Positions 1 through 64,000 of a DNA stretch of 64,000 bases are shown here, in pieces. This DNA is from Eledone cirrhosa (Eukaryota): the NCBI GenBank assembly GCA_964016885.1, contig OZ024743.1, forward strand, positions 368,900,001 to 368,964,000, written 5' to 3'. Position 1 is the stretch's first letter. Each line of letters opens with the position of its first letter. The translations under genes were made by a program, and so were the position numbers. The notes under the pieces were generated by a model. It was not told where the DNA came from, made no database searches, and was given only the letters and a program-made list of their open reading frames with translations.

Positions 1-239
1 CACACTCACACACATTTGAGAAGACTTGCGAAAACTTGAGAAGACTTGAGCTGTCATTCAGTTGAGTAACTAAAGTTTTCTCTTGTTTCATATGAAAACA
101 ATGCATGTTAAACAACATTTCTAGTATTAGCTATTATCTACTTCTATATACACCATTTCACTCTTTCTAAGATTATCTATTGCATTCTTATGAAGGTATA
201 TTTTTCTAATGGCTCCATAGCAATTAACAAAATCAGAGA

Positions 240-1985
240 CTTTAAAAGATTGTAAGAATGGGGGCAACAGAAAGCAATACCTAGTAACTAGAAATGAAGC
301 TAGGAATTAAGAATCAAGTGCCTCAAATAGACCAAACAGAAAGACCTGCTACCCAAGTTTACAGAATAGGAAAAACAGCTGGACTGTCAGGTATAGTTGC
401 TGAGATGATTAACATACTTGACATTGTAGTTCACATACTAGTCACGTGTATAATCAATCAGGTAGTGTAGGATGGTGTTATACTAAATGGCTAGCATTGC
501 AGTATCATCATCAACTGCTACAAGGGAAAATGAGATGTACTAGAGAGAGAGGTAACTATAGAGGTATCATGTTGATGGACCAGCTTATGAGTTATAGAGC
601 AGAATAACCCTAGATGACATACAGTTTGGCTTTGTGCCAAGAAGTATTACCAACGCCCTCTTCCTAATGAGATAACTGCAAGAGAAGTAATTAGTTAAGA
701 ATAAGCCTCTATATCATTGAGCTGGAGAAGACTTTGGGCCAGGTTCAATGCTCTGAAATTTGGTGTAGCTTTTGAGAGACCATGCAAGCCTTCCATAGAG
801 GTGAAGTCAGCAAGATGAAAATTAGCAATGAGTTCAGTATTGAATTTAATAAGCTGGTAGAGTTCATCAAGACTTCATTCTCAGCTCCTTTCTATTTATC
901 AGTCTTCCAGACCTTAACAGTGAAGTTTAAGATTGGCTGTCTGCAAGAACTCCTATATGCTAATGGCCTAGTTCTTAGAGCTGGATTTTAAATTGAGTTA
1001 GAAAGGCTTCTAAGTAAACTTAGCAAAGACTAAATTTCTAGTAGACAGGTAAGAAGACATGTTCTGGATAGGGAAATAGCAATGCACAATATGCAGAAAA
1101 AAAAATGAAGAGAAACTCCATACTGTATAGCCAGTGTAAATTATGGATACACAAGAGATACAGTAGAATCACAGGTAGACTAACAAAGAAAATATACTTC
1201 ATATAATGCAAATGGACAGCTCCCTAGAAGTTATTGACAGCTTTTGTTACAAAGATGACTTAATTAATAGTAGGTGTTCCAAAAGTATTGTAGCTAGAGT
1301 AATAACTAGTTGAAAAAGTTCAGGGACCTGCTGTTCACAAAGGATTTCTCTCTCAGAAAAAAGGGTAAGCTATAAGATGCTTCTGTATGAAGTGTAATAT
1401 TGCATGTAATATTGCATGCTAGTGGAATTGACTTTGAATACAGAGGATTTTAAAAAAACATGAAGTGAGCAAGCTTCCCTGGATGCGTAATGTTGAACGG
1501 TGAAGCACAGATGATTGTAAAAAAAACTAAGTATCAGAGGAATTAAATTTAGTGTACAAGTAATGGAGGTGTGTGGAATAGTGATAAGCATGTTGGAGTA
1601 CAATCATAATGTTGTGTTTTTGAGCAAACACTTCAATTCATTTTGCTACAGTATACCCAGCTGCAAATAAGTACCAGCAATAGCAGGGGTTTAACCCTGC
1701 AATGGACTCCCAATGGGCTCGCAGTTGCTTTATGCCATGGAAACCAGGATAAGCACAGGTCTGATGAGCCTCAGGGCTCGAGACAGAATTTAGTATAGGC
1801 AAGTGATGAGTATGGATCATGCCGAGGTATTCAAAGTGGATGGATGGAACCTATGGAAGAGGTGGACCAAGGAAGACATAAGTTTTAAAGATTGATCTGA
1901 GTATCCTGAATCTCACAAAGGACTGTTATGATTGATGATATGCAGTATGTTCATAAGACCTGTGCACCAATGCAAGTATGGCAGG
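240..1985 (+). mobile_element. Old degenerate RTE-clade LINE (RT region to 3' end), many stops and frameshifts
   Basis: Pieces read NCYKGK..RGNYRGIMLMDQ, QFGFVP and ELLYA, colinear with the better-preserved RTE copy at 42873-44539. Confidence 0.75.
1600..1790 (+). mobile_element. CORE-like SINE fragment nested in the RTE relic
   Basis: TTGAGCAAACACTTCAATTCA...CCCAGCTG...TACCAGCAATAGC...GATGAGCCTC matches the copies at 46898-47160 (+) and 56140-56428 (-). Confidence 0.6.
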
Positions 1986-2077
1986 ATGTTACTTCAAATA
2001 ATGGTAGTGTTTGGGGCTGGGGGGGTATATGTACATTTGTGTCTCCTGCACAATCCCTGCCCACAGATCTTTGATTC

Positions 2078-2084
2078 CCTCTCA

Positions 2085-2141
<57 letters not shown>

Positions 2142-2144
2142 CTC

Positions 2145-2201
<57 letters not shown>

Positions 2202-2210
2202 CTCTCTCTG
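2078..2210. repeat. (CT)n microsatellite with an internal 60-bp duplication
   Basis: The CCC and TTG interruptions recur 60 bp apart. Confidence 0.95.
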
Positions 2211-2867
2211 TCATAAGCTCTATTCCATACTGATCATGACTTTTGCCTTGTGAGTGAAATTGGGTTAAAAGGAACTGTTTGGAAGCCTGTCAGATGGATT
2301 GTACCTGAAATTTAATATGCCAGCCTTGTCACATACATTGTCAGGCTGAATCTTCCTGAGAATTAGATGAAGCTACACATGTCTGGAATGCATCATCTCA
2401 TTAATCAAAGGACAGGAACATTCATTAACTGGTATAGATCCATTTTATGTTCCATATTATCCCTTAGTTAACATAATGCGGACATTTCCTGTGGGGAGCA
2501 TTAAAAATAAACTAAATATAAATAAATATGCATTTACAAATAAAAAACGGTATTAGTCAGAGACATTCATTACTAACAACTAATTACCTCTTCTATGTAA
2601 ATAGTGTATCATACTGTTTTCTTTTATGTCTTTTATATTTTATAACTATACATGGCTAGTGAAATAATGATGATAAAAAAAAACGTATTATTTTCATTTT
2701 CTGGTAATCACAGGAAAGAATTCAAAACATGATTCAGTGAGGCATAATCATCAGTATACTTGCTCAATTAATAATTAAATAATTACTAGGTTAACATAAA
2801 GGAGTGTACATTGGTTAATGCAGGAAAATACAGAAAAGGTTAGAAATTAGATATTTCAGAGACACTA

Positions 2868-3003
2868 TAATTATTATCATCATTATCCTTGGCATTGTGG
2901 TCATCATCATCATCACTATCATCATCATATTTCATATCATCGTCATCAACATCATCCTTGACATTATTGTCATCATCATCATCACCAACATAATCATCCT
3001 GTG

Positions 3004-3077
<74 letters not shown>
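2868..3077. repeat. Degenerate (CAT)n grading into perfect (TAA)n, which is also the tail of the adjacent minus-strand Tx1 copy
   Basis: Direct reading; pure TAA run at about 3005-3077. Confidence 0.9.
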
Positions 3078-3081
<4 letters not shown>

Positions 3082-4938
3082 TCTTTATTAACCACAAGGG
3101 TTTACACAAAGTGAGACATTAAGGACAATACAGGACGGTACAAATGGGCAGTTCTGCGTGTAAAAAAAATAAAAACAGAGGATGTAACAAAAAAAGAAAC
3201 AATGAAAAATTCCCCAATAGGGGGGGGGGGGAGATTTCCGATGGACATTCGTGGAGAAAGCCCATTAAAAAAGCCACGGTGACCCTGACCACCAGGGCAA
3301 GTGCACTCTCCCAGTTTTCCACCTTCAATTTACAGGTGCATACTCAGAGTAGGTCCATTCACTCATGCCATGCTTGCTTCTCTCACCCATCTTTCAACAA
3401 AATGCTGGGAAGAGAGCACTTCCCACTCTACCCTGATTTTCCTTTTCAAATGAAATTGGAAAAAGTTAATCAGGGCATCACCGAAGAGGTAAGTGCTCGT
3501 CTTCAGCCCTTTCAAACGCGTCCACCACACTATCTCTTTCGTCATGGCCACCAGACAGATAAAAACTGCCTGCCCTTCCCGGCTAAAGGAAGAGGGTGGG
3601 ACAATCCTCACGATGGACTCAGCTGATAGCCGGATCCGTCCTACACGTGACAGCAGGTGTTCGATATAAACCCACAAGTCAGCAATGCTCGGACACTGGA
3701 CGAGTGCATGCAGGACAGTTTCGTCGCCCTGCGCACATCTCGGACATGCCCGGCTGATGGCACTTCCATGCCTGTAGAGTTTATCTCGAACTGGCAAAGC
3801 TCCTTGGTAGCACTACCAGGCCAGGGATTTCTGGAAGCTGTCCATAGAGATTGGCTAGTTGATTTTCGTCGACGCCAAGAGTCTCCCCAGAGTCTTCCTA
3901 ATCCTCTATAGAATGCCAAGGTGGAGTTTCCACCGATCGCATTGCCCGACTGGTCGAGGGCTGTGAGCTACGATGTACACGTTCGCCACCTCCATTTCTG
4001 GCTGAGAGAAGCCACCCTGCTCATGGCCTCCTCCCAGTTTTTGTCCGTCTTGAGGTCTGGACCGAACCACGGGACCCTCCTCAACATCTCCAGTTTGTGC
4101 AGTAATGGCTCGAGAGTCAATACGTACAAGAGGGACGAGAGGGGACATCCTTGCTGGACAGAGCGCATGATGTTGAACGGCTCTGAAAGGTGACCGTTCA
4201 CTCTCACCACAGAGCAGATGTCGCTGTGCATGGCAGCGATCCAGCCTCTGAAGACAAGCCCAAAGCCAGCCGCCCTCAGGACTGCCGCCAGATAACGATG
4301 GTCGACCCTATCGAAAGCTTTCGACTGATCGAAATTGATCAAGGACCCACCCGTGCCAGGTTCCCTAGCTACCCTCTCCACAATGTATCGCATGAGGTGG
4401 AGGTTGTCTGGGATGGCGCATGTCTGCGCCTCTCCCACCAGACCACCAACGATAAGCGCCAACCTCTTTGCTAGCCCCTTGGCCAAAATCTCGAACTCTG
4501 GATTTAGCAGAGTTATGGGCCTGAAAATATCTATGTTATCCCCCTTGTTCGGATCCTTTATCAGCAGCACCACCACTCCTCGGCTTACAGAGCTGGGAAT
4601 TCTCCCGTTCTGTTGCCAGTTGCAGTACACGTCCGCCAAGAGGTCTCCGATCAAGTCTGGCATGTGTATGTAAAGTTCGTAGGGCTGCCCATCCAAACCA
4701 GGCGATTTAACCCTTGTGCAGCCTCTCATTGCCTCCTGTACTTCAGCGGCTGTTATCGGCTTTTCGTAACACTCCCCTTCAGTGGCCGTGAACCGCGGTA
4801 GTCCGTCGAGGTAGGCACTAAAGTCCATCCCGCGATCCAGCCCACCGCTGCCCTCGAACAGCTGGGGGAAATGTCGCTGAAAAGCTTCACAAATTTGCCC
4901 AGGATCGAGTAGCATGCGCCCATCGTGGTCCACCAGAC
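3005..4938 (-). mobile_element. L1/Tx1-type LINE, 5'-truncated and internally deleted (RT, C-terminal zinc motif, 3' UTR, ATT tail)
   Basis: ORF 3968-4933 has KSPGLDG, RPITLLN, DQSKAFDRV and QGCPLS. ORF 3363-3797 has CPRC-x8-H-x4-C. Ends GGTTAATAAAGAAAG(TAT)n. The YADD region is deleted. Confidence 0.92.
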
Positions 4939-6916
4939 AGATCCATCCACGACAACCTCCACCTCATGTGATACATCATAGAGAGGGTAGCTAGGGAACC
5001 TGGCATAGGTGGGTCTTTGATCAATTTAGATCAGTCAAAAGCTTTCGATAGGGTCGATCATCGTTATCTGGCAGCAGTCCTAAGAGCAGCTGGCTTTGGG
5101 TCTGTCTTCAGAGGCTGGATTGCTGCCATGCACAGCGACATCTGCTCTGTGGTGAGAGTGAACGGTCACCTTTCGGAACCGTTCAACATCATGCGCTCGA
5201 TCCGCCAGATATGTCCTCTCTCATCCTTGTTGTACGTATTGACTCTTGAGCCATTACTGCACAAACTGGAGACACTGAGGGGGATCCTACGTGAACTAGG
5301 ATGCGGAAGAACAGTGCCAGCTTATGCAGACATCACCGTAGTGGTGTCGAACACCAAATACATCGAGTCAATCGGCACTACACTAAGAGAATACGAGGTA
5401 GTGACAGGAGCAATGATCAACCAGGAAAAATCAGTAGGCCTGCAACTCGGCACCTGGAGAGGCAGGTACATGCCGCCCAACAGCGTCGTCGGGCACTGGA
5501 CGGATGGACCGGTTAAATTGCTAGGGGTCTGGTTCGGTCCAGACATCCTGACGGACAAAAACTGGGAGGAGGTCACGAGCAAGGTGTTTTCTCTCACCCA
5601 GAATATGGGCCGAGAGGAAGCTATCCCAGAAAGGTCGAGCGGAGGTGGCGATTTCGTACATCGCGTCCGTCATCTACTACCGCCTGACCGTCATGCCTTG
5701 TCCTAAGCCTCGCCTGACTGCACTGGAGCGTTTGCTCTTCGCTTTTTGTGGAAGGGACGTGCTCCGATGGTCAGGCGGTCCATTTGCTGTCAACACCCAC
5801 TACACGAAGGGCTGGGCATGCCGTGCTGATGATGCGCAGACTTGCGCTCAGGCTACGGCATCTCCACCTCTTCCTCGACGGTGTTCAGGTGTGGTCGCCC
5901 TTTGCTAGACACATGTTTCCCCAGCTTGTCTCCTTGGCGGAGCTGCAGTCCTGGGTCAAGCGAAGACTGGGAGGAAGCGCTTGGAGACTGGAATGTCTTC
6001 AGGCGCTTACAGCCCTCGACCAGTCGAGCAATACAATCGCTGGAAACTCCACCTTGGCTTTCTATAGAGCATTAGTGGAAGGAAAAGCAACGACATCCTT
6101 GGGGAGACTCTAGGCGTTGACGAAAACCAACTAGCCAATCTCTTCGGGAGAACTTTCGGGCCGGGACCCATGGACAACTTCCAGAAATCCCTGGCCTGGC
6201 AGTGCTACCGAAGAGCCTTGCCAGTTCGGGATAAACTATACAGACATGTTCGTGATGCGCACAGGGCGATGAAACCGTCCTGCATGCACTCGTCCAGTGT
6301 CCGAGCATTGCTGATTTGTGGGTTTATGCCGAACACCTGCTGTCACATGTAGAATGGATCCGGCTATCAGCTGAGTCCATCGTGAAGATTGCCCCGCCGC
6401 CTTCCTTTAGCCGAGAAGAGCAGGCAGTTTTTATCTGCCTGGTGGCCATAGTAAAAGAGATTGTATGGTGGACATGTCTGAAAGGGTTGAGGACTGGTAC
6501 TTCCCTCTTCGGTGATGCCCTCATTAACTTTTTCAAATTTCACCTGAAGAGGAAAATCAGGGTGGAGAGGGAAGTGCTGACCTCTAGCCAGTTTGTTGAA
6601 AGGTCGGTGAGAGAGGCAAGAGTGGCCCGTGTGAATGGGTCTACCCTGAGCGTGTGCCTGTAGCATTGTAGGAGGAAAACTGGAAGAGAGCATTTGCCCT
6701 AGCGGTCAGGGTAACCGTGGCTTTTCTTGTGGGCTTTCTCTATGAGCAACCCTCGGAGGTCTCCTCCCTATTGGGAATTTTTCATTGTTTCCTTTTGTCA
6801 CACTCTGTTTTTGTTTTTTTTTATATGCAGAAATGCCCATTTGTATTGTCCTGTGTTGTCCTTAATGTTATACTTAGTGTCAACCCTTGTGGTTAATAAA
6901 GAAAGCATTATTATTA

Positions 6917-6951
<35 letters not shown>
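4933..6951 (+). mobile_element. L1/Tx1-type LINE, 5'-truncated, head-to-head with the previous copy
   Basis: ORF 5017-5706 has LDQSKAFDRV and AYAD-IT. ORF 6316-6663 is the ORF2 C-terminus. Ends CCCTTGTGGTTAATAAAGAAAG followed by (ATT)n. Confidence 0.92.
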
Positions 6952-6952
<1 letters not shown>

Positions 6953-8991
6953 CTTACGTAGGAAATCGTATTATCATGAGCTCTACAAAGGTTTGTTGTT
7001 TTCAGTTGTTTCAAATTGCCAGTGATGGAAAATTTTTGTTGTTAAGTGTTTATAAGTTCATATATATTGCTTTCTGAAAAGGACACTCTATAATATTGGG
7101 GCCTTGAGCCAAAAATTTAAACTTTTATATTTATCAAACAAAACATTTCTTTGGAAATAAACATGGATGGCTTTCAGCCACCCAATTCTGCTGACAGCGT
7201 TTCTAACAGACTAACATCTCCCACCACCATTGTAAACAATGCTACGGTTGCCTACACTGAAAATATAAGTAATAGCAGTGGAAATTATTTAGATTTGTCA
7301 CATGAAGACATGGATTTCCCACCATTACCAATATCTACAGGTGTTAAAGCCACCACAATGTCAAAAAGAACAACCAACATCACTGATACCACCACCACTA
7401 CCACAGCAACAACTGAAACAAAAAATAAATTATTATCTTGTGATATCAAAATGGATTCTCCGAAAATCGACTCTTCTATGCCGAACGCCACTGACACCAC
7501 CACCACAACAACTGAAACTAAAAATAATAATAACAAAAATAAGAATAACAACAGCAACAACAGCAACAATAAGAATAACAACAACACCAACACCAGTGCA
7601 AAACCAAATGTGTCGTTTGCTAAAGTGGCAAACATAAATGAAACGGTTGAGGTAAGCCAGGAAGAATTGAATGAAGCCAAGCGAATGGTAAAAAAATATG
7701 GAACCGTGGACGTGTTCTTTGGAACCCCACAGGAAGCCAGAGAGCTTTCCATGGCCCTATTAAAAAGTGACAAGTTCAAACTCGTCCCAAGCTATTGTGG
7801 TCAGAGGCTGATAAGGATCAGGGTGACTCAGGTTCAGCTGGCCATTGAAATTCCCTGGCTAATGGCTGCCGTCCTCGCCGACATCGAGGCCGACACTAAA
7901 GTAATTCAGGAGAACTGGTCCGGATCTGGGATGGAGCTCCTGATCCAAGCGGACCAAAAAAACATGAGGAAATTCCAGAGGTGATAGACCTCAATGTCGG
8001 CAGCCACCTCACCGTAATCGTTGAGGGTAGAAGGCCAAGGTGTGTCGTTTGTGGCGAAGGAACCCACCTAAAGGCTTTCTGCCCTCAGGCTAAAAAGTTG
8101 AGACCACCTCTCCTACCCACCCCAGTGACTCAACCATCAAAACCAGCAGCAGAAATGGCAGCAACAACTGTAGCAACAACAACAGAAGCAACTGTAGCAG
8201 CAACAGTAGCAAAACCAACACCACCACCACCCACCACGCCAGAATTAGCACCAGCGCCTCCACCATCCACCACGCTACAACCAAAACCAACGTCTGTGGA
8301 GGATTTTCCACTCCCCCATCTCTCACAATTGGAGACAGATTGTGATGACGAGGAGGAGTGGGAATCTGTATCTGGAAAAAAGAAAAAAAAAAAAAAAAAA
8401 AATCCTCTTCCCTCGCCCTCCAAAAACAAAATGCAGGGCGAATCAAACAAACAAACAAACTAACAAAAAAGTTAAGACAGCTATGTCACCACCCACACCA
8501 GCATCACCAGCCCCATCACCACAAACACCAACACCATCACCATCATCAACCCTAACACCACAAAAATCACCAACAAGCGAAACAGAAACAAACCCACAAC
8601 AAACGCAAACAAAACAAAACAACTAAAATGATATACACTCCACAGCATTAATTTGAACAACAACCAATTATTACACTACATGCAACACAACACCAGCATC
8701 ACAGAAAAAGACTATACAACACCCTAAAAATTCACACCACCCCACACATACAAATCACTAGCATCATTCAGAAAACATACACAACACTAAAATTAAAATT
8801 CCCCAAGGACATCGGAGACTTCTGGCAAACACTTTCCAGGAGGATTTATGAAGACATCCTTCCGGAGGGGGCCACAACAGTGAGAATGATGGAAAAACCA
8901 TCCTTCTTCCACAAGAAGTTAGGTAAGTGGTCTTTCCCATCTTTTTCCACTCCTTTTCAACATGACCTTACTCAGAATAGGCAGCATAAAT
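6952..8991 (+). mobile_element. 5' part of an L1/Tx1-type LINE: 5' UTR, ORF1 and the first codons of ORF2
   Basis: Homologous to 11770-14022 (-). ORF2 start MTLLRIGSIN at 8962 is the first strand of the APE domain. Confidence 0.85.
7163..8926 (+). pseudogene. Frameshifted LINE ORF1 with CCHC zinc knuckle and Thr/Asn/Pro/Lys low-complexity tracts
   Basis: ORFs 7151-7984 and 7981-8463; CVVCGEGTHLKAFC fits CX2CX4HX4C; C-terminal block (FPKDIGDF..LSRRIYEDI) shared with copies at about 11900 and 36300. Confidence 0.8.
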
Positions 8992-8994
8992 GAG

Positions 8995-9640
8995 CTTTAC
9001 TAGCGCTTTACTAAACCTAATTGACTCTATTCTAATCGCTCTTTACAGGGCAAAGAACCATTTGTTGTTGACGGTGACCCCTGTCAACGCCCGCTTAACT
9101 AATTCGCTAATCCGGTCTCTGCAACCTTTGCGTGCTGTTAATGACGCGTTTAGCTTCCAGTAGCCGGGTCCCTGACTATGAAGCCTATTAAAGTCAACCA
9201 CACAGATCACGAATTTGTGGTCCGTGTAGCTGACTATCTTGAATTGTGGACAGCATATGCTAGACCTATCTATTTCCCTACAAAATACTCTATCTAGATA
9301 TGATCTGGATGAACCAATGCGGTTTGTCCAAGTCCACATTGGCACATTCGGGATATCCAATCGGTACCTGTCCGACAGTTGAAAACGCCTGAGTAGGTTT
9401 GTGAGGCTTTTACACCTTCCTCCCCTATCCGCTAATCCCACACAATCCCAGCGTGCATCTAAGATACCGTTCCAGTCGCCCACTTACACTAGATAGTGGG
9501 ACGTTCCAAGAAAGGTCTCCAGACGCCGGAAAAAATCAGGCTGTTCTGCTCCTGTTGGGGCATAGGCGGCCACTAGCCTGAAAGCTTGTCCTTCTCCACT
9601 GGTCACGTCCAGTACCACCAACTTACCTTCTTGGACCCAT
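8995..9640 (-). mobile_element. Tx1 endonuclease (APE) fragment
   Basis: GDWNGILD, SYLDRVF, TDHKFV and GPGYWKLNASL in ORF 9043-9483; AAYAP in ORF 9484-9672. Confidence 0.9.
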
Positions 9641-12600
9641 AATAATAATAATAGTTTCTTTATTGGCCACAAGGGCTAATATGAAGAAAAACATTACAGA
9701 GACGGCACAGAACGATACAAAGTTGGTTTTGGCCATGTAAAAGGGTTATAAATGACAGAAACGTGTAAAATAAATTAAAATTTAAACATCAAAAAATTCC
9801 CCAATAAGGGGGAAGCTTCCGAGGGTCACTCGTGGCGAAAACCACACAAAAGACCACGGCCACCCTGACCACCAGGGCAAGCGCCCTATCTCAGTTTTCC
9901 CACTCCTCAGTTTACAGACGCATACTCAGAGTGGGCCCATTCACTCGGACGAGATTCGCCACTTTCACCCACCTTTCAACAATTCTCAGGCACTGAATGA
10001 GTACATGCAGGACAGTTTCATCGCCCTGCGTGCATCTCAGACAGGCTCGGCTGACAGCACCTTCGTGCCTGTAGAGCTTATCCCGAACCAGCAACGCTCC
10101 CCGGTAGCACTGCCAGGCCAGGGATTTCCGAAAATTGTCCATAGGCTCCGAGATGAAAGTTCTCTTGAAGAGAGCAAACAGCTGATCGTCTTCAACGCCC
10201 AGGGTCTCCCTGAGAACGTCGTCGCTTTTCCCCTCCACTAGCTTCTATAGAACGCCGAGGTGGATGTCCCACCGATATCAGTGCCCAGCTGGTAGAGGGT
10301 GGTGAGCGCTTGGAGACATTCCAGCTTCGAAACGCTATTCCTCGGTCTTTTTCTGATCCAAGACTGCAGCTCCGTCAAGGAGACGAGCTGGGGAAAATCA
10401 TGTCTGGCAAACAGCGACCACACCTGTTCACTGTCCAGAGATGTCGCAGCCTCAGCACATGTTTGCGTATCATCAGCCACGGCATGCCCAGTCCTCCATG
10501 CAACGGGTGCTGACAGCAGATGGATCGTTTGACCATGAGAGCACGTCCCTTCCACAAAAAGCGGAAGAGAAGGCGCTCCATTTTGGTTAGAGTTGGACGG
10601 GGGCAAGGTACGACGGTCAGGCGGTAGCAGATGATGGATGTGATATACGCATTCGCCACCTCCGCACGACCTTTCAGAGACAGCCTCCTCTCAGCCCATT
10701 TCTGGGTGAGAGAAGCCACCCTGCCGCCACCTCGCTCCAGCTTTTCTCCATCTGGAGGTCCGGACCGAACCAGACCCCGAGCAATTTAACCGGTCCTTCC
10801 GTCCAGTGCCCCACGACGCTGTTGGACGGCATGGGCTTGCCTCTCAAGGGTGCCGAGTTATAAGCCCACCGACTTTTCCTGGTTGATCTTTGCTCCTGTC
10901 ACCGCTTCGTATTCCTTGAGATTGGTGCCGAGGATCTGGACATGTTTGATGCTCGACACCAGCATGGTGAATTCGTCGGCGTAAGCCGACACGAATCTTC
11001 CACATCCCAGTTCGAATCTTCCACATCCCAGTTCTCCAATCTGTGCAGTAATGGTTCGAGGGGCGAGAGGGGACAACCTTGGCGGTCCAAGGGCATGATG
11101 TTGAACGGCTGCGACAGGTGACCATTCACCCTTACAATCGAGCAGATGTCGCTGTGCATCGCTGCGATCCAGCCTCTAAAAACGGCCCTGAAGCCAGCCG
11201 CCTCGAGGACCGCTGCCAGGTACCGATGGTCGACCCTATCAAATGCTTTAGATTGATCCAAGTTGATCAGGGCCCCACTCGTGCCAGGTTCCTTAACCAA
11301 CCTCTCTATGATGTATCGCATGAGATGGAGGTTGTCGTGGATGGATCTATCCGGAATGGCGCATGTTTGCGCCTCTCTCACCAGATCACCGATGACAAAC
11401 GCCAATCTCTTTGCTAACACCTTGGCCAAAATCTTAAACTCTGCGTTTAGCAGAGTTATGGGCCTGAGGTTGTCTATAATGTCCCCCTTGTTCACGTACT
11501 TTCTCAGCAGCGCTACCGCTCCCCGGCTCACAAAACTGGGAATGCTCGTTCTGCTGCCAGTTGCAGTAGACATCTGCCACAAGTCTGGCATATACGTATA
11601 AAGCTCGTAGGGCAGACCATCCAAACCTGGCGATTTACCCCTCCTGCAGTCAGACATCGCTTCCAGTATTTCACCTGCTGTATCGACTTTTCGCATCACT
11701 GCACTGCGGTCATCCAGAGCCGCGGCAGGCCGTCGAGGTATGCACTGAGGTCGTTGAGCAGGTGGCCCTGCTTCCAAGATGACCCCAGGCCACGTACATT
11801 TATACTGCCTATTCTAAGTATGGCCATGTTGGATGAGGAACGGGGTAAGTGAGAAAGGATCACTTACCTTGATCGTGTGGTGAAGGGACAGTAGAACCGT
11901 CCCTTCGGCTGGTCATGGGTGTCTCCTAGATGATATCTGTATAGATTCTCTTGGAGAGTGACCCCCTGAAATCATCAACTGCGTTGGGGTATTTTTGTTT
12001 TAATTGTTTGTAATCTTCGAGTTCAATTTCCACAATGTTAATATTTTTTGGTAACGTTCTTGGTGTTGGTGGGGTGTGGTAATTTACGTCTGAAATATCT
12101 GTGCTGTTTTATATGTTCCATTAGTCCTTGGTGTGCAGTGTTTATGGCTGCGTACTTTTTGGGGGGGGGGGGTTGTTGCTCTTTTCTTGTTGCTGTTGGG
12201 TGTGTGTGCTTTGTTGTGTTTGTGATGTTGGTGTTTTTGGTGATCGTGGTGTGGTTGTTGTTGGTGGTGAGGCTTTTGGTGGTGATGCTTGTAGTAGTGA
12301 TGGTTGTGGTGTTGCTGCAAGTCCCCTTGCAGCCTTTACCATTCTTTTTTTGTCCTCGCTTTTGGAGGGCGAAGCTAAGTGGTTCTTTCGTTTTTTGTTT
12401 TTTTTGTACCACTTCCCTCCCACCTCAAACTCCATGTCGGATTTTGTGGCGTATGGGAGGGGTATGAGCTCCACGGCTGTTGGTGGTGGTAGTGGAGCCC
12501 TCTCCGGCGATTTTGCCGCTGGTGTAGCTACTGCGACTGTTGGTGTTGCCGCCACTGCTGCCGCTGTTTTAGTTGTCCATGGCGTTGGTATGGGTGCCAT

Positions 12601-14022
12601 GGACGTTGCCCTCCTACTCACCATGGAAGGGTTTTCTGCCTCTGTTGCTTGCCCTGCTATTGGTAGTAGTGGATCAGGCGTCGGAAAGAGGGGGGGGGGA
12701 CTCTTCTTAGCTATCTTCTCACAGAGATAGCATTTTGGGCGCCTTCCTTCCACGTTCATAGGGAATTGGAGTCCTTCCTCGAGGTCTATGATATCTGGGA
12801 TGGCCTCGATACACCCCTGGTCAGTTTGTATTAGCATTTGCATGCCTATACCTGACCAGTTTTCTCTTCCCATTCTCTGTATTTGCAGTATGGTGGTCCT
12901 GTCCTCGATTCCAGAAAGGACAGACGCGGCCAGTCAAAGTTATGGGCACGTCGGGCGGGACCTGAGTCACTTTGACCCTCACAATTTTCTGCCCACTGTA
13001 AGAGGGCACCAAGACTATCTCCTCATTTTTTAGGGTTTCCAAAAAATGAGACTTCGCCTCTTGGGGGGTGGCGAAAAGTGCGTCTACTGTGGCATACTTT
13101 TTGCCTCGGGTGATGTGGGTTTTGCGCGCCCAGATGCACCCCAAGGCCTTTTGGATTTGAGCATCCGTGGCTCTCTCCACCCGATGTGACATTTTGCTTA
13201 CGGTGTTGTAAGTCACCGTGCGCAGTTGCTGGTTCTTGAAAAAATTGGGTGGAGGTTTCAGGGAAACTCTATTGTTATTTCTTGTCACCATGGCCCTTGG
13301 GACTACCATCTCCTCCTTCGTGACTAACACTGTTTCTATATTTCGGGCCACACCTGCGAAAGAAGTGGCCCCTTTTTCAGCGGCACCATTATTGCTGCTG
13401 CTACTGATGCTACTGGTCTTGTTGTTGGTGCTGTTGCTGTTGCTACTGCTACAGACGGTGTTGTTGGTGTTGTTGCTGTTGTAGTTGGTTGTGTTTATGG
13501 TGCCACCGTTGTTGCTGTTTTCGGTGCGATTTTATTTTTGCTGTTGGTGTTGTCGTTGTTTATTTTCTTGTTAGTGGTGTTAATATCGTTGTTGTATTTG
13601 TTGTCATTTTTTTCTGTTGTCTGTATTTTGGTTGTCACTGTTATTGTTGTAGTTGGTGTGGTAATTTTTTAAAAATTAGTGTTCTCAGTGTTGTTGTAAT
13701 TGCTGCCTTTGTTCACGTTGTTTGTGGTGGTGTTTGTTGTATCAATTTCTGTAACCCTCATCTCAACTTTTACGCCATTGTCACACGACAGCAGATATAT
13801 TGCTGGGGGTGTGGCTCAGCCATGTTTCTTTTTTTTTTATTTTTAAAAGTAAAATGTTCAAATATTTGGGCCAAAAGGCCCAAATATTATACTTTCCCCT
13901 TCACAGGGCAAAGTTCAAGGGCTTATATCCCTTACACAACAAGAAAAATTTAACAACAAATAATTATAACAGGTAAATAAAGCGACTTACAGGGAGCAAG
14001 CAAAAAGACGGCTGAACAGACC
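9641..14022 (-). mobile_element. L1/Tx1-type LINE with both ends present but most of the endonuclease and linker deleted
   Basis: 5' end abuts (ATT)n at 14023. ORF1 pieces at 12821-13351 and 12142-12873. ORF2 start MAILRIGSINVRGL at 11827. RT motifs in 10899-11777 and AYADEF in 10858-11076. 3' end GCCCTTGTGGCCAATAAAGAAACT(ATT)n. Confidence 0.9.
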
Positions 14023-14208
14023 AATAATAATAATAATTCTACTTTTATAATAATAATTCTACTTTTGGTACAAGGCCAGCAATTACCCAGTGCAATACTG
14101 GAACTTTATTTTATCGACTCCGTAAGGGTGAAAGGCAAAGTTAACCTTGGCGGGATTTGAACTCAGATTGACAAGGGCCGTAACACCATGCATCAAAGCA
14201 TGGCGTTA
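14023..14208 (-). mobile_element. Young tRNA-derived SINE (family A here), 5'-truncated, with a duplicated tail
   Basis: B box GAGTTCAAATCC, central TTTGCCTTTCA.CCTTACGGAGTCGATAAAATAAAG, tail AAAAGTAGA(ATT)n present twice. Confidence 0.9.
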
Positions 14209-14665
14209 TAATAATAATAATAATAATAATAATGATGATGATAATAATAATACTTTCTTTATTAACCACAAGGGTTTACATAAAGTAGACATTAAGGACA
14301 GTACAGGACAATACAGGACGGTACAAATGGGCATTTCTGTGTGTAAAAAACAAAAACAGAGGATGTAATAAAAAATAACAAAGAAAAATTCCCCAATAGG
14401 GGGGAGACTTCGGAGGGACATTTGTGGAGAAAGCCCATTAAAACGTGTCCACCATACTATCACTTTCGCCATGGCCACCAGACAGATAAAAACTGCTTGC
14501 CCTTCCCGGCTAAAGGAAGAGGGCGGGGCAATCCTCACGATGGACTCAGCTGATAGCCGGATCCGTCCTACACGCGACAGCAGGTGTTCGACATAAACCC
14601 ACAAGTCAGCAATGCTCGGACACTAGACGAGTGCGTGCAGGACGGTTTCGCACGCACTCGTCCAC
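14209..14665 (-). mobile_element. Tx1 3' fragment with an internal deletion
   Basis: ORF 14206-14604 WVYVEHLLSRVGRIRLSAES..; 3' UTR nearly identical to 3078-3270. Confidence 0.9.
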
Positions 14666-14679
14666 ATGATGACAATGAT

Positions 14680-14938
14680 GATAATAATAATGTTTTCATT
14701 GTTAACAACAAGGGTTGACATAAAGTATAACGGTACAAATTGGCATTTCTGCATGTAAACAAAAAAACAAAGAAAATTACAAAAAAAGAAACAAAGGAAA
14801 ATTCCCCAATAGGGGAAGAGACTTCTGTGGGACACTCGTGGAGAAAGCCCATTAAAAATGCCCTCTCCCAGTTTTCCACCTCCAAATTACAGGCTCATAC
14901 TCAGAGCAGGCCCATTTACTCGGGCCATGCGTGCCTCT
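14680..14938 (-). mobile_element. Tx1 3'-end fragment
   Basis: ARMARVNGPALSMSL-stop, then 3' UTR with CCTATTGGGGAATTTT and an ATT tail. Confidence 0.85.
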
Positions 14939-15140
14939 ATCATAATAATAATGTTATAATAGCCATTGATATTGTATTCATCAACATCAATATCTTTCAC
15001 GTCATCATCATCATCATCATCATCATAGATAAATTCCCATTTAAATAAGCCTGCATAGATTAGATATCTCCCCTCCAGTAGAGCATATCTCGATTTGTCT
15101 CTTTTTTGTAATTTCAGTTGAAAATAAAATATCAACAACA

Positions 15141-17800
15141 TCAATGTCCACTACACCAGTCAATGTCCACTACACCAGTCAATCTCCACTACACCAGTCA
15201 ATGTCCACTACACCAGTCAATCTCCACTACACCAGTCAATCTCCACTACACCAGTCAATGTCCACTACACCAGTCAATGTCCACTACACCAGTCAATCTC
15301 CACTACACCAGTCAATGTCCACTACACCAGTCAATGTCCACTACACCAGTCAATGTCCACTACACCAGTCAATCTCCACTACACCAGTCAATGTCCACTA
15401 CACCAGTCAATGTCCACTACACCAGTCAATCTCCACTACACCAGTCAAACTCCACTACACCAGTCAATGTCCACTACACCAGTCAATCTCCACTACACCA
15501 GTCAATGTCCACTACACCAGTCAATGTCCACTACACCAGTCAATCTCCACTACACCAGTCAATGTCCACTACACCAGTCAATGTCCACTACACCAGTCAA
15601 TCTCCACTACACCAGTCAATCTCCACTACACCAGTCAATGTCCACTATACCAGTCAATATCCACTACACCAGTCAATGTCCACTACACCAGTCAATGTCC
15701 ACTACACCAGTCAATCTCCACTACACCAGTCAATCTCCACTACACCAGTCAATGTCCACTATACCAGTCAATATCCACTACACCAGTCAATCTCCACTAC
15801 ACCAGTCAATCTCCACTACACCAGTCAATGTCCACTACACCAGTCAATATCCACTACACCAGTCAATGTCCACTACACCAGTCAATGTCCACTACACCAG
15901 TCAATGTCCACTACACCAGTCAATCTCCACTACACCAGTCAATCTCCACTACACCAGTCAATGTCCACTACACCAGTCAATGTCCACTACACCAGTCAAT
16001 CTCGACTACACCAGTCAATGTCCACTACACCAGTCAATGTCCACTACACCAGTCAATGTCCACTACACCAGTCAATCTCCACTACACCAGTCAATGTCCA
16101 CTATACCAGTCAATATCCACTACACCAGTCAATGTCCACTACACCAGTCAATGTCCACTACACCAGTCAATCTCCACTACACCAGTCAATCTCCACTACA
16201 CCAGTCAATCTCCACTACACCAGTCAATCTCCACTACACCAGTCAATGTCCACTATACCAGTCAATCTCCACTACACCAGTCAATGTCCACTATACCAGT
16301 CAATGTCCACTACACCAGTGAATCTCCACTACACCAGTCAATCTCCACTACACCAGTCAATCTCCACTACACCAGTCAATGTCCACTACACCAGTCAATC
16401 TCCACTACACCAGTCAATGTCCACTACACCAGTCAATCTCCACTACACCAGTCAATGTCCACTACACCAGTCAATGTCCACTACACCAGTCAATCTCCAC
16501 TACACCATACAATGTCCACTACACCATTCAATGTCCACTACACCAGTCAATCTCCACTACACCAGTCAATCTCCACTACACCAGTCAATCTCCACTACAC
16601 CAGTCAATCTCCACTACACCAGTCAATGTCCACTATACCAGTCAATGTCCACTACACCAGTGAATCTCCACTACACCAGTCAACCTCCACTACACCAGTC
16701 AATCTCCACTACACCAGTCAATGTCCACTATACCAGTCAATGTCCACTACACCAGTCAATGTCCACTACACCAGTCAATCTCCACTACACCAGTCAATGT
16801 CCACTACACCAGTCAATCTCCACTACACCAGTCAATGTCCACTACACCAGTCAATCTCCACTACACCATTCAATGTCCACTACACCATTCAATGTCCACT
16901 ACACCAGTCAATCTCCACTACACCAGTCAATGTCCACTACACCAGTCAATCTCCACTACACCAGTCAATGTCCACTACACCAGTCAAAGTTCACTACACC
17001 AGTCAATGTCCACTACACCAGTCAATGTCCACTACACCAGTCAATATCCACTACACCAGTCAATGTCCACTACACCAGTCAATCTCCACTACACCAGTCA
17101 ATGTCCACTACACCAGTCAATGTCCACTACACCAGTCAACGTCCACTACACCAGTCAATGTCCACTACACCAGTCAATATCCACTACACCAGTCAATGTC
17201 CACTATACCAGTCAATATCCACTACACCAGTCAATGTCCACTACACCAGTCAATCTCCACTACACCAGTCAATGTCCACTACACCAGTCAATCTCCACTA
17301 CACCAGTCAATGTCCACTACACCAGTCAAAGTTCACTACACCAGTCAATGTCCACTACACCAGTCAATGTCCACTACACCAGTCAACCTCCACTACACCA
17401 GTCAATATCCACTACACCAGTCAATGTCTACTACACCAGTCAATGTCCACTACACCAGTCAATCTCCACTACACCAGTCAATCTCCACTACACCAGTCAA
17501 TGTCCACTACACCAGTCAATGTCTACTACACCAGTCAATGTCCACTACACCAGTCAATGTCCACTACACCAGTCAATGTCCACTACACCAGTCAATGTCC
17601 ACTACACCAGTCAATGTCCACTACACCAGTCAATGTCCACTACACCAGTCAATCTCGACTACACCAGTCAATGTCCACTACACCAGTCAATGTCCACTAC
17701 ACCAGTCAATGTCCACTACACCAGTCAATGTCCACTACACCACTCAATCTCCACTACACCAGTCAATCTCCACTACACCAGTCAAAGTTCACTACACCAG
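15141..17800. repeat. 19-bp minisatellite, about 140 units, consensus TCAAT(G/C)TCCACTACACCAG
   Basis: Direct reading; three units give the 19-aa period MSTTPVNVHYTSQCPLHQS seen in the ORF track. Confidence 0.98.
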
Positions 17801-18700
17801 TTGGGCCTGGGTGCTTTTTGTTTCAACATCAACATGATCACTTTACAGTGTGTGCTGGGTGCTTTTGGGGGGCATGAAAACGACCACTTTACTGTGTAGG
17901 CTGGGGGCTTGTGTGGGGAGGTGCATAGGTATTGGTGAAGTAGATCTATGATGTGGGTGAGGTGTGCGGTGTTACGACGTGAGGGGGTGTATGGAAGCGG
18001 GATGGGTGGGAAGGTGATGCATACTAGATGTGTGCTTGAAACTGTACACATGGGAAGGCGGGTTTTATGTATTACTGCATAATGCCCAAGATCTTCGTCT
18101 TTGAGAAGTGCAATTGTTCAAGGTCAGTTTTTATCAGCTCATCCCATGTCTTCCTGGTTCACCCAACTCTTTATACAGCTGTCAACCTTCGTACATATCA
18201 CATGTCCTTACCAACACATTCTCCTCTCGTGCACATTGCATCTTATCCCTCTAATCCCACAGGTCTCATTGCCATGCAACAATGCTGTTCATATGCATAC
18301 TAGGACTTTGGTCTTTGACAAGTTAATCGGGTTTGGAATATCTTCTCCAATTCTGCCATAGATTCAGCTATAAGTCATCTGCATACAGAAGTTCCCATAG
18401 GTAACCAGTCTTAAACTCTTCAGTTATAGCCTGCAAGATGATAATAAACAGGAGAGAGCTAAGAACTGTGTCCTGATGGACACCTACCTGCACACTAAAT
18501 TTTTCACTGTAGTCATTGTCGATTCTAACCTTGCTGACTGTTCCTCTAGACATGGCTTGTACTGCCCTCACAAGTCACTCATCAAAAACGTTCTCCTGGT
18601 CGACAAATGCCAAGTAGAGGGGTTTACTTTTAGTTGGGTATTTCTCTTGTAGTTGCCTCACAAGGAAGAAGGCATCTGTGGTACTTTTACCAGGTGGTGT
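17801..18700 (-). mobile_element. Degenerate RTE LINE (RT to 3' UTR) with internal deletions
   Basis: GKSTTDAFFLVRQLQEKY, VGVHQ and WELLYADDL in ORFs 18575-18760 and 18368-18571; 3' UTR motif CACTTTACAGTG..CTGGGTGCTTTT. Confidence 0.85.
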
Positions 18701-18759
18701 GTTGTGTTCCTGAGCAAGATGCACTTGGTGGAAATGATGGAAGTCCAACAGCAACAACA

Positions 18760-18875
18760 TATCTATCTATATATCTATCCATCAATCTATATCTATCTAT
18801 CTCTCTTTTTCTATCTATCCATCCATCCATCCATCCATCCATCTATCTATCTATTTATCTATCTATCTATCTCTG
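18760..18875. repeat. (TATC)n/(TCCA)n compound microsatellite
   Basis: Direct reading. Confidence 0.9.
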
Positions 18876-19248
18876 TCATTCTGTACCATCCACTGTTTCT
18901 TTCTTCTTTCTCTCTCACTATCTTCTAATCTGGATTTTTCATTTACAATATTTGATGTCATATAGCCCCTATTACAGTAGGGAATATTAATAAAAAAAAT
19001 TAACCAATCTCATAGATCAACCTTGTATATAAGACCTGGGTGATATTTTTAAAATAATTTTTATGGAAAAAAGGAGGTCTTTATACGTCGTCACATATAC
19101 TCTGTCTTCTCCAGACCTTTACTTATTGCCAGATTTCCAAGTTTCAGTTGTCTGGTGAAAACTGAAGATTTCTTTCTTACATGTTGAAAGATGTTTTTCT
19201 AGAAAAGGAGACACATCATGATTTCATATTGTCCTGTTGTGTGAAGAC

Positions 19249-19367
19249 TGATGCCAGATTTATAAAGTGTGAGGCCCCTAGTTATATAAAACTTGGAGGC
19301 CCATGTTAAAAAATAACATCAGAAGCCCTCAAAAGTTTTGAGGCTGTAAGTTGTTTTCCAGCACTAA
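19249..19367. mobile_element. Possible small hAT-type MITE relic
   Basis: GTGAAGAC direct repeat at 19241-19248 and 19368-19375; ends TGCCAGATTTA...TCCAGCACT resemble the MITE at 53909. Confidence 0.4.
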
Positions 19368-20149
19368 GTGAAGACCCTTTCTTGACATTATAAGTTGTCA
19401 AATTGGTTTGACATTTCAACAACATTCTACCATCAGTTCACTCTCTTTCTCTCTCTATATATATATATATCCCTCTCTCTTCCTCTCCCTCCCTCATCCC
19501 TCCCTTTCTCCTTCTCTCTCTCCCTCCCTCTCTCCTCCCTCTCTTCCTCCCTCTCTCCCTCTCCTATGAATCTCTTTATACCAAAAAGCATTAATGTCCT
19601 CAGTTTTGCCAAGCTGGAAATAGTTACCAGTAACATTTAGATGTCTTACCTGTGATAGAATAGAATTCTATCACCACTATCACTGTTTTTCCATGGGTTA
19701 AATAGATCTGAGATACATCTCTCTCAGACTTGATTCTGTATCATTTCATCTCCAAGCTATACTGCTCCTAAACCTGTTTAAACCATTCTCCTAAAGGTTT
19801 CCCAGTCTCTCTTTACCCAGCATGCCTCATACATATGCAACATTAAATCTTGGTAGCTTTCCTAACTCATTTATATTAATCTCTTTTTCATAAAATCTGA
19901 TGTATCATAAACAACTTGTTCTTTATATGAAACCAGTTCCCAGAAATCACAGACCATATCTTCCTGGTATGCAATATTATACACATATGTTACACACACA
20001 TTGTGTACATTTCACTCACTAATGAAACTGTAAACAAATAACAAGAGTGTAGAATGAGGAAGGACTGATACAAGATTTAAAATAACTGACCAGACAACTG
20101 GCTATGTTATAATGAGATTGACATAATTTTATGTCAATTTTGTGAAGAC

Positions 20150-20450
20150 ACAAGGCTTCATGGTTAAGGTATTTGGCTTGCAGTTGTAAGGTTGTGAATT
20201 CAATTCCCAGTGATGTAATATGCCCATGAGCAAGACACTTTATTTCACATTTCTCCAGTTCACTCAGCAGGAAAAAAATGAGTTGTACCAGTAATTCAAA
20301 GGGCCAGCCTTTTCACACACTGTGTCATGAAAATTCTGTTAAGGGAACACATACCTATGGAATAGTAACACACTTGTGAATTTATTTCCTGAACAGACTA
20401 TTCCATTGATCAAACAGCTGGAACACTCATCAGTTGAATCAACTGAGGTT
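20150..20450 (+). mobile_element. tRNA-derived CORE-like SINE (old)
   Basis: Degenerate A/B boxes then GAGCAAGACACTTTATTTCACATT..CCAGTTCACTCAGC; the 3' half recurs at about 2300-2420. Confidence 0.7.
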
Positions 20451-20511
20451 CAACACACACACATACACACAGACATTCACGCACACATACATGCACATAT
20501 ACACTCACATA

Positions 20512-20544
<33 letters not shown>

Positions 20545-20904
20545 CACACACATTAATGAAGAGGCTCGTATTAGCAATGTATTAAACAGAAGTCCATTAT
20601 ATTTTTCATGTAGTACAGAAAACCCCTCAGCATAAATAGTTAAGTTGATAAAGTATCGGAAAACCAGTGAAGAAGTTGGTAGTTAATACCGTCTGACTGA
20701 TACAATGCTATTGTCCATGTCCATGACAGTTAAATACTGTGAATATTGTCCTTGTCAAAGACAGCTCATTCTCAGCAACTGAGTCTATGTAAATATAGGT
20801 TGTTGTGTGGCCTTATCTTAGTTCTGATAGAGCACATATGAAATCAGTTAAATAATTAGGTATACCACTGATCCATCTTACCAATTATGCTATGTTCCTG
20901 CTTA

Positions 20905-21300
20905 GATGAAGATCAACAACAACAGCAAATGTTTTAAGGACATCTTACCTGCTAAAACATAAGTTAGCCTTGCAGATTCCATGACAAACTTCTCCCTATT
21001 GTCTGTGTCCTTCCTTGCCAACCCCTGGCTTTCATTCCTAACCATCATTTTTAACCATCTCTTTATTGGTCTTCCATTTCCTCTACTTCCTTGTTGCACA
21101 ATCTAATATACAACGATATGTATATAATATAGTATGACAGTCTTGACATATTACACTCTCTGCCATGTCCAGTGTATTTATGTACACCTGTAGTTTCTGG
21201 TTGTGGCCACAGTAAAGGTAAGCAAAGTGGACTCAAAGTGCATTCAAAGTGGTCAAATGGCAACAGTTGCTGATCCTTTACATCTATTGCCCATGGCATA
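20905..21300 (-). mobile_element. Old RTE-like LINE 3' end
   Basis: KYTGH and QGSRGNGRPIKRWL resemble the RTE C-terminal GH...GxRxRGRPxxxW motif. Confidence 0.55.
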
Positions 21301-21339
21301 TAGTGCTTGGAAATAATGCTGTGGTTATTTCTGTATTCA

Positions 21340-24300
21340 TGTTTTATGTTTGCCTGGTGTGAGTGGAAGAGATAGTGGTTTTAGTATGCTGTTGTATAAG
21401 TTGTATTGGTTTTCTTGGGTATTGTACATGCATCTGTGTTTTTTGGCTTAGTTTTTCAGGTAGTGATAGACACTGTGGTGCTGAAGTTGTGGTATTTTTG
21501 TATTGTTGTGTAGGTGGTCTGTGGATGTTGTCTATGTATAAGCTGGAATAATGCATATTTCAGGTTTGTATTCTTTATAGCAATGTCCATGATTGATCTA
21601 GTACATCATTTGTTTGTTTCTTTCTGCTGGCCAAATGTGGTTACCTGAGTTCTCTAAGTTTCTTTACTATGTCTGCTCTGGTGAATTGGCAGAGTCGGTA
21701 GAGTATTGGATTTTTAAAAAATGTATTGATATTTGTTCTAGCTCACTGTGTTTTGCATTCAAATTTTATCAAGGTCAACTTTGCTTTTCACTCTTTCAAG
21801 ATTGATAAATAAAGTATCAATAATAGGGTTTATCCTTCCCACTTCTATTTCTCCCTTTTTTTCTTTGAAAGAAATCAGTTGTGTTACAACCTGGAGAGGC
21901 ATGGGTTTCACCAAGCTGTTATCAAAGACATGTTGTGCATCAGAATGATGCCCCTGTGATTACATCAGGAGTTAAAGGTCCTTTACCCTATTTTCTTTTT
22001 TGCTCTGTCTTCTTAGTGAGTTGTATACAATACATAGCAATTTTGTCTTCTGTATGTGTGTGATATGTTTATGTTGTTGTGTGTGATGGTTGGATGTATT
22101 TGATGCTCTCTGGCATTGCTGTCAGATTTTATAGTTGATACTATAAATGTGTTGTTGTAGATCCAGAGGTTTTGTTGTAGTAGTTATGTCACTGTGTTTA
22201 GAGAATGGTGGTGTGATGTTATCTGCATATGAGGCTATTTGAATATTTTGTGGAAGTGTGAAAAGATAGGTATAGGTTGAAAAGAATAAGTGAAAAGTGG
22301 GATTTCTATTATACTCCGTTTGAAAAATTGCAGGTTTTCTAAGTGTTGCTCTTGGTGGTTTGATAGATAGTTTGCTAGCCAGCAATTTGTGTTGTGTTTT
22401 TAAGGTGGCACTAAGTATTTTTTATATCAGGGGATAATTGAGTCAAAAGTTTGGCTGATGTTGAAGGTAGGAACTTTTTATTATTGAAGCCATCATATAT
22501 TTTCTGTGTTATATTTGTAATTAGTGTGATGGTTGAGTGTAGTGGCTTGAATCCATGTTGTCATTTGGTAAAATGTGCAGGTTAGGGATAGCTTTCTAGA
22601 AGTTTTTAGGGCATGTACGGAAAGGTGATGGGTCTGTGTGATATTATTTCATTAGAATTGTCATAATTATACCAATCTTCCAGATTCTGGGAATTTGAAA
22701 GTGCTGCTATGACTAATTGTAGATGTTAAGTGCTGTGATTCCTTGCAGCTGTAAGTGTTTTAGGTATAAGTTTATGATTTTATCTAGCCTTAAGACTTTT
22801 GAGTTTTTAAATTTTCTTATTGAAAAGACAGGATGATGATAATGAATTGAGGTACACATTTTTGTTTTATGTTTCTGTATCTTTTATGTAGTATTTTGGT
22901 CGCAAATTTTGTTAGAAGTATCTGATATAAATGCATTTGTTTCTTGTTGTATTGGTATATTATTAGTGGTTGTTATTTTAACATGATATATAGTCTAATA
23001 TTTGTTGGTAGTATTGATGCTGTTAATTACTTTATAGAGTGATTCACTGTTAGGTTTTTGATTTATGTTGGATACAAATATTTGATAGTTTTCTGTTTTT
23101 CTATGGTTTATTAATTTTTATTGCCATTTTTCGTGTTTAATGCTAAGTTTTATTTTAGTTTTAGTGAGATTAAACTGTGAGAAAATGCTCCAAGTTCAAT
23201 GATACAAACTGTTTATTTTAAAGTATTTATATTTATCTAAACATCTTATGAAAGAACCTTTGTTATGTTATGCTCCAAACACCAACTTAATAACAATAAA
23301 GTTAATTATATTAATAAATTTCTCTATATTCTTGATTAGTTTCCAAATTAATCAAAAATCATTACGAGTATCTTTCATTAGAAATCTTGTCACAATATGT
23401 TTAAGGTAGTCTCTAGTTTTTATGAAGTTAATTATTTCTGGTATTTAATTGAGATTGTATATTTTCATGTTGCCCTGTTGAGTGTGTGTTTTGGGTGGGT
23501 CTATAATTATTCTGTTAAATGTATGTACTGTAATTGTTGCTATTGTTTAATCTGATTCCAGAAGACCTGTGATTAAAGGCACTTCATTCATGAACATCCC
23601 ATCTTTTCCTTTGTGTAGGGAACCTAGGATCCATCATGTCATTTTCTAAAACAGTAGGGTATAATTTGAGGAAGATTTGTCTGCTATTTCTAGCAGGGTG
23701 AGTGGCCATATAGAGACTCTCTTGTTGACTTATATGTATTGCTGTGTCTATTTGGTGGCACTGGGGTTGTTAAACCCTGAAAACCTTGTTTCTGTTCCAT
23801 TGTGGTTTTTTGAAGTTCATAAAAGTTTTTTTCTTCATTGTGCTGTAAAGCTAATCAGTAAACAATCTAAGGAAAGTTGAGAGATTTCTTGCCATGTGGT
23901 TTTGAGAGGAGATTCACATGCCATACATAGTTGAAAGATTTTATGATGTTAATGGTAAATCTTTATTTAAAACAATGCAATAGAATAGAAGATGAAGTAA
24001 AAAAAGATGGTGGCAGGGGTCAGTCGTGTTATATAAAAATTGTATTACATTAATGTGTTTCATGCTGCTAGTTTTTTGTGTTTTTTTTCTTTTTTTGAAA
24101 GCCTACATTTCTAGTGTAGTGTTGTTTTCTGCTTACAAATGACATTTGTGATATCTGTATATTGAATGCAAGTTTATATATATGCTAGAAAACAGCCCTG
24201 TTATAAAAGAATCTGTGTAGTTTGATTTAAGCATAATTTGGAATGAAGTATGCTCAGTGTTGTGGTAAAAGTCTTTCCTGAATTATTGTATATGAATGTC

Positions 24301-24400
24301 ATTTGTGATGATAAATTCTTAATGCCACCAATGTTGTATTGCAGAATGTTTAGATATTTTATATCATTAAAAAAAAAAGTCTGCAAAGTCCATCCCATAT
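21340..24400 (-). mobile_element. Very degenerate I/Jockey-group LINE (APE and RT) carrying nested insertions
   Basis: LNILQYNIGGI (APE start, about 24330-24355), HRPIT (about 22630), QHGFKPLHST (about 22530-22560), IASYADNIT (about 22215-22240). Confidence 0.65.
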
Positions 24401-24529
24401 GATCTAGTGCTATAACAACTAAGCACCCATTCCTTCCTATCTGTAAGGTGGTTGTGTTGGTGACATAAAAAAAAATCACCCAGTCCACCCTGTTAGATGG
24501 TCATTTTGGTACCACAGTTAAAAGTCCCC

Positions 24530-24715
24530 TGTCCACACTGTAATGTGGTTAGTGTTAGGGAAGGGCACTCAACCATAGAAATTTAAGCCAAAATACAGAT
24601 TTGTATGAGCAAGACATGGTCACCTCACCTGAATTGTCTCATAGTATGACAACCTGTCTAACCCTTGCAAGCATGGAAAAATAGATATTATATGGTGGTG
24701 ATGGGGCTGATGATA
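24530..24715 (+). mobile_element. Short element carrying the RTE-type 3' end
   Basis: TGTTAGGGAAGGGCA..., CTAACCCTTGCAAGCATGGAAAA and a GAT-like tail, matching 44400-44539. Confidence 0.6.
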
Positions 24716-24889
24716 TACAAATTATATTTTTGTGTGTGAAACATATATTTTTTAAAGTATTCTGTAGAAATCTGTGACATTAGGAAAGGAGATAACAATA
24801 GTGTTTGCTGTTTTTATCATTAGTGTTGCTGTTATTGTTATACTATTTATTGTAGTTCTCCAGGACATAACAAAAAAGGTTAAGACTTG

Positions 24890-25780
24890 CTGTCCATTTA
24901 AACTTCTCTGTATCAATGATTTAATTTTTATGGAAACAAGGCCTAGGATCAAGAGTTCTGAAGGGAAATCTAGCAAAGAAAAACATTTTAATTAGCAGGA
25001 AAGACAACAGGACTGTATGCCATCTGCGAACTGGCCATGCTTGATGTACAGAAAAGGAATAGATAGGAACTCTGTATTGTGTGGAAAATGTAAATAGTGA
25101 GTATGTGAGAGATCACAACTAGGTTGACTGAGAAGGGCTTTATATGTAGATGTGCAGGAGTAGTTAGTGATAAGAGCATTTATGAAGGAAGTCCATTCAA
25201 ATACTCAGGGGATGCCCTAAAAATGCTTGATAGTTTCTGTTACTTAGGTAAACAATGTAGGAATGATGTAGGAAAGTGTTCATAGCAACCAGAGAAATAA
25301 TAGTATGAAAAATGGGAGGTATTATCTTTGCATGCAACAAGAGGATTCTCTCTCCAAGTGAAAGACAGATTATATGATGTTTGTGTACAAAGCTTGATGT
25401 TGTATTTTAGTGAAAAATGGGCATTGAATATCATTCTCAACAGGATGTCAAATGCTAGTGAGAATGAAAAATGGAGTACAAATGAACTAAGAGAAAAACT
25501 GGGTGTAAGAGAAATCAGATGTAGTAAGCAAGAGAGAAGACTATGCCGATACATACATGTGATGCACAAGGAGAATGAGAGTTAGATATAGAATTGCCAA
25601 ACAGTCCAAATGCAAGAGAAAGGAAGACAAATTAAAACAGGGCAAGAACTAATGAAAGCTGATCAATCTCAAGAGGTTGAATCTTATGAACAAGAGAACA
25701 AAGATATGCAACAAATAATGAAATGTTGTACTGAAAGAGAATCCATCTAACCCATGGATGTAAATTTTTGATGATGATAA
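24890..25780 (+). mobile_element. Old degenerate RTE LINE 3' half
   Basis: GFSLQVKDRLYDVCV and NELREKLGVREIRC..ERRL in ORF 25328-25585. Confidence 0.75.
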
Positions 25781-25789
25781 TAACTATTG

Positions 25790-26215
25790 TTATGGTCACG
25801 TGATGCGCATGAAAAATGACAGCTGTATAAAAAAGTGCAGGGCAATCAAAATTGATGGAAGTTACTGAGTAGGTAGACTCAGAAAAACCTGGGACGATTT
25901 GATAAATTCCGACCTTTCACACTTACATCTCTCCAAGACAATGTCACTGGACCGAAATCTTTGGCGCCACGCAGTAATACAGAAGACCCGCCTTGCCTAT
26001 GTACGAAGCAAAACCTACAGTCAGTAGGCACCTCTTAACCAAATATACACCCAACCCACTACACCTACTCCATCCTCCCACTCCCACCAACACCACCCTT
26101 TCTCTGTAAAGTTATGTTGGTACCACAACATTCAGTCCAAACTAATGAGGTCATGTAGGTGTCACGACAAAAAAAACACACAGTCCACGCTGTAATATGG
26201 CCATATAGGTAACAC
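25790..26215 (+). mobile_element. RTE LINE 3' fragment, same subfamily as 27740-28695, opposite orientation
   Basis: GHVMRMK..KCRAIKIDGS..KTWDDLINSDL..LSKTMSLDR matches ORF 28100-28759. Confidence 0.85.
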
Positions 26216-26894
26216 GGTAAAAAGCTACATATATATGTATATGCATATATATATATATACATGTGTGTGTGTGTATATATATATGTGTGTGTGTGTTAGT
26301 AATGATGAATGTGAGAATGAATACTCAATACAATAACAACCTCAATATCACAGAATACAAACAAAACACACACATATATAAGAAACCTCTGTGAAAATAA
26401 ACTGCCTGGATGGTTGTTTGTGTGTGTATATGAGTGTATCAGTGAGGAAGTATAGTAAAAAGGGTGTGTCAAATTATGGATAAGCACTGGATTGTATATG
26501 TATATTAGTTCTTATGATGGTTGACTGTCTTGTTGTATGGTTGGCAGAGGCAAAGGATAATAATACTTTGGAGAATACTTCAATTAGTAGTGGTAGACAG
26601 GAATCCTATTTTGCATTGATGAACAAGATAGGAACTTCCTCTCTATCAAGATAACATCTCCCTATTTTCACTCAGTGCTCTTTTGAGATGTTTACACTGA
26701 AATCATAGCTTATATATGTAAATAAATACATCATGTGTATATATATAAAGACACATTTATCTATATACCTACCTACCTATTTTATGTCATGCTTATATTT
26801 TCACAATCATCATGTTTCAAATTCTTCTGATACAGGATTGTAGAATTTTGTTTTCTTTTCCTGACTCCTTCCATTCCAGAACAGATGACAAGAG

Positions 26895-27076
26895 CTGATA
26901 GATAGGTAGATAGATTGGGAGATAGACAGAGGGGAAGATAGATCAGGTGATAGATAGAAAGAGAGATAGATAGACTGGGAGGTAGATAGAACTCAAACAG
27001 AACAGAAAATCACTTGAATATAATTATTATCCAAATATGTGCTTTGTGTAAATGACACAGATAGACAGATAGATAG

Positions 27077-27113
<37 letters not shown>

Positions 27114-27129
27114 GATAGATGGGTGGATG

Positions 27130-27175
<46 letters not shown>

Positions 27176-27205
27176 CAGATATATATATCCTCATCATCAT
27201 CATCG
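26895..27205. repeat. (GATA)n, (CA)n and (CAT)n compound microsatellites
   Basis: Direct reading. Confidence 0.85.
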
Positions 27206-27739
27206 TCGTCCACTTTCCCTGCTAGCAAGTGTTGGACAAGTCTACATTAAAATATAATGTTAAAATATATTTAGCTCTGGTCTTTTATTTTCGAATATAG
27301 GAATCTGTACAAAGCAAGTGGGTTATAATTACCAACAAACCCTTTCCTTGCCTTCCAACTTGTTGCCTTGGTAATCCTAACCCACATGCATTGTATGGCT
27401 TCCAAAATATACTCACTTTCCACTTTAATATATAATATATGTGATGGAGGGTGGGGGGTGGGGTACATATTAATATTATACCTTATTAAGACAAGACTTA
27501 TAAATATTTATCTCTGATTTTGCTGAAAGTCACATGTGAATTTTTCAGTCCATTCTTTGTTTTGTTATCATCTCACATACATCTTACAAACAGAGCAGTT
27601 CTCCAATCTGTTGTGAAAACTGGCATTAAAAGTTCAATACCATCTTAATGCACAAAAGTGCATGCCAGAAAGGTGGCTGATGAGATAAAGACACACTTGT
27701 CTGTAACTGAGCATATTTTCTGCTGAAACTATATATATA

Positions 27740-28695
27740 TTATCATCATCATCATCATCATCAACGTTTAACGTCCGTGTTCCACGCTTGCATGGGTTTG
27801 GACGGGGGTAGTCCCACTTGAGGCAAGAGTGAATTGTCTTGCTCGCATAGGACTGTCTGGCAGGTTTTCTACAGTTGGATGCCCTTCCTAACACCAACCA
27901 CATTTACAGTGTGGGTCTGGGAGGTTTTTACCGTGTTGCCTACACGGCCACATTACAGCGTGGACTGTGTGTTTTTTTGTCGTGACACCTACACGATCTC
28001 ATTTGTTTCGGCCTGGATGGCGCGGCACCAACATAACTTTACATAGAACGGGGTGGTGTGGATGGGGTGGGGGTGGGTGGCGGGACGGGGTGTATTTTGT
28101 TAGAGATGCCTACTGGCAAGGCGGGTCTTCTCTGTTACTGAGTACCGCCAAAGGTCTCGGTCCAGTGACATTGTCTTGGAGAGGTATAAGTGTGTGAGGT
28201 CGGAGTTTATCAGCTCATCCCATGTTTTTCTAGGTCTGCCTATTCTTTGGCTACCGTCTATCTTTATTGCCCTGCACTTTGTTATACAGCTATCGACTTT
28301 CATGCGCATCACGTGTCCATACCAACGCAGCCTTCTCTCGAGTAAACAACATCTGATCCCTCTTATCTCTAATTTTTTCCTTAGTTCGTTTATGCTTTGC
28401 CGTTCACGTATATTACTGTTACACATCCAGCGGAGCATGCAAGCTTCGTTCCTCTCTAGTCTGCGTATATCCTCTGCACACAATGCCCAGGTCTCACTAC
28501 CATGCAACATTGCTGTTCGTATGCAGGCATCGTACAACCTGCCTTTCATTTTTAGGGAGAACCCTTTAGCAGCTAATAGTGGTATAAGCTCTCTGAACTT
28601 TTTCCAACCAGTTCTGACTCTAGCTACAGTACTTTCAGAGCACCCTCCCCCACTGCTGATTTTATCGCCCAGGTAACGGAAGCTGTCCACTATTT
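27740..28695 (-). mobile_element. RTE LINE 3' portion with open ORF C-terminus, 3' UTR and (GAT)n tail
   Basis: ORF 28100-28759: VDSFRYLG, MLHGSETW, RRLRWYGHV, GRPRKTW. Confidence 0.95.
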
Positions 28696-28715
28696 CATTA
28701 TATATATATAAATAA

Positions 28716-28758
<43 letters not shown>

Positions 28759-28761
<3 letters not shown>

Positions 28762-29136
28762 CATCATCATCACCGTTTTACATCCGTTCTTCCATGCTAG
28801 CATGGGTTAGACAGGTTGTCCTGTTGTGGGCAGTGTCTGGTCGGCTGACCATGCCTTGCTCATACAGGAACTGATTTTGGCTTGATTTCTACAGCTGGAT
28901 GCCCTTCCTAACACCAACCTCATTTATAGTGAGTACTGGGTGCTTTTTTCCATGGCACCTACACGTCCACTTTACAGTGTGGGCTGGGTGCTTTTTTGCC
29001 ATGCCACCTCCACGACCACCTTGTAGTGGGAGGATGTAGGGGCATATTGTCTATATGCTTCAGCTTGTACCCATAGGAGGTCGGGTACTCTATATTACTG
29101 TGTGACGCCAGAGGTCACGGTCGTGTGTCATCGCCT
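28759..29136 (-). mobile_element. RTE LINE 3' end, same subfamily as the end of 42873-44539
   Basis: Near-identical reverse complement of about 44180-44539. Confidence 0.92.
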
Positions 29137-29967
29137 TATATATATATATAAGTTTATTGGTTTACCACTGGACAGAACTGGTCATTACGTATAGTTAACC
29201 ATGATGTAATAGTAGGAAAAGCACTCAAGATTATGCAACTCATCCATCCTTGACGTTGGATCCTGTGCATGGTGCGGGAACAGAGTTAATTATTAGTTTC
29301 ATTAAAATATTAACAGGAGGCCAGGCTGGTGAAGTTCTATTGTTGTAGTGTTGTAGAAACACTACATATATTTCAATGGTCAGGTTACAGAAAATCCTGG
29401 TGATATTATCAGGTTCATATTGCATAATTAGTTACTCAATAAAGGAATTAGGTAAATACAAACAGAGAAGATATAATGAATTATGAAAAAAATACATTAC
29501 GTACAAACTACATTAAGAAAAAAGTATAAGTTAAAAAGTACAAAAGATATAAATGAAAAAAATTTATAAATTAGGGGTAAATACAAATAAAATATAAAAA
29601 AATATTATTTATTGCCAGTGTTTCATTAAAATAATAGATCCAGTTCTCACTAATATGTGTGTGTTTGTATTGTGAACGAAGGAGTGTGGTTTGGCGTTCT
29701 ATAAAAACTGAGATGATGACCCCCCCCCCCCTTGTCTCCACAAGGCCTGGAGAATTATGAACCTATACTGAGTATATTCATATATTGAAGATAGGGAAAT
29801 TTCTTTTTATTTCCAAGCACTCTCGGAATGAAGACAAATTCCAGTGTCTTGTGTGTAACTCGGAAAGTCCTCAGATGGTCAAACAGGGATGTAACGCATA
29901 CCAGATAATTATTAATAGCAGTGATGCTAATGATCCTGAAGATGGGGGGGGGGCAAATATATTTGAT

Positions 29968-30123
29968 GGTAAGTGTGGGGGTGTGCCCTTCCTCCACTCT
30001 ATATTTGGCCCCAAAAAATATTCTCACCATGGTAATTGGGGGTGTGGCCCCTCCCAATATTTGGCCCCAGAAAATATTCTCAGCAGCAAGGTAAGTAGGG
30101 GTGTGGCCCCTCCCAAATATTTG
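29968..30123 (+). repeat. About 2.5 copies of a ~60-bp imperfect tandem repeat with GGGGTGTG boxes
   Basis: Units start at 29968, 30031 and 30090: GGTAA..GGGGTGTG.CCC.TCC...ATATTTG. Confidence 0.85.
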
Positions 30124-30240
30124 AAGAAATAAAAGATAAAATGTAATAAAATTAAAATAAAATAAAATTAAATTAAATTAAATCCCTAAGTAGTGTTGGG
30201 TTTTATGAGTTGCTCAATATTAGATTCATATGAAATATAA

Positions 30241-30342
30241 TTGTTTCTACGTTAGGCACAAGGCCAGCAATTATCCAGTGCATTACTGGTACTTTATTTT
30301 ATCGACCCCATAAGGATGAAAGGCAAAGTTAACCTCGGCGGG
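30241..30342 (-). mobile_element. Family-A SINE, 5'-truncated, with a ~17-bp TSD
   Basis: TTCATATG(A/G)AATATAAT flanks both sides. Confidence 0.9.
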
Positions 30343-30889
30343 TTTCATATGGAATATAATGTAATTTTATATTATATGAAAATATAGCGATTTTACATTA
30401 TGTAGTATGTATGCCCCTGTGTAGTTATTATAATACAAGGGAACTATATCGAATGTTAGGCAGTGAGTAAACCCCATGGGAGGTGGGTAATTAAATATAT
30501 GTATAAATAATTAATGGATGTTAAATAAGTCAAAGAGATAGTGAAATACAATTAATGAATGATAATAATTAATATCTCGTTGAAGTGATTGGAATGAGGA
30601 CCCTACTGAGATATGTGGTACCACATATGAGGTATGAGATAACCTGAAGATTAAGGTGTACACAACTAATATCTGAAATATATAGTATAATAAAAGCCCA
30701 GTGCAGTGGAATAAAATTAAATAAAAAAATAAAAAAATAAAAAATAAACATATAAAATATAAATGATATCAAGTAATATATACTGTAAGGTCTGAGATGA
30801 AACTTTCGGTATAAATACCTGAAAAACACTAAAAGACTCAGTCAGTACAAGATATAGAAGGTCAAGAAGAAACAGAAGGGGTCATGTAG

Positions 30890-31190
30890 ATAATAATAAT
30901 AATAATAATGAAATTATTGTGTACAGTGCTCAGGTGCACTACAACTCATCAAAGGCGCATGTATAGTACATAGAATAATATACAAATGTCAGGGAAGTGT
31001 GGGGTGTAGTGGAATATTAGGTGTAGTGTTGGCGAATCTCAGGAAGCATGGAGGTTTTAAAGGATGCATTGTCTCGACAGCTAATAACTGATGGAGGTAG
31101 TTTGTTTCATGCTTCAGCAACTCTGAGTGTGAAAACATGTTTCCGAAAGTCATGAAAGTCATGGAAGCTGTGCTGTCTTCTGACTTTGTT
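30890..31190 (-). mobile_element. CR1-like LINE 3' end with ATT tail
   Basis: Highly similar to about 59937-60215 (HDFRKH...RVAEAWNKL type C-terminus). Confidence 0.85.
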
Positions 31191-31685
31191 GGCATCAAAC
31201 AGTTGAGAAAGTCCAAATTGCAAACAGAAATAATAAAGCAAATGACACAGTACAATGAAGAGATATATTATGAAATAGTATGAAAAGAGTCTTGACGTTT
31301 TGGGTGCTAGTCCTTCATCAGAAAATAGAAAGGGAAATTAAAGAAGAAATAGAAAGATTGGGGAAACGAGCAGTTGTGGAAATGGAAAAAAAATGTTTAG
31401 GGAAAATAACATGTCCATTCATGTTGCTATCCTCCCCACTATCTTTCTCTCTCTATATATATATATAAGTATTTTTGTTGGGGAATATATTTGAATAAAA
31501 TGGTGTAATTCTTCTCTTGATGCCCTAAGCATGTGCTTATTTTGCTTCGTGGTTAATCAACCCTGGCTGCATTGTAGCAGTTAGTCCAGTTATATATAGT
31601 GACCACTGTGAGTGAATGTTGCTAAGATGCTAGAGGAGCAGATTTGGATCAAATTAATTATATTCTGCATCACTGAAACTAATTA

Positions 31686-32207
31686 TTGTATATATTTGAA
31701 TATAAGCTGAGAAATATCTGAGAAATAGGCAAAAATCCAAACCCCATTTATAAGCTGAGGCAGCTAACCAACACATTATGTTTAGGTGGTGTGGTTTTAA
31801 GATTCTCATGAGTGGAGAATATATTTATGTTGTGTTAATATTTTGTTGTTTAGAATGTTTTAAGTGTTGTTTAGAATATAGTTTTTCTTACACAACTCCA
31901 TTGTGTAATGATTTTTTTACCAATTTCCGACCATTTTGAAGGCCATATTCATTCAGAACATATCAAACACAATAGGAAATATGAATTCCATGTAAAAAAA
32001 TGAAGCCAGTGTAATATTCAACTCCAAAGTGAAACTGGTATGATACTCATCTCCAAAATAAAAATATTTTAGCACCTCATTTCCATAGAATTTTGAAGTT
32101 GGTGAAAATAAAAAAATATTGATCTTGAATATATGCCAACCTCTCGTTTGCCATCAATTTTTTTTTTCTTGTTACATATTTCCCGGCTTGTATACAAGTA
32201 TATATGA
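31686..32207. mobile_element. Tc2/pogo-like MITE, older copy
   Basis: Body homologous to 58531-58912; decayed TIRs TTGTATATATTTGAATATAAGC / GCTTGTATACAAGTATATATGA between TA dinucleotides. Confidence 0.7.
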
Positions 32208-32613
32208 TATATTATGAGATATAAAATGTATATCACTATTTATTTAACAGGCTGATAACATAAAAACAATATTTCTAAAGCTGTTTTTTATTTCACTTTT
32301 CCCTTTTCCTCATTGCATCCCTATGTAAGTACAATAACCCAAGTCTGAAGTTGATAACCACAGTTTGTCTTAAATATTTTGTATAAGCAATTCTCTCTCT
32401 TCGTTCTTTCTTTCTTTGCTTTTCTCTCTTTATTTCTGCCTTCCACTACTACATTCCTTCTCTTAATTGATATTTTATTTTCCATTTTTTTATTTTTTTT
32501 ATTTCTTTCTTATATATTTAAAATATATTTTTAAATGTAACTCTTGTCACATCTTTTTGTATTTGTTTTGTTTCATTCTGCAATGATTTGCCTTCAAGGC
32601 ATATACAGAATAG

Positions 32614-35600
32614 ATAATAATAATAATAATAATAATGCTTTCTTTATTAACCACAAAGGTTTACACAAAGTAGATATTAAGGACAGTACAGGACAATACA
32701 GGATGGTACAAATGGACATTTCTGCGTGTAAAAAAACAAAAAACAGAGGATGTAACAAAAAAAAGAAACAATAAAAAATTTCCCAATAGGGGGGAGACTT
32801 CCAGGAACATTCGTGGAGAAAGCCCATTAAAAAAGCCACGGTGACCCTGACCACCAGGGCAAGTGCCCTCTCCCAGTTTTCCACCTTCAATTTACAGGCA
32901 CATACTCAGAGTAGGCCCATTCACATGGGCCATTCTTGCCTCTCTCACCCCTCTTTCAACAAAATACTGGGAAGAAAGCACTTCCCTCTCTACCCCGATT
33001 TTCCTTTTCAAATGAAATTTGAAAAAAGTAAATCAGGGCATCACCGAAGAAGTAATTGCTCGGATCAGCCCTTTCAAACGTGTCCACCATACTATCTCTT
33101 TCGCCATGGCCACCAGACAGATAAAAATTGCCTGCCCTTCCCGGCTAAAGGAAGAGGGTAGGGCAATCCTCACGATGGACTCAACTGATAGCTGGATCCA
33201 TCCTACACGTGACAGCAGGTGTTCGACATAAACCCACAAGTCAGCAAGGCTTGGACACTGGACGAGTGCATGCAGGATGGTTTCGTTGCCCTGGTCACAT
33301 CTCGGACATGCCCAGCTGATGGCACTTCCATGCCTGTAGAGTTTATCCCGAACTGGCAAGGCTCCTTGGTAGCACTGCCGGGCCAGGGATTTCTGGAAAT
33401 TGGCCCATAGGCCCCGGCCCGAAAGTTCTTCCGAAGAGATTGGCTAGTTGATTTTCGTCGACGCCTAGAGTTTCCCCAAGTACTAATCCTCTATAGAACT
33501 CCAAGCTGGAGTTTCCACCGATCACATTGCCTGACTGGTCGAGGGCCGTGAGCACCTGAAGACATTCCAGTCTACAAGCGCTGGCTCTCGGTCTTCGCTT
33601 GACCCAGGACTGCAGCTCCGTCAAGGAGACGAGCTGGGAAAAGATGCATCTAGCAAACGGTGACCACACCTGATCACCAGGTGGAGATGTCGTAGCCTGA
33701 GCGCATGTCTGCGCATCATCAGCCATGGCATTACCAGCAATCCACGTAGCAGGTGTTGATAGCAGATGGACCGCCTGACCATCGGAGCGCATTCCTTCCA
33801 CAAAAAACGAAAGAGCAAACACTCCAGTGCAGTCAGGTGAGGCTTAGGACAAGATGATGGACGCGATGTACGCATTTGCCACCTCCGCGCGACCTTTCAG
33901 GGATAGCTTCCTCTCTGCCCATTTCTGGGTGAGAGAAGCCACCCAGCTCATCACCTCGTCCCAGTTTTTGTCCATCTGGAGGTCCGGACCGAACCAGACC
34001 CCTAGCAATTTAACCGGTCCGTCCGTCTGGCGCCTCTCCAGGTGCCAAGCTGCAGGCCCACCAACTTTTCTTGGTTGATCATTGCTCCTGTCACCGCTTT
34101 GTATTCTCTTAGTGTGACACCGATCGCTTCCATGTGTTTGGCGTTCGACACCACTACGGTGTCATCGTCCGCATATGCTGACACGGATCTTCCACATCCT
34201 AGTTCCCACGAGAGCCCCCTCAACGTCTCCAGTTTGTGCAGTAATGGCTCGAGAGTCAATACGTACAAGAGGGACGAGAGGGGACATCCTTGGCGGACCA
34301 AGTGCATGATGTTGAACGGTTCCAAAAGGTGACCATTCACTCTCACCACAGAGCAGATGTCGCTGTGCATGGCAGCGATCCAGCCTCGGAAGACGAGCCC
34401 AAAGCCAGCCGCTCTCATGACTGCCGCCAGATAATGATGGTCGACCCTATCGACGAAAGCTTTCGACTGATCTAAATTGATCAAGGACCCACCCGTGCCA
34501 GGTTCCCTAGTTACCCTCTCCACGATGTATCGCATGAGGTGGAGGTTGTCGTGAATGGATCTGTTTGGAATGGCGCATGTCTGCGCCTCTCCCACCAGAC
34601 CACTAACGACAAGCGCCAACCTCTTTGCTAACACCTTGGCCAAAATCTTGAACTCTGTGTTTAGCAGAGTTATGGGCTTGAAATTATCGATGTTATCCCC
34701 CTTGTTCGGATCCTTTCTCAGCAGCGCCACCGCTCCTCGGCTCACAGAGCTGGGAATTCTCCCGTTCTGTTGCCAGTTTCAGTAGACGTCCGCCAAGAGG
34801 GCTCTGAACAAGTCTGGCATCTGTACGTAAAGGTCATAGGGCAGACCATTCAAACCAGGCGATTTACCCCTTGTGCAGCCAGTCATTGCCTCCCGTACTT
34901 CAGCGACTGTTATAGGCTTTTCACAACACTCAGCAAGTGGCCGAGAGCCGCAGCAGTCTTTTGAGGTAGGCACTAAAGTCCATCCCTCGATCCGGCCCGC
35001 CGCTGCCCCCGAACAGCTGAGCGAAGTGTCGTTGAAAAGCTTCACACATTTGCCCGGGATCGAGTAGCATGCGCCCGTCGTGGTCCACCAAAGACCGGAT
35101 CGTGGCTTTGTTGCCACGACACACCTCCGCCACTCGAGCCCATTGAATGGCTTTCGTCCCCTCGTGTCTGAGAGCATGCACCCTAGCTCTGACAACGCAG
35201 CCTTCATGCTTTGCATTGAAGAATTGGTCAAGGGCCAATTTCGCTGCAAGTACGTCGTTCACGATGCCTTTGCTAAGCGCCTCGTCTAATTTTCTCTATT
35301 GCTAAAACCTTACTAAATCTAATGAACTCTATTCTAATTGCTCTTTTTAGAGCAAACCACCACTTGTTGTTGACGATGGCCCCCGTCAACGCCTGCTTAA
35401 CTAGTTCGCTAATCCGGTCTCTGTAGGCCTTGCACGCTGTTAATGACGCGTTTAGCTTCCAGTAGCCGGGTCCTTGTCTATGAAGCCTATCTAAGTCAAC
35501 CACACAGATCACAAATTTGTGGTCCGTGTAGCTGACTATCTTGAATTGTGGACAGCCTATTCTAGACGTATCTATTTCCCTACAAAATACTCTATCTGGA

Positions 35601-36590
35601 TCTGGATGACCCGATGCGGTTTGTCCAAGTCCACATTGCCACATTCGGGAAATCCAATCGGTACCTGTCAGAAAGTTCAAAACGCCTGAGCAGGTTGGTG
35701 AGGCTCTTGCACCCCACCTTCCTCCCCTATCCGCTAATCCCACACAATCCTAGCGTGCATCTAAGATCCCGTTCCAGTCACCCACTAACACTAGAGAGAG
35801 GTCTCCAGACGCCGGAAGAATTCAGGCCGTCCTGCTCCTGTTGGAGTATAGGCGGCCACTAGCCTGAAAGCTTGTCCTTCTCTGCTGGTCACCTCCAGTA
35901 CCACCAACTTACACTCTGGGTCCAAGAAAACTAGCCGTGTCTCGAGATCCAGACTTCTCCGGAACAACACGGGCACTCCCCCCCAGATCTGGGACGGCTT
36001 GGAGATGTGTACACCTCGTAGCCGCCGAAAATGGGTGCGAAGGCCCATGCCTCGTGAGATTCTGGTCTCGCTGATGGCCACCACATCTATGTTTAGCAAC
36101 CTGAGATCATTCAGCATGTGGCCCTGCTTGCAAGACAACCTCCAGGCCACGTACATTTATGCTACCTATTCTGAGAGAAGCCATGTTGGCTAGGATAGGA
36201 GGAAAACAAGTGAGAGGGGAGAGGTACAAAAAATTACCTATGGCTCTTCTTTAGGAAGGGGGTGGGTGATCCATCCCTCCGACCATTGGTGGGTTTCTCC
36301 ACGAGAATATCCGTGAATATTCTTTTGGTGATGTTCCCTCGGTAGTCTCCAATTGATGTGGGGAACATTTTTTTTAATGTTATGTAATTTTTTTGTGTAT
36401 TTTCTATTATTTTTATGTGTGTGAGGGGTGCGATTTTGGTGGTTTGTACGTAGTTTGTTTCTGTGATGTTGGTGTGGTGTTGAATTTAATTTAAAAGCGT
36501 TGTGTTGTCTCTGTCTATGGCTGTGTATTGTGTCTGCTGTTGGGGTGTTGGTGCTTTCTGTGTTTGCTGTCGTGTTGTTGGAGGTGACGA
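32614..36590 (-). mobile_element. L1/Tx1-type LINE: ORF1 3' part plus almost complete frameshifted ORF2, 3' UTR and ATT tail
   Basis: ORF2 start MASLRIGSINVRGL at 36184; DVVAISET, GPGYWKLN, KSPGLNGLP, QGCPLS, AYADD and CPRC..H..C in successive ORFs. Confidence 0.95.
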
Positions 36591-36599
36591 TGGGGTAGA

Positions 36600-37602
36600 T
36601 CTTTTTCCGGCGTCTGGAGACCTTTCTTGGAACGTCCCGCTCTTAGATGTATGCTGGAAACCTGCTCAGATGGTTTCAACTGTCTGACAGGTACCGGTTG
36701 GATTTCCCGAATGTGCCAATGTGGACTTGGACAAACTGCATAGGGTCATCCAGACCATATCTAGATAGGGTATTTTGTAGGGAAATAGATAGGTCTAGCA
36801 TAGGCTGTCCACAATTCAAGATAGTAGACCACACGGACCACAAATTCGTGATCTGTGTGGTTGACTTAGATAGGCTTCATAGACAGGGACCCGGCTACTG
36901 GAAACTAAATGCGTCATTAACAGCGCGCAAAGCTTACAGAGAGCGGATTAGCGAATTAGTTAAGCGGGCGTTGACGGGGGGCATCATCAACAACAAATGG
37001 TGGTTTGCCCTGAAAAGAGCGATTAGAATAGAGTCCATTAGGTTTAGTAAAGCGTTAGTAATAAAGAAAAATAGAACAGAGAGAGATGTAGTTAGCAAAT
37101 TAGACGAGGCGCTTAGAAAAGGCATCGCGACCGACATGCTTGCTGCGAAATTGGCTCTTGCCTAATTTTTCAATGCAAAGCACGAAGGCTGCATTGTCAG
37201 AGCTAGGGTGCGTGCTCTCAGACACGAGGGGACGAAAGCCATTAGATAGGCCCGGATGGCGGAGGCGCATCGTGGCAACAAAGACACAATCTGGTCTTTG
37301 GCGGACCACGACAGGCGCATGATACTCGATCCCGGGCAGACGTGTGTGGCTTTTCAGCAGCACTTTTCTCAGCTGTTCGATGGCAGTGGAAGGTCGCATC
37401 GCGGGATGGACGTTAGTGCCTACCTTGACGGACTGCTGCTGCTCTCGGCCACTGAAGCGGAATGTTGCGAAAGGCCGATAACAGCTGCTGAAGTATGGGA
37501 GGCAATGACTAGTTGCACAATGGGTAAATCGCCTGGTTTGGATGGTCTGCCCTACGAACTTTACGTACATATTCCAGACTTGTTCGAAGACCCCTTGGCA
37601 GA
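36600..37602 (+). mobile_element. Tx1 internal fragment (APE C-terminal half to RT start), inverted relative to about 34790-35810
   Basis: ORFs 36647-37165 and 37256-37612 (GPGYWKLN; [13 protein letters not shown]). Confidence 0.92.
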
Positions 37603-39100
37603 CAATGATTAAGGATCACCTTATCAATCAACAATTGATACTTAGTCCCCCTGCTTCTTATCCTACATCCCTTCTGCTCTGCAGGTAGTGTCTCCTCCAG
37701 GTATTCATACATTGCCTCAGCAATGACACCTGCCTTAAGTTTCCACATAAGAGGGAAGCTAGAGATAGGTTTGGAGTTGTCAACTGCATTTCCTTTACTG
37801 TGGTCCTTCAAACACAAGATAATTCTTCCAAAGGCTAGCCATTCTGGCAACTTCTTTTCTCCATTCAAGATCTTATTCAGTTGCTCAGCAATTTTCCAAT
37901 GAACGGCTCTCAGCTTTTTCAACCAGAATCCCTGCACCTCATCTCTGCCAGGAGATTTCCAATTTGGTATCTCTCTAAACTGGATAGTTACCATATCAGA
38001 TGTTATCTCCAATTCTCCCTGTTGATCATCCCCAATGTCATTTTTTATTTTAGTCCACACTTCTATTGTGCTCTTTTCCCACACTCCAGTTATCACTCCA
38101 AAATTTCTTACTTTCATCTGCATCAGAGATTACATCATCATTCCTAACCATGCCATTTTCCTCCTGATAGAATCTCTTCTGATTTTGTTGGAAACATACA
38201 TTGTTTATACTGCATGATCTCTTGTTCATACCACTTAATCTTTGCAGCTTTGGCAAGTACCTTTTGTTTCAGCTCCTCAATTACCATAGTAATCTTCTTT
38301 CTCCTGATATTGTATTTCCCTGTAAGTTGTTCAATCTTTCCCTTTTTTAATTCACCTCGTTTTTCCCTTTCCAGATTATTAATATCTTTCCTAAACATTT
38401 TGCTGTCCCCTTCAATTCTCCTTTTCCACCATGGTTCCTTGATCTGCTTTTGTGTAGTCTGTTTCAGACCTAAATCTTTCGCAATGTAGATACTTGCAGT
38501 GCTGGTGAGATTGTTGTTTTCTGTGATGGTTCTAGTTGGCACCATATCAAGGATGTTGTTTACTTTCTTAGTTATTTGTTTTAGCTGACATTGGTTTGCT
38601 TTTGTAAAATTTATTGGGTTGTTGCCTCCTGATTTAGAGATCTCCAATATATCAGCAATCATCCGTCTGCCTTTTCCTGATATGTACTTCGGTTCATCAA
38701 TGTTAATGTCACCTCCTGCATCATCTCGAATATTCAATTCCTCTCCTTCCTGTTGGATTCCTTCGTTTTCCGTACTCTCATCTCTATTTGAATCTCCAAC
38801 ATCCTAGCTTATCTTTTTCATTAACATTTCAATCTCAGTCTCAGATAGCCATCCGTTTTTGTGTATTGTTCTTGCCTTATCACAAATCTCCTGTTATACT
38901 CATAACAACCTTAATATATCTCATAATATCCTCTTATTGGCACACTGCTTTTATTCACAAACCCAATTCTAAAACAACACTCTATAACAGCCTTGTTTAC
39001 CTCTTTACTCCACTTCATTCTAGCAGTGTCATCATGATGACCGGGCCTGCACTGCTCAACCACAAAATACCTGCCTGATGAGGCACCTTCACTAGAAACT
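37603..39100 (-). mobile_element. R4/Dong-clade non-LTR retrotransposon, 5' half only
   Basis: [23 protein letters not shown] and [20 protein letters not shown] in ORF 37509-38123; PWWKRRIE in ORF 38144-38737; upstream WSKEVN and NGWLSETEIE. Clade call from recalled motifs. Confidence 0.75.
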
Positions 39101-39354
39101 CCAGCACTTTTTGCATCTTTGTGTAAACAATTGTTTTAGATCATTTCACTCATTGAGGTTAGTGTTTCTTTTTTTTTGGGGGGGGGCATCTCTAGAAGGT
39201 GACATAAACGACTTTGAAGAGCCCTCAAACATGCAGATTTTACACATTTTTGGATGGCTGTTGACTCTCCTGAGTTCCTCTGCTCTTTGCTGGGTTTTGT
39301 TTTTATATCATGCAGGGTGCCCCAAAATCCCTTTCCCCCTTACCTCCTACCTCC

Positions 39355-40879
39355 TCGAGCACCAAAAACATTGAGGTGATTGGCGCTGCTCTGGGGAAAA
39401 ATTGAAGCACTGACAGGATCAAAAATTAACCAGGAAAAGTTGGTGAGCCTGCAACTCAGCACCTGGAGAGGCAGGTCCATGTCGTCCAGCAGTGACGTCA
39501 GATGCTGGATAGATGGAACGATTAAATTCTCAGACTCTGGTTCAGTTCAGACATTAGGATGGACAAAAACTGGGATGAGATGATGAACTGAGTGACCAAT
39601 CTCACCCAGAAATGGGCTGACAGAAAGCTGTCCCTGAAAGGTAAGGCAGAGTGATGAACACGTATATCACATCCATCATCTACTACTGCTTTACTGTCAT
39701 GCCTTGTCTGACTGCACTGGAGTATTTGCTCTTTATCTTTTTGTGGAAGGGATGCATTCCGATGGTCAGCCGGTTCATCTGCTGTCAAGGACAGGGAATG
39801 ACATAGCTGATGATGCTCAAACATGTGCTGAGGCTAAAACATCTCAATCTTTTCCTTAACAGTGAACTGGTGTGGTCACCATTCACCCGATGCATGTTCC
39901 CCCAGCACGTCTCCTTAATGGAACTATAGTCCTTGGTAAAGCAGAGACTGAGGGGACACGCTTGGAAACTGGAATGTCATCAGGTGCTTGCAGCCCTCTG
40001 CCAATGAGGCAGTATGATCGGTGGAAACTCCACCTTGGCGTTCTTTTGAGTGTTAGTGGCAGATTAAAGTGATGACATTCTTGAGGAATCTCTAGACATT
40101 GATGAAAATCAACTAGCCACTCTTTTGGGACTTTGTCAATTCAAGATAAACTCTACAGGCATGGAAATGCCATCAGCCAGGCTTGTCTAAGATGTGCACA
40201 GGGTGATAAAACCGTTCTGCATGCAAACGTTCAGAGTCCAGCATTGCTGACTTGTGGGTTTATGCCGAACACCTGCTCTCATTGAAGATTGTCCTGCTGC
40301 CTTCCTTTAGTCAGGAAGGGCAGGTTGCCTTGTGGCCATGGCGAAAGACATTGTATATGGACATTCTTGAAAGTGCTGAAGATTAGCTCTTTCCTCTTTG
40401 GTGAAGCCTTGAGTAACTTCTTCAGGTTTCACTTAAAGAGGAAAATTAGGGAGGAGAGGGAAGTGCTGCCTTTAAAGCAATTTGTTGAAAGGTGGGTGAG
40501 AGAGACAAGCATGACCTGAGTGAATGAGTCCACTCTGAGTGTGTGCCTGTAAATTGGAAGAGGATAAATGGGACAGGGCACTTACCCTAAAGATCAGGGC
40601 ACCCATAGTTTTATTAGGTTTTTTTCCATGACCCTTGAACGTCTCTTCCCTATTGAGGAATCCCTTTTGTTTTGATTTTTATTGTTATCTTTCTTTTTTA
40701 ACATTATTAAATTTGTTTACACGCAAAATCCACACACCAACACACACATGCCCCAACATACACACACACACATCAGCACACACACACATAAACACACTGT
40801 GTGTTTGTCCTGTGCCGTTATAATGTTTTTCTTAACGTTAGCCCTCATGGTAAATAAAGAAATCATAATTATTATTATT
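39355..40879 (+). mobile_element. Older degenerate Tx1 3' half with a (CA)n insertion in the 3' UTR
   Basis: TGSKINQEK, FHLKRKIREEREVL; ends GCCCTCATGGTAAATAAAGAAAT followed by ATT repeats. Confidence 0.85.
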
Positions 40880-41060
40880 GCGGTGAATTGGCAGTATCGG
40901 TAGAGGGTCGGACGCCATACTTTGACGCATAGAGTTACGGCCCTTGCCATTCTGAGTTCAAATCCCGCCGACGTTAACTTTGCCTTTCATCCTTACGGGG
41001 TCGATAAAATAAAGTACCAGTAATACACTGGGTAATTGCTGGCCTTTAAAAGTGGAAACA
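40880..41060 (+). mobile_element. Family-A SINE, full length, inserted in the Tx1 tail
   Basis: A box TGGCAGTATCGG, B box GAGTTCAAATCC; flanked by ATTATTATTATTGC on both sides. Confidence 0.92.
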
Positions 41061-41117
41061 ATTATTATTATTATTGCTGTTGACGTCATGGTTGTTATTC
41101 CTATTGAACAATAACAA

Positions 41118-41613
41118 TGACAAGCATTGTATCAGACAAGCATTGTATCAGACAAGCATTGTATCAGACAAGCATTGTATCAGACAAGCATTGTATCAGA
41201 CAAACATTGTATCGGACAAACATTACATCAGACAGGCATTGTATCAGACAAGCATTTTATCAGACAAGCATTGTATCAAACAAGCATTGTATCAGACAAA
41301 CATTGTATCGGACAAACATTACATCAGACAAGCATTGTATCAGACAAGCATTTTATCAGACAAACATTGTATCAGACAAGCATTTTATCAGACAAGCATT
41401 GTATCAGACAAGCATTGTATCGGACAAACATTGTATCAGACAAGCATTACATCAGACAAGCATTGTATCGGACAAACATTGTATCAGACAAGCATTACAT
41501 CAGACAAGCATTGTATCGGACAAACATTGTATCAGACAAGCATTACATCAGACAAGCATTGTATCAGACAAGCATTACATCGGACAAGCATTGTATCAGA
41601 CAAGCATTGTATC
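41118..41613. repeat. 16-bp minisatellite, about 31 units, consensus CATTGTATCAGACAAG
   Basis: Direct reading; 16-aa period in all three plus-strand frames. Confidence 0.97.
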
Positions 41614-42359
41614 TTACTAACCTTTCTATATACTGTGAACTTAGGTGGTAGTTGGAGGATCAGTTATTCTCCAAGCCGACCGTTGTTTCTCCATAAATGT
41701 TTGTTTGGTTTTCTCTGTCAAATTCAGCTGCAAGTGGGACATCTGCTAAGTTTATACCATCGATCTTGTTTGGGTATTTTTATCTCTCTTCTTGTTCATG
41801 GTTTCTGTGCTGCTTAATTTTTGCCAGGTTAATTTTTGTTATTAAAGTGTCTATAGCACTTCGCTTCCCTTTGGTTTTATTTGCATCCTTGGTGTTGGTA
41901 AATACTACATTCTACCTTCCATTGCAATACATGTTTGTGCTTTTCCTGGTCGCTTAACTCTTTGTATATTCTTTAAGTTCAGCAACATCGTTTTGTTTAT
42001 GCATTTATTTTGCAAGATTCTTGATGTAAAAGCGTGTGTTGAAAACGATAGTGTTATATTTGGGGATGGTAATGTTGCCAGTATTGCCAACAAAAAGAAA
42101 CACACTCACCATATGTTTTTCACTTAATCTTTATTACTAGTTATTTGTTAGTTCGTCGAAGTTCTTTTTTCACACATTCTGTGGCCTCCTCAATGACTAT
42201 CTATTCTGTTTTGTGCCTCCCCTTCTTTCTGGTCTTAATCTGCTACTCCATCTTGTCTTTTGTTATGAGGTGCATTTTATGTGTGTTTGTATCTTTCACT
42301 GTTTGTGTCTTATTTTTTCCTACTCTGTCTTCAGTCGTGGGAGGTTACTATTCCACTTG

Positions 42360-42392
<33 letters not shown>

Positions 42393-42872
42393 AGAAGTTG
42401 CATGCAGCCATAGAAATCATGCAAGAACAGAACCTATGCGTGAGTGTGGTCATCTGACCTGTCTAGCCTCAGAAAATAATTTGTCTAAACCATGTGAACA
42501 CATGGAAAATAGTGATAAAACAGTGATAATGATGATATACACACATATATATATATACATACATATCCTAATCACACATATATGTATGTATGCATATATA
42601 GTATATGTATTTGTGTGTGTTTATCTGAGTTTGTGTTTATGTGTATGACACAACAAATTAAAAAAACAGGGTTCTGTCAAAAAGGTAACTTTTAAAAAAA
42701 CGGTCAATCGACAAGATCCCAGACCTCGTTCGCTTAACGAGCAGGGTGGAGCTTGTCAAATCAGACCGAAAAAACAATGTTTCCATTGATCTTTCCAATT
42801 GCAATTGTTAGCAATTGGAAAGGTAACTTAACTAATCAATAAATATATATATAAATAAAATAACTTATGAGA

Positions 42873-44539
42873 TTGAGATAGAGGAAACTATAGAGGTATA
42901 AAGCTGATGGACCAGGTCATGAAAGTAACAGAAAGAGTTATAGCACAGTTGATTAGGGACCAGGTGAGGCAGTTACAGGAAAAGTACCTAGCTAAAAGTA
43001 AGCCACTCTACCTGGCATTCGTCGATCTCGAGAAAGCCTTTGATAGAGTTCCCCGTTCTGTAATCTGGTGGGCTCTTAGAAAACTAGGAGTAGATGAATG
43101 GCTTGTGAAAGTGGTACAAGCCACATATAGGGGAGCAGTCAGCAAAGTTAGGATTAGCAATGAGTATAGCGAAGAATTTAGCATACAGGTCGGTGTCCAC
43201 CAGGGCTCTGTTCTTAGCCCTCTCCTGTTCATAATAGTCCTGCAGGCAATAACGGAGGAGTTTAAGACCGGATGCCCATGGGAACTCCTGTATGCAGATG
43301 ACCTCGCACTTATAGCTGAATCTATGGTAGAACTAGAGAAGAAATTCCAAACTTGGAAGCAGGGACTAGAAAGAAAGGGTCTCAAAGTCAACCTTACAAA
43401 GACTAAGGTCCTTGTAAGTAGACGAGAAAACAGAACCCAGATCCCCTCAGGGAAATGGCCTTGCTCAGTATGTAGGAAAGGTGTAGGTAGGAACTCCATT
43501 CTCTTCCCCAAATGCAAACAATGAGTACACAAGAGATGTAGCGGGATCTCAGGAAGCTTAACTAAGAATGTAGGCTTCACATGTAGCAGCTGTGCTGGGA
43601 CAGCAAGCAGCAAACAGCCACAGGTAACAAGTGCCACCAAACTATGGGAGGGCTCTGTAGAAACAGTAGACAGCTTCTGCTACCTAGGTGACCGAATTAG
43701 CAGCGGAGGTGGGTGTTCGGAAAGTACAATAACTAGGGTAAGAACGGGATGGAAGAAGTTCAGGGAACTACTGCCACTGTTAGTTGTAAAAGGCTTTTCC
43801 CTCAAAATGAAAGGCAGACTGTATGATGCGTGTATCCGAACAGCAATGTTACATGGTAGTGAGACCTGGGCGCTGTCTGTGGAAGACTTGCGTAGATTAG
43901 AAAGAAACGAAGCCTGCATGCTCTGATGGATGTGTAATAGTAATATACCCGAACGGCAAAGCATAAATGAATTGAGAGAGAGACTGAGTATAAGAGGAAT
44001 CAAATGCTGTGTGCAGGAAAGGCGGTTACGTTGGTATGGACATATGATGCGTATGAAGGATGACAGCTGCATAAAAATGTGCAGAGCACTAGAAGTCAAT
44101 GGAAACCACAGAGTGAGGAGTCTCAAGAAGACTTGGGATGAGGTGATAAAAACAAACCTTACCCAATTACACCTCTCAAAGGCGATGACACACGACTGTG
44201 ACCTCTGGCATCACGCAGTAATACAGAAGGCCCAAACCCCCACGGGTACAAGCCGAAGCTGAAGCATATAGACAATATGCCCCCACACCCTCCCACTGCA
44301 AAGTGGTCATAGAGGTGCCACGGCAAAAAAGCACCCAGCCCACACTGTAAAGTGGACGTGTAGGCGCCACGGAAAAAAAGCACCCAGCACTCACTGTAAA
44401 TGAGGTTGGTGTTAAGAAGGGCATCCAGCTGTAGAAATCAAGCCAGAATCAGATCCTGTATGCGGACACTGCCCACAACAGGACAACCCGTCTAACCCAT
44501 GCTAGCATGGAAGAACGGACGTAAAACGGTGATGATGAT
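42873..44539 (+). mobile_element. RTE LINE, 5'-truncated, relatively young (RT, Cys/His motif, 3' UTR, GAT tail)
   Basis: ORF 42907-43524: FVDLEKAFDRV, VGVHQGSVLSP, LLYADDL. ORF 43930-44262: RRLRWYGH. Two in-frame TGA stops; the QFGF segment is deleted. Confidence 0.95.
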
Positions 44540-45033
44540 TGGGAGTCAATATATATCTAAAACATTTGAAGGTCTACCTCAGAATAGTTGCAGTTCAATG
44601 ACTGAAACCAGTAAAAGAGTAAAAGAGTAATTTATTCTCCAATACATCAAGATAGAAAGGATTACTTTTATTAGAAAACATAGTATCAGTGGTTGTTACT
44701 GATTCGAGAGAATTGATCAAAGTAACTTAAAGCATCTCAATGTTGATCGACACAAGTATGAGACTCAATCCTAATGGCATCCAATAGAGTTTTATTCTGT
44801 TTAATAATCTGAGATAAATAATGTTTTCTAATGAAATATATTCTATTTCAATTAATCATTGAATAATTTTGAGCAATTTACAAAAATTAATAATTATTTT
44901 ATTATTCAGATTATAGTTTATTTATTAGAGGGAAACTTCAGTGCCTCTTGCTGTGTGTGATTGAGTGTATGTGTTTACCCCTTTTTTTTTTCTTCTTTTA
45001 TCATCCCCACCTTTTTATTCATCTTTTTAGTAC

Positions 45034-45039
<6 letters not shown>

Positions 45040-45085
<46 letters not shown>
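45040..45085. repeat. (GT)n microsatellite
   Basis: Direct reading. Confidence 0.95.
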
Positions 45086-45088
<3 letters not shown>

Positions 45089-45185
45089 AGACCTACCAAC
45101 CTCTAAAAACCTAAACACGGAGTACCATGAAAAAAAATTCCCCAATCAGAGAGAAATGAGGCAAAATGGGGAGATTTTACATAAT

Positions 45186-45360
45186 TGTTTCTACTTTAGG
45201 CACAAGGCCAGCAATTACCCAGTGCATTACTGGTACTTTATTTTATCGACCCCGTAAGGATGAAAGGCAAAGTCAACCTCGGCGGGATTTGAACTCAGAT
45301 CGTAAAGGGACGTAACTATGCTGGAAAGCATGGCGTCCAACCCTCTACTGATACTGCCAC
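45186..45360 (-). mobile_element. Family-A SINE
   Basis: Near-identical reverse complement of 48915-49099. Confidence 0.92.
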
Positions 45361-46442
45361 ATAATGAAAGCTATACCGATTTTCACAAGAGAAGAGATCT
45401 CTCACCCAATGCAAAGTGGGTGGGAGATCTCTCTGTCAGACAGGGAGAGCTGACAGGTCTGGTGTGTGTTTGTGAAAGAAATTTATTATATATAAATATT
45501 AAAAATTTGTTTATCAGTTGTACTGATTGAATATATATATGGTTCATCATCATCATTATCATTGTTGTCATTGTAATGCCCCCTTTCCCTACTAGCAAGA
45601 TATAAAATTATGTCAAAAGATTTTAATTTAAATAAGAACTCTTTTGAATAGAAGCTAGTTTTGGCTGAGTTGATATAAAAAAAGTTAAACATGGCTGATA
45701 AAAAAATGGATGATGAGAATAATAAGAGAATTGCACAAAATTTCTATTAACTTTAATCTTACTGAGTTAGTTAAACGAACCAGATTAATTAATGCTGCTT
45801 TGTTGTAACTGTCATAAAAATATAAACACATGTTTATCGAAACATGGCTTTTTATATTATTTATTTATTTATTTATTCATTTATCTATTTATCTATCTAT
45901 TTATTTACATGTAGATATGATCTCTGGCAGAATGTAAGCTCAAAAGGTAAAGTTTCTTGCAAGCTGATTCTATGACAGATTTTCATTATTAATTGTAGTT
46001 TCTATCTCACTTCATTTATATATCAAACAAGAAAGTCACAGATAACACCTGTCCCTTCCTTAAAGCAAAATATTTCATAATTAGGAGGATACTCCTAATT
46101 ATGAAATATTAATTCTGTTTATCATTCTCATGTAAGATAAATATAGTATAGATTTCTTTTTACATGGCAGAATGTTAGTTTATAAAGCAAAGAAAGTATA
46201 ATTTTGTTGAATCCACCCATGTCTTTCACTGGTAATTCTTGTATCATCTTCCTGCCACCCCAGTAAATCAACAGCAGGATTTCAACTCAAAAGGAAGATG
46301 GATGAAATTACATACTAGATGTGTTTTTATAAGTTAGTCAAAGGTAGTAGAGTAATATCAATGACCTCAGCAGGTCCTCTTAGACTGGTGTATTCAATGT
46401 AGCTTTTAGTTGAAACTAAATTTGAACATCTGTAGATGAATG

Positions 46443-46690
46443 TCATCATCATCATCATCATCATTATTTAACGCCCGCTTTCCCTACTAGCAAGGGTTGG
46501 ATGGGCCTACATAAACCAAACCAGTACTAAAGTGGGGCTATTGACCTCCTTCACAGACCAGGGCTGGGGTCTACATCTCACTTACGTATAGTCTTACATT
46601 CTATCAAATATACAGAAGAGGTTGTCATGTCTTTAAAGGGTCCTCCCAACCCTTTCTTTAGCAAGCTTTCTATGACTGGATACCCTTCCT
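46443..46690 (-). mobile_element. Short element with RTE-type 3' end and (GAT)n tail
   Basis: Minus strand reads CCAACCCTTGCTAGTAGGGAAAGCGGGCGTTAAA then (TGA)n. Confidence 0.65.
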
Positions 46691-46897
46691 ATCTGCAGTA
46701 AACTTCCAGAAGTTTACAAAATAAGAAAAGAGACCTTGGTGATATTGATAATGTGCAGAGAGACACTGGTATATTAGATGGTTCTAGCTGAAGGTTGTAT
46801 GTAACTTGTATGTTCAGGAGAACACAAACTATTGTTAGTAATGGTTGAAAAGACAAAGAAAGGAAACATTGCATCTGAAAGTATCTTAGAATGTGAG

Positions 46898-47160
46898 TGA
46901 AGGCTTGTGGTCTAGTGGTTAATGTTGTAGATTGAAACCTGGATTGGGTTATGAGTTGTGTTCTTGAGCAAAATACTTCATTTCATGCTGCTCCAATATA
47001 CTCAGCTGAAAATGAATACCAGCAGTAGCTGGAGGTTTAACCCTGTAATGGATTAGCATCTTGTCCTGGGGAGAATCTTATACTCTCAGGTGCTTAACAC
47101 CAAGAAAACTGGGATAGGCACTGGCCTAATGAGTCTGTGGGCTTATGACAAACTTTAGAC
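46898..47160 (+). mobile_element. tRNA-derived CORE-like SINE
   Basis: A-box-like TGGTCTAGTGG, then TTGTGTTCTTGAGCAAAATACTTCATTTCA..ACTCAGCTG. Confidence 0.7.
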
Positions 47161-47924
47161 TTTTTTTAGGCTAGAATGTATGTATGTGTGTGGGATGGGT
47201 CTTAGTTGAACTTTCCACAGAGTTAGCAATTAACCAGGGTCGAAATATTTTCTTGTCTTGAAAAGAAAACTTAATTGTGATGCTGTTATGGTGTAATGGG
47301 ACATATGTGAGGCTGATATAACAGATAAATAAAGATTGCTAAATCAGGCATTTCAGGCAACTTTAAGAGATTTCATAGAAAAACAGACAAAAAACTGAAA
47401 ATATAATATATTCATACTACATTTACATTGAATAGATTTTGTTTCTTATTCTATTAACATAATCTAAATGATATTGAAATCCATTTCTGTAAAATAAAGA
47501 ATATATTCAAGAGGCAACTACAACATATCTTTACCAAGTTAATTTAATAGGTACACATTCACCAGACGTTTATCATGATGAAAAAAGTGTTGTTGTTTTT
47601 TTTTTTTTTTTTGGGGGGGGGGGGGGGGGTAATGCTGATACTAAATAATACACAACACTATTAATTTGCTTCGAAATTTAATGTATTGACCAAGTGACTG
47701 ACATTGTTATAATACATTGTTATTTACTCTATGGGGGGAGGTGAGAGAGAGAGTGAAAGATCTGTTTAAGGGTTAGCCTGGCTCATCGTGCCAGGGGACA
47801 GAGATTTCATTGTGTGTTTTCAACATAGACTGAGGTGGAGGTATTATTCCTAGTGTTTTCGACATCACAAATTACTACAGTTGGGTTAAATGAGGTCTTC
47901 TTCTGCTTCTTTCCCCATGTATTC

Positions 47925-48190
47925 TTAGTAGGGTTGTGGGGGATAGAGCCCTCAAGCACATCTTCCAGTGGGTCCTGTCAGCAGCAACCATCTCCAATTG
48001 ATCCAGCTGGATCCCCAAGTAAGACCAGCTGAGCTCATTGATGTTATCCAACCATCTTGCTCAAAGTCTACCCCTGGGTCTGCTGCCAGTTGGTTTTGCC
48101 TGTAACATCTGTCCAGCAATTCTTTCCTGTGACATTTTAACCCCATGTCCATAATATTGTAGCTGTGATCTGGGAATAGCAGCTCTACTT
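47925..48190. repeat. Unclassified dispersed repeat, copy 1
   Basis: CCTCAAGCA..GGTCCTGTCAG.AGCAAC..GATCCAGCTGGATC..CATGTCCATAATATTG.AGCTGT recurs at 52985-53195. Confidence 0.75.
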
Positions 48191-48501
48191 AGAACGATTT
48201 CTGACCTCTAAGTCATGCACACTATCAAGTCACATTAAATGTGGTGATTAGGCAAAATATTAGGGATTACTTAACATTATTCTTTGGATGATCAAGCATG
48301 AGAGACAATTCCAGACATATTTTACATATCAGGCTTCATCAGCAAAAATAGTCTTTGCTATTGCAACAGAGCCAATAAGGGCAGTGTTTCTGTTACCATT
48401 GAAATGTTGAGAGAGAGGAGTAGAGAGAGAGAGGGGCTAGAGACAGAGAGAGGGAGTAGAGAGAAAGAGGGTAGAGAAAGAAAGAAAGAGGGGTGTTAGT
48501 A

Positions 48502-48851
48502 CAGGGATGTGCAACATATTCCATTGGCAGGCCACTTTTGAACATTGGAACAACTATTAGGGTCATTAATATTTATTAAGCACTATTCCAAAGATTCACC
48601 ACAACTTCTTTCCATAACATGGAACTGGGGAATTATAACTTATAAAACCCTATCAGTGAAGCCCTTTAGTATAGGTCAACTAACAGAAAATTGTATTACA
48701 ATTATGAAAACATTCTAAATATGTCTACAAGGTAAAAATTAAAAACTGTCATTGCAAGCCACTCTGGTCTGGCAGCCGGATTGTGGCCTGCAGACCGGAT
48801 TGTGGCCTGTAGGCCGGATTGTGGCCCAGGGATCGCCTGTTGCACCCCCTA
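48502..48851. mobile_element. hAT-superfamily MITE with an 8-bp TSD
   Basis: TSD TGTTAGTA at 48494-48501 and 48852-48859; TIRs CAGGGATGTGCAACA / TGTTGCACCCCCTA; three subterminal 19-bp repeats containing CCGGATTGTGGCC. Confidence 0.85.
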
Positions 48852-48914
48852 TGTTAGTAGCTGGCAGGGTGAGGGAGGTGGCCCCCACTTCTTGCACAAT
48901 ATTTTCAAATATAA

Positions 48915-49099
48915 GGGCGGTGGATTGGCAGTATTGGTAGAGGGTCGGACGCCATGCTTTCCAGCATAGTTATGTCCCTTTACGATCTGAGTTCAAATCC
49001 CACCGAGGTTGACTTTGCCTTTCATCCTTACAGGATCGATAAAATAAAGTACCAGTAATGCACTGGGTAATTGCTGGCCTTGTGCCTAAAGTAGAAACA
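48915..49099 (+). mobile_element. Family-A SINE, full length, 15-bp TSD
   Basis: AATATTTTCAAATAT at 48898-48912 and 49100-49114; A and B boxes present. Confidence 0.95.
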
Positions 49100-50159
49100 A
49101 ATATTTTCAAATATCAAATATTGGAATAGAACTCTGCAGATGAAGATAAATTACAAGTGATTTAGACTGGTGTTCAATAGATGCTTCAGGATAATTAATA
49201 TATTGATCCATTAACTGTTTTTTTAAATCTTTAAAAACCATTTTTCAAATCATAACCATTATATCAATAATTCTAATAATATATTTGAAAAAAAAATGGT
49301 TAAGATTATTATTTCTTGTATATTTTTAACTGCATGGGAGAATTATTCAATTTTTTTCACAATTTTCTTCAATTGTATTTTTACTTTTAGCTTTTTGAGG
49401 AATACGTTTGTATCAACTTATTTTTATGTTGAGATCTGTAGACTTAAGTAAGAGATAGACAGGTGGCTTTCATGTTATCAAATCTGAGTTTAGCTTAGAG
49501 CTTTGAAGAATACACTTGGGTAATCAGAAAATATTGTGCCAGCCAAAAAACTGGCAGTGCAGTAAAATATCGTCTGGATTTCTGTAACTTCAAAACTGAA
49601 GCCATAGCTTTGAAAATAGTTTGGTTTTGATAGTGTTCTTTCTTCTTCAATTTCTCATGGCAATGGAGTTGTGTGTGTGTGTGTGTGTGTAAGCATATTT
49701 TTCTCTCTCTCACTTTCTTTCTATTTCTCTCTCTCTATAGATATATACATTTATTTATATATATATATATATATAATGTGGTCCAATCAATATCAGCATG
49801 AAAAGCAGACATAAAAGGACAATGACAATGATAATATATATAAGTACACACATACACACACATACACATTGTAAATATGATTACATGCATACATTTCATA
49901 AATCTCAATATAGCCTTGCTATGTAAATAAACCCTGTTGTTAATTGGCAGAGTGATTTCTGTAGAACAAACCTAAGTACAACTAAACTAATTTTGCTTGG
50001 TTTTTGCCTGCTCATCAGGAATATCTTTGTCATTTGTTTTACAGAGAGCGAGAGAGAGGGTGTAGCTAACAGCTACTTATGAAAAATGAAATGAGTAACA
50101 GGCACGGATTTTACACATTAGCTAGTTTTACATCCTAATTAACTAAAATATTGTATCTA

Positions 50160-50590
50160 CACACATGCTGTAAAGTGGTTATTGATAGGAATGGCTATCA
50201 GCCATAGAACTCACCAAACAAAGGGTTGTGAGGACCCTTCAGTCATGTTGAGGACATAACATCCACTCTAGTGTTTGTAATTGACATGATAAATGCACAC
50301 AGTACATGCTGTAAAATGGTTGATGATAGGATGGGCATCTAGCTGTAGAAAGCTCACCAAACAAAGGGCTGGGAGACATGACAACCTCTCCTGAGCACCT
50401 GATAGAATGTAAGACTATATGTAAGTGAGATGCAGACACCCCAGCCTGTCTGGGAGGTCTGTAGCCCTGCTTCATTACTGACTTGGCCTATGTAGACCTA
50501 TCCAACCCTTGCTAACATGGAAAACGGATGCAAAACTTTCATGGTGATGAGGAGGAGAATGAAGAGGAAGGGGAGGATGATAACGATGAT
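50160..50590 (+). mobile_element. Partially duplicated short element with RTE-type 3' end
   Basis: ACATGCTGTAAA.TGGTT..GATAGGA..CTCACCAAACAAAGGG occurs twice; ends CCAACCCTTGCTAACATGGAAAACGGA. Confidence 0.6.
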
Positions 50591-51049
50591 GCTGACACTC
50601 ACACTGTCTCAGTACTTTAGTTAATAGATACACACCATCAACAAATGTACTGATAATGCAAATGAGTTAAATCAATGCTCAGAACATTTTTCATCAGTAG
50701 TTGTAATCTACTGTCTTTCTAGAATGAATACAATAGACATTACTGATGAGCCAACAAAACTAGTTGGGTTGTTCTCTGGTTCATTCTGCAGTGAGAGTTC
50801 AAGGAGATTCAGTGTAACACATTGCGTGACCATGCTGCCTTTTGACTTACAGGTACAGTTCATCCAATGGGATACAAACAGATTCCTTCTAGCCAATTTC
50901 ACTCACATGACATGGGGAAGCTAAGGCTATCATAAATGAATTTGCCCAAGATGCCATACAATGGAGTTGAACCCAGTATCTAATAATTGCAGAGCGAGTC
51001 TCTAAACTATTCAACAATGCTGCATCTACGCCTGTTACTAATACTTCTT

Positions 51050-51460
51050 CCTCTTCTTCTACACATCCATTACCAGTGCCATGGCAAAGTTCCTCTTCCA
51101 ACTCACCCTGGTCAGCATTGCTATCTAAACTTCTCTTGCCTCCAACTCAGTGTGATGTTTGGTCTACCAGCTTGTCTGCTTACATTTGGTTTCCAGAGAA
51201 CTCTTCGATTGTGATGTTTCACATGCATCTGACTACTGTGAGTCTCATATGCATTATGATGTGAAAAGGGTGAAGGTGTGAGCCGTAGAGTGATTTATTG
51301 GCTATGTATTGTCCAAGAGACACTCTGGAGCTTTTGTCAGCTTTCACGTGAATAGGCTATTAATCCTCTTTATGAGTGTTTTTGTTAGTGACCATGATCC
51401 GCATCTGTAGAAAAGAATGGATTCAACCATTGCTTTGAATAACTTCATTTTTATTGTTTT
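51050..51460 (-). mobile_element. Degenerate RTE/RTEX-like LINE 3' end
   Basis: Minus strand reads KLFKAMVESILFY.CGSWSLTK, NKSLYG and VLWKPN..QAGRP. Confidence 0.6.
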
Positions 51461-51800
51461 CGTGGAAGTTAGGAGCTCCTTCATGCTTTAGGAAGTTAAG
51501 AGCTCCTTCATGCCTTTCCTATCCTGCTGTCAACATCATGCTCTGTATTCATGGGACTGCCAAGGTATAAGAAGTCATCCACTTCAATCTCCAAAATCTC
51601 TAGAAAGCATGACTCTTTGTAAAAACTCTTTTAAAACTGTATTTTTCTCTCTCTGGTATATTGTTGAGTATTTTAAGAAAATAATCAGAGCAGTTATATT
51701 TCTTCATAATTTTTCTTTACTATATCACAGAGACTTGGTAGAGTGGCTTTATGAAGATGGTTTTTAACTGTAGCTTTCATCGACATTATTTCAAAACTTG

Positions 51801-51982
51801 GTGAATTGGCAGTATCGGTAGAGGGTCGGACACCATGCTTTGATGCATAGAGTTACGGCCCTTGCCATTTTGAGTTCAAATCCCACCGAGGTCAACTTTG
51901 CCTTTCATCCTTACGGGGTCGATAAAATAAAGTACCAGTAATGTACTGGGTAATTGCTGGCCTTGAGCCAATAGTAGAAACA
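51801..51982 (+). mobile_element. Family-A SINE, 16-bp TSD
   Basis: ATTATTTCAAAACTTG at 51785-51800 and 51983-51998. Confidence 0.95.
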
Positions 51983-52984
51983 ATTATTTCAAAACTTGCT
52001 ACAGATAGTGCACATGTGTATGCGAGAGAGACCCCTTTTCTTTTTCCTTTTTTTTTTCTATGTAGGGTAAGGTAAATCGAGAGAGTTTCTAAGGCATTTG
52101 TTTTGGTTCACTGCATTCTGAGTTCAAATTCCCCGAAGGGTTGATAAATAAAATACCTCTTTTAATCTCTCTCTCACAAACACACATATACAGAATGCAC
52201 AGTTGCTAGCTGTCAGTTTGGTCTGCATTCACAATCTTTACTGGCTAAAGACTTTAATTATGACACTAAAAGATTTTTAAAAAAGATATTTTATTGAAAA
52301 ATTATTTAGAATTCCTTTCTGAATTTTTTACACATATTTATTCATGTAACTGTTGGTGTAGAACATTTCTATACCATCACTTTAATCTGATTAACTTCCT
52401 CTAACTTTACTATTTTACCAGCAAAGACATATAGAAAGGATTAATCTTCATTATCACCATCATCAGTTTTGGTTATGATCACGATCCTAATCTTCCTCCT
52501 CTTCATCATCATTGCAACCACAATCACTGTTCTTCTCCTCCTCAACTCTATCCTTCCCCTCATCTAAACTTCTCTTCTTCACCACCACCACTACAACCAC
52601 ACTTAATATCATCATTTTCACTACTATTGGAATTATTTCATTTCAGTTACCCTACCAACAATACCACTAATACTAACCACGATCATCTATACACTAAAGG
52701 TCAGTTGTACTTCTAATAAATAATTGTACTTGCATAAATAATTTCTAAATGAACCTATTTTCTCATTACTGCTGACTCATGTTAAGCTATATATATGGAA
52801 ATTAGCTTAATTACATATGTAGATTCTATTGGGTGGGTGGTTGGCAGAATCATTGGACAGGCAGAAAACATGCTTTTCGATATATATTGCTTTTTTATTG
52901 TTGTTGCTTTTTTGTTGTTGTTGTTTTCAGTTCAAATCCTGCTGAGGGCAACTTTCACCTTTCACCCTTCACTTATTCTTAGGA

Positions 52985-53195
52985 GGGTGGTGGGCAGAGT
53001 CCTCAAGCATGCCATCTAGTTGGTCCTGTCAGAAGCAACTGTCTCCAACAGATCCAGCTGGATCTCCAAACAAAGACCAGCCAAACTCATGGATGTTGGT
53101 TAGGGTCTACATCTGGTTCTCCTGCCAGTTGATTTTGCCTATAAAATCTTTCTTGAAAGATTCTAACCACATGTCCATAATATTGGAGCTGTAAT
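52985..53195. repeat. Unclassified dispersed repeat, copy 2
   Basis: Similar to 47925-48190. Confidence 0.7.
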
Positions 53196-53705
53196 CTCTC
53201 AAATAAAAGGCAAATTTAATCAACTGCCAATCTGTGACAACATGCAGTTGGTTATAGTAAAGGTCAAAATTTTAGCCAACCACGGGGCTATGATGATAGA
53301 GGAGGTGACACATTACTTGGAGTAGATACATTACTGTCACATCAATAATATCTATCCATGTATGCATATATGGGCCTGTAACACCTGATGGAGTTGTAGG
53401 AGTGCTGTCATCCATTGGGGCACTTTAAATCTGGCAAAGCCCATCCTTTCTCCAGGGAAGGAGAGAAAGAGAGAGTGAATGAGAGAGTAGAAGTGAAAAA
53501 AGATATATAGTGAAAGTAAGAATCAACCTTAGTACTGGACTGATACTTTATTTATCAACTTCCAAAAGGATGAAAGGTGAAGTTGATCTCAGCAGGATTA
53601 GAACTCAGAGACACAGAGAGCAGCTGAAATGAATACCGCAAAGCATTTCATTCAATGTTCTAATGATTGTTAATTCATCATCTTAATATCAATCAGCAAT
53701 ACCCT

Positions 53706-54850
53706 ATACAGAGTGACTAAAAGAAACTGGCCCCATTTTAATTTTTATCAACATTATTTATTATTTCACAAAAACTGATGAAACTCTGTTCAAACCATTA
53801 AAAGCAACATAACTAAAATTCACTATCTATTGATGTTTCTGTCCAGAGTTACAGTACATATACCAAGTGATCCCCATTTGAATTCATTCATTTTTTTAGG
53901 CACATAGTCATTGTCGGATGTAGGACAAATGAGGCCCTGTGCTAATTAAGTTATGAGGCTCCTTACTTGGGCACTGATGGTAAATCCAGCACTGCACATA
54001 GTGAAGTTTAGCATAATGTCTCTACAAACAGACCTAGGGAAGGCTCTGATGTTTTCTTTTAGTTCAGTGATGGTTCTTGGTTTGTTGACACACACTCAAT
54101 TCTTCAGATAGCTCTAAAGAAAGCAGGGGGGGGGGTCATGAAACAAGGATGTGGGAAACCCACACAAAATCAGTCTTTAAACTGATCACATGATTTCCAA
54201 TTAGCAGTAACATCATTTTCTTAAAAGAAGAATGAGCCAATCAACCTTCTCTCAGAAATGGCAGCCCAGATAGTACATTTAACTGAGGAGAGAGATTTCA
54301 CAGCCACTTCTGTAGGTTTCTCTGACTCCCAGAACACATTGTTCTTAGAGTTGATCATCCCATCTAAGTGAAAGGGACTTCAGCAGATGCAGAAAATTTG
54401 GGTTGTTTTTCATTTTCTCCAGCATTTTCTCAGCCATAGCCTTTCTCTTGGCATTATCAACTACAGTAGCTTTTGTTTAGTCTGTATTCTGTATGAGTAC
54501 TTCTTAAGATTCTTTTTAACAACTCTTTTGCAAGTTTCTATGGAGGGACCCAAGGATTGTCTTCTGTGCAGTGATCTTCAACAGAGTCATGGGCCATGAC
54601 AATAATGTCCTGTGCATGCTTCCTTGGTCATCCAGAGTGGGTAGGACAGTCCTCAGACAGTGTATTAAGGTTCTTCACTGTTCTATATGTCTCAAACTTC
54701 TTCTCCCAGTTTTATATATTGGCTTTGAAGGGAGTTTTGTCCATTCTAAACAGTGCATGAATTGTTCATAGACCTGCTTGTACGGGCCACATTTATAGTA
54801 GTGTTTCACACAGAAAATCCAATGCCAGGCTTTTTTGTAAATTTATGAAA
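53706..54850 (-). mobile_element. Degenerate Tc1/mariner-superfamily transposon (transposase pseudogene)
   Basis: Minus-strand pieces IFCVKHYYK, HLDGMINSKNNVFW and SYLKN.V.VNKPRTITELKENI; terminus TA-CAGAGTGACT at about 53708. Confidence 0.7.
53909..53994. mobile_element. 86-bp hAT-type MITE nested in the Tc1 relic
   Basis: TSD CACATAGT at 53901-53908 and 53995-54002; ends CATTGTCGGATGTA / TAAATCCAGCACTG. Confidence 0.75.
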
Positions 54851-55445
54851 TGATTTTGAGATATTGAGATAATCAGGCTGCAGATTGGCAGACTTGTTAG
54901 AACATTGGATTAAGAACCTCATTATTTGTCGCAGTACTCAGTTCAAATCCTCTAGAGATCAACTTTACCTTTCATCCTGTCAGGAACGATGAATAAAGTA
55001 TCAGTTAATGGGTAGTAGATAGGTGGAACTATTAAAGAGTTGATACATGTTCCTGTTCTATGTGTTCTGAGCCCAAGTCTCACTTCCTCTAACCATAAAA
55101 GTAGTGTGGTTTATGTCATGAGTTATGAGTAGCAGATAGTGACAGCAATGGAAACACTAATGGAAATATAGTTTCTTCCTTGGTTTGATCTGATGATCAG
55201 CACCTGAGAATTATCAATATCATTCTGATTTATTCAGACTAGTGCCCTCATCTTTATAGTCACAAAATTTCTGCTGCTGTAATTTCTGAACTTCATTGAG
55301 TGCCTATCATATTTGAATACAACAGGTACCAGAAAAAGGCCAGAGAATACAGCAGTTGTACTGTAGTGATTATAATGACCAAGAGGAAGACATTGGTCCA
55401 AAATAAATCAGTGTATGATATCATATAATATTATATCAAATATAT

Positions 55446-55632
55446 GGCGGTGGATTGGCAGTATCAGTAGAGGGTCGGATGCCATGCTTTGACGCATAGA
55501 GTTACAGCCCTTGCCATTCTGAGTTCAAATCCCGCCGAGGTTAACTTTGCCTTTCATCCTTACGGAGTCGATAAAATAAAGTACCAGTAATGCACTGGGT
55601 AATTGCTGGCCTTGTGCCAAAAAGTGGAAACA
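55446..55632 (+). mobile_element. Family-A SINE, full length, ~16-bp TSD
   Basis: ATTATAT(C/T)AAATATA on both sides; A and B boxes present. Confidence 0.95.
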
Positions 55633-56139
55633 ATTATATTAAATATATAATATTATATTAAAATAATTAAATTGAAAATGTCTGATGATGCGGTGGTATG
55701 GAAAACAAAGTAAACAAGATTCCAATTCTTCTTTATGACCTTATATATAGGTTAAGCAAAAGAGAAAGAAGGGCTATATTGACGACTTTTGAGTGGCCTC
55801 TCAGCATGTGTACATTTAATGTAATTTTTTCAAGGCTGGCCCCATGACAAGGCTGGCCCTTTGAAGAACAGGTGTAGTTTATTTAACAGGCTTCCAAGCT
55901 ATTTCTATCTACCCCATTTCACTCACAAAGCATAGGTCAATGTGAGACTAAGGTAAATGACCCTTGCCCAAAATGTCACACAGTGGGATTTAACCTGGGA
56001 CCTAATGATTGTGAAGCAAACTTTTTAACTATTTGGCCATGCTGAGTCCATTCAACAGTAGAAGATGTAACAAAAGACACATTATTGATATAGTGCATCA
56101 CTTATCCCAGTGTTTATTTACTGTCCACACTCACATCTT

Positions 56140-56428
56140 AGTGGAGCCTAAGTCTGTCTCAAGCCTGGAGGCTCATCAGGCTGATGCTTATCCCGGTTTC
56201 CATGATGTGAAGTGACTGAGAGTACAAAACTCCCCCATGGACCTGATGCCAGTCCATCGAGGAGTTAATCCCCAGCTATTGCTGGTATTCATTTTCAACT
56301 GAGTATACTTGAACAATGTGAAATGAAGTATTTTGCTCAAGAACACAACACTCAACCCAATCCAGGAATCGAACCCGCAATATTATGATCATAAGTGCAA
56401 CGCCCTTACAACTAGGCTACATGCCTCA
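56140..56428 (-). mobile_element. tRNA-derived CORE-like SINE
   Basis: Minus strand TAGCCTAGTTG..GGGTTCGATTCC (B box), then TTGTGTTCTTGAGCAAAATACTTCATTTCAC. Confidence 0.8.
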
Positions 56429-57149
56429 TATCTTAGTGGAGTGGACCAGTATGAATTATATTTCTTAGCCATAGACATTACTTTTAATCTATTTCCTGTT
56501 TTACCACCATGACCTAAACCTTGGACACCTTTAACAGAGTCCATTATTTTGCAAGCATTCAGTGCAAGTATCTGGTTTCAAGGCATCTTTGTTCTTTTAG
56601 CTTACCCATCTTAGAGACCCTGTTAAGGACCATGTATACTCTCTTTCTTCCTCTGATGAAATTATATATTTAAAAACTTTAAAAACTTTTACCAGTGACA
56701 TAATATGAATCATCAACTGTCTTATAGTACAATTATGGTAGTGACTCAGTCATTTGTTATATACCATGTAAGTTATAAAGTATGCAAATAATATACACTA
56801 GTTCTATTGATATACGTTCAAACAATTAAAGAAGAATTAGGTATTTTTTATGTCTAACACATCACAGGGAGAAACAACAAAAAGGTATTGAAGTTATCTG
56901 TTATAAAGAATTAAAACTTGATATCTTAGTCTCCTTTGATGTCAGATATATTTCACAAAGAAACCTTTATACGTAAACACATACAGGTGTTATAATTTGA
57001 TAATAATGCACTTGTTTTTCTTTTTTTAGCATGTTACAAGCAAGCATAACAAGAAAAATAAATCCCATTTTAGGCTGTTCTGGTATAGAGAAGAGACTGG
57101 GTGTGTGGGATAGGCATTAGGTAGGATATGGAGAGTGAATCTGTGTGGG

Positions 57150-57153
<4 letters not shown>

Positions 57154-57201
<48 letters not shown>
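57154..57201. repeat. (CT)n microsatellite
   Basis: Direct reading. Confidence 0.95.
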
Positions 57202-57204
<3 letters not shown>

Positions 57205-58530
57205 ACTATCAATCGCTAGTGATTATAACCACTTTCATTGTTATTTAACCATCGCCCACCAGGCATCCCTTTTTATGATTTAGGGGTGGCCATGTCATTA
57301 AGGTTATATCAGTTTGTTTTATTTTACAGATTTCTGTTTATAGAGTTCTGGTAACATGGGAAAGACGACCTCATTTTCTTTCTTTGCTCTTCAGGTATTT
57401 ATGAGTACAAGATTTATTTGTTTTTTAGATAACATTCATGTAACATTATGAAGCTGTGAAATTTCTTCATCTGACCCTAATTTAATGTCCAATTTTTATA
57501 CAAAAGAGTGAATACGGAAACTGCACTAAAGATCTTGTACATGATTCTGGTTGAACTATCATGATTGTTCCATAGCTATAGAAGCAGTCATCCAAATACT
57601 GAGCTTGTCTCTTGTAATTCAGCATCAATATGTCTGTTTTTTCAATATTGTACTGCAAAGAGTTCAAATTCCACTGAGGTCAACTTTGCGTTTCATCCTT
57701 CCGGTGTTAATAAGTATCAGTCAAGTACTGGGGTCAATTAAATCAACTTTACCTTTCCACTAAATTTGCTGGTCTTGTAGCTAAATTAAAAATCAATATG
57801 TACAATACTGCCAAGATACATAAAATCATTTTCAGATAAATGCTTCCAATTCTGATACTTTTTTCATGTATTGACAAAAAGTTTGTCTAGAATAGTTCTC
57901 CCTTTATTTCATTTCGTGATTCTTTTTTCATTTTCTTCTTTTCATTTTTTATTTTTTCCTTTCTTTTTTTTTTGTTCCCTTTAATAGTGTGTTTTGTTTT
58001 TATAGTTCTTCTGTCTTTTCTATATTTATCTTGAGACAAAATTGGGGTGTAGCTAGTAATATTTGACCAAATTTTAATAGAAGGCGAGTAATGTTAAACC
58101 AAATGTGGAGAGAGGGCAAATAATATCAAACCAAATGCCAAATTTGGGTGGGAGTAGGAACCAAGTAATATTTGACCAAATTTGGATGTGGATAGAACGC
58201 CACAAATATTATGAAGAGACAATATTAGAAGGGAAAAAGTAGAAGGTTCACCAGTTCTCTTATTGACTTTATTAAGACATACTCAATATTTTTCTCAGCT
58301 ATCAAAAACAGGAATCAATTGCTATGTGGCTGCTCAACTTGCTAGGAATATCAGCCACATCTTCCTAACCTAGGATCACTTTATCTAAGATGTTCTTCTC
58401 CTATTAAGATGGTATTTAAATCAGGAGATTTTAAAAGGAGATTTATCATTGTAAAATTGAGGTGGTTTTAGCAGGTGGGTAACCAAAGGGTTAAAATCTA
58501 TATTCTAACCCTTTTCTGATTGCGAGATTA

Positions 58531-58912
58531 CCATATATACTTGAATATAAGTCACTATTTTATGTCTGAAAAATATGCAAAAATCTGTGTATAAGCCGAG
58601 GCAACTATTATATTTACTTGGTTTGTTTTGAGATTCTCATGAGTGGAGAAGTGTTGTTTAGAGTATAGTTTTCGTTTCACAACTCCATTACGTAATGATT
58701 TTTATCAATTTCCAACTGTTTTGAAGGCCATATTCTTTCAAAACAAAAATCAATAGAAATTTTACCTTCAAAGTGAAACCAATGTAATATTAATTTCCAA
58801 AATGAAAATATTTTAGCAACTCATTGGTGAAAATTGGCAAAATATTGACCTCTCTATTTTACCATCTATTTTTTTGTCACATGTTTCTCACATTATATAT
58901 GAGTATATACGG
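58531..58912. mobile_element. Tc2/pogo-like MITE with TA TSD
   Basis: TA|CCATATATACTTGAATATAA ... TTATATATGAGTATATACGG|TA; second copy at 31686-32207. Confidence 0.8.
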
Positions 58913-59389
58913 TAATTTTGAAATAGTTCCCTTTGTGTAAAATACATTCTTTCAATACACAAAATTATTTGTATTTCGCACATTCTAATATTGTAAAACT
59001 AATACAAAAACTGATAATATGCCGAGATGTCAACTCCAGCTGTTCTTTTTTTTTCTATTTTGGTGCGGTTGGGGTATGGGCAGATGTACTCAATCTACTT
59101 TTATTTAAGCAGTGAAGCCATGAACTTAAAACCTTGAGATAGACATTGAGAGGTTTTTATATCTCTTTACTTACACTTTGTTGACCTAGTGACCAAACAA
59201 TTGTATTAAATCACTATTGAACTATGTCCTAATATATAACTATTGTTTTTTTTGTTTTGTTTAAACTAAGTAATCCGATATATAATATTTGAAACAAAGA
59301 TATTAGTAAACTCATAAAAACAATAGTGACTTTGAATTTAAACATTAGTTTGGCTTGTACTGACAGATCAGTGCAAACGTTTCATACCT

Positions 59390-59534
59390 TCTACTTTTGG
59401 CACAAGGCCAGCAATTATCCCAGTGCATTACTGGTGCTTTATTTTATCAACACCGTAAGGATGAAAGGCAAAGTTAACCTCGGCGGGATTTGAACTCAGA
59501 CCGTAAAGGGTCGTAACTCTATACTGCCAATCCA
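59390..59534 (-). mobile_element. Family-A SINE with an internal deletion, adjacent to (TAA)n
   Basis: Same B box, central domain and 3' end as other copies. Confidence 0.9.
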
Positions 59535-59549
59535 ATAATGATAATGATG

Positions 59550-59597
<48 letters not shown>
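59535..59597. repeat. (TAA)n microsatellite
   Basis: Direct reading. Confidence 0.95.
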
Positions 59598-59745
59598 GTG
59601 GAGGCACATGGCTTAGTGGTTAGAGCATTGGCCTTGCAATCGAAAGGTTGTGAGTTCAATTCTCAGGCTGGGTGATGTGTTGTTTCCTTGAGCAAGACAC
59701 TTTATTTCACATTGCTCCAGTTTACTCAGCTGTAGAAATGAGATA
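59598..59745 (+). mobile_element. tRNA-derived CORE-like SINE, 5' half
   Basis: A box TGGCTTAGTGG, B box GAGTTCAATTC, then CCTTGAGCAAGACACTTTATTTCAC. Confidence 0.85.
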
Positions 59746-59772
59746 ATAGGGACTGGGGTCCTTATCATTCCA

Positions 59773-59936
59773 TTGCAAAGTGGTCGTGTAGGTGCCACGG
59801 CAAAAAAGCACCCAGCACTCACTGTAAATGAGGTTGGTGTTAGGAAGGGCATCCAGCTGTAGAAATCAAGCCAGCATCAGTTCCCGTCCCACCCTTGCAA
59901 GCAGGGAAAAAGCGGACGTAAAATGAAATGATGATG
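59773..59936 (+). mobile_element. RTE LINE 3' UTR fragment
   Basis: Near-identical to about 44345-44450, followed by a GAT tail. Confidence 0.85.
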
Positions 59937-61019
59937 AATAATGAAAATTATTGTGTACAGTGCACTACAACTAATCAAAGGTGTATGTATAATGCATAGA
60001 ATTATGAACAAATGTGATATAAACACAGATACATGCAAGCATGTGTATGGAGGGGGAATATCAAGTGTAGTATTGGTGAATTTCAGGAAGCATGGAAGTT
60101 TTGAAGGATGCAGTGTCCCGACAGCTAATAACTGATGCATGTAGTTTGTTCCATGCTTCAGCAACTCTGACTGTGAAAAAATGTTTCCGAAGGTCATGGG
60201 AGTTGTGCTGTTTTCTGATTTTGTAGACATGCCCATAGGTGTTAAACACATGACATTCAAAAAGGTGCTCAGGGTCGTTGTTGGCAAGATGGTTGATAAT
60301 TTTGTGGATGTTTACCAAGTCAGTTGCCAGACGTCGGAGCTTTAATGGCATTCAGAGTATGGTAGATGCTTTATGGAGAGTATTTGCTTGGTAACAAATC
60401 TCTGAACAGTTTCCAGGAGATCAATATTCTGAGCAAGATAGGGGTTCCAGACTGGTGATGCTAATTCTAAATGTGACCACACCATAGCTATTTACAGCTT
60501 TAAATAGATAGCTGGAGAGCGGCTGACAAAGGTCTTACTGAGTGATGCCAAGACACCCTCGGCCTTCTTGACAATTTTAGAAATGTGTTTTGTCCAACAC
60601 AAATCACTGCTAACAGTAATGCCAAGGTCTCATTCACAAGAAGACTTCTTGAAATTAGTGTTGTGGAGGAAGTGTGTGAACGCTGGATGTTTCCTCCCCA
60701 AATGCATGGTGATACACTTGTCCACAAGCAGCTCAAGTTACCAGTCCATGATCCTTTGCTGCATTGTGCAGGAAAGATCTATAGTGTTCAAGATCTGTCC
60801 TTTTGATCCCAAGGTACAGCTTGATGTTATCTGTATATTTCAGCACTGTGGCATTCTTTAAGTTGGAATCTATATTATTATTATATGCAACAAACAAAAT
60901 GAGACCAAGAACAGATCCCTGCAGTACACCAGATGTCATCTCATAGGGTGAAGAATGCTGTCCTAGAACCATGACTGCCTCTTTTCTGAGAATGAAAGAC
61001 TTCAACCAGTTATAAAGAT
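59937..61019 (-). mobile_element. CR1-like LINE, 3' part of RT to tail, interrupted by the LTR element
   Basis: SGVLQGSVLG and LKYTDNIKL (YADD position) in ORF 60733-61047; RKHFFTVRVAEAWNKL in ORF 60061-60351. Confidence 0.88.
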
Positions 61020-61434
61020 TGTAGTGACCTACATTCCGAGGGCTCATGGATACATTCTCTGTGTGTTGTTTGGCTCAATTCAGCCAATCACCACCAGCGT
61101 AGGAGACTGTATCTCGACTTCCGCCCCAGAGGGAAAAATTCATAAATCTCTCTCTTGCTGCTTGGACTCTGACAGGTCAACACACAGTCATGTAACGGTG
61201 AGAATTTCACTTTGGCCTGTCAGCCTACTTAGGCCTTGGCACAATGCCACATTCACTTCTTAGCAATGTTTGTTCTTACTTTGACATGTCACTCAACTTA
61301 ACTCTTTGTAATTAGTTGTGAATAAAACGTAAAAAATGTTAACGAAGACTTTACGACTAATTCCACAAACATTCACTAATCTCACGTTTAACAAAACCAC
61401 ACCTTTCCTGTTACAACAAATACACATCATTATT

Positions 61435-61614
61435 GTGGTGGATTGGCAGTATCGGCAGTGTCAGACGCCATGCTTTGAAGCATAGAGTTACGGCCCTTCC
61501 CGTTCTGAGTTCATATCCCGTCAAGGTTAACTTTGCCTTTCATCACGGGGATGATAAAATAAAGTACCAGTAATGCACTGGGGAATTGCTGGCCTTGTGC
61601 CAAAAGTAGAAACA
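61435..61614 (+). mobile_element. Family-A SINE inside the 5' LTR
   Basis: A box TGGCAGTATCGG; 3' end GGCCTTGTGCCAAAAGTAGAAACA(ATT)n. Confidence 0.92.
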
Positions 61615-61661
61615 ATTATTATTATTCGTGTTGATATATTATTATAAGTTTTCTGCTAAAA

Positions 61662-61679
61662 TGGTGACCCCGATGTGAT
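61662..61679 (+). promoter_or_regulatory. Primer-binding site complementary to the 3' end of tRNA-Trp
   Basis: TGGTGACCCCGATGTGAT versus TGGTGACCCCGACGTGAT expected from recalled metazoan tRNA-Trp (17/18); 1 nt downstream of the 5' LTR. Confidence 0.85.
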
Positions 61680-63473
61680 ACTAAATGTTCCTTTAAAATA
61701 AAAAAAATTAGCAGTATTTCAAAAAATTTCAACACGAACATGAGAAAAAAATTTTCAAAATGGCTACCACCAAGTACTTCTCTACTACCAGCCATCAGCA
61801 GCAACTGACGCGGCATAGTGACACCTTTGTAGTTATACCGTCACACCACCACCACCACGGATAGCAGTCACATAAAGCTTCTGGTAACACATTAACCACT
61901 ACGGTGACTACCACAGCTTCGACACGGCTACAATGACAACTTCGGCGCCATCAGCAGCAGCGACAACTTTGGTTAACCACTAACCATAAACAACGCATGG
62001 TGAATTCGACTTCGATTCTACTGAAGATTTACTGTGACTTCGCTTCGATAGCAACAACAACAATTCTACTAGCTTACTAGTAAGAGCGACAATTATCCCA
62101 AAGAAATTTCAAAGAAAAGAAAAAGTGAACTTTTTGTTAAAAAAAAAATTCTTTCTTTCTTTTTTACAGGCAATGTTTGGACATTTATTTCTTTTAAACT
62201 GTATTATATGAAAATTCTTTTTTTTTTTCTATCATTGTATATATGACTGCACGCACACATTTTCTTTTCTGTATTACATGCCTGCATATGCACACACACC
62301 AACATGTTGTTGTCTATAGTATATGATCTTCAGGCATAACAACCTCCATCTTGTTACTTTACCCGACTCACTGGGAAAACAACAAATGAAACTGGACCTG
62401 TCAGCATTTCCACCATTTCTCCTATGGATTCGCCAGAATTATGGAATTACCGCTTCAACTACTACCCACCTACAGATTCAACTTGCTTTTTTTCTTTTCA
62501 AAGCAACTAGCCATTTTTTCCTGGCTACCTAGCACTTCCGGCAATTCATCTGGGAGGCCGACAATTTCTCGCCTACCCATCATCTTCTTGCCAGCTCTGC
62601 TACAACATTTACCATAACAGCTGCAGCTATACAGCTCTGCTATAATATTTACCATAACAGCTATGGTATAACACTTACCATACACAGCTATATAGCCCTG
62701 GTAAAGCATGAAGAGCACCATCATTGACAACAGCTACTGGTAAACTACCATAACAGCTTCATCCACAGCTCTGGTACAATACTTACCATAACAGCTAACA
62801 TTTAATGCAAGAACAGCAACTTTTCCCATGTCAGACTTTATCCGTTTTCTGTTAGACCCCGGTGGTCACGCATAAATAGCAAAACAGATAGTCATTTGAC
62901 ACAGCCGCGCAACACGGCCCTTAGCGCCTCATTTTTCTTCTTGCATGCATTCTTTTGTTCAATTTTTTCATTGATGTGCTCTCTTTCAGCATTTTTCCTG
63001 CTGATTAAGTTTTATATATTGTCTTGCAACTAGATAGGGGGTATTGTAGTGACCTACATTCCGAGGGCTCATGGATACATTCTCCGTGTGTTGTTTGGCT
63101 CAATTCAGCCAATTGCTGCCAGCGTAGGAGAATGTATCTCGACTTTCGCCCCAGAGGGAAAAATTCCCCCCGCGATTCATAAATCTCTCTCTTGTTGCTT
63201 GGACTCTGAAAGGTCAAGACACAGTCATGTAACGGTGAGAATTTCACTTTGGCCTGTCGGCCTACTTAGGCCTTGGCACAATGCTACATTCACTTCTCAA
63301 CTCTTAGCAATGTTTGTTCTTACTTTGACATGTCACTCAACTTAACTCTTTGTAATTAGTTGTGAAAAAAACATGTAAAAAATGTTCATGAAGACTTTAC
63401 GACTAATTCCACAAACATTCACTAATCTTACGTTTAACAAAACCACACCTTTCCTGTTACAACAAATACACAT

Positions 63474-63825
63474 CATGCTTTCTAGCATAGTTACGTCCCT
63501 TTACAGTCTGAGTTCAAATCCCGCCGAGGTTAACTTTGCCTTTCATCCTTATGGGGTAGATAAAATAAAGTACCAGTAATGTACTGGATAATTGCTGGCC
63601 TTGTGCCTAAAGTAGAAACAATTATTATTATTCGTGTTTGGACGTTGGATTGGCAGTATCGGTAGAGGGTCGAACGTTATGCTTTGCAGCACAGAGTTAC
63701 GCCCCTTTATGATCTGAGTTCAAATCCCGCCAAGGTTAACTTGCCTTTCATCCTTATGGGGTCGATAAAATAAAGTACCAGTAATGCACTGGGTAATTGC
63801 TGGTCTTGTGCCAAAAGTAGAAACA
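63474..63825 (+). mobile_element. Two tandem family-A SINEs inside the 3' LTR (63474-63620 truncated; 63639-63825)
   Basis: The second copy is flanked by ATTATTATTATTC(G/A)TGTT at 63621-63638 and 63826-63843. Confidence 0.92.
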
Positions 63826-63871
63826 ATTATTATTATTCATGTTGATGTATTATTATAAGTTTTCTGCTAAA

Positions 63872-64000
63872 AGATCATCTCTCACACCCATTGCAGAGAG
63901 TTTTGCAATAAGTCTTTTGTGAGGCACAGAATCAAAAGCTTTAGCAAAGTCAAGATAAACAAATCTACCCATGAGCTGCCATCAGTGATCTGGGGAATGT
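63872..64000 (-). mobile_element. Upstream continuation of the CR1-like RT; runs off the window
   Basis: Minus strand VYLDFAKAFDSVPHKRLIAKLSAMGVRD joins in frame to DLYNWLKSF at 61019 when the LTR element and one TSD are removed. Confidence 0.9.

Follow-up and report, generated by a model that had tools for sequence, protein, structure and literature searches.

A predicted 3' hairpin common to a Tx1-like LINE and a SINE in Eledone cirrhosa: a candidate stringent-type pair

Introduction

The question raised by this locus is which LINE copies the short element (SINE-A) that recurs along it. The window, that is, the whole stretch of 64,000 nucleotides of Eledone cirrhosa DNA that was analysed (contig OZ024743.1), is repeat-rich with a GC content of 40%. 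A preliminary description of the sequence had proposed that an L1-clade LINE with a non-poly(A) end drives the SINE, the two appearing to end in the same 3' sequence, and had named CR1 and R4/Dong elements as alternative partners. The elements that bear on this question are listed in Table 1.

Table 1. Positions of LINE and SINE features in the window.
Feature	Position	Strand	Remarks
Tx1-like LINE, near full length, decayed	9639..14022	-	5' UTR about 13815-14022; broken ORF1; ORF2 with internal deletion of ~1.1 kb; flanking duplication 14-19 bp, starts ATTAT
3' hairpin of the 9639..14022 LINE	9665..9677	-	stem GCC/GGC, loop CTTGT at 9669-9673, then AATAAA; element end 9653
Tx1 3' end, main subfamily	3078..3107	-	stem AACC/GGTT
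Tx1 3' end, main subfamily	6877..6906	+	
5'-truncated Tx1, main subfamily	14252..14665	-	17 bp duplication starting ATTAT
5'-truncated Tx1	14692..14941	-	duplication of 11-16 bp, starts ATTAT; one pair of the stem disrupted
Tx1 3' end of longest ORF2 copy (32609-36640)	32637..32666	-	loop TTTGT
Tx1 3' end, divergent copy	40835..40864	+	stem GCC/GGT, loop CTCAT; SINE inside its ATT run
Hairpin motif in Tx1 5' UTR	7099..7123	+	best non-SINE match to SINE tail in window, 19/25
Matching palindromic motif, second Tx1 5' UTR	13868..13895	-	high depth in contigs of two other runs; loop differs
Dong/R4-type LINE, 5' half only	37566..39150	-	3' end absent from window
CR1-like 3' fragment	30890..31230	-	ATT run, different hairpin
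SINE-A, copy of the preliminary description	61433..61614	+	hairpin GGC-CTTGT-GCC at 61591-61601; end 16 nt past loop
SINE-A, full length	55446..55632	+	16 bp TSD
SINE-A in Tx1 ATT run	40880..41060	+	14 bp TSD; hairpin partly deleted
SINE-A	48917..49099	+	15 bp TSD starting AATAT
SINE-A	51801..51982	+	16 bp TSD; loop CTTGA
SINE-A in ATT run of another SINE-A	63642..63825	+	18 bp TSD
SINE-A, 5' part lost	63474..63620	+	copied together with the 61433 locus by segmental duplication, so no insertion of its own
SINE-A, 5'-truncated	30242..30346	-	17 bp TSD
SINE-A	45186..45359	-	7 bp TSD
SINE-A, 5'-truncated	14058..14207	-	Tx1 copy on either side; part of the head-to-tail chain 14941-9639
SINE-A adjoining ATT run	59386..59535	-	TSD not found
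Old degenerate long-form SINE-A relative	57640..57800	+	pyrimidine/C tract upstream of hairpin

Classification of the LINE

Compared with the PDB, the reverse transcriptase (RT) of the window LINE was nearest to human L1 ORF2p (E 1.5e-19, against 5e-12 for R2); matches in the ESM Atlas carried generic RT names only. The best named relative was that of Argonauta hians at 68%, compared with 54% for Sepia pharaonis. In a phylogenetic tree the RT grouped with an L1-like sequence, which we take to be rodent L1, apart from RTE-like and Dong-like rows with support of 97/95, a placement that carries a long-branch warning. RVT_1 and zf-RVT domains were found in pieces of the LINE, N-terminal pieces map onto relatives with PF03372, and the zinc-knuckle ORF1 matches the ORF1 of a sister clade described below. 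RT affinity and the order of ORF1 followed by an ORF2 with APE endonuclease, RT and C-terminal zinc motif place the element in the L1 clade.

The same tree, containing no named Tx1 reference, put the LINE in a group of 29 rows with fish elements and elements at U1 snRNA (Rfam), apart from the L1-like sequence (90/93). The LINE is termed Tx1-like by its structure and target preference. No RNA holder of the LINE occurred among the matches listed. Protein-guided scans of viral contigs yielded nothing for the Tx1 C-terminus, four distant loci for the Tx1 alignment and no Dong match.

The SINE

Eleven dispersed, non-coding SINE-A copies of about 190 bp were found, eight of them with a target site duplication (TSD), and the SINE reached very high depth in all four sequencing runs. 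Motifs resembling A and B boxes can be recognised by eye in its head, where ARAGORN found no tRNA and Rfam gave no tRNA match. Presumably SINE-A corresponds to OR2, a CORE-SINE; OR2 is an octopus SINE reportedly due to Ohshima and Okada in 1994. The SINE has lost AATAAA, which would fit transcription by Pol III. Besides the short form there is a long form, with a C-tract placed as in the sister LINE clade described below; it is represented by the old copy at 57640-57800 and, at 14086, by the consensus of a loose end, built from 12,831 reads with an agreement of 0.59.

Assignment to the MetaSINEs, which have a 66-bp Meta domain, was rejected, the SINE body being unlike the BivaMeta and BivaMD sequences by eye in the accessible part of a published supplement (PMC4824008), from which two SINE body motifs were also absent. 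Searches with SINE motifs in two publication supplements gave no matches.

Likeness of the LINE and SINE 3' ends

The likeness was first noticed between the LINE end at 9641 and the SINE end at 61591-61614, for which 19 identities in 25 columns had been reported. Both strings are present, and a gapped alignment with two gaps does give 19/25. When the SINE majority 25-mer was instead anchored at the tail and compared ungapped with all seven LINE 3' ends of the window, the scores were 17, 14, 13, 14, 14, 12 and 14 of 25. The majority was built on 8 of 11 copies, the ends at 41034, 55601 and 14084 having been left out here and from the 30-base alignment below owing to indels or loss of the end. 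In shuffle tests P was 1.5e-5 for the best LINE copy; the majority and the two copies at 14/25 that were also tested gave ~0.002. Thus the likeness stands; however, the 9641 copy is the best of seven, and what the ends have in common is a hairpin rather than 25 nt of identity. The two mismatches masked by the gaps amount to one compensatory G-C/C-G pair. It counts against the pairing that LINEs of the younger subfamily resemble the SINE less (12-14/25) than does 9641, a divergent copy. The 9641 copy need not be from the mobilising subfamily. An AGAAAC end is found in both the SINE and the window LINEs.

A predicted hairpin in both elements

Thirty-base ends of seven LINE and eight SINE copies align without gaps, and every LINE end has a predicted hairpin of 3-4 bp like that of the SINE. 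The loop is CTTGT (CUUGU in RNA) in 12 of the 15 ends and lies 16 nt upstream of the ATTAT or AATAT junction. The stem varies, being GGC/GCC in the SINE, GCC/GGC at 9641 and AACC/GGTT (inner ACC/GGT) in the main LINE subfamily. In stem columns 6-9/15-18, which were picked after viewing both elements, 90% of cells are paired against 13-52% when the columns are slid. Double changes occur at three of the four pairs, and only about two to three independent compensatory changes lie behind the covariation. RNAalifold predicts the same three inner pairs, in a weak hairpin of about -1 to -5 kcal/mol.

The exact loop CTTGT on a stem of three Watson-Crick pairs, a motif likewise defined after the fact, is present at 14 of 127,900 positions, namely 11 element ends and three elsewhere (2.4 expected). 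With a profile built from LINE ends only, in which the tail was excluded and the stem, its columns chosen with both elements known, was scored for pairing only, SINE ends ranked first to third among 127,910 positions and filled 8 of the top 11 non-training positions. None of the 40 best-supported variant sites in the read pile-up falls in the LINE hairpin. Pattern scans for the common layout elsewhere returned seven viral loci and one metagenome locus; these have no SINE or LINE flanks within 40 nt and were read as chance.

A sister LINE clade as outgroup

A scan of prokaryotic assemblies gave 79 loci, 64 of them in a single assembly (G001), whose small contigs with head-to-tail arrays of a related LINE are evidently animal DNA in a bacterial assembly. 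In the tree these LINEs are the sister group of the window LINEs (100/99), and one of them pairs with a cuttlefish protein (100/98). In 61 of the 64 loci their ends begin with a C-tract and a brief run of A, after which come GGC-CT[T/C/A]GT-GCC, another hairpin and then AATAAA; the three loci lacking the motif are the three shortest and are cut by the contig end. The string GGCCT[TCA]GTGCC lies 18-22 nt before AATAAA and was found in none of 15 more distant relatives. Judging by 5'-truncated neighbours and the end of an array, the hairpin lies no more than about 45 nt from the 3' terminus, and both poly(A) and ATT are absent. Compared with the window LINEs, the sister clade therefore has a longer spacing from loop to end, an extra second hairpin and no ATT. 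A candidate TSD for the arrays was rejected, being missing from the flank where the array begins.

Because the sister clade ends in a C-tract and the stem of the SINE, the hairpin is likely to be the ancestral LINE end, with the stem retained by the SINE. The SINE stem and long-form C-tract are common to the sister clade, and the spacing and AGAAAC to the window LINEs, a combination suggesting that the SINE captured the end of an ancestral octopod Tx1 and that stem pairs later flipped in the LINE. The support that plain local alignment gives to this history is only moderate: shuffle P was 0.011, 0.081 and 0.003 for SINE-A against three sister-clade ends, and 0.31, 0.91 and 0.03 for the old long SINE copy.

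Alternatively, the likeness could be coincidental, or two small U-rich hairpins beside A-rich ends could have converged, given that the core similarity is just 11-13 nt, that the motif was defined afterwards, that a similar motif is present in the Tx1 5' UTR and that an identical 11-mer occurs in an unrelated G001 repeat (L092:17759). We regard this as very unlikely, in view of a hairpin background of about 2e-5 per position and an exact placement relative to the junction; moreover, the sister-clade terminus independently has both the SINE stem and the upstream C-tract, which played no part in defining the motif.

The 5' UTR motif gives rise to another account, in which the SINE took its tail from that hairpin, or else gave its own end to the LINE. 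No 3' end is as close to the SINE tail as the motif at 7099-7123, which is kept in both 5' UTRs. Its loop, however, differs in the second copy, and the 3' end of some element upstream may have been captured to give the 5' motif. As the hairpin of the sister clade is 3'-terminal, and the small, incomplete sample that G001 represents yielded no relative of SINE-A, this origin seems scarcely credible.

Insertion sites and age

Six TSDs cited in the preliminary description proved to be real, at 14-18 bp and with one mismatch in three of them. Two further SINE copies have TSDs of 7 and about 13 bp, and three of the 11 copies have no clear TSD. The eight SINE duplications thus measure 17, 14, 7, 15, 16, 16, 18 and about 13 bp, seven starting with ATTAT and one with AATAT. 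All three LINEs with both ends preserved have TSDs (about 11-16, 17 and 14-19 bp), each starting with ATTAT. The LINE lengths are ambiguous, since all three lie in ATT microsatellite; five of the eight SINE TSDs are in plain AT-rich DNA. These junctions alter one earlier reading: what had been taken for an (ATT)n tail is, in the TSD-bearing copies, mostly or wholly duplicated target, with almost nothing between the element end and the duplication.

The window LINE has a preference for repeated targets, as in the Tx1 group. All seven LINE 3' ends of this one window adjoin ATT runs, and the five clean 5' junctions all come after an ATT run, the other four 5' sides being rearranged junctions. Among the matches listed, two contigs of run X1 extend from the LINE 5' UTR through the ATT run. 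The minus strand between 14941 and 9639 carries a head-to-tail series of two LINEs, one SINE and a third LINE, inserted in one another's ATT runs.

Pairwise divergence is 3-13% (mean 8%) among SINE copies and 6-11% over about 218 nt among four LINEs of the main subfamily. Target start, TSD range and divergence accordingly overlap between SINE and LINE, as a partnership would have it (8 SINE and 3 LINE TSDs; four LINE copies for age). Two observations speak against a perfect match: the plain AT-rich DNA at five of the eight SINE targets, and the coverage in run X8, which at 80% likeness takes in the SINE tail and leaves out the final 90 nt of the LINE subfamily.

Alternative partners

With sliding allowed, the CR1-like and RTE-like ends of the window match the SINE tail at 11 and 10 of 25 positions, respectively. 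RTE-like pieces are also present in the window, and RTE copies end in (GAT)n. The labels Dong, CR1 and RTE for window pieces are our assumption from familiar motifs, together with the RT tree. Three stretches considered as Dong ends (1-200, 18150-18340 and 24820-25010) were unconvincing. Four Dong-type ends from G001 share a 3' UTR of their own, about 70 nt long and with a tail in AAT phase; their match to the SINE gave P values of 0.23-0.96; the G001 Dong is distant from that of the window, at 36% over 61 aa in the one RT piece compared. Of the two alternative partners put forward earlier, CR1 thus fits poorly, its end in the window being unlike the SINE, and Dong ends are also unlike the SINE, although those compared come from another host only.

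The SINE might have acquired its tail from Tx1 long ago and now be mobilised by some other LINE (an unseen CR1/L2, RTE or Dong) that primes on ATT. A CR1-like element does end in ATT, the choice of target seems looser in the SINE than at the three Tx1 sites, and the accessible part of an Octopus vulgaris study dates Dong-R4 and CR1 insertions as more recent than L1-Tx1 (PMC13282606, Table 1). Set against this, the SINE retains the loop, paired stem and 16-nt spacing of the window Tx1, the CR1 hairpin differs and no long TSD was seen by eye at the CR1 flanks. RTE ends are (GAT)n, and the four G001 Dong-type ends have a different 3' UTR and an AAT-phase tail, though that Dong is a distant one. 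A change of mobiliser is therefore considered unlikely.

Proposed mode of mobilisation

The Tx1-like LINE is supported as the best partner by the conserved loop and covarying stem, a sister-clade terminus with the SINE stem, agreement in how targets start and in the range of TSD lengths, and divergences that overlap. A common 3' sequence with a predicted stem-loop, and an overlap in insertion signature and age, are the marks of a stringent pair and are present here. The earlier proposal of an L1-clade driver with a non-poly(A) end is upheld to that extent, mobilisation itself being inferred. The SINE and the Tx1-like L1-clade LINE are thus likely to form a stringent-type pair, the SINE putatively being copied through the hairpin by the ORF2 protein of that lineage.

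The loop, the paired stem and the 16-nt spacing to the junction are common to both elements. The SINE would have taken its tail from an ancestral Tx1 3' end, after which the window LINEs flipped stem pairs. By analogy with L2 biochemistry (PMC4176376), ORF2p may bind the CUUGU loop of the SINE RNA rather than poly(A) and tolerate stem swaps. The APE endonuclease would nick ATTAT sites, and the freed strand could then pair with AUUAU at the end of the RNA and prime reverse transcription. Judging from the head-to-tail elements, each insertion would leave a fresh target in the ATT run.

A broader reading is more tentative, and we put it at slightly short of an even chance: that a cephalopod Tx1 lineage is a stringent L1-clade element of animals, priming on ATTAT and making no use of poly(A). 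The CUUGU hairpin that it reads would have persisted since octopods and decapodiforms parted, and the main expansion of octopus SINEs would be its work. If so, stringent RNA recognition survives in animal L1-clade elements and the reading of poly(A) by mammalian L1 is a derived state; with a loop-reading Tx1, the stringent-to-relaxed model of L1 evolution could be put to the test in animals. Since natural, uninterrupted ORF2 copies of 1155 aa are available in the sister clade, a mobilisation assay could dispense with ORF2 reconstruction.

Comparison with known systems

According to the accessible text of PMC4176376, the ORF2p of zebrafish L2 elements (ZfL2-1 and ZfL2-2) depends on its cognate loop, whereas the stem may be exchanged as long as it pairs. 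Stringent L2-SINE pairs, including UnaL2/UnaSINE1, have the same pattern of a 3' stem-loop with specificity in the loop and an exchangeable stem. The candidate pair described here differs in that the LINE is of the L1 clade, the predicted stem is much shorter and the TSDs are long. Closer in clade are the plant and algal pairs ZmSINE2/3–LINE1-1_ZM and SINEX-3_CR–L1-1_CR, which likewise have a common structured 3' end with compensatory changes; their tails are (T)n or (A)n, in contrast to the ATTAT target here (PMC3747384). In the accessible portion of that survey of 58 pairs, L1-clade partners of SINEs come only from maize/sorghum and Chlamydomonas, with none from animals.

Crocodilian SINEU and Tx1-Mar also have a Tx1 as inferred mobiliser, common targets and tandem insertion (PMC4494074). 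SINEUs have snRNA heads and poly(A), and in the accessible text no LINE resembles the 3' half of SINEU-1, so that the link there is target and age, whereas here the 3' end itself is common. The octopus tRNA-CORE SINEs (OR2) would resemble SINE-A in a tRNA-like head, with a B-box-like motif that is recognised in SINE-A by eye, and in a conserved middle. OR2 is named as CORE in PMC4758252, and tRNA-Core SINEs predominate among octopus SINEs (PMC8967140), as far as the accessible text of each goes.

Pairing of a SINE with an animal L1-type LINE through a 3' hairpin was not found in the open-access literature; an earlier description in Repbase or in the original octopus SINE papers is possible. 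The accessible parts of three octopus repeat papers name no partner LINE for the SINEs (PMC13282606, PMC8967140, PMC9115989), and Tx1 goes unmentioned in the accessible main text of a bivalve survey (PMC11481361). SINEs account for 11.6% of the O. vulgaris genome in the accessible part of PMC13282606. Insertion into simple repeats is likewise a feature of Kibi, Koshi and the crocodilian (TTCC)n Tx1 families in the accessible text of PMC4494074, the target here being (ATT)n.

LINEs in prokaryote-labelled assemblies

Animal DNA was found on approximately 18 contigs of G001 (CAXXMW01), a GTDB genome labelled Arenicella, and is contamination. The LINEs on these contigs form a clade sister to the Tx1-like, L1-clade LINEs of the window (Tx1) and occur as near-identical, largely intact units of 6.4-6.8 kb, belonging to several subfamilies and arranged head-to-tail in arrays of up to about a dozen units. 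Such arrays represent a striking tandem-array lifestyle for a lineage related to the window LINEs. Pieces of Dong-type LINEs are also present on the animal contigs.

Eukaryotic L1-clade elements were likewise found in further prokaryote-labelled assemblies (loci L070-L073, L075, L076, L078-L086). Locus L076 contains a short stretch which we take to resemble the 5' end of U2, and L088, from the viral collection, presumably resembles rodent L1. U1 snRNA, identified with Rfam, adjoins L070, L075 and L078.

Tx1, SINE and satellite structures

Both full-length Tx1 5' UTRs possess a hairpin motif approximately 50-60 nt upstream of the ORF1 start. One resembles the tail of the SINE family SINE-A; the other is a strong palindrome, the core of which, we assume, recalls U2 stem-loop I. 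In sequencing run X4 the motif was covered by reads and the remaining UTR was uncovered. The motif might derive from an upstream 3' end that was captured.

Elsewhere, Tx1 pieces abut inverted Tx1 pieces or a Dong-type piece at sharp junctions accompanied by sequence loss, possibly arising from twin priming or the collapse of inverted copies.

The two copies of a segmental duplicate carry the same SINE insertion, and a second SINE was later inserted into the ATT run of one of them. At another SINE, the final 20 nt are tandemly duplicated together with their ATT run, which suggests template slippage as reverse transcription begins. A further tRNA-like SINE family is older and differs in body and tail. 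The window also contains two tandem arrays.

Locations of repeat features
Feature	Location	Strand	Details
G001 loci	L009-L069, L074, L077, L087, L092-L117		CAXXMW01 contigs
Tx1 5' UTR hairpin motif	7099-7123	+	
Tx1 5' UTR hairpin motif	13868-13895	-	
Sharp Tx1 junctions	4933/4935, 8992/8998, 36640/36659, 37603, 39355		
Segmental duplicate	61018-61632, 63043-63638		84%
SINE 3'-end duplication	14027-14066		
Second tRNA-like SINE family	59598-59740, 20142-20276, 56150-56427, 46938-47155, 1610-1790		
Satellite	15141-17801		140 copies of 19-bp unit, 94% matches
Second tandem array	41119-41613		31 copies of 16-bp unit

A GC-rich tandem repeat with a unit of approximately 286 bp lies in G001 at L092:17500-18100; the 11-mer of the SINE tail hairpin recurs identically inside it, in an unrelated context.
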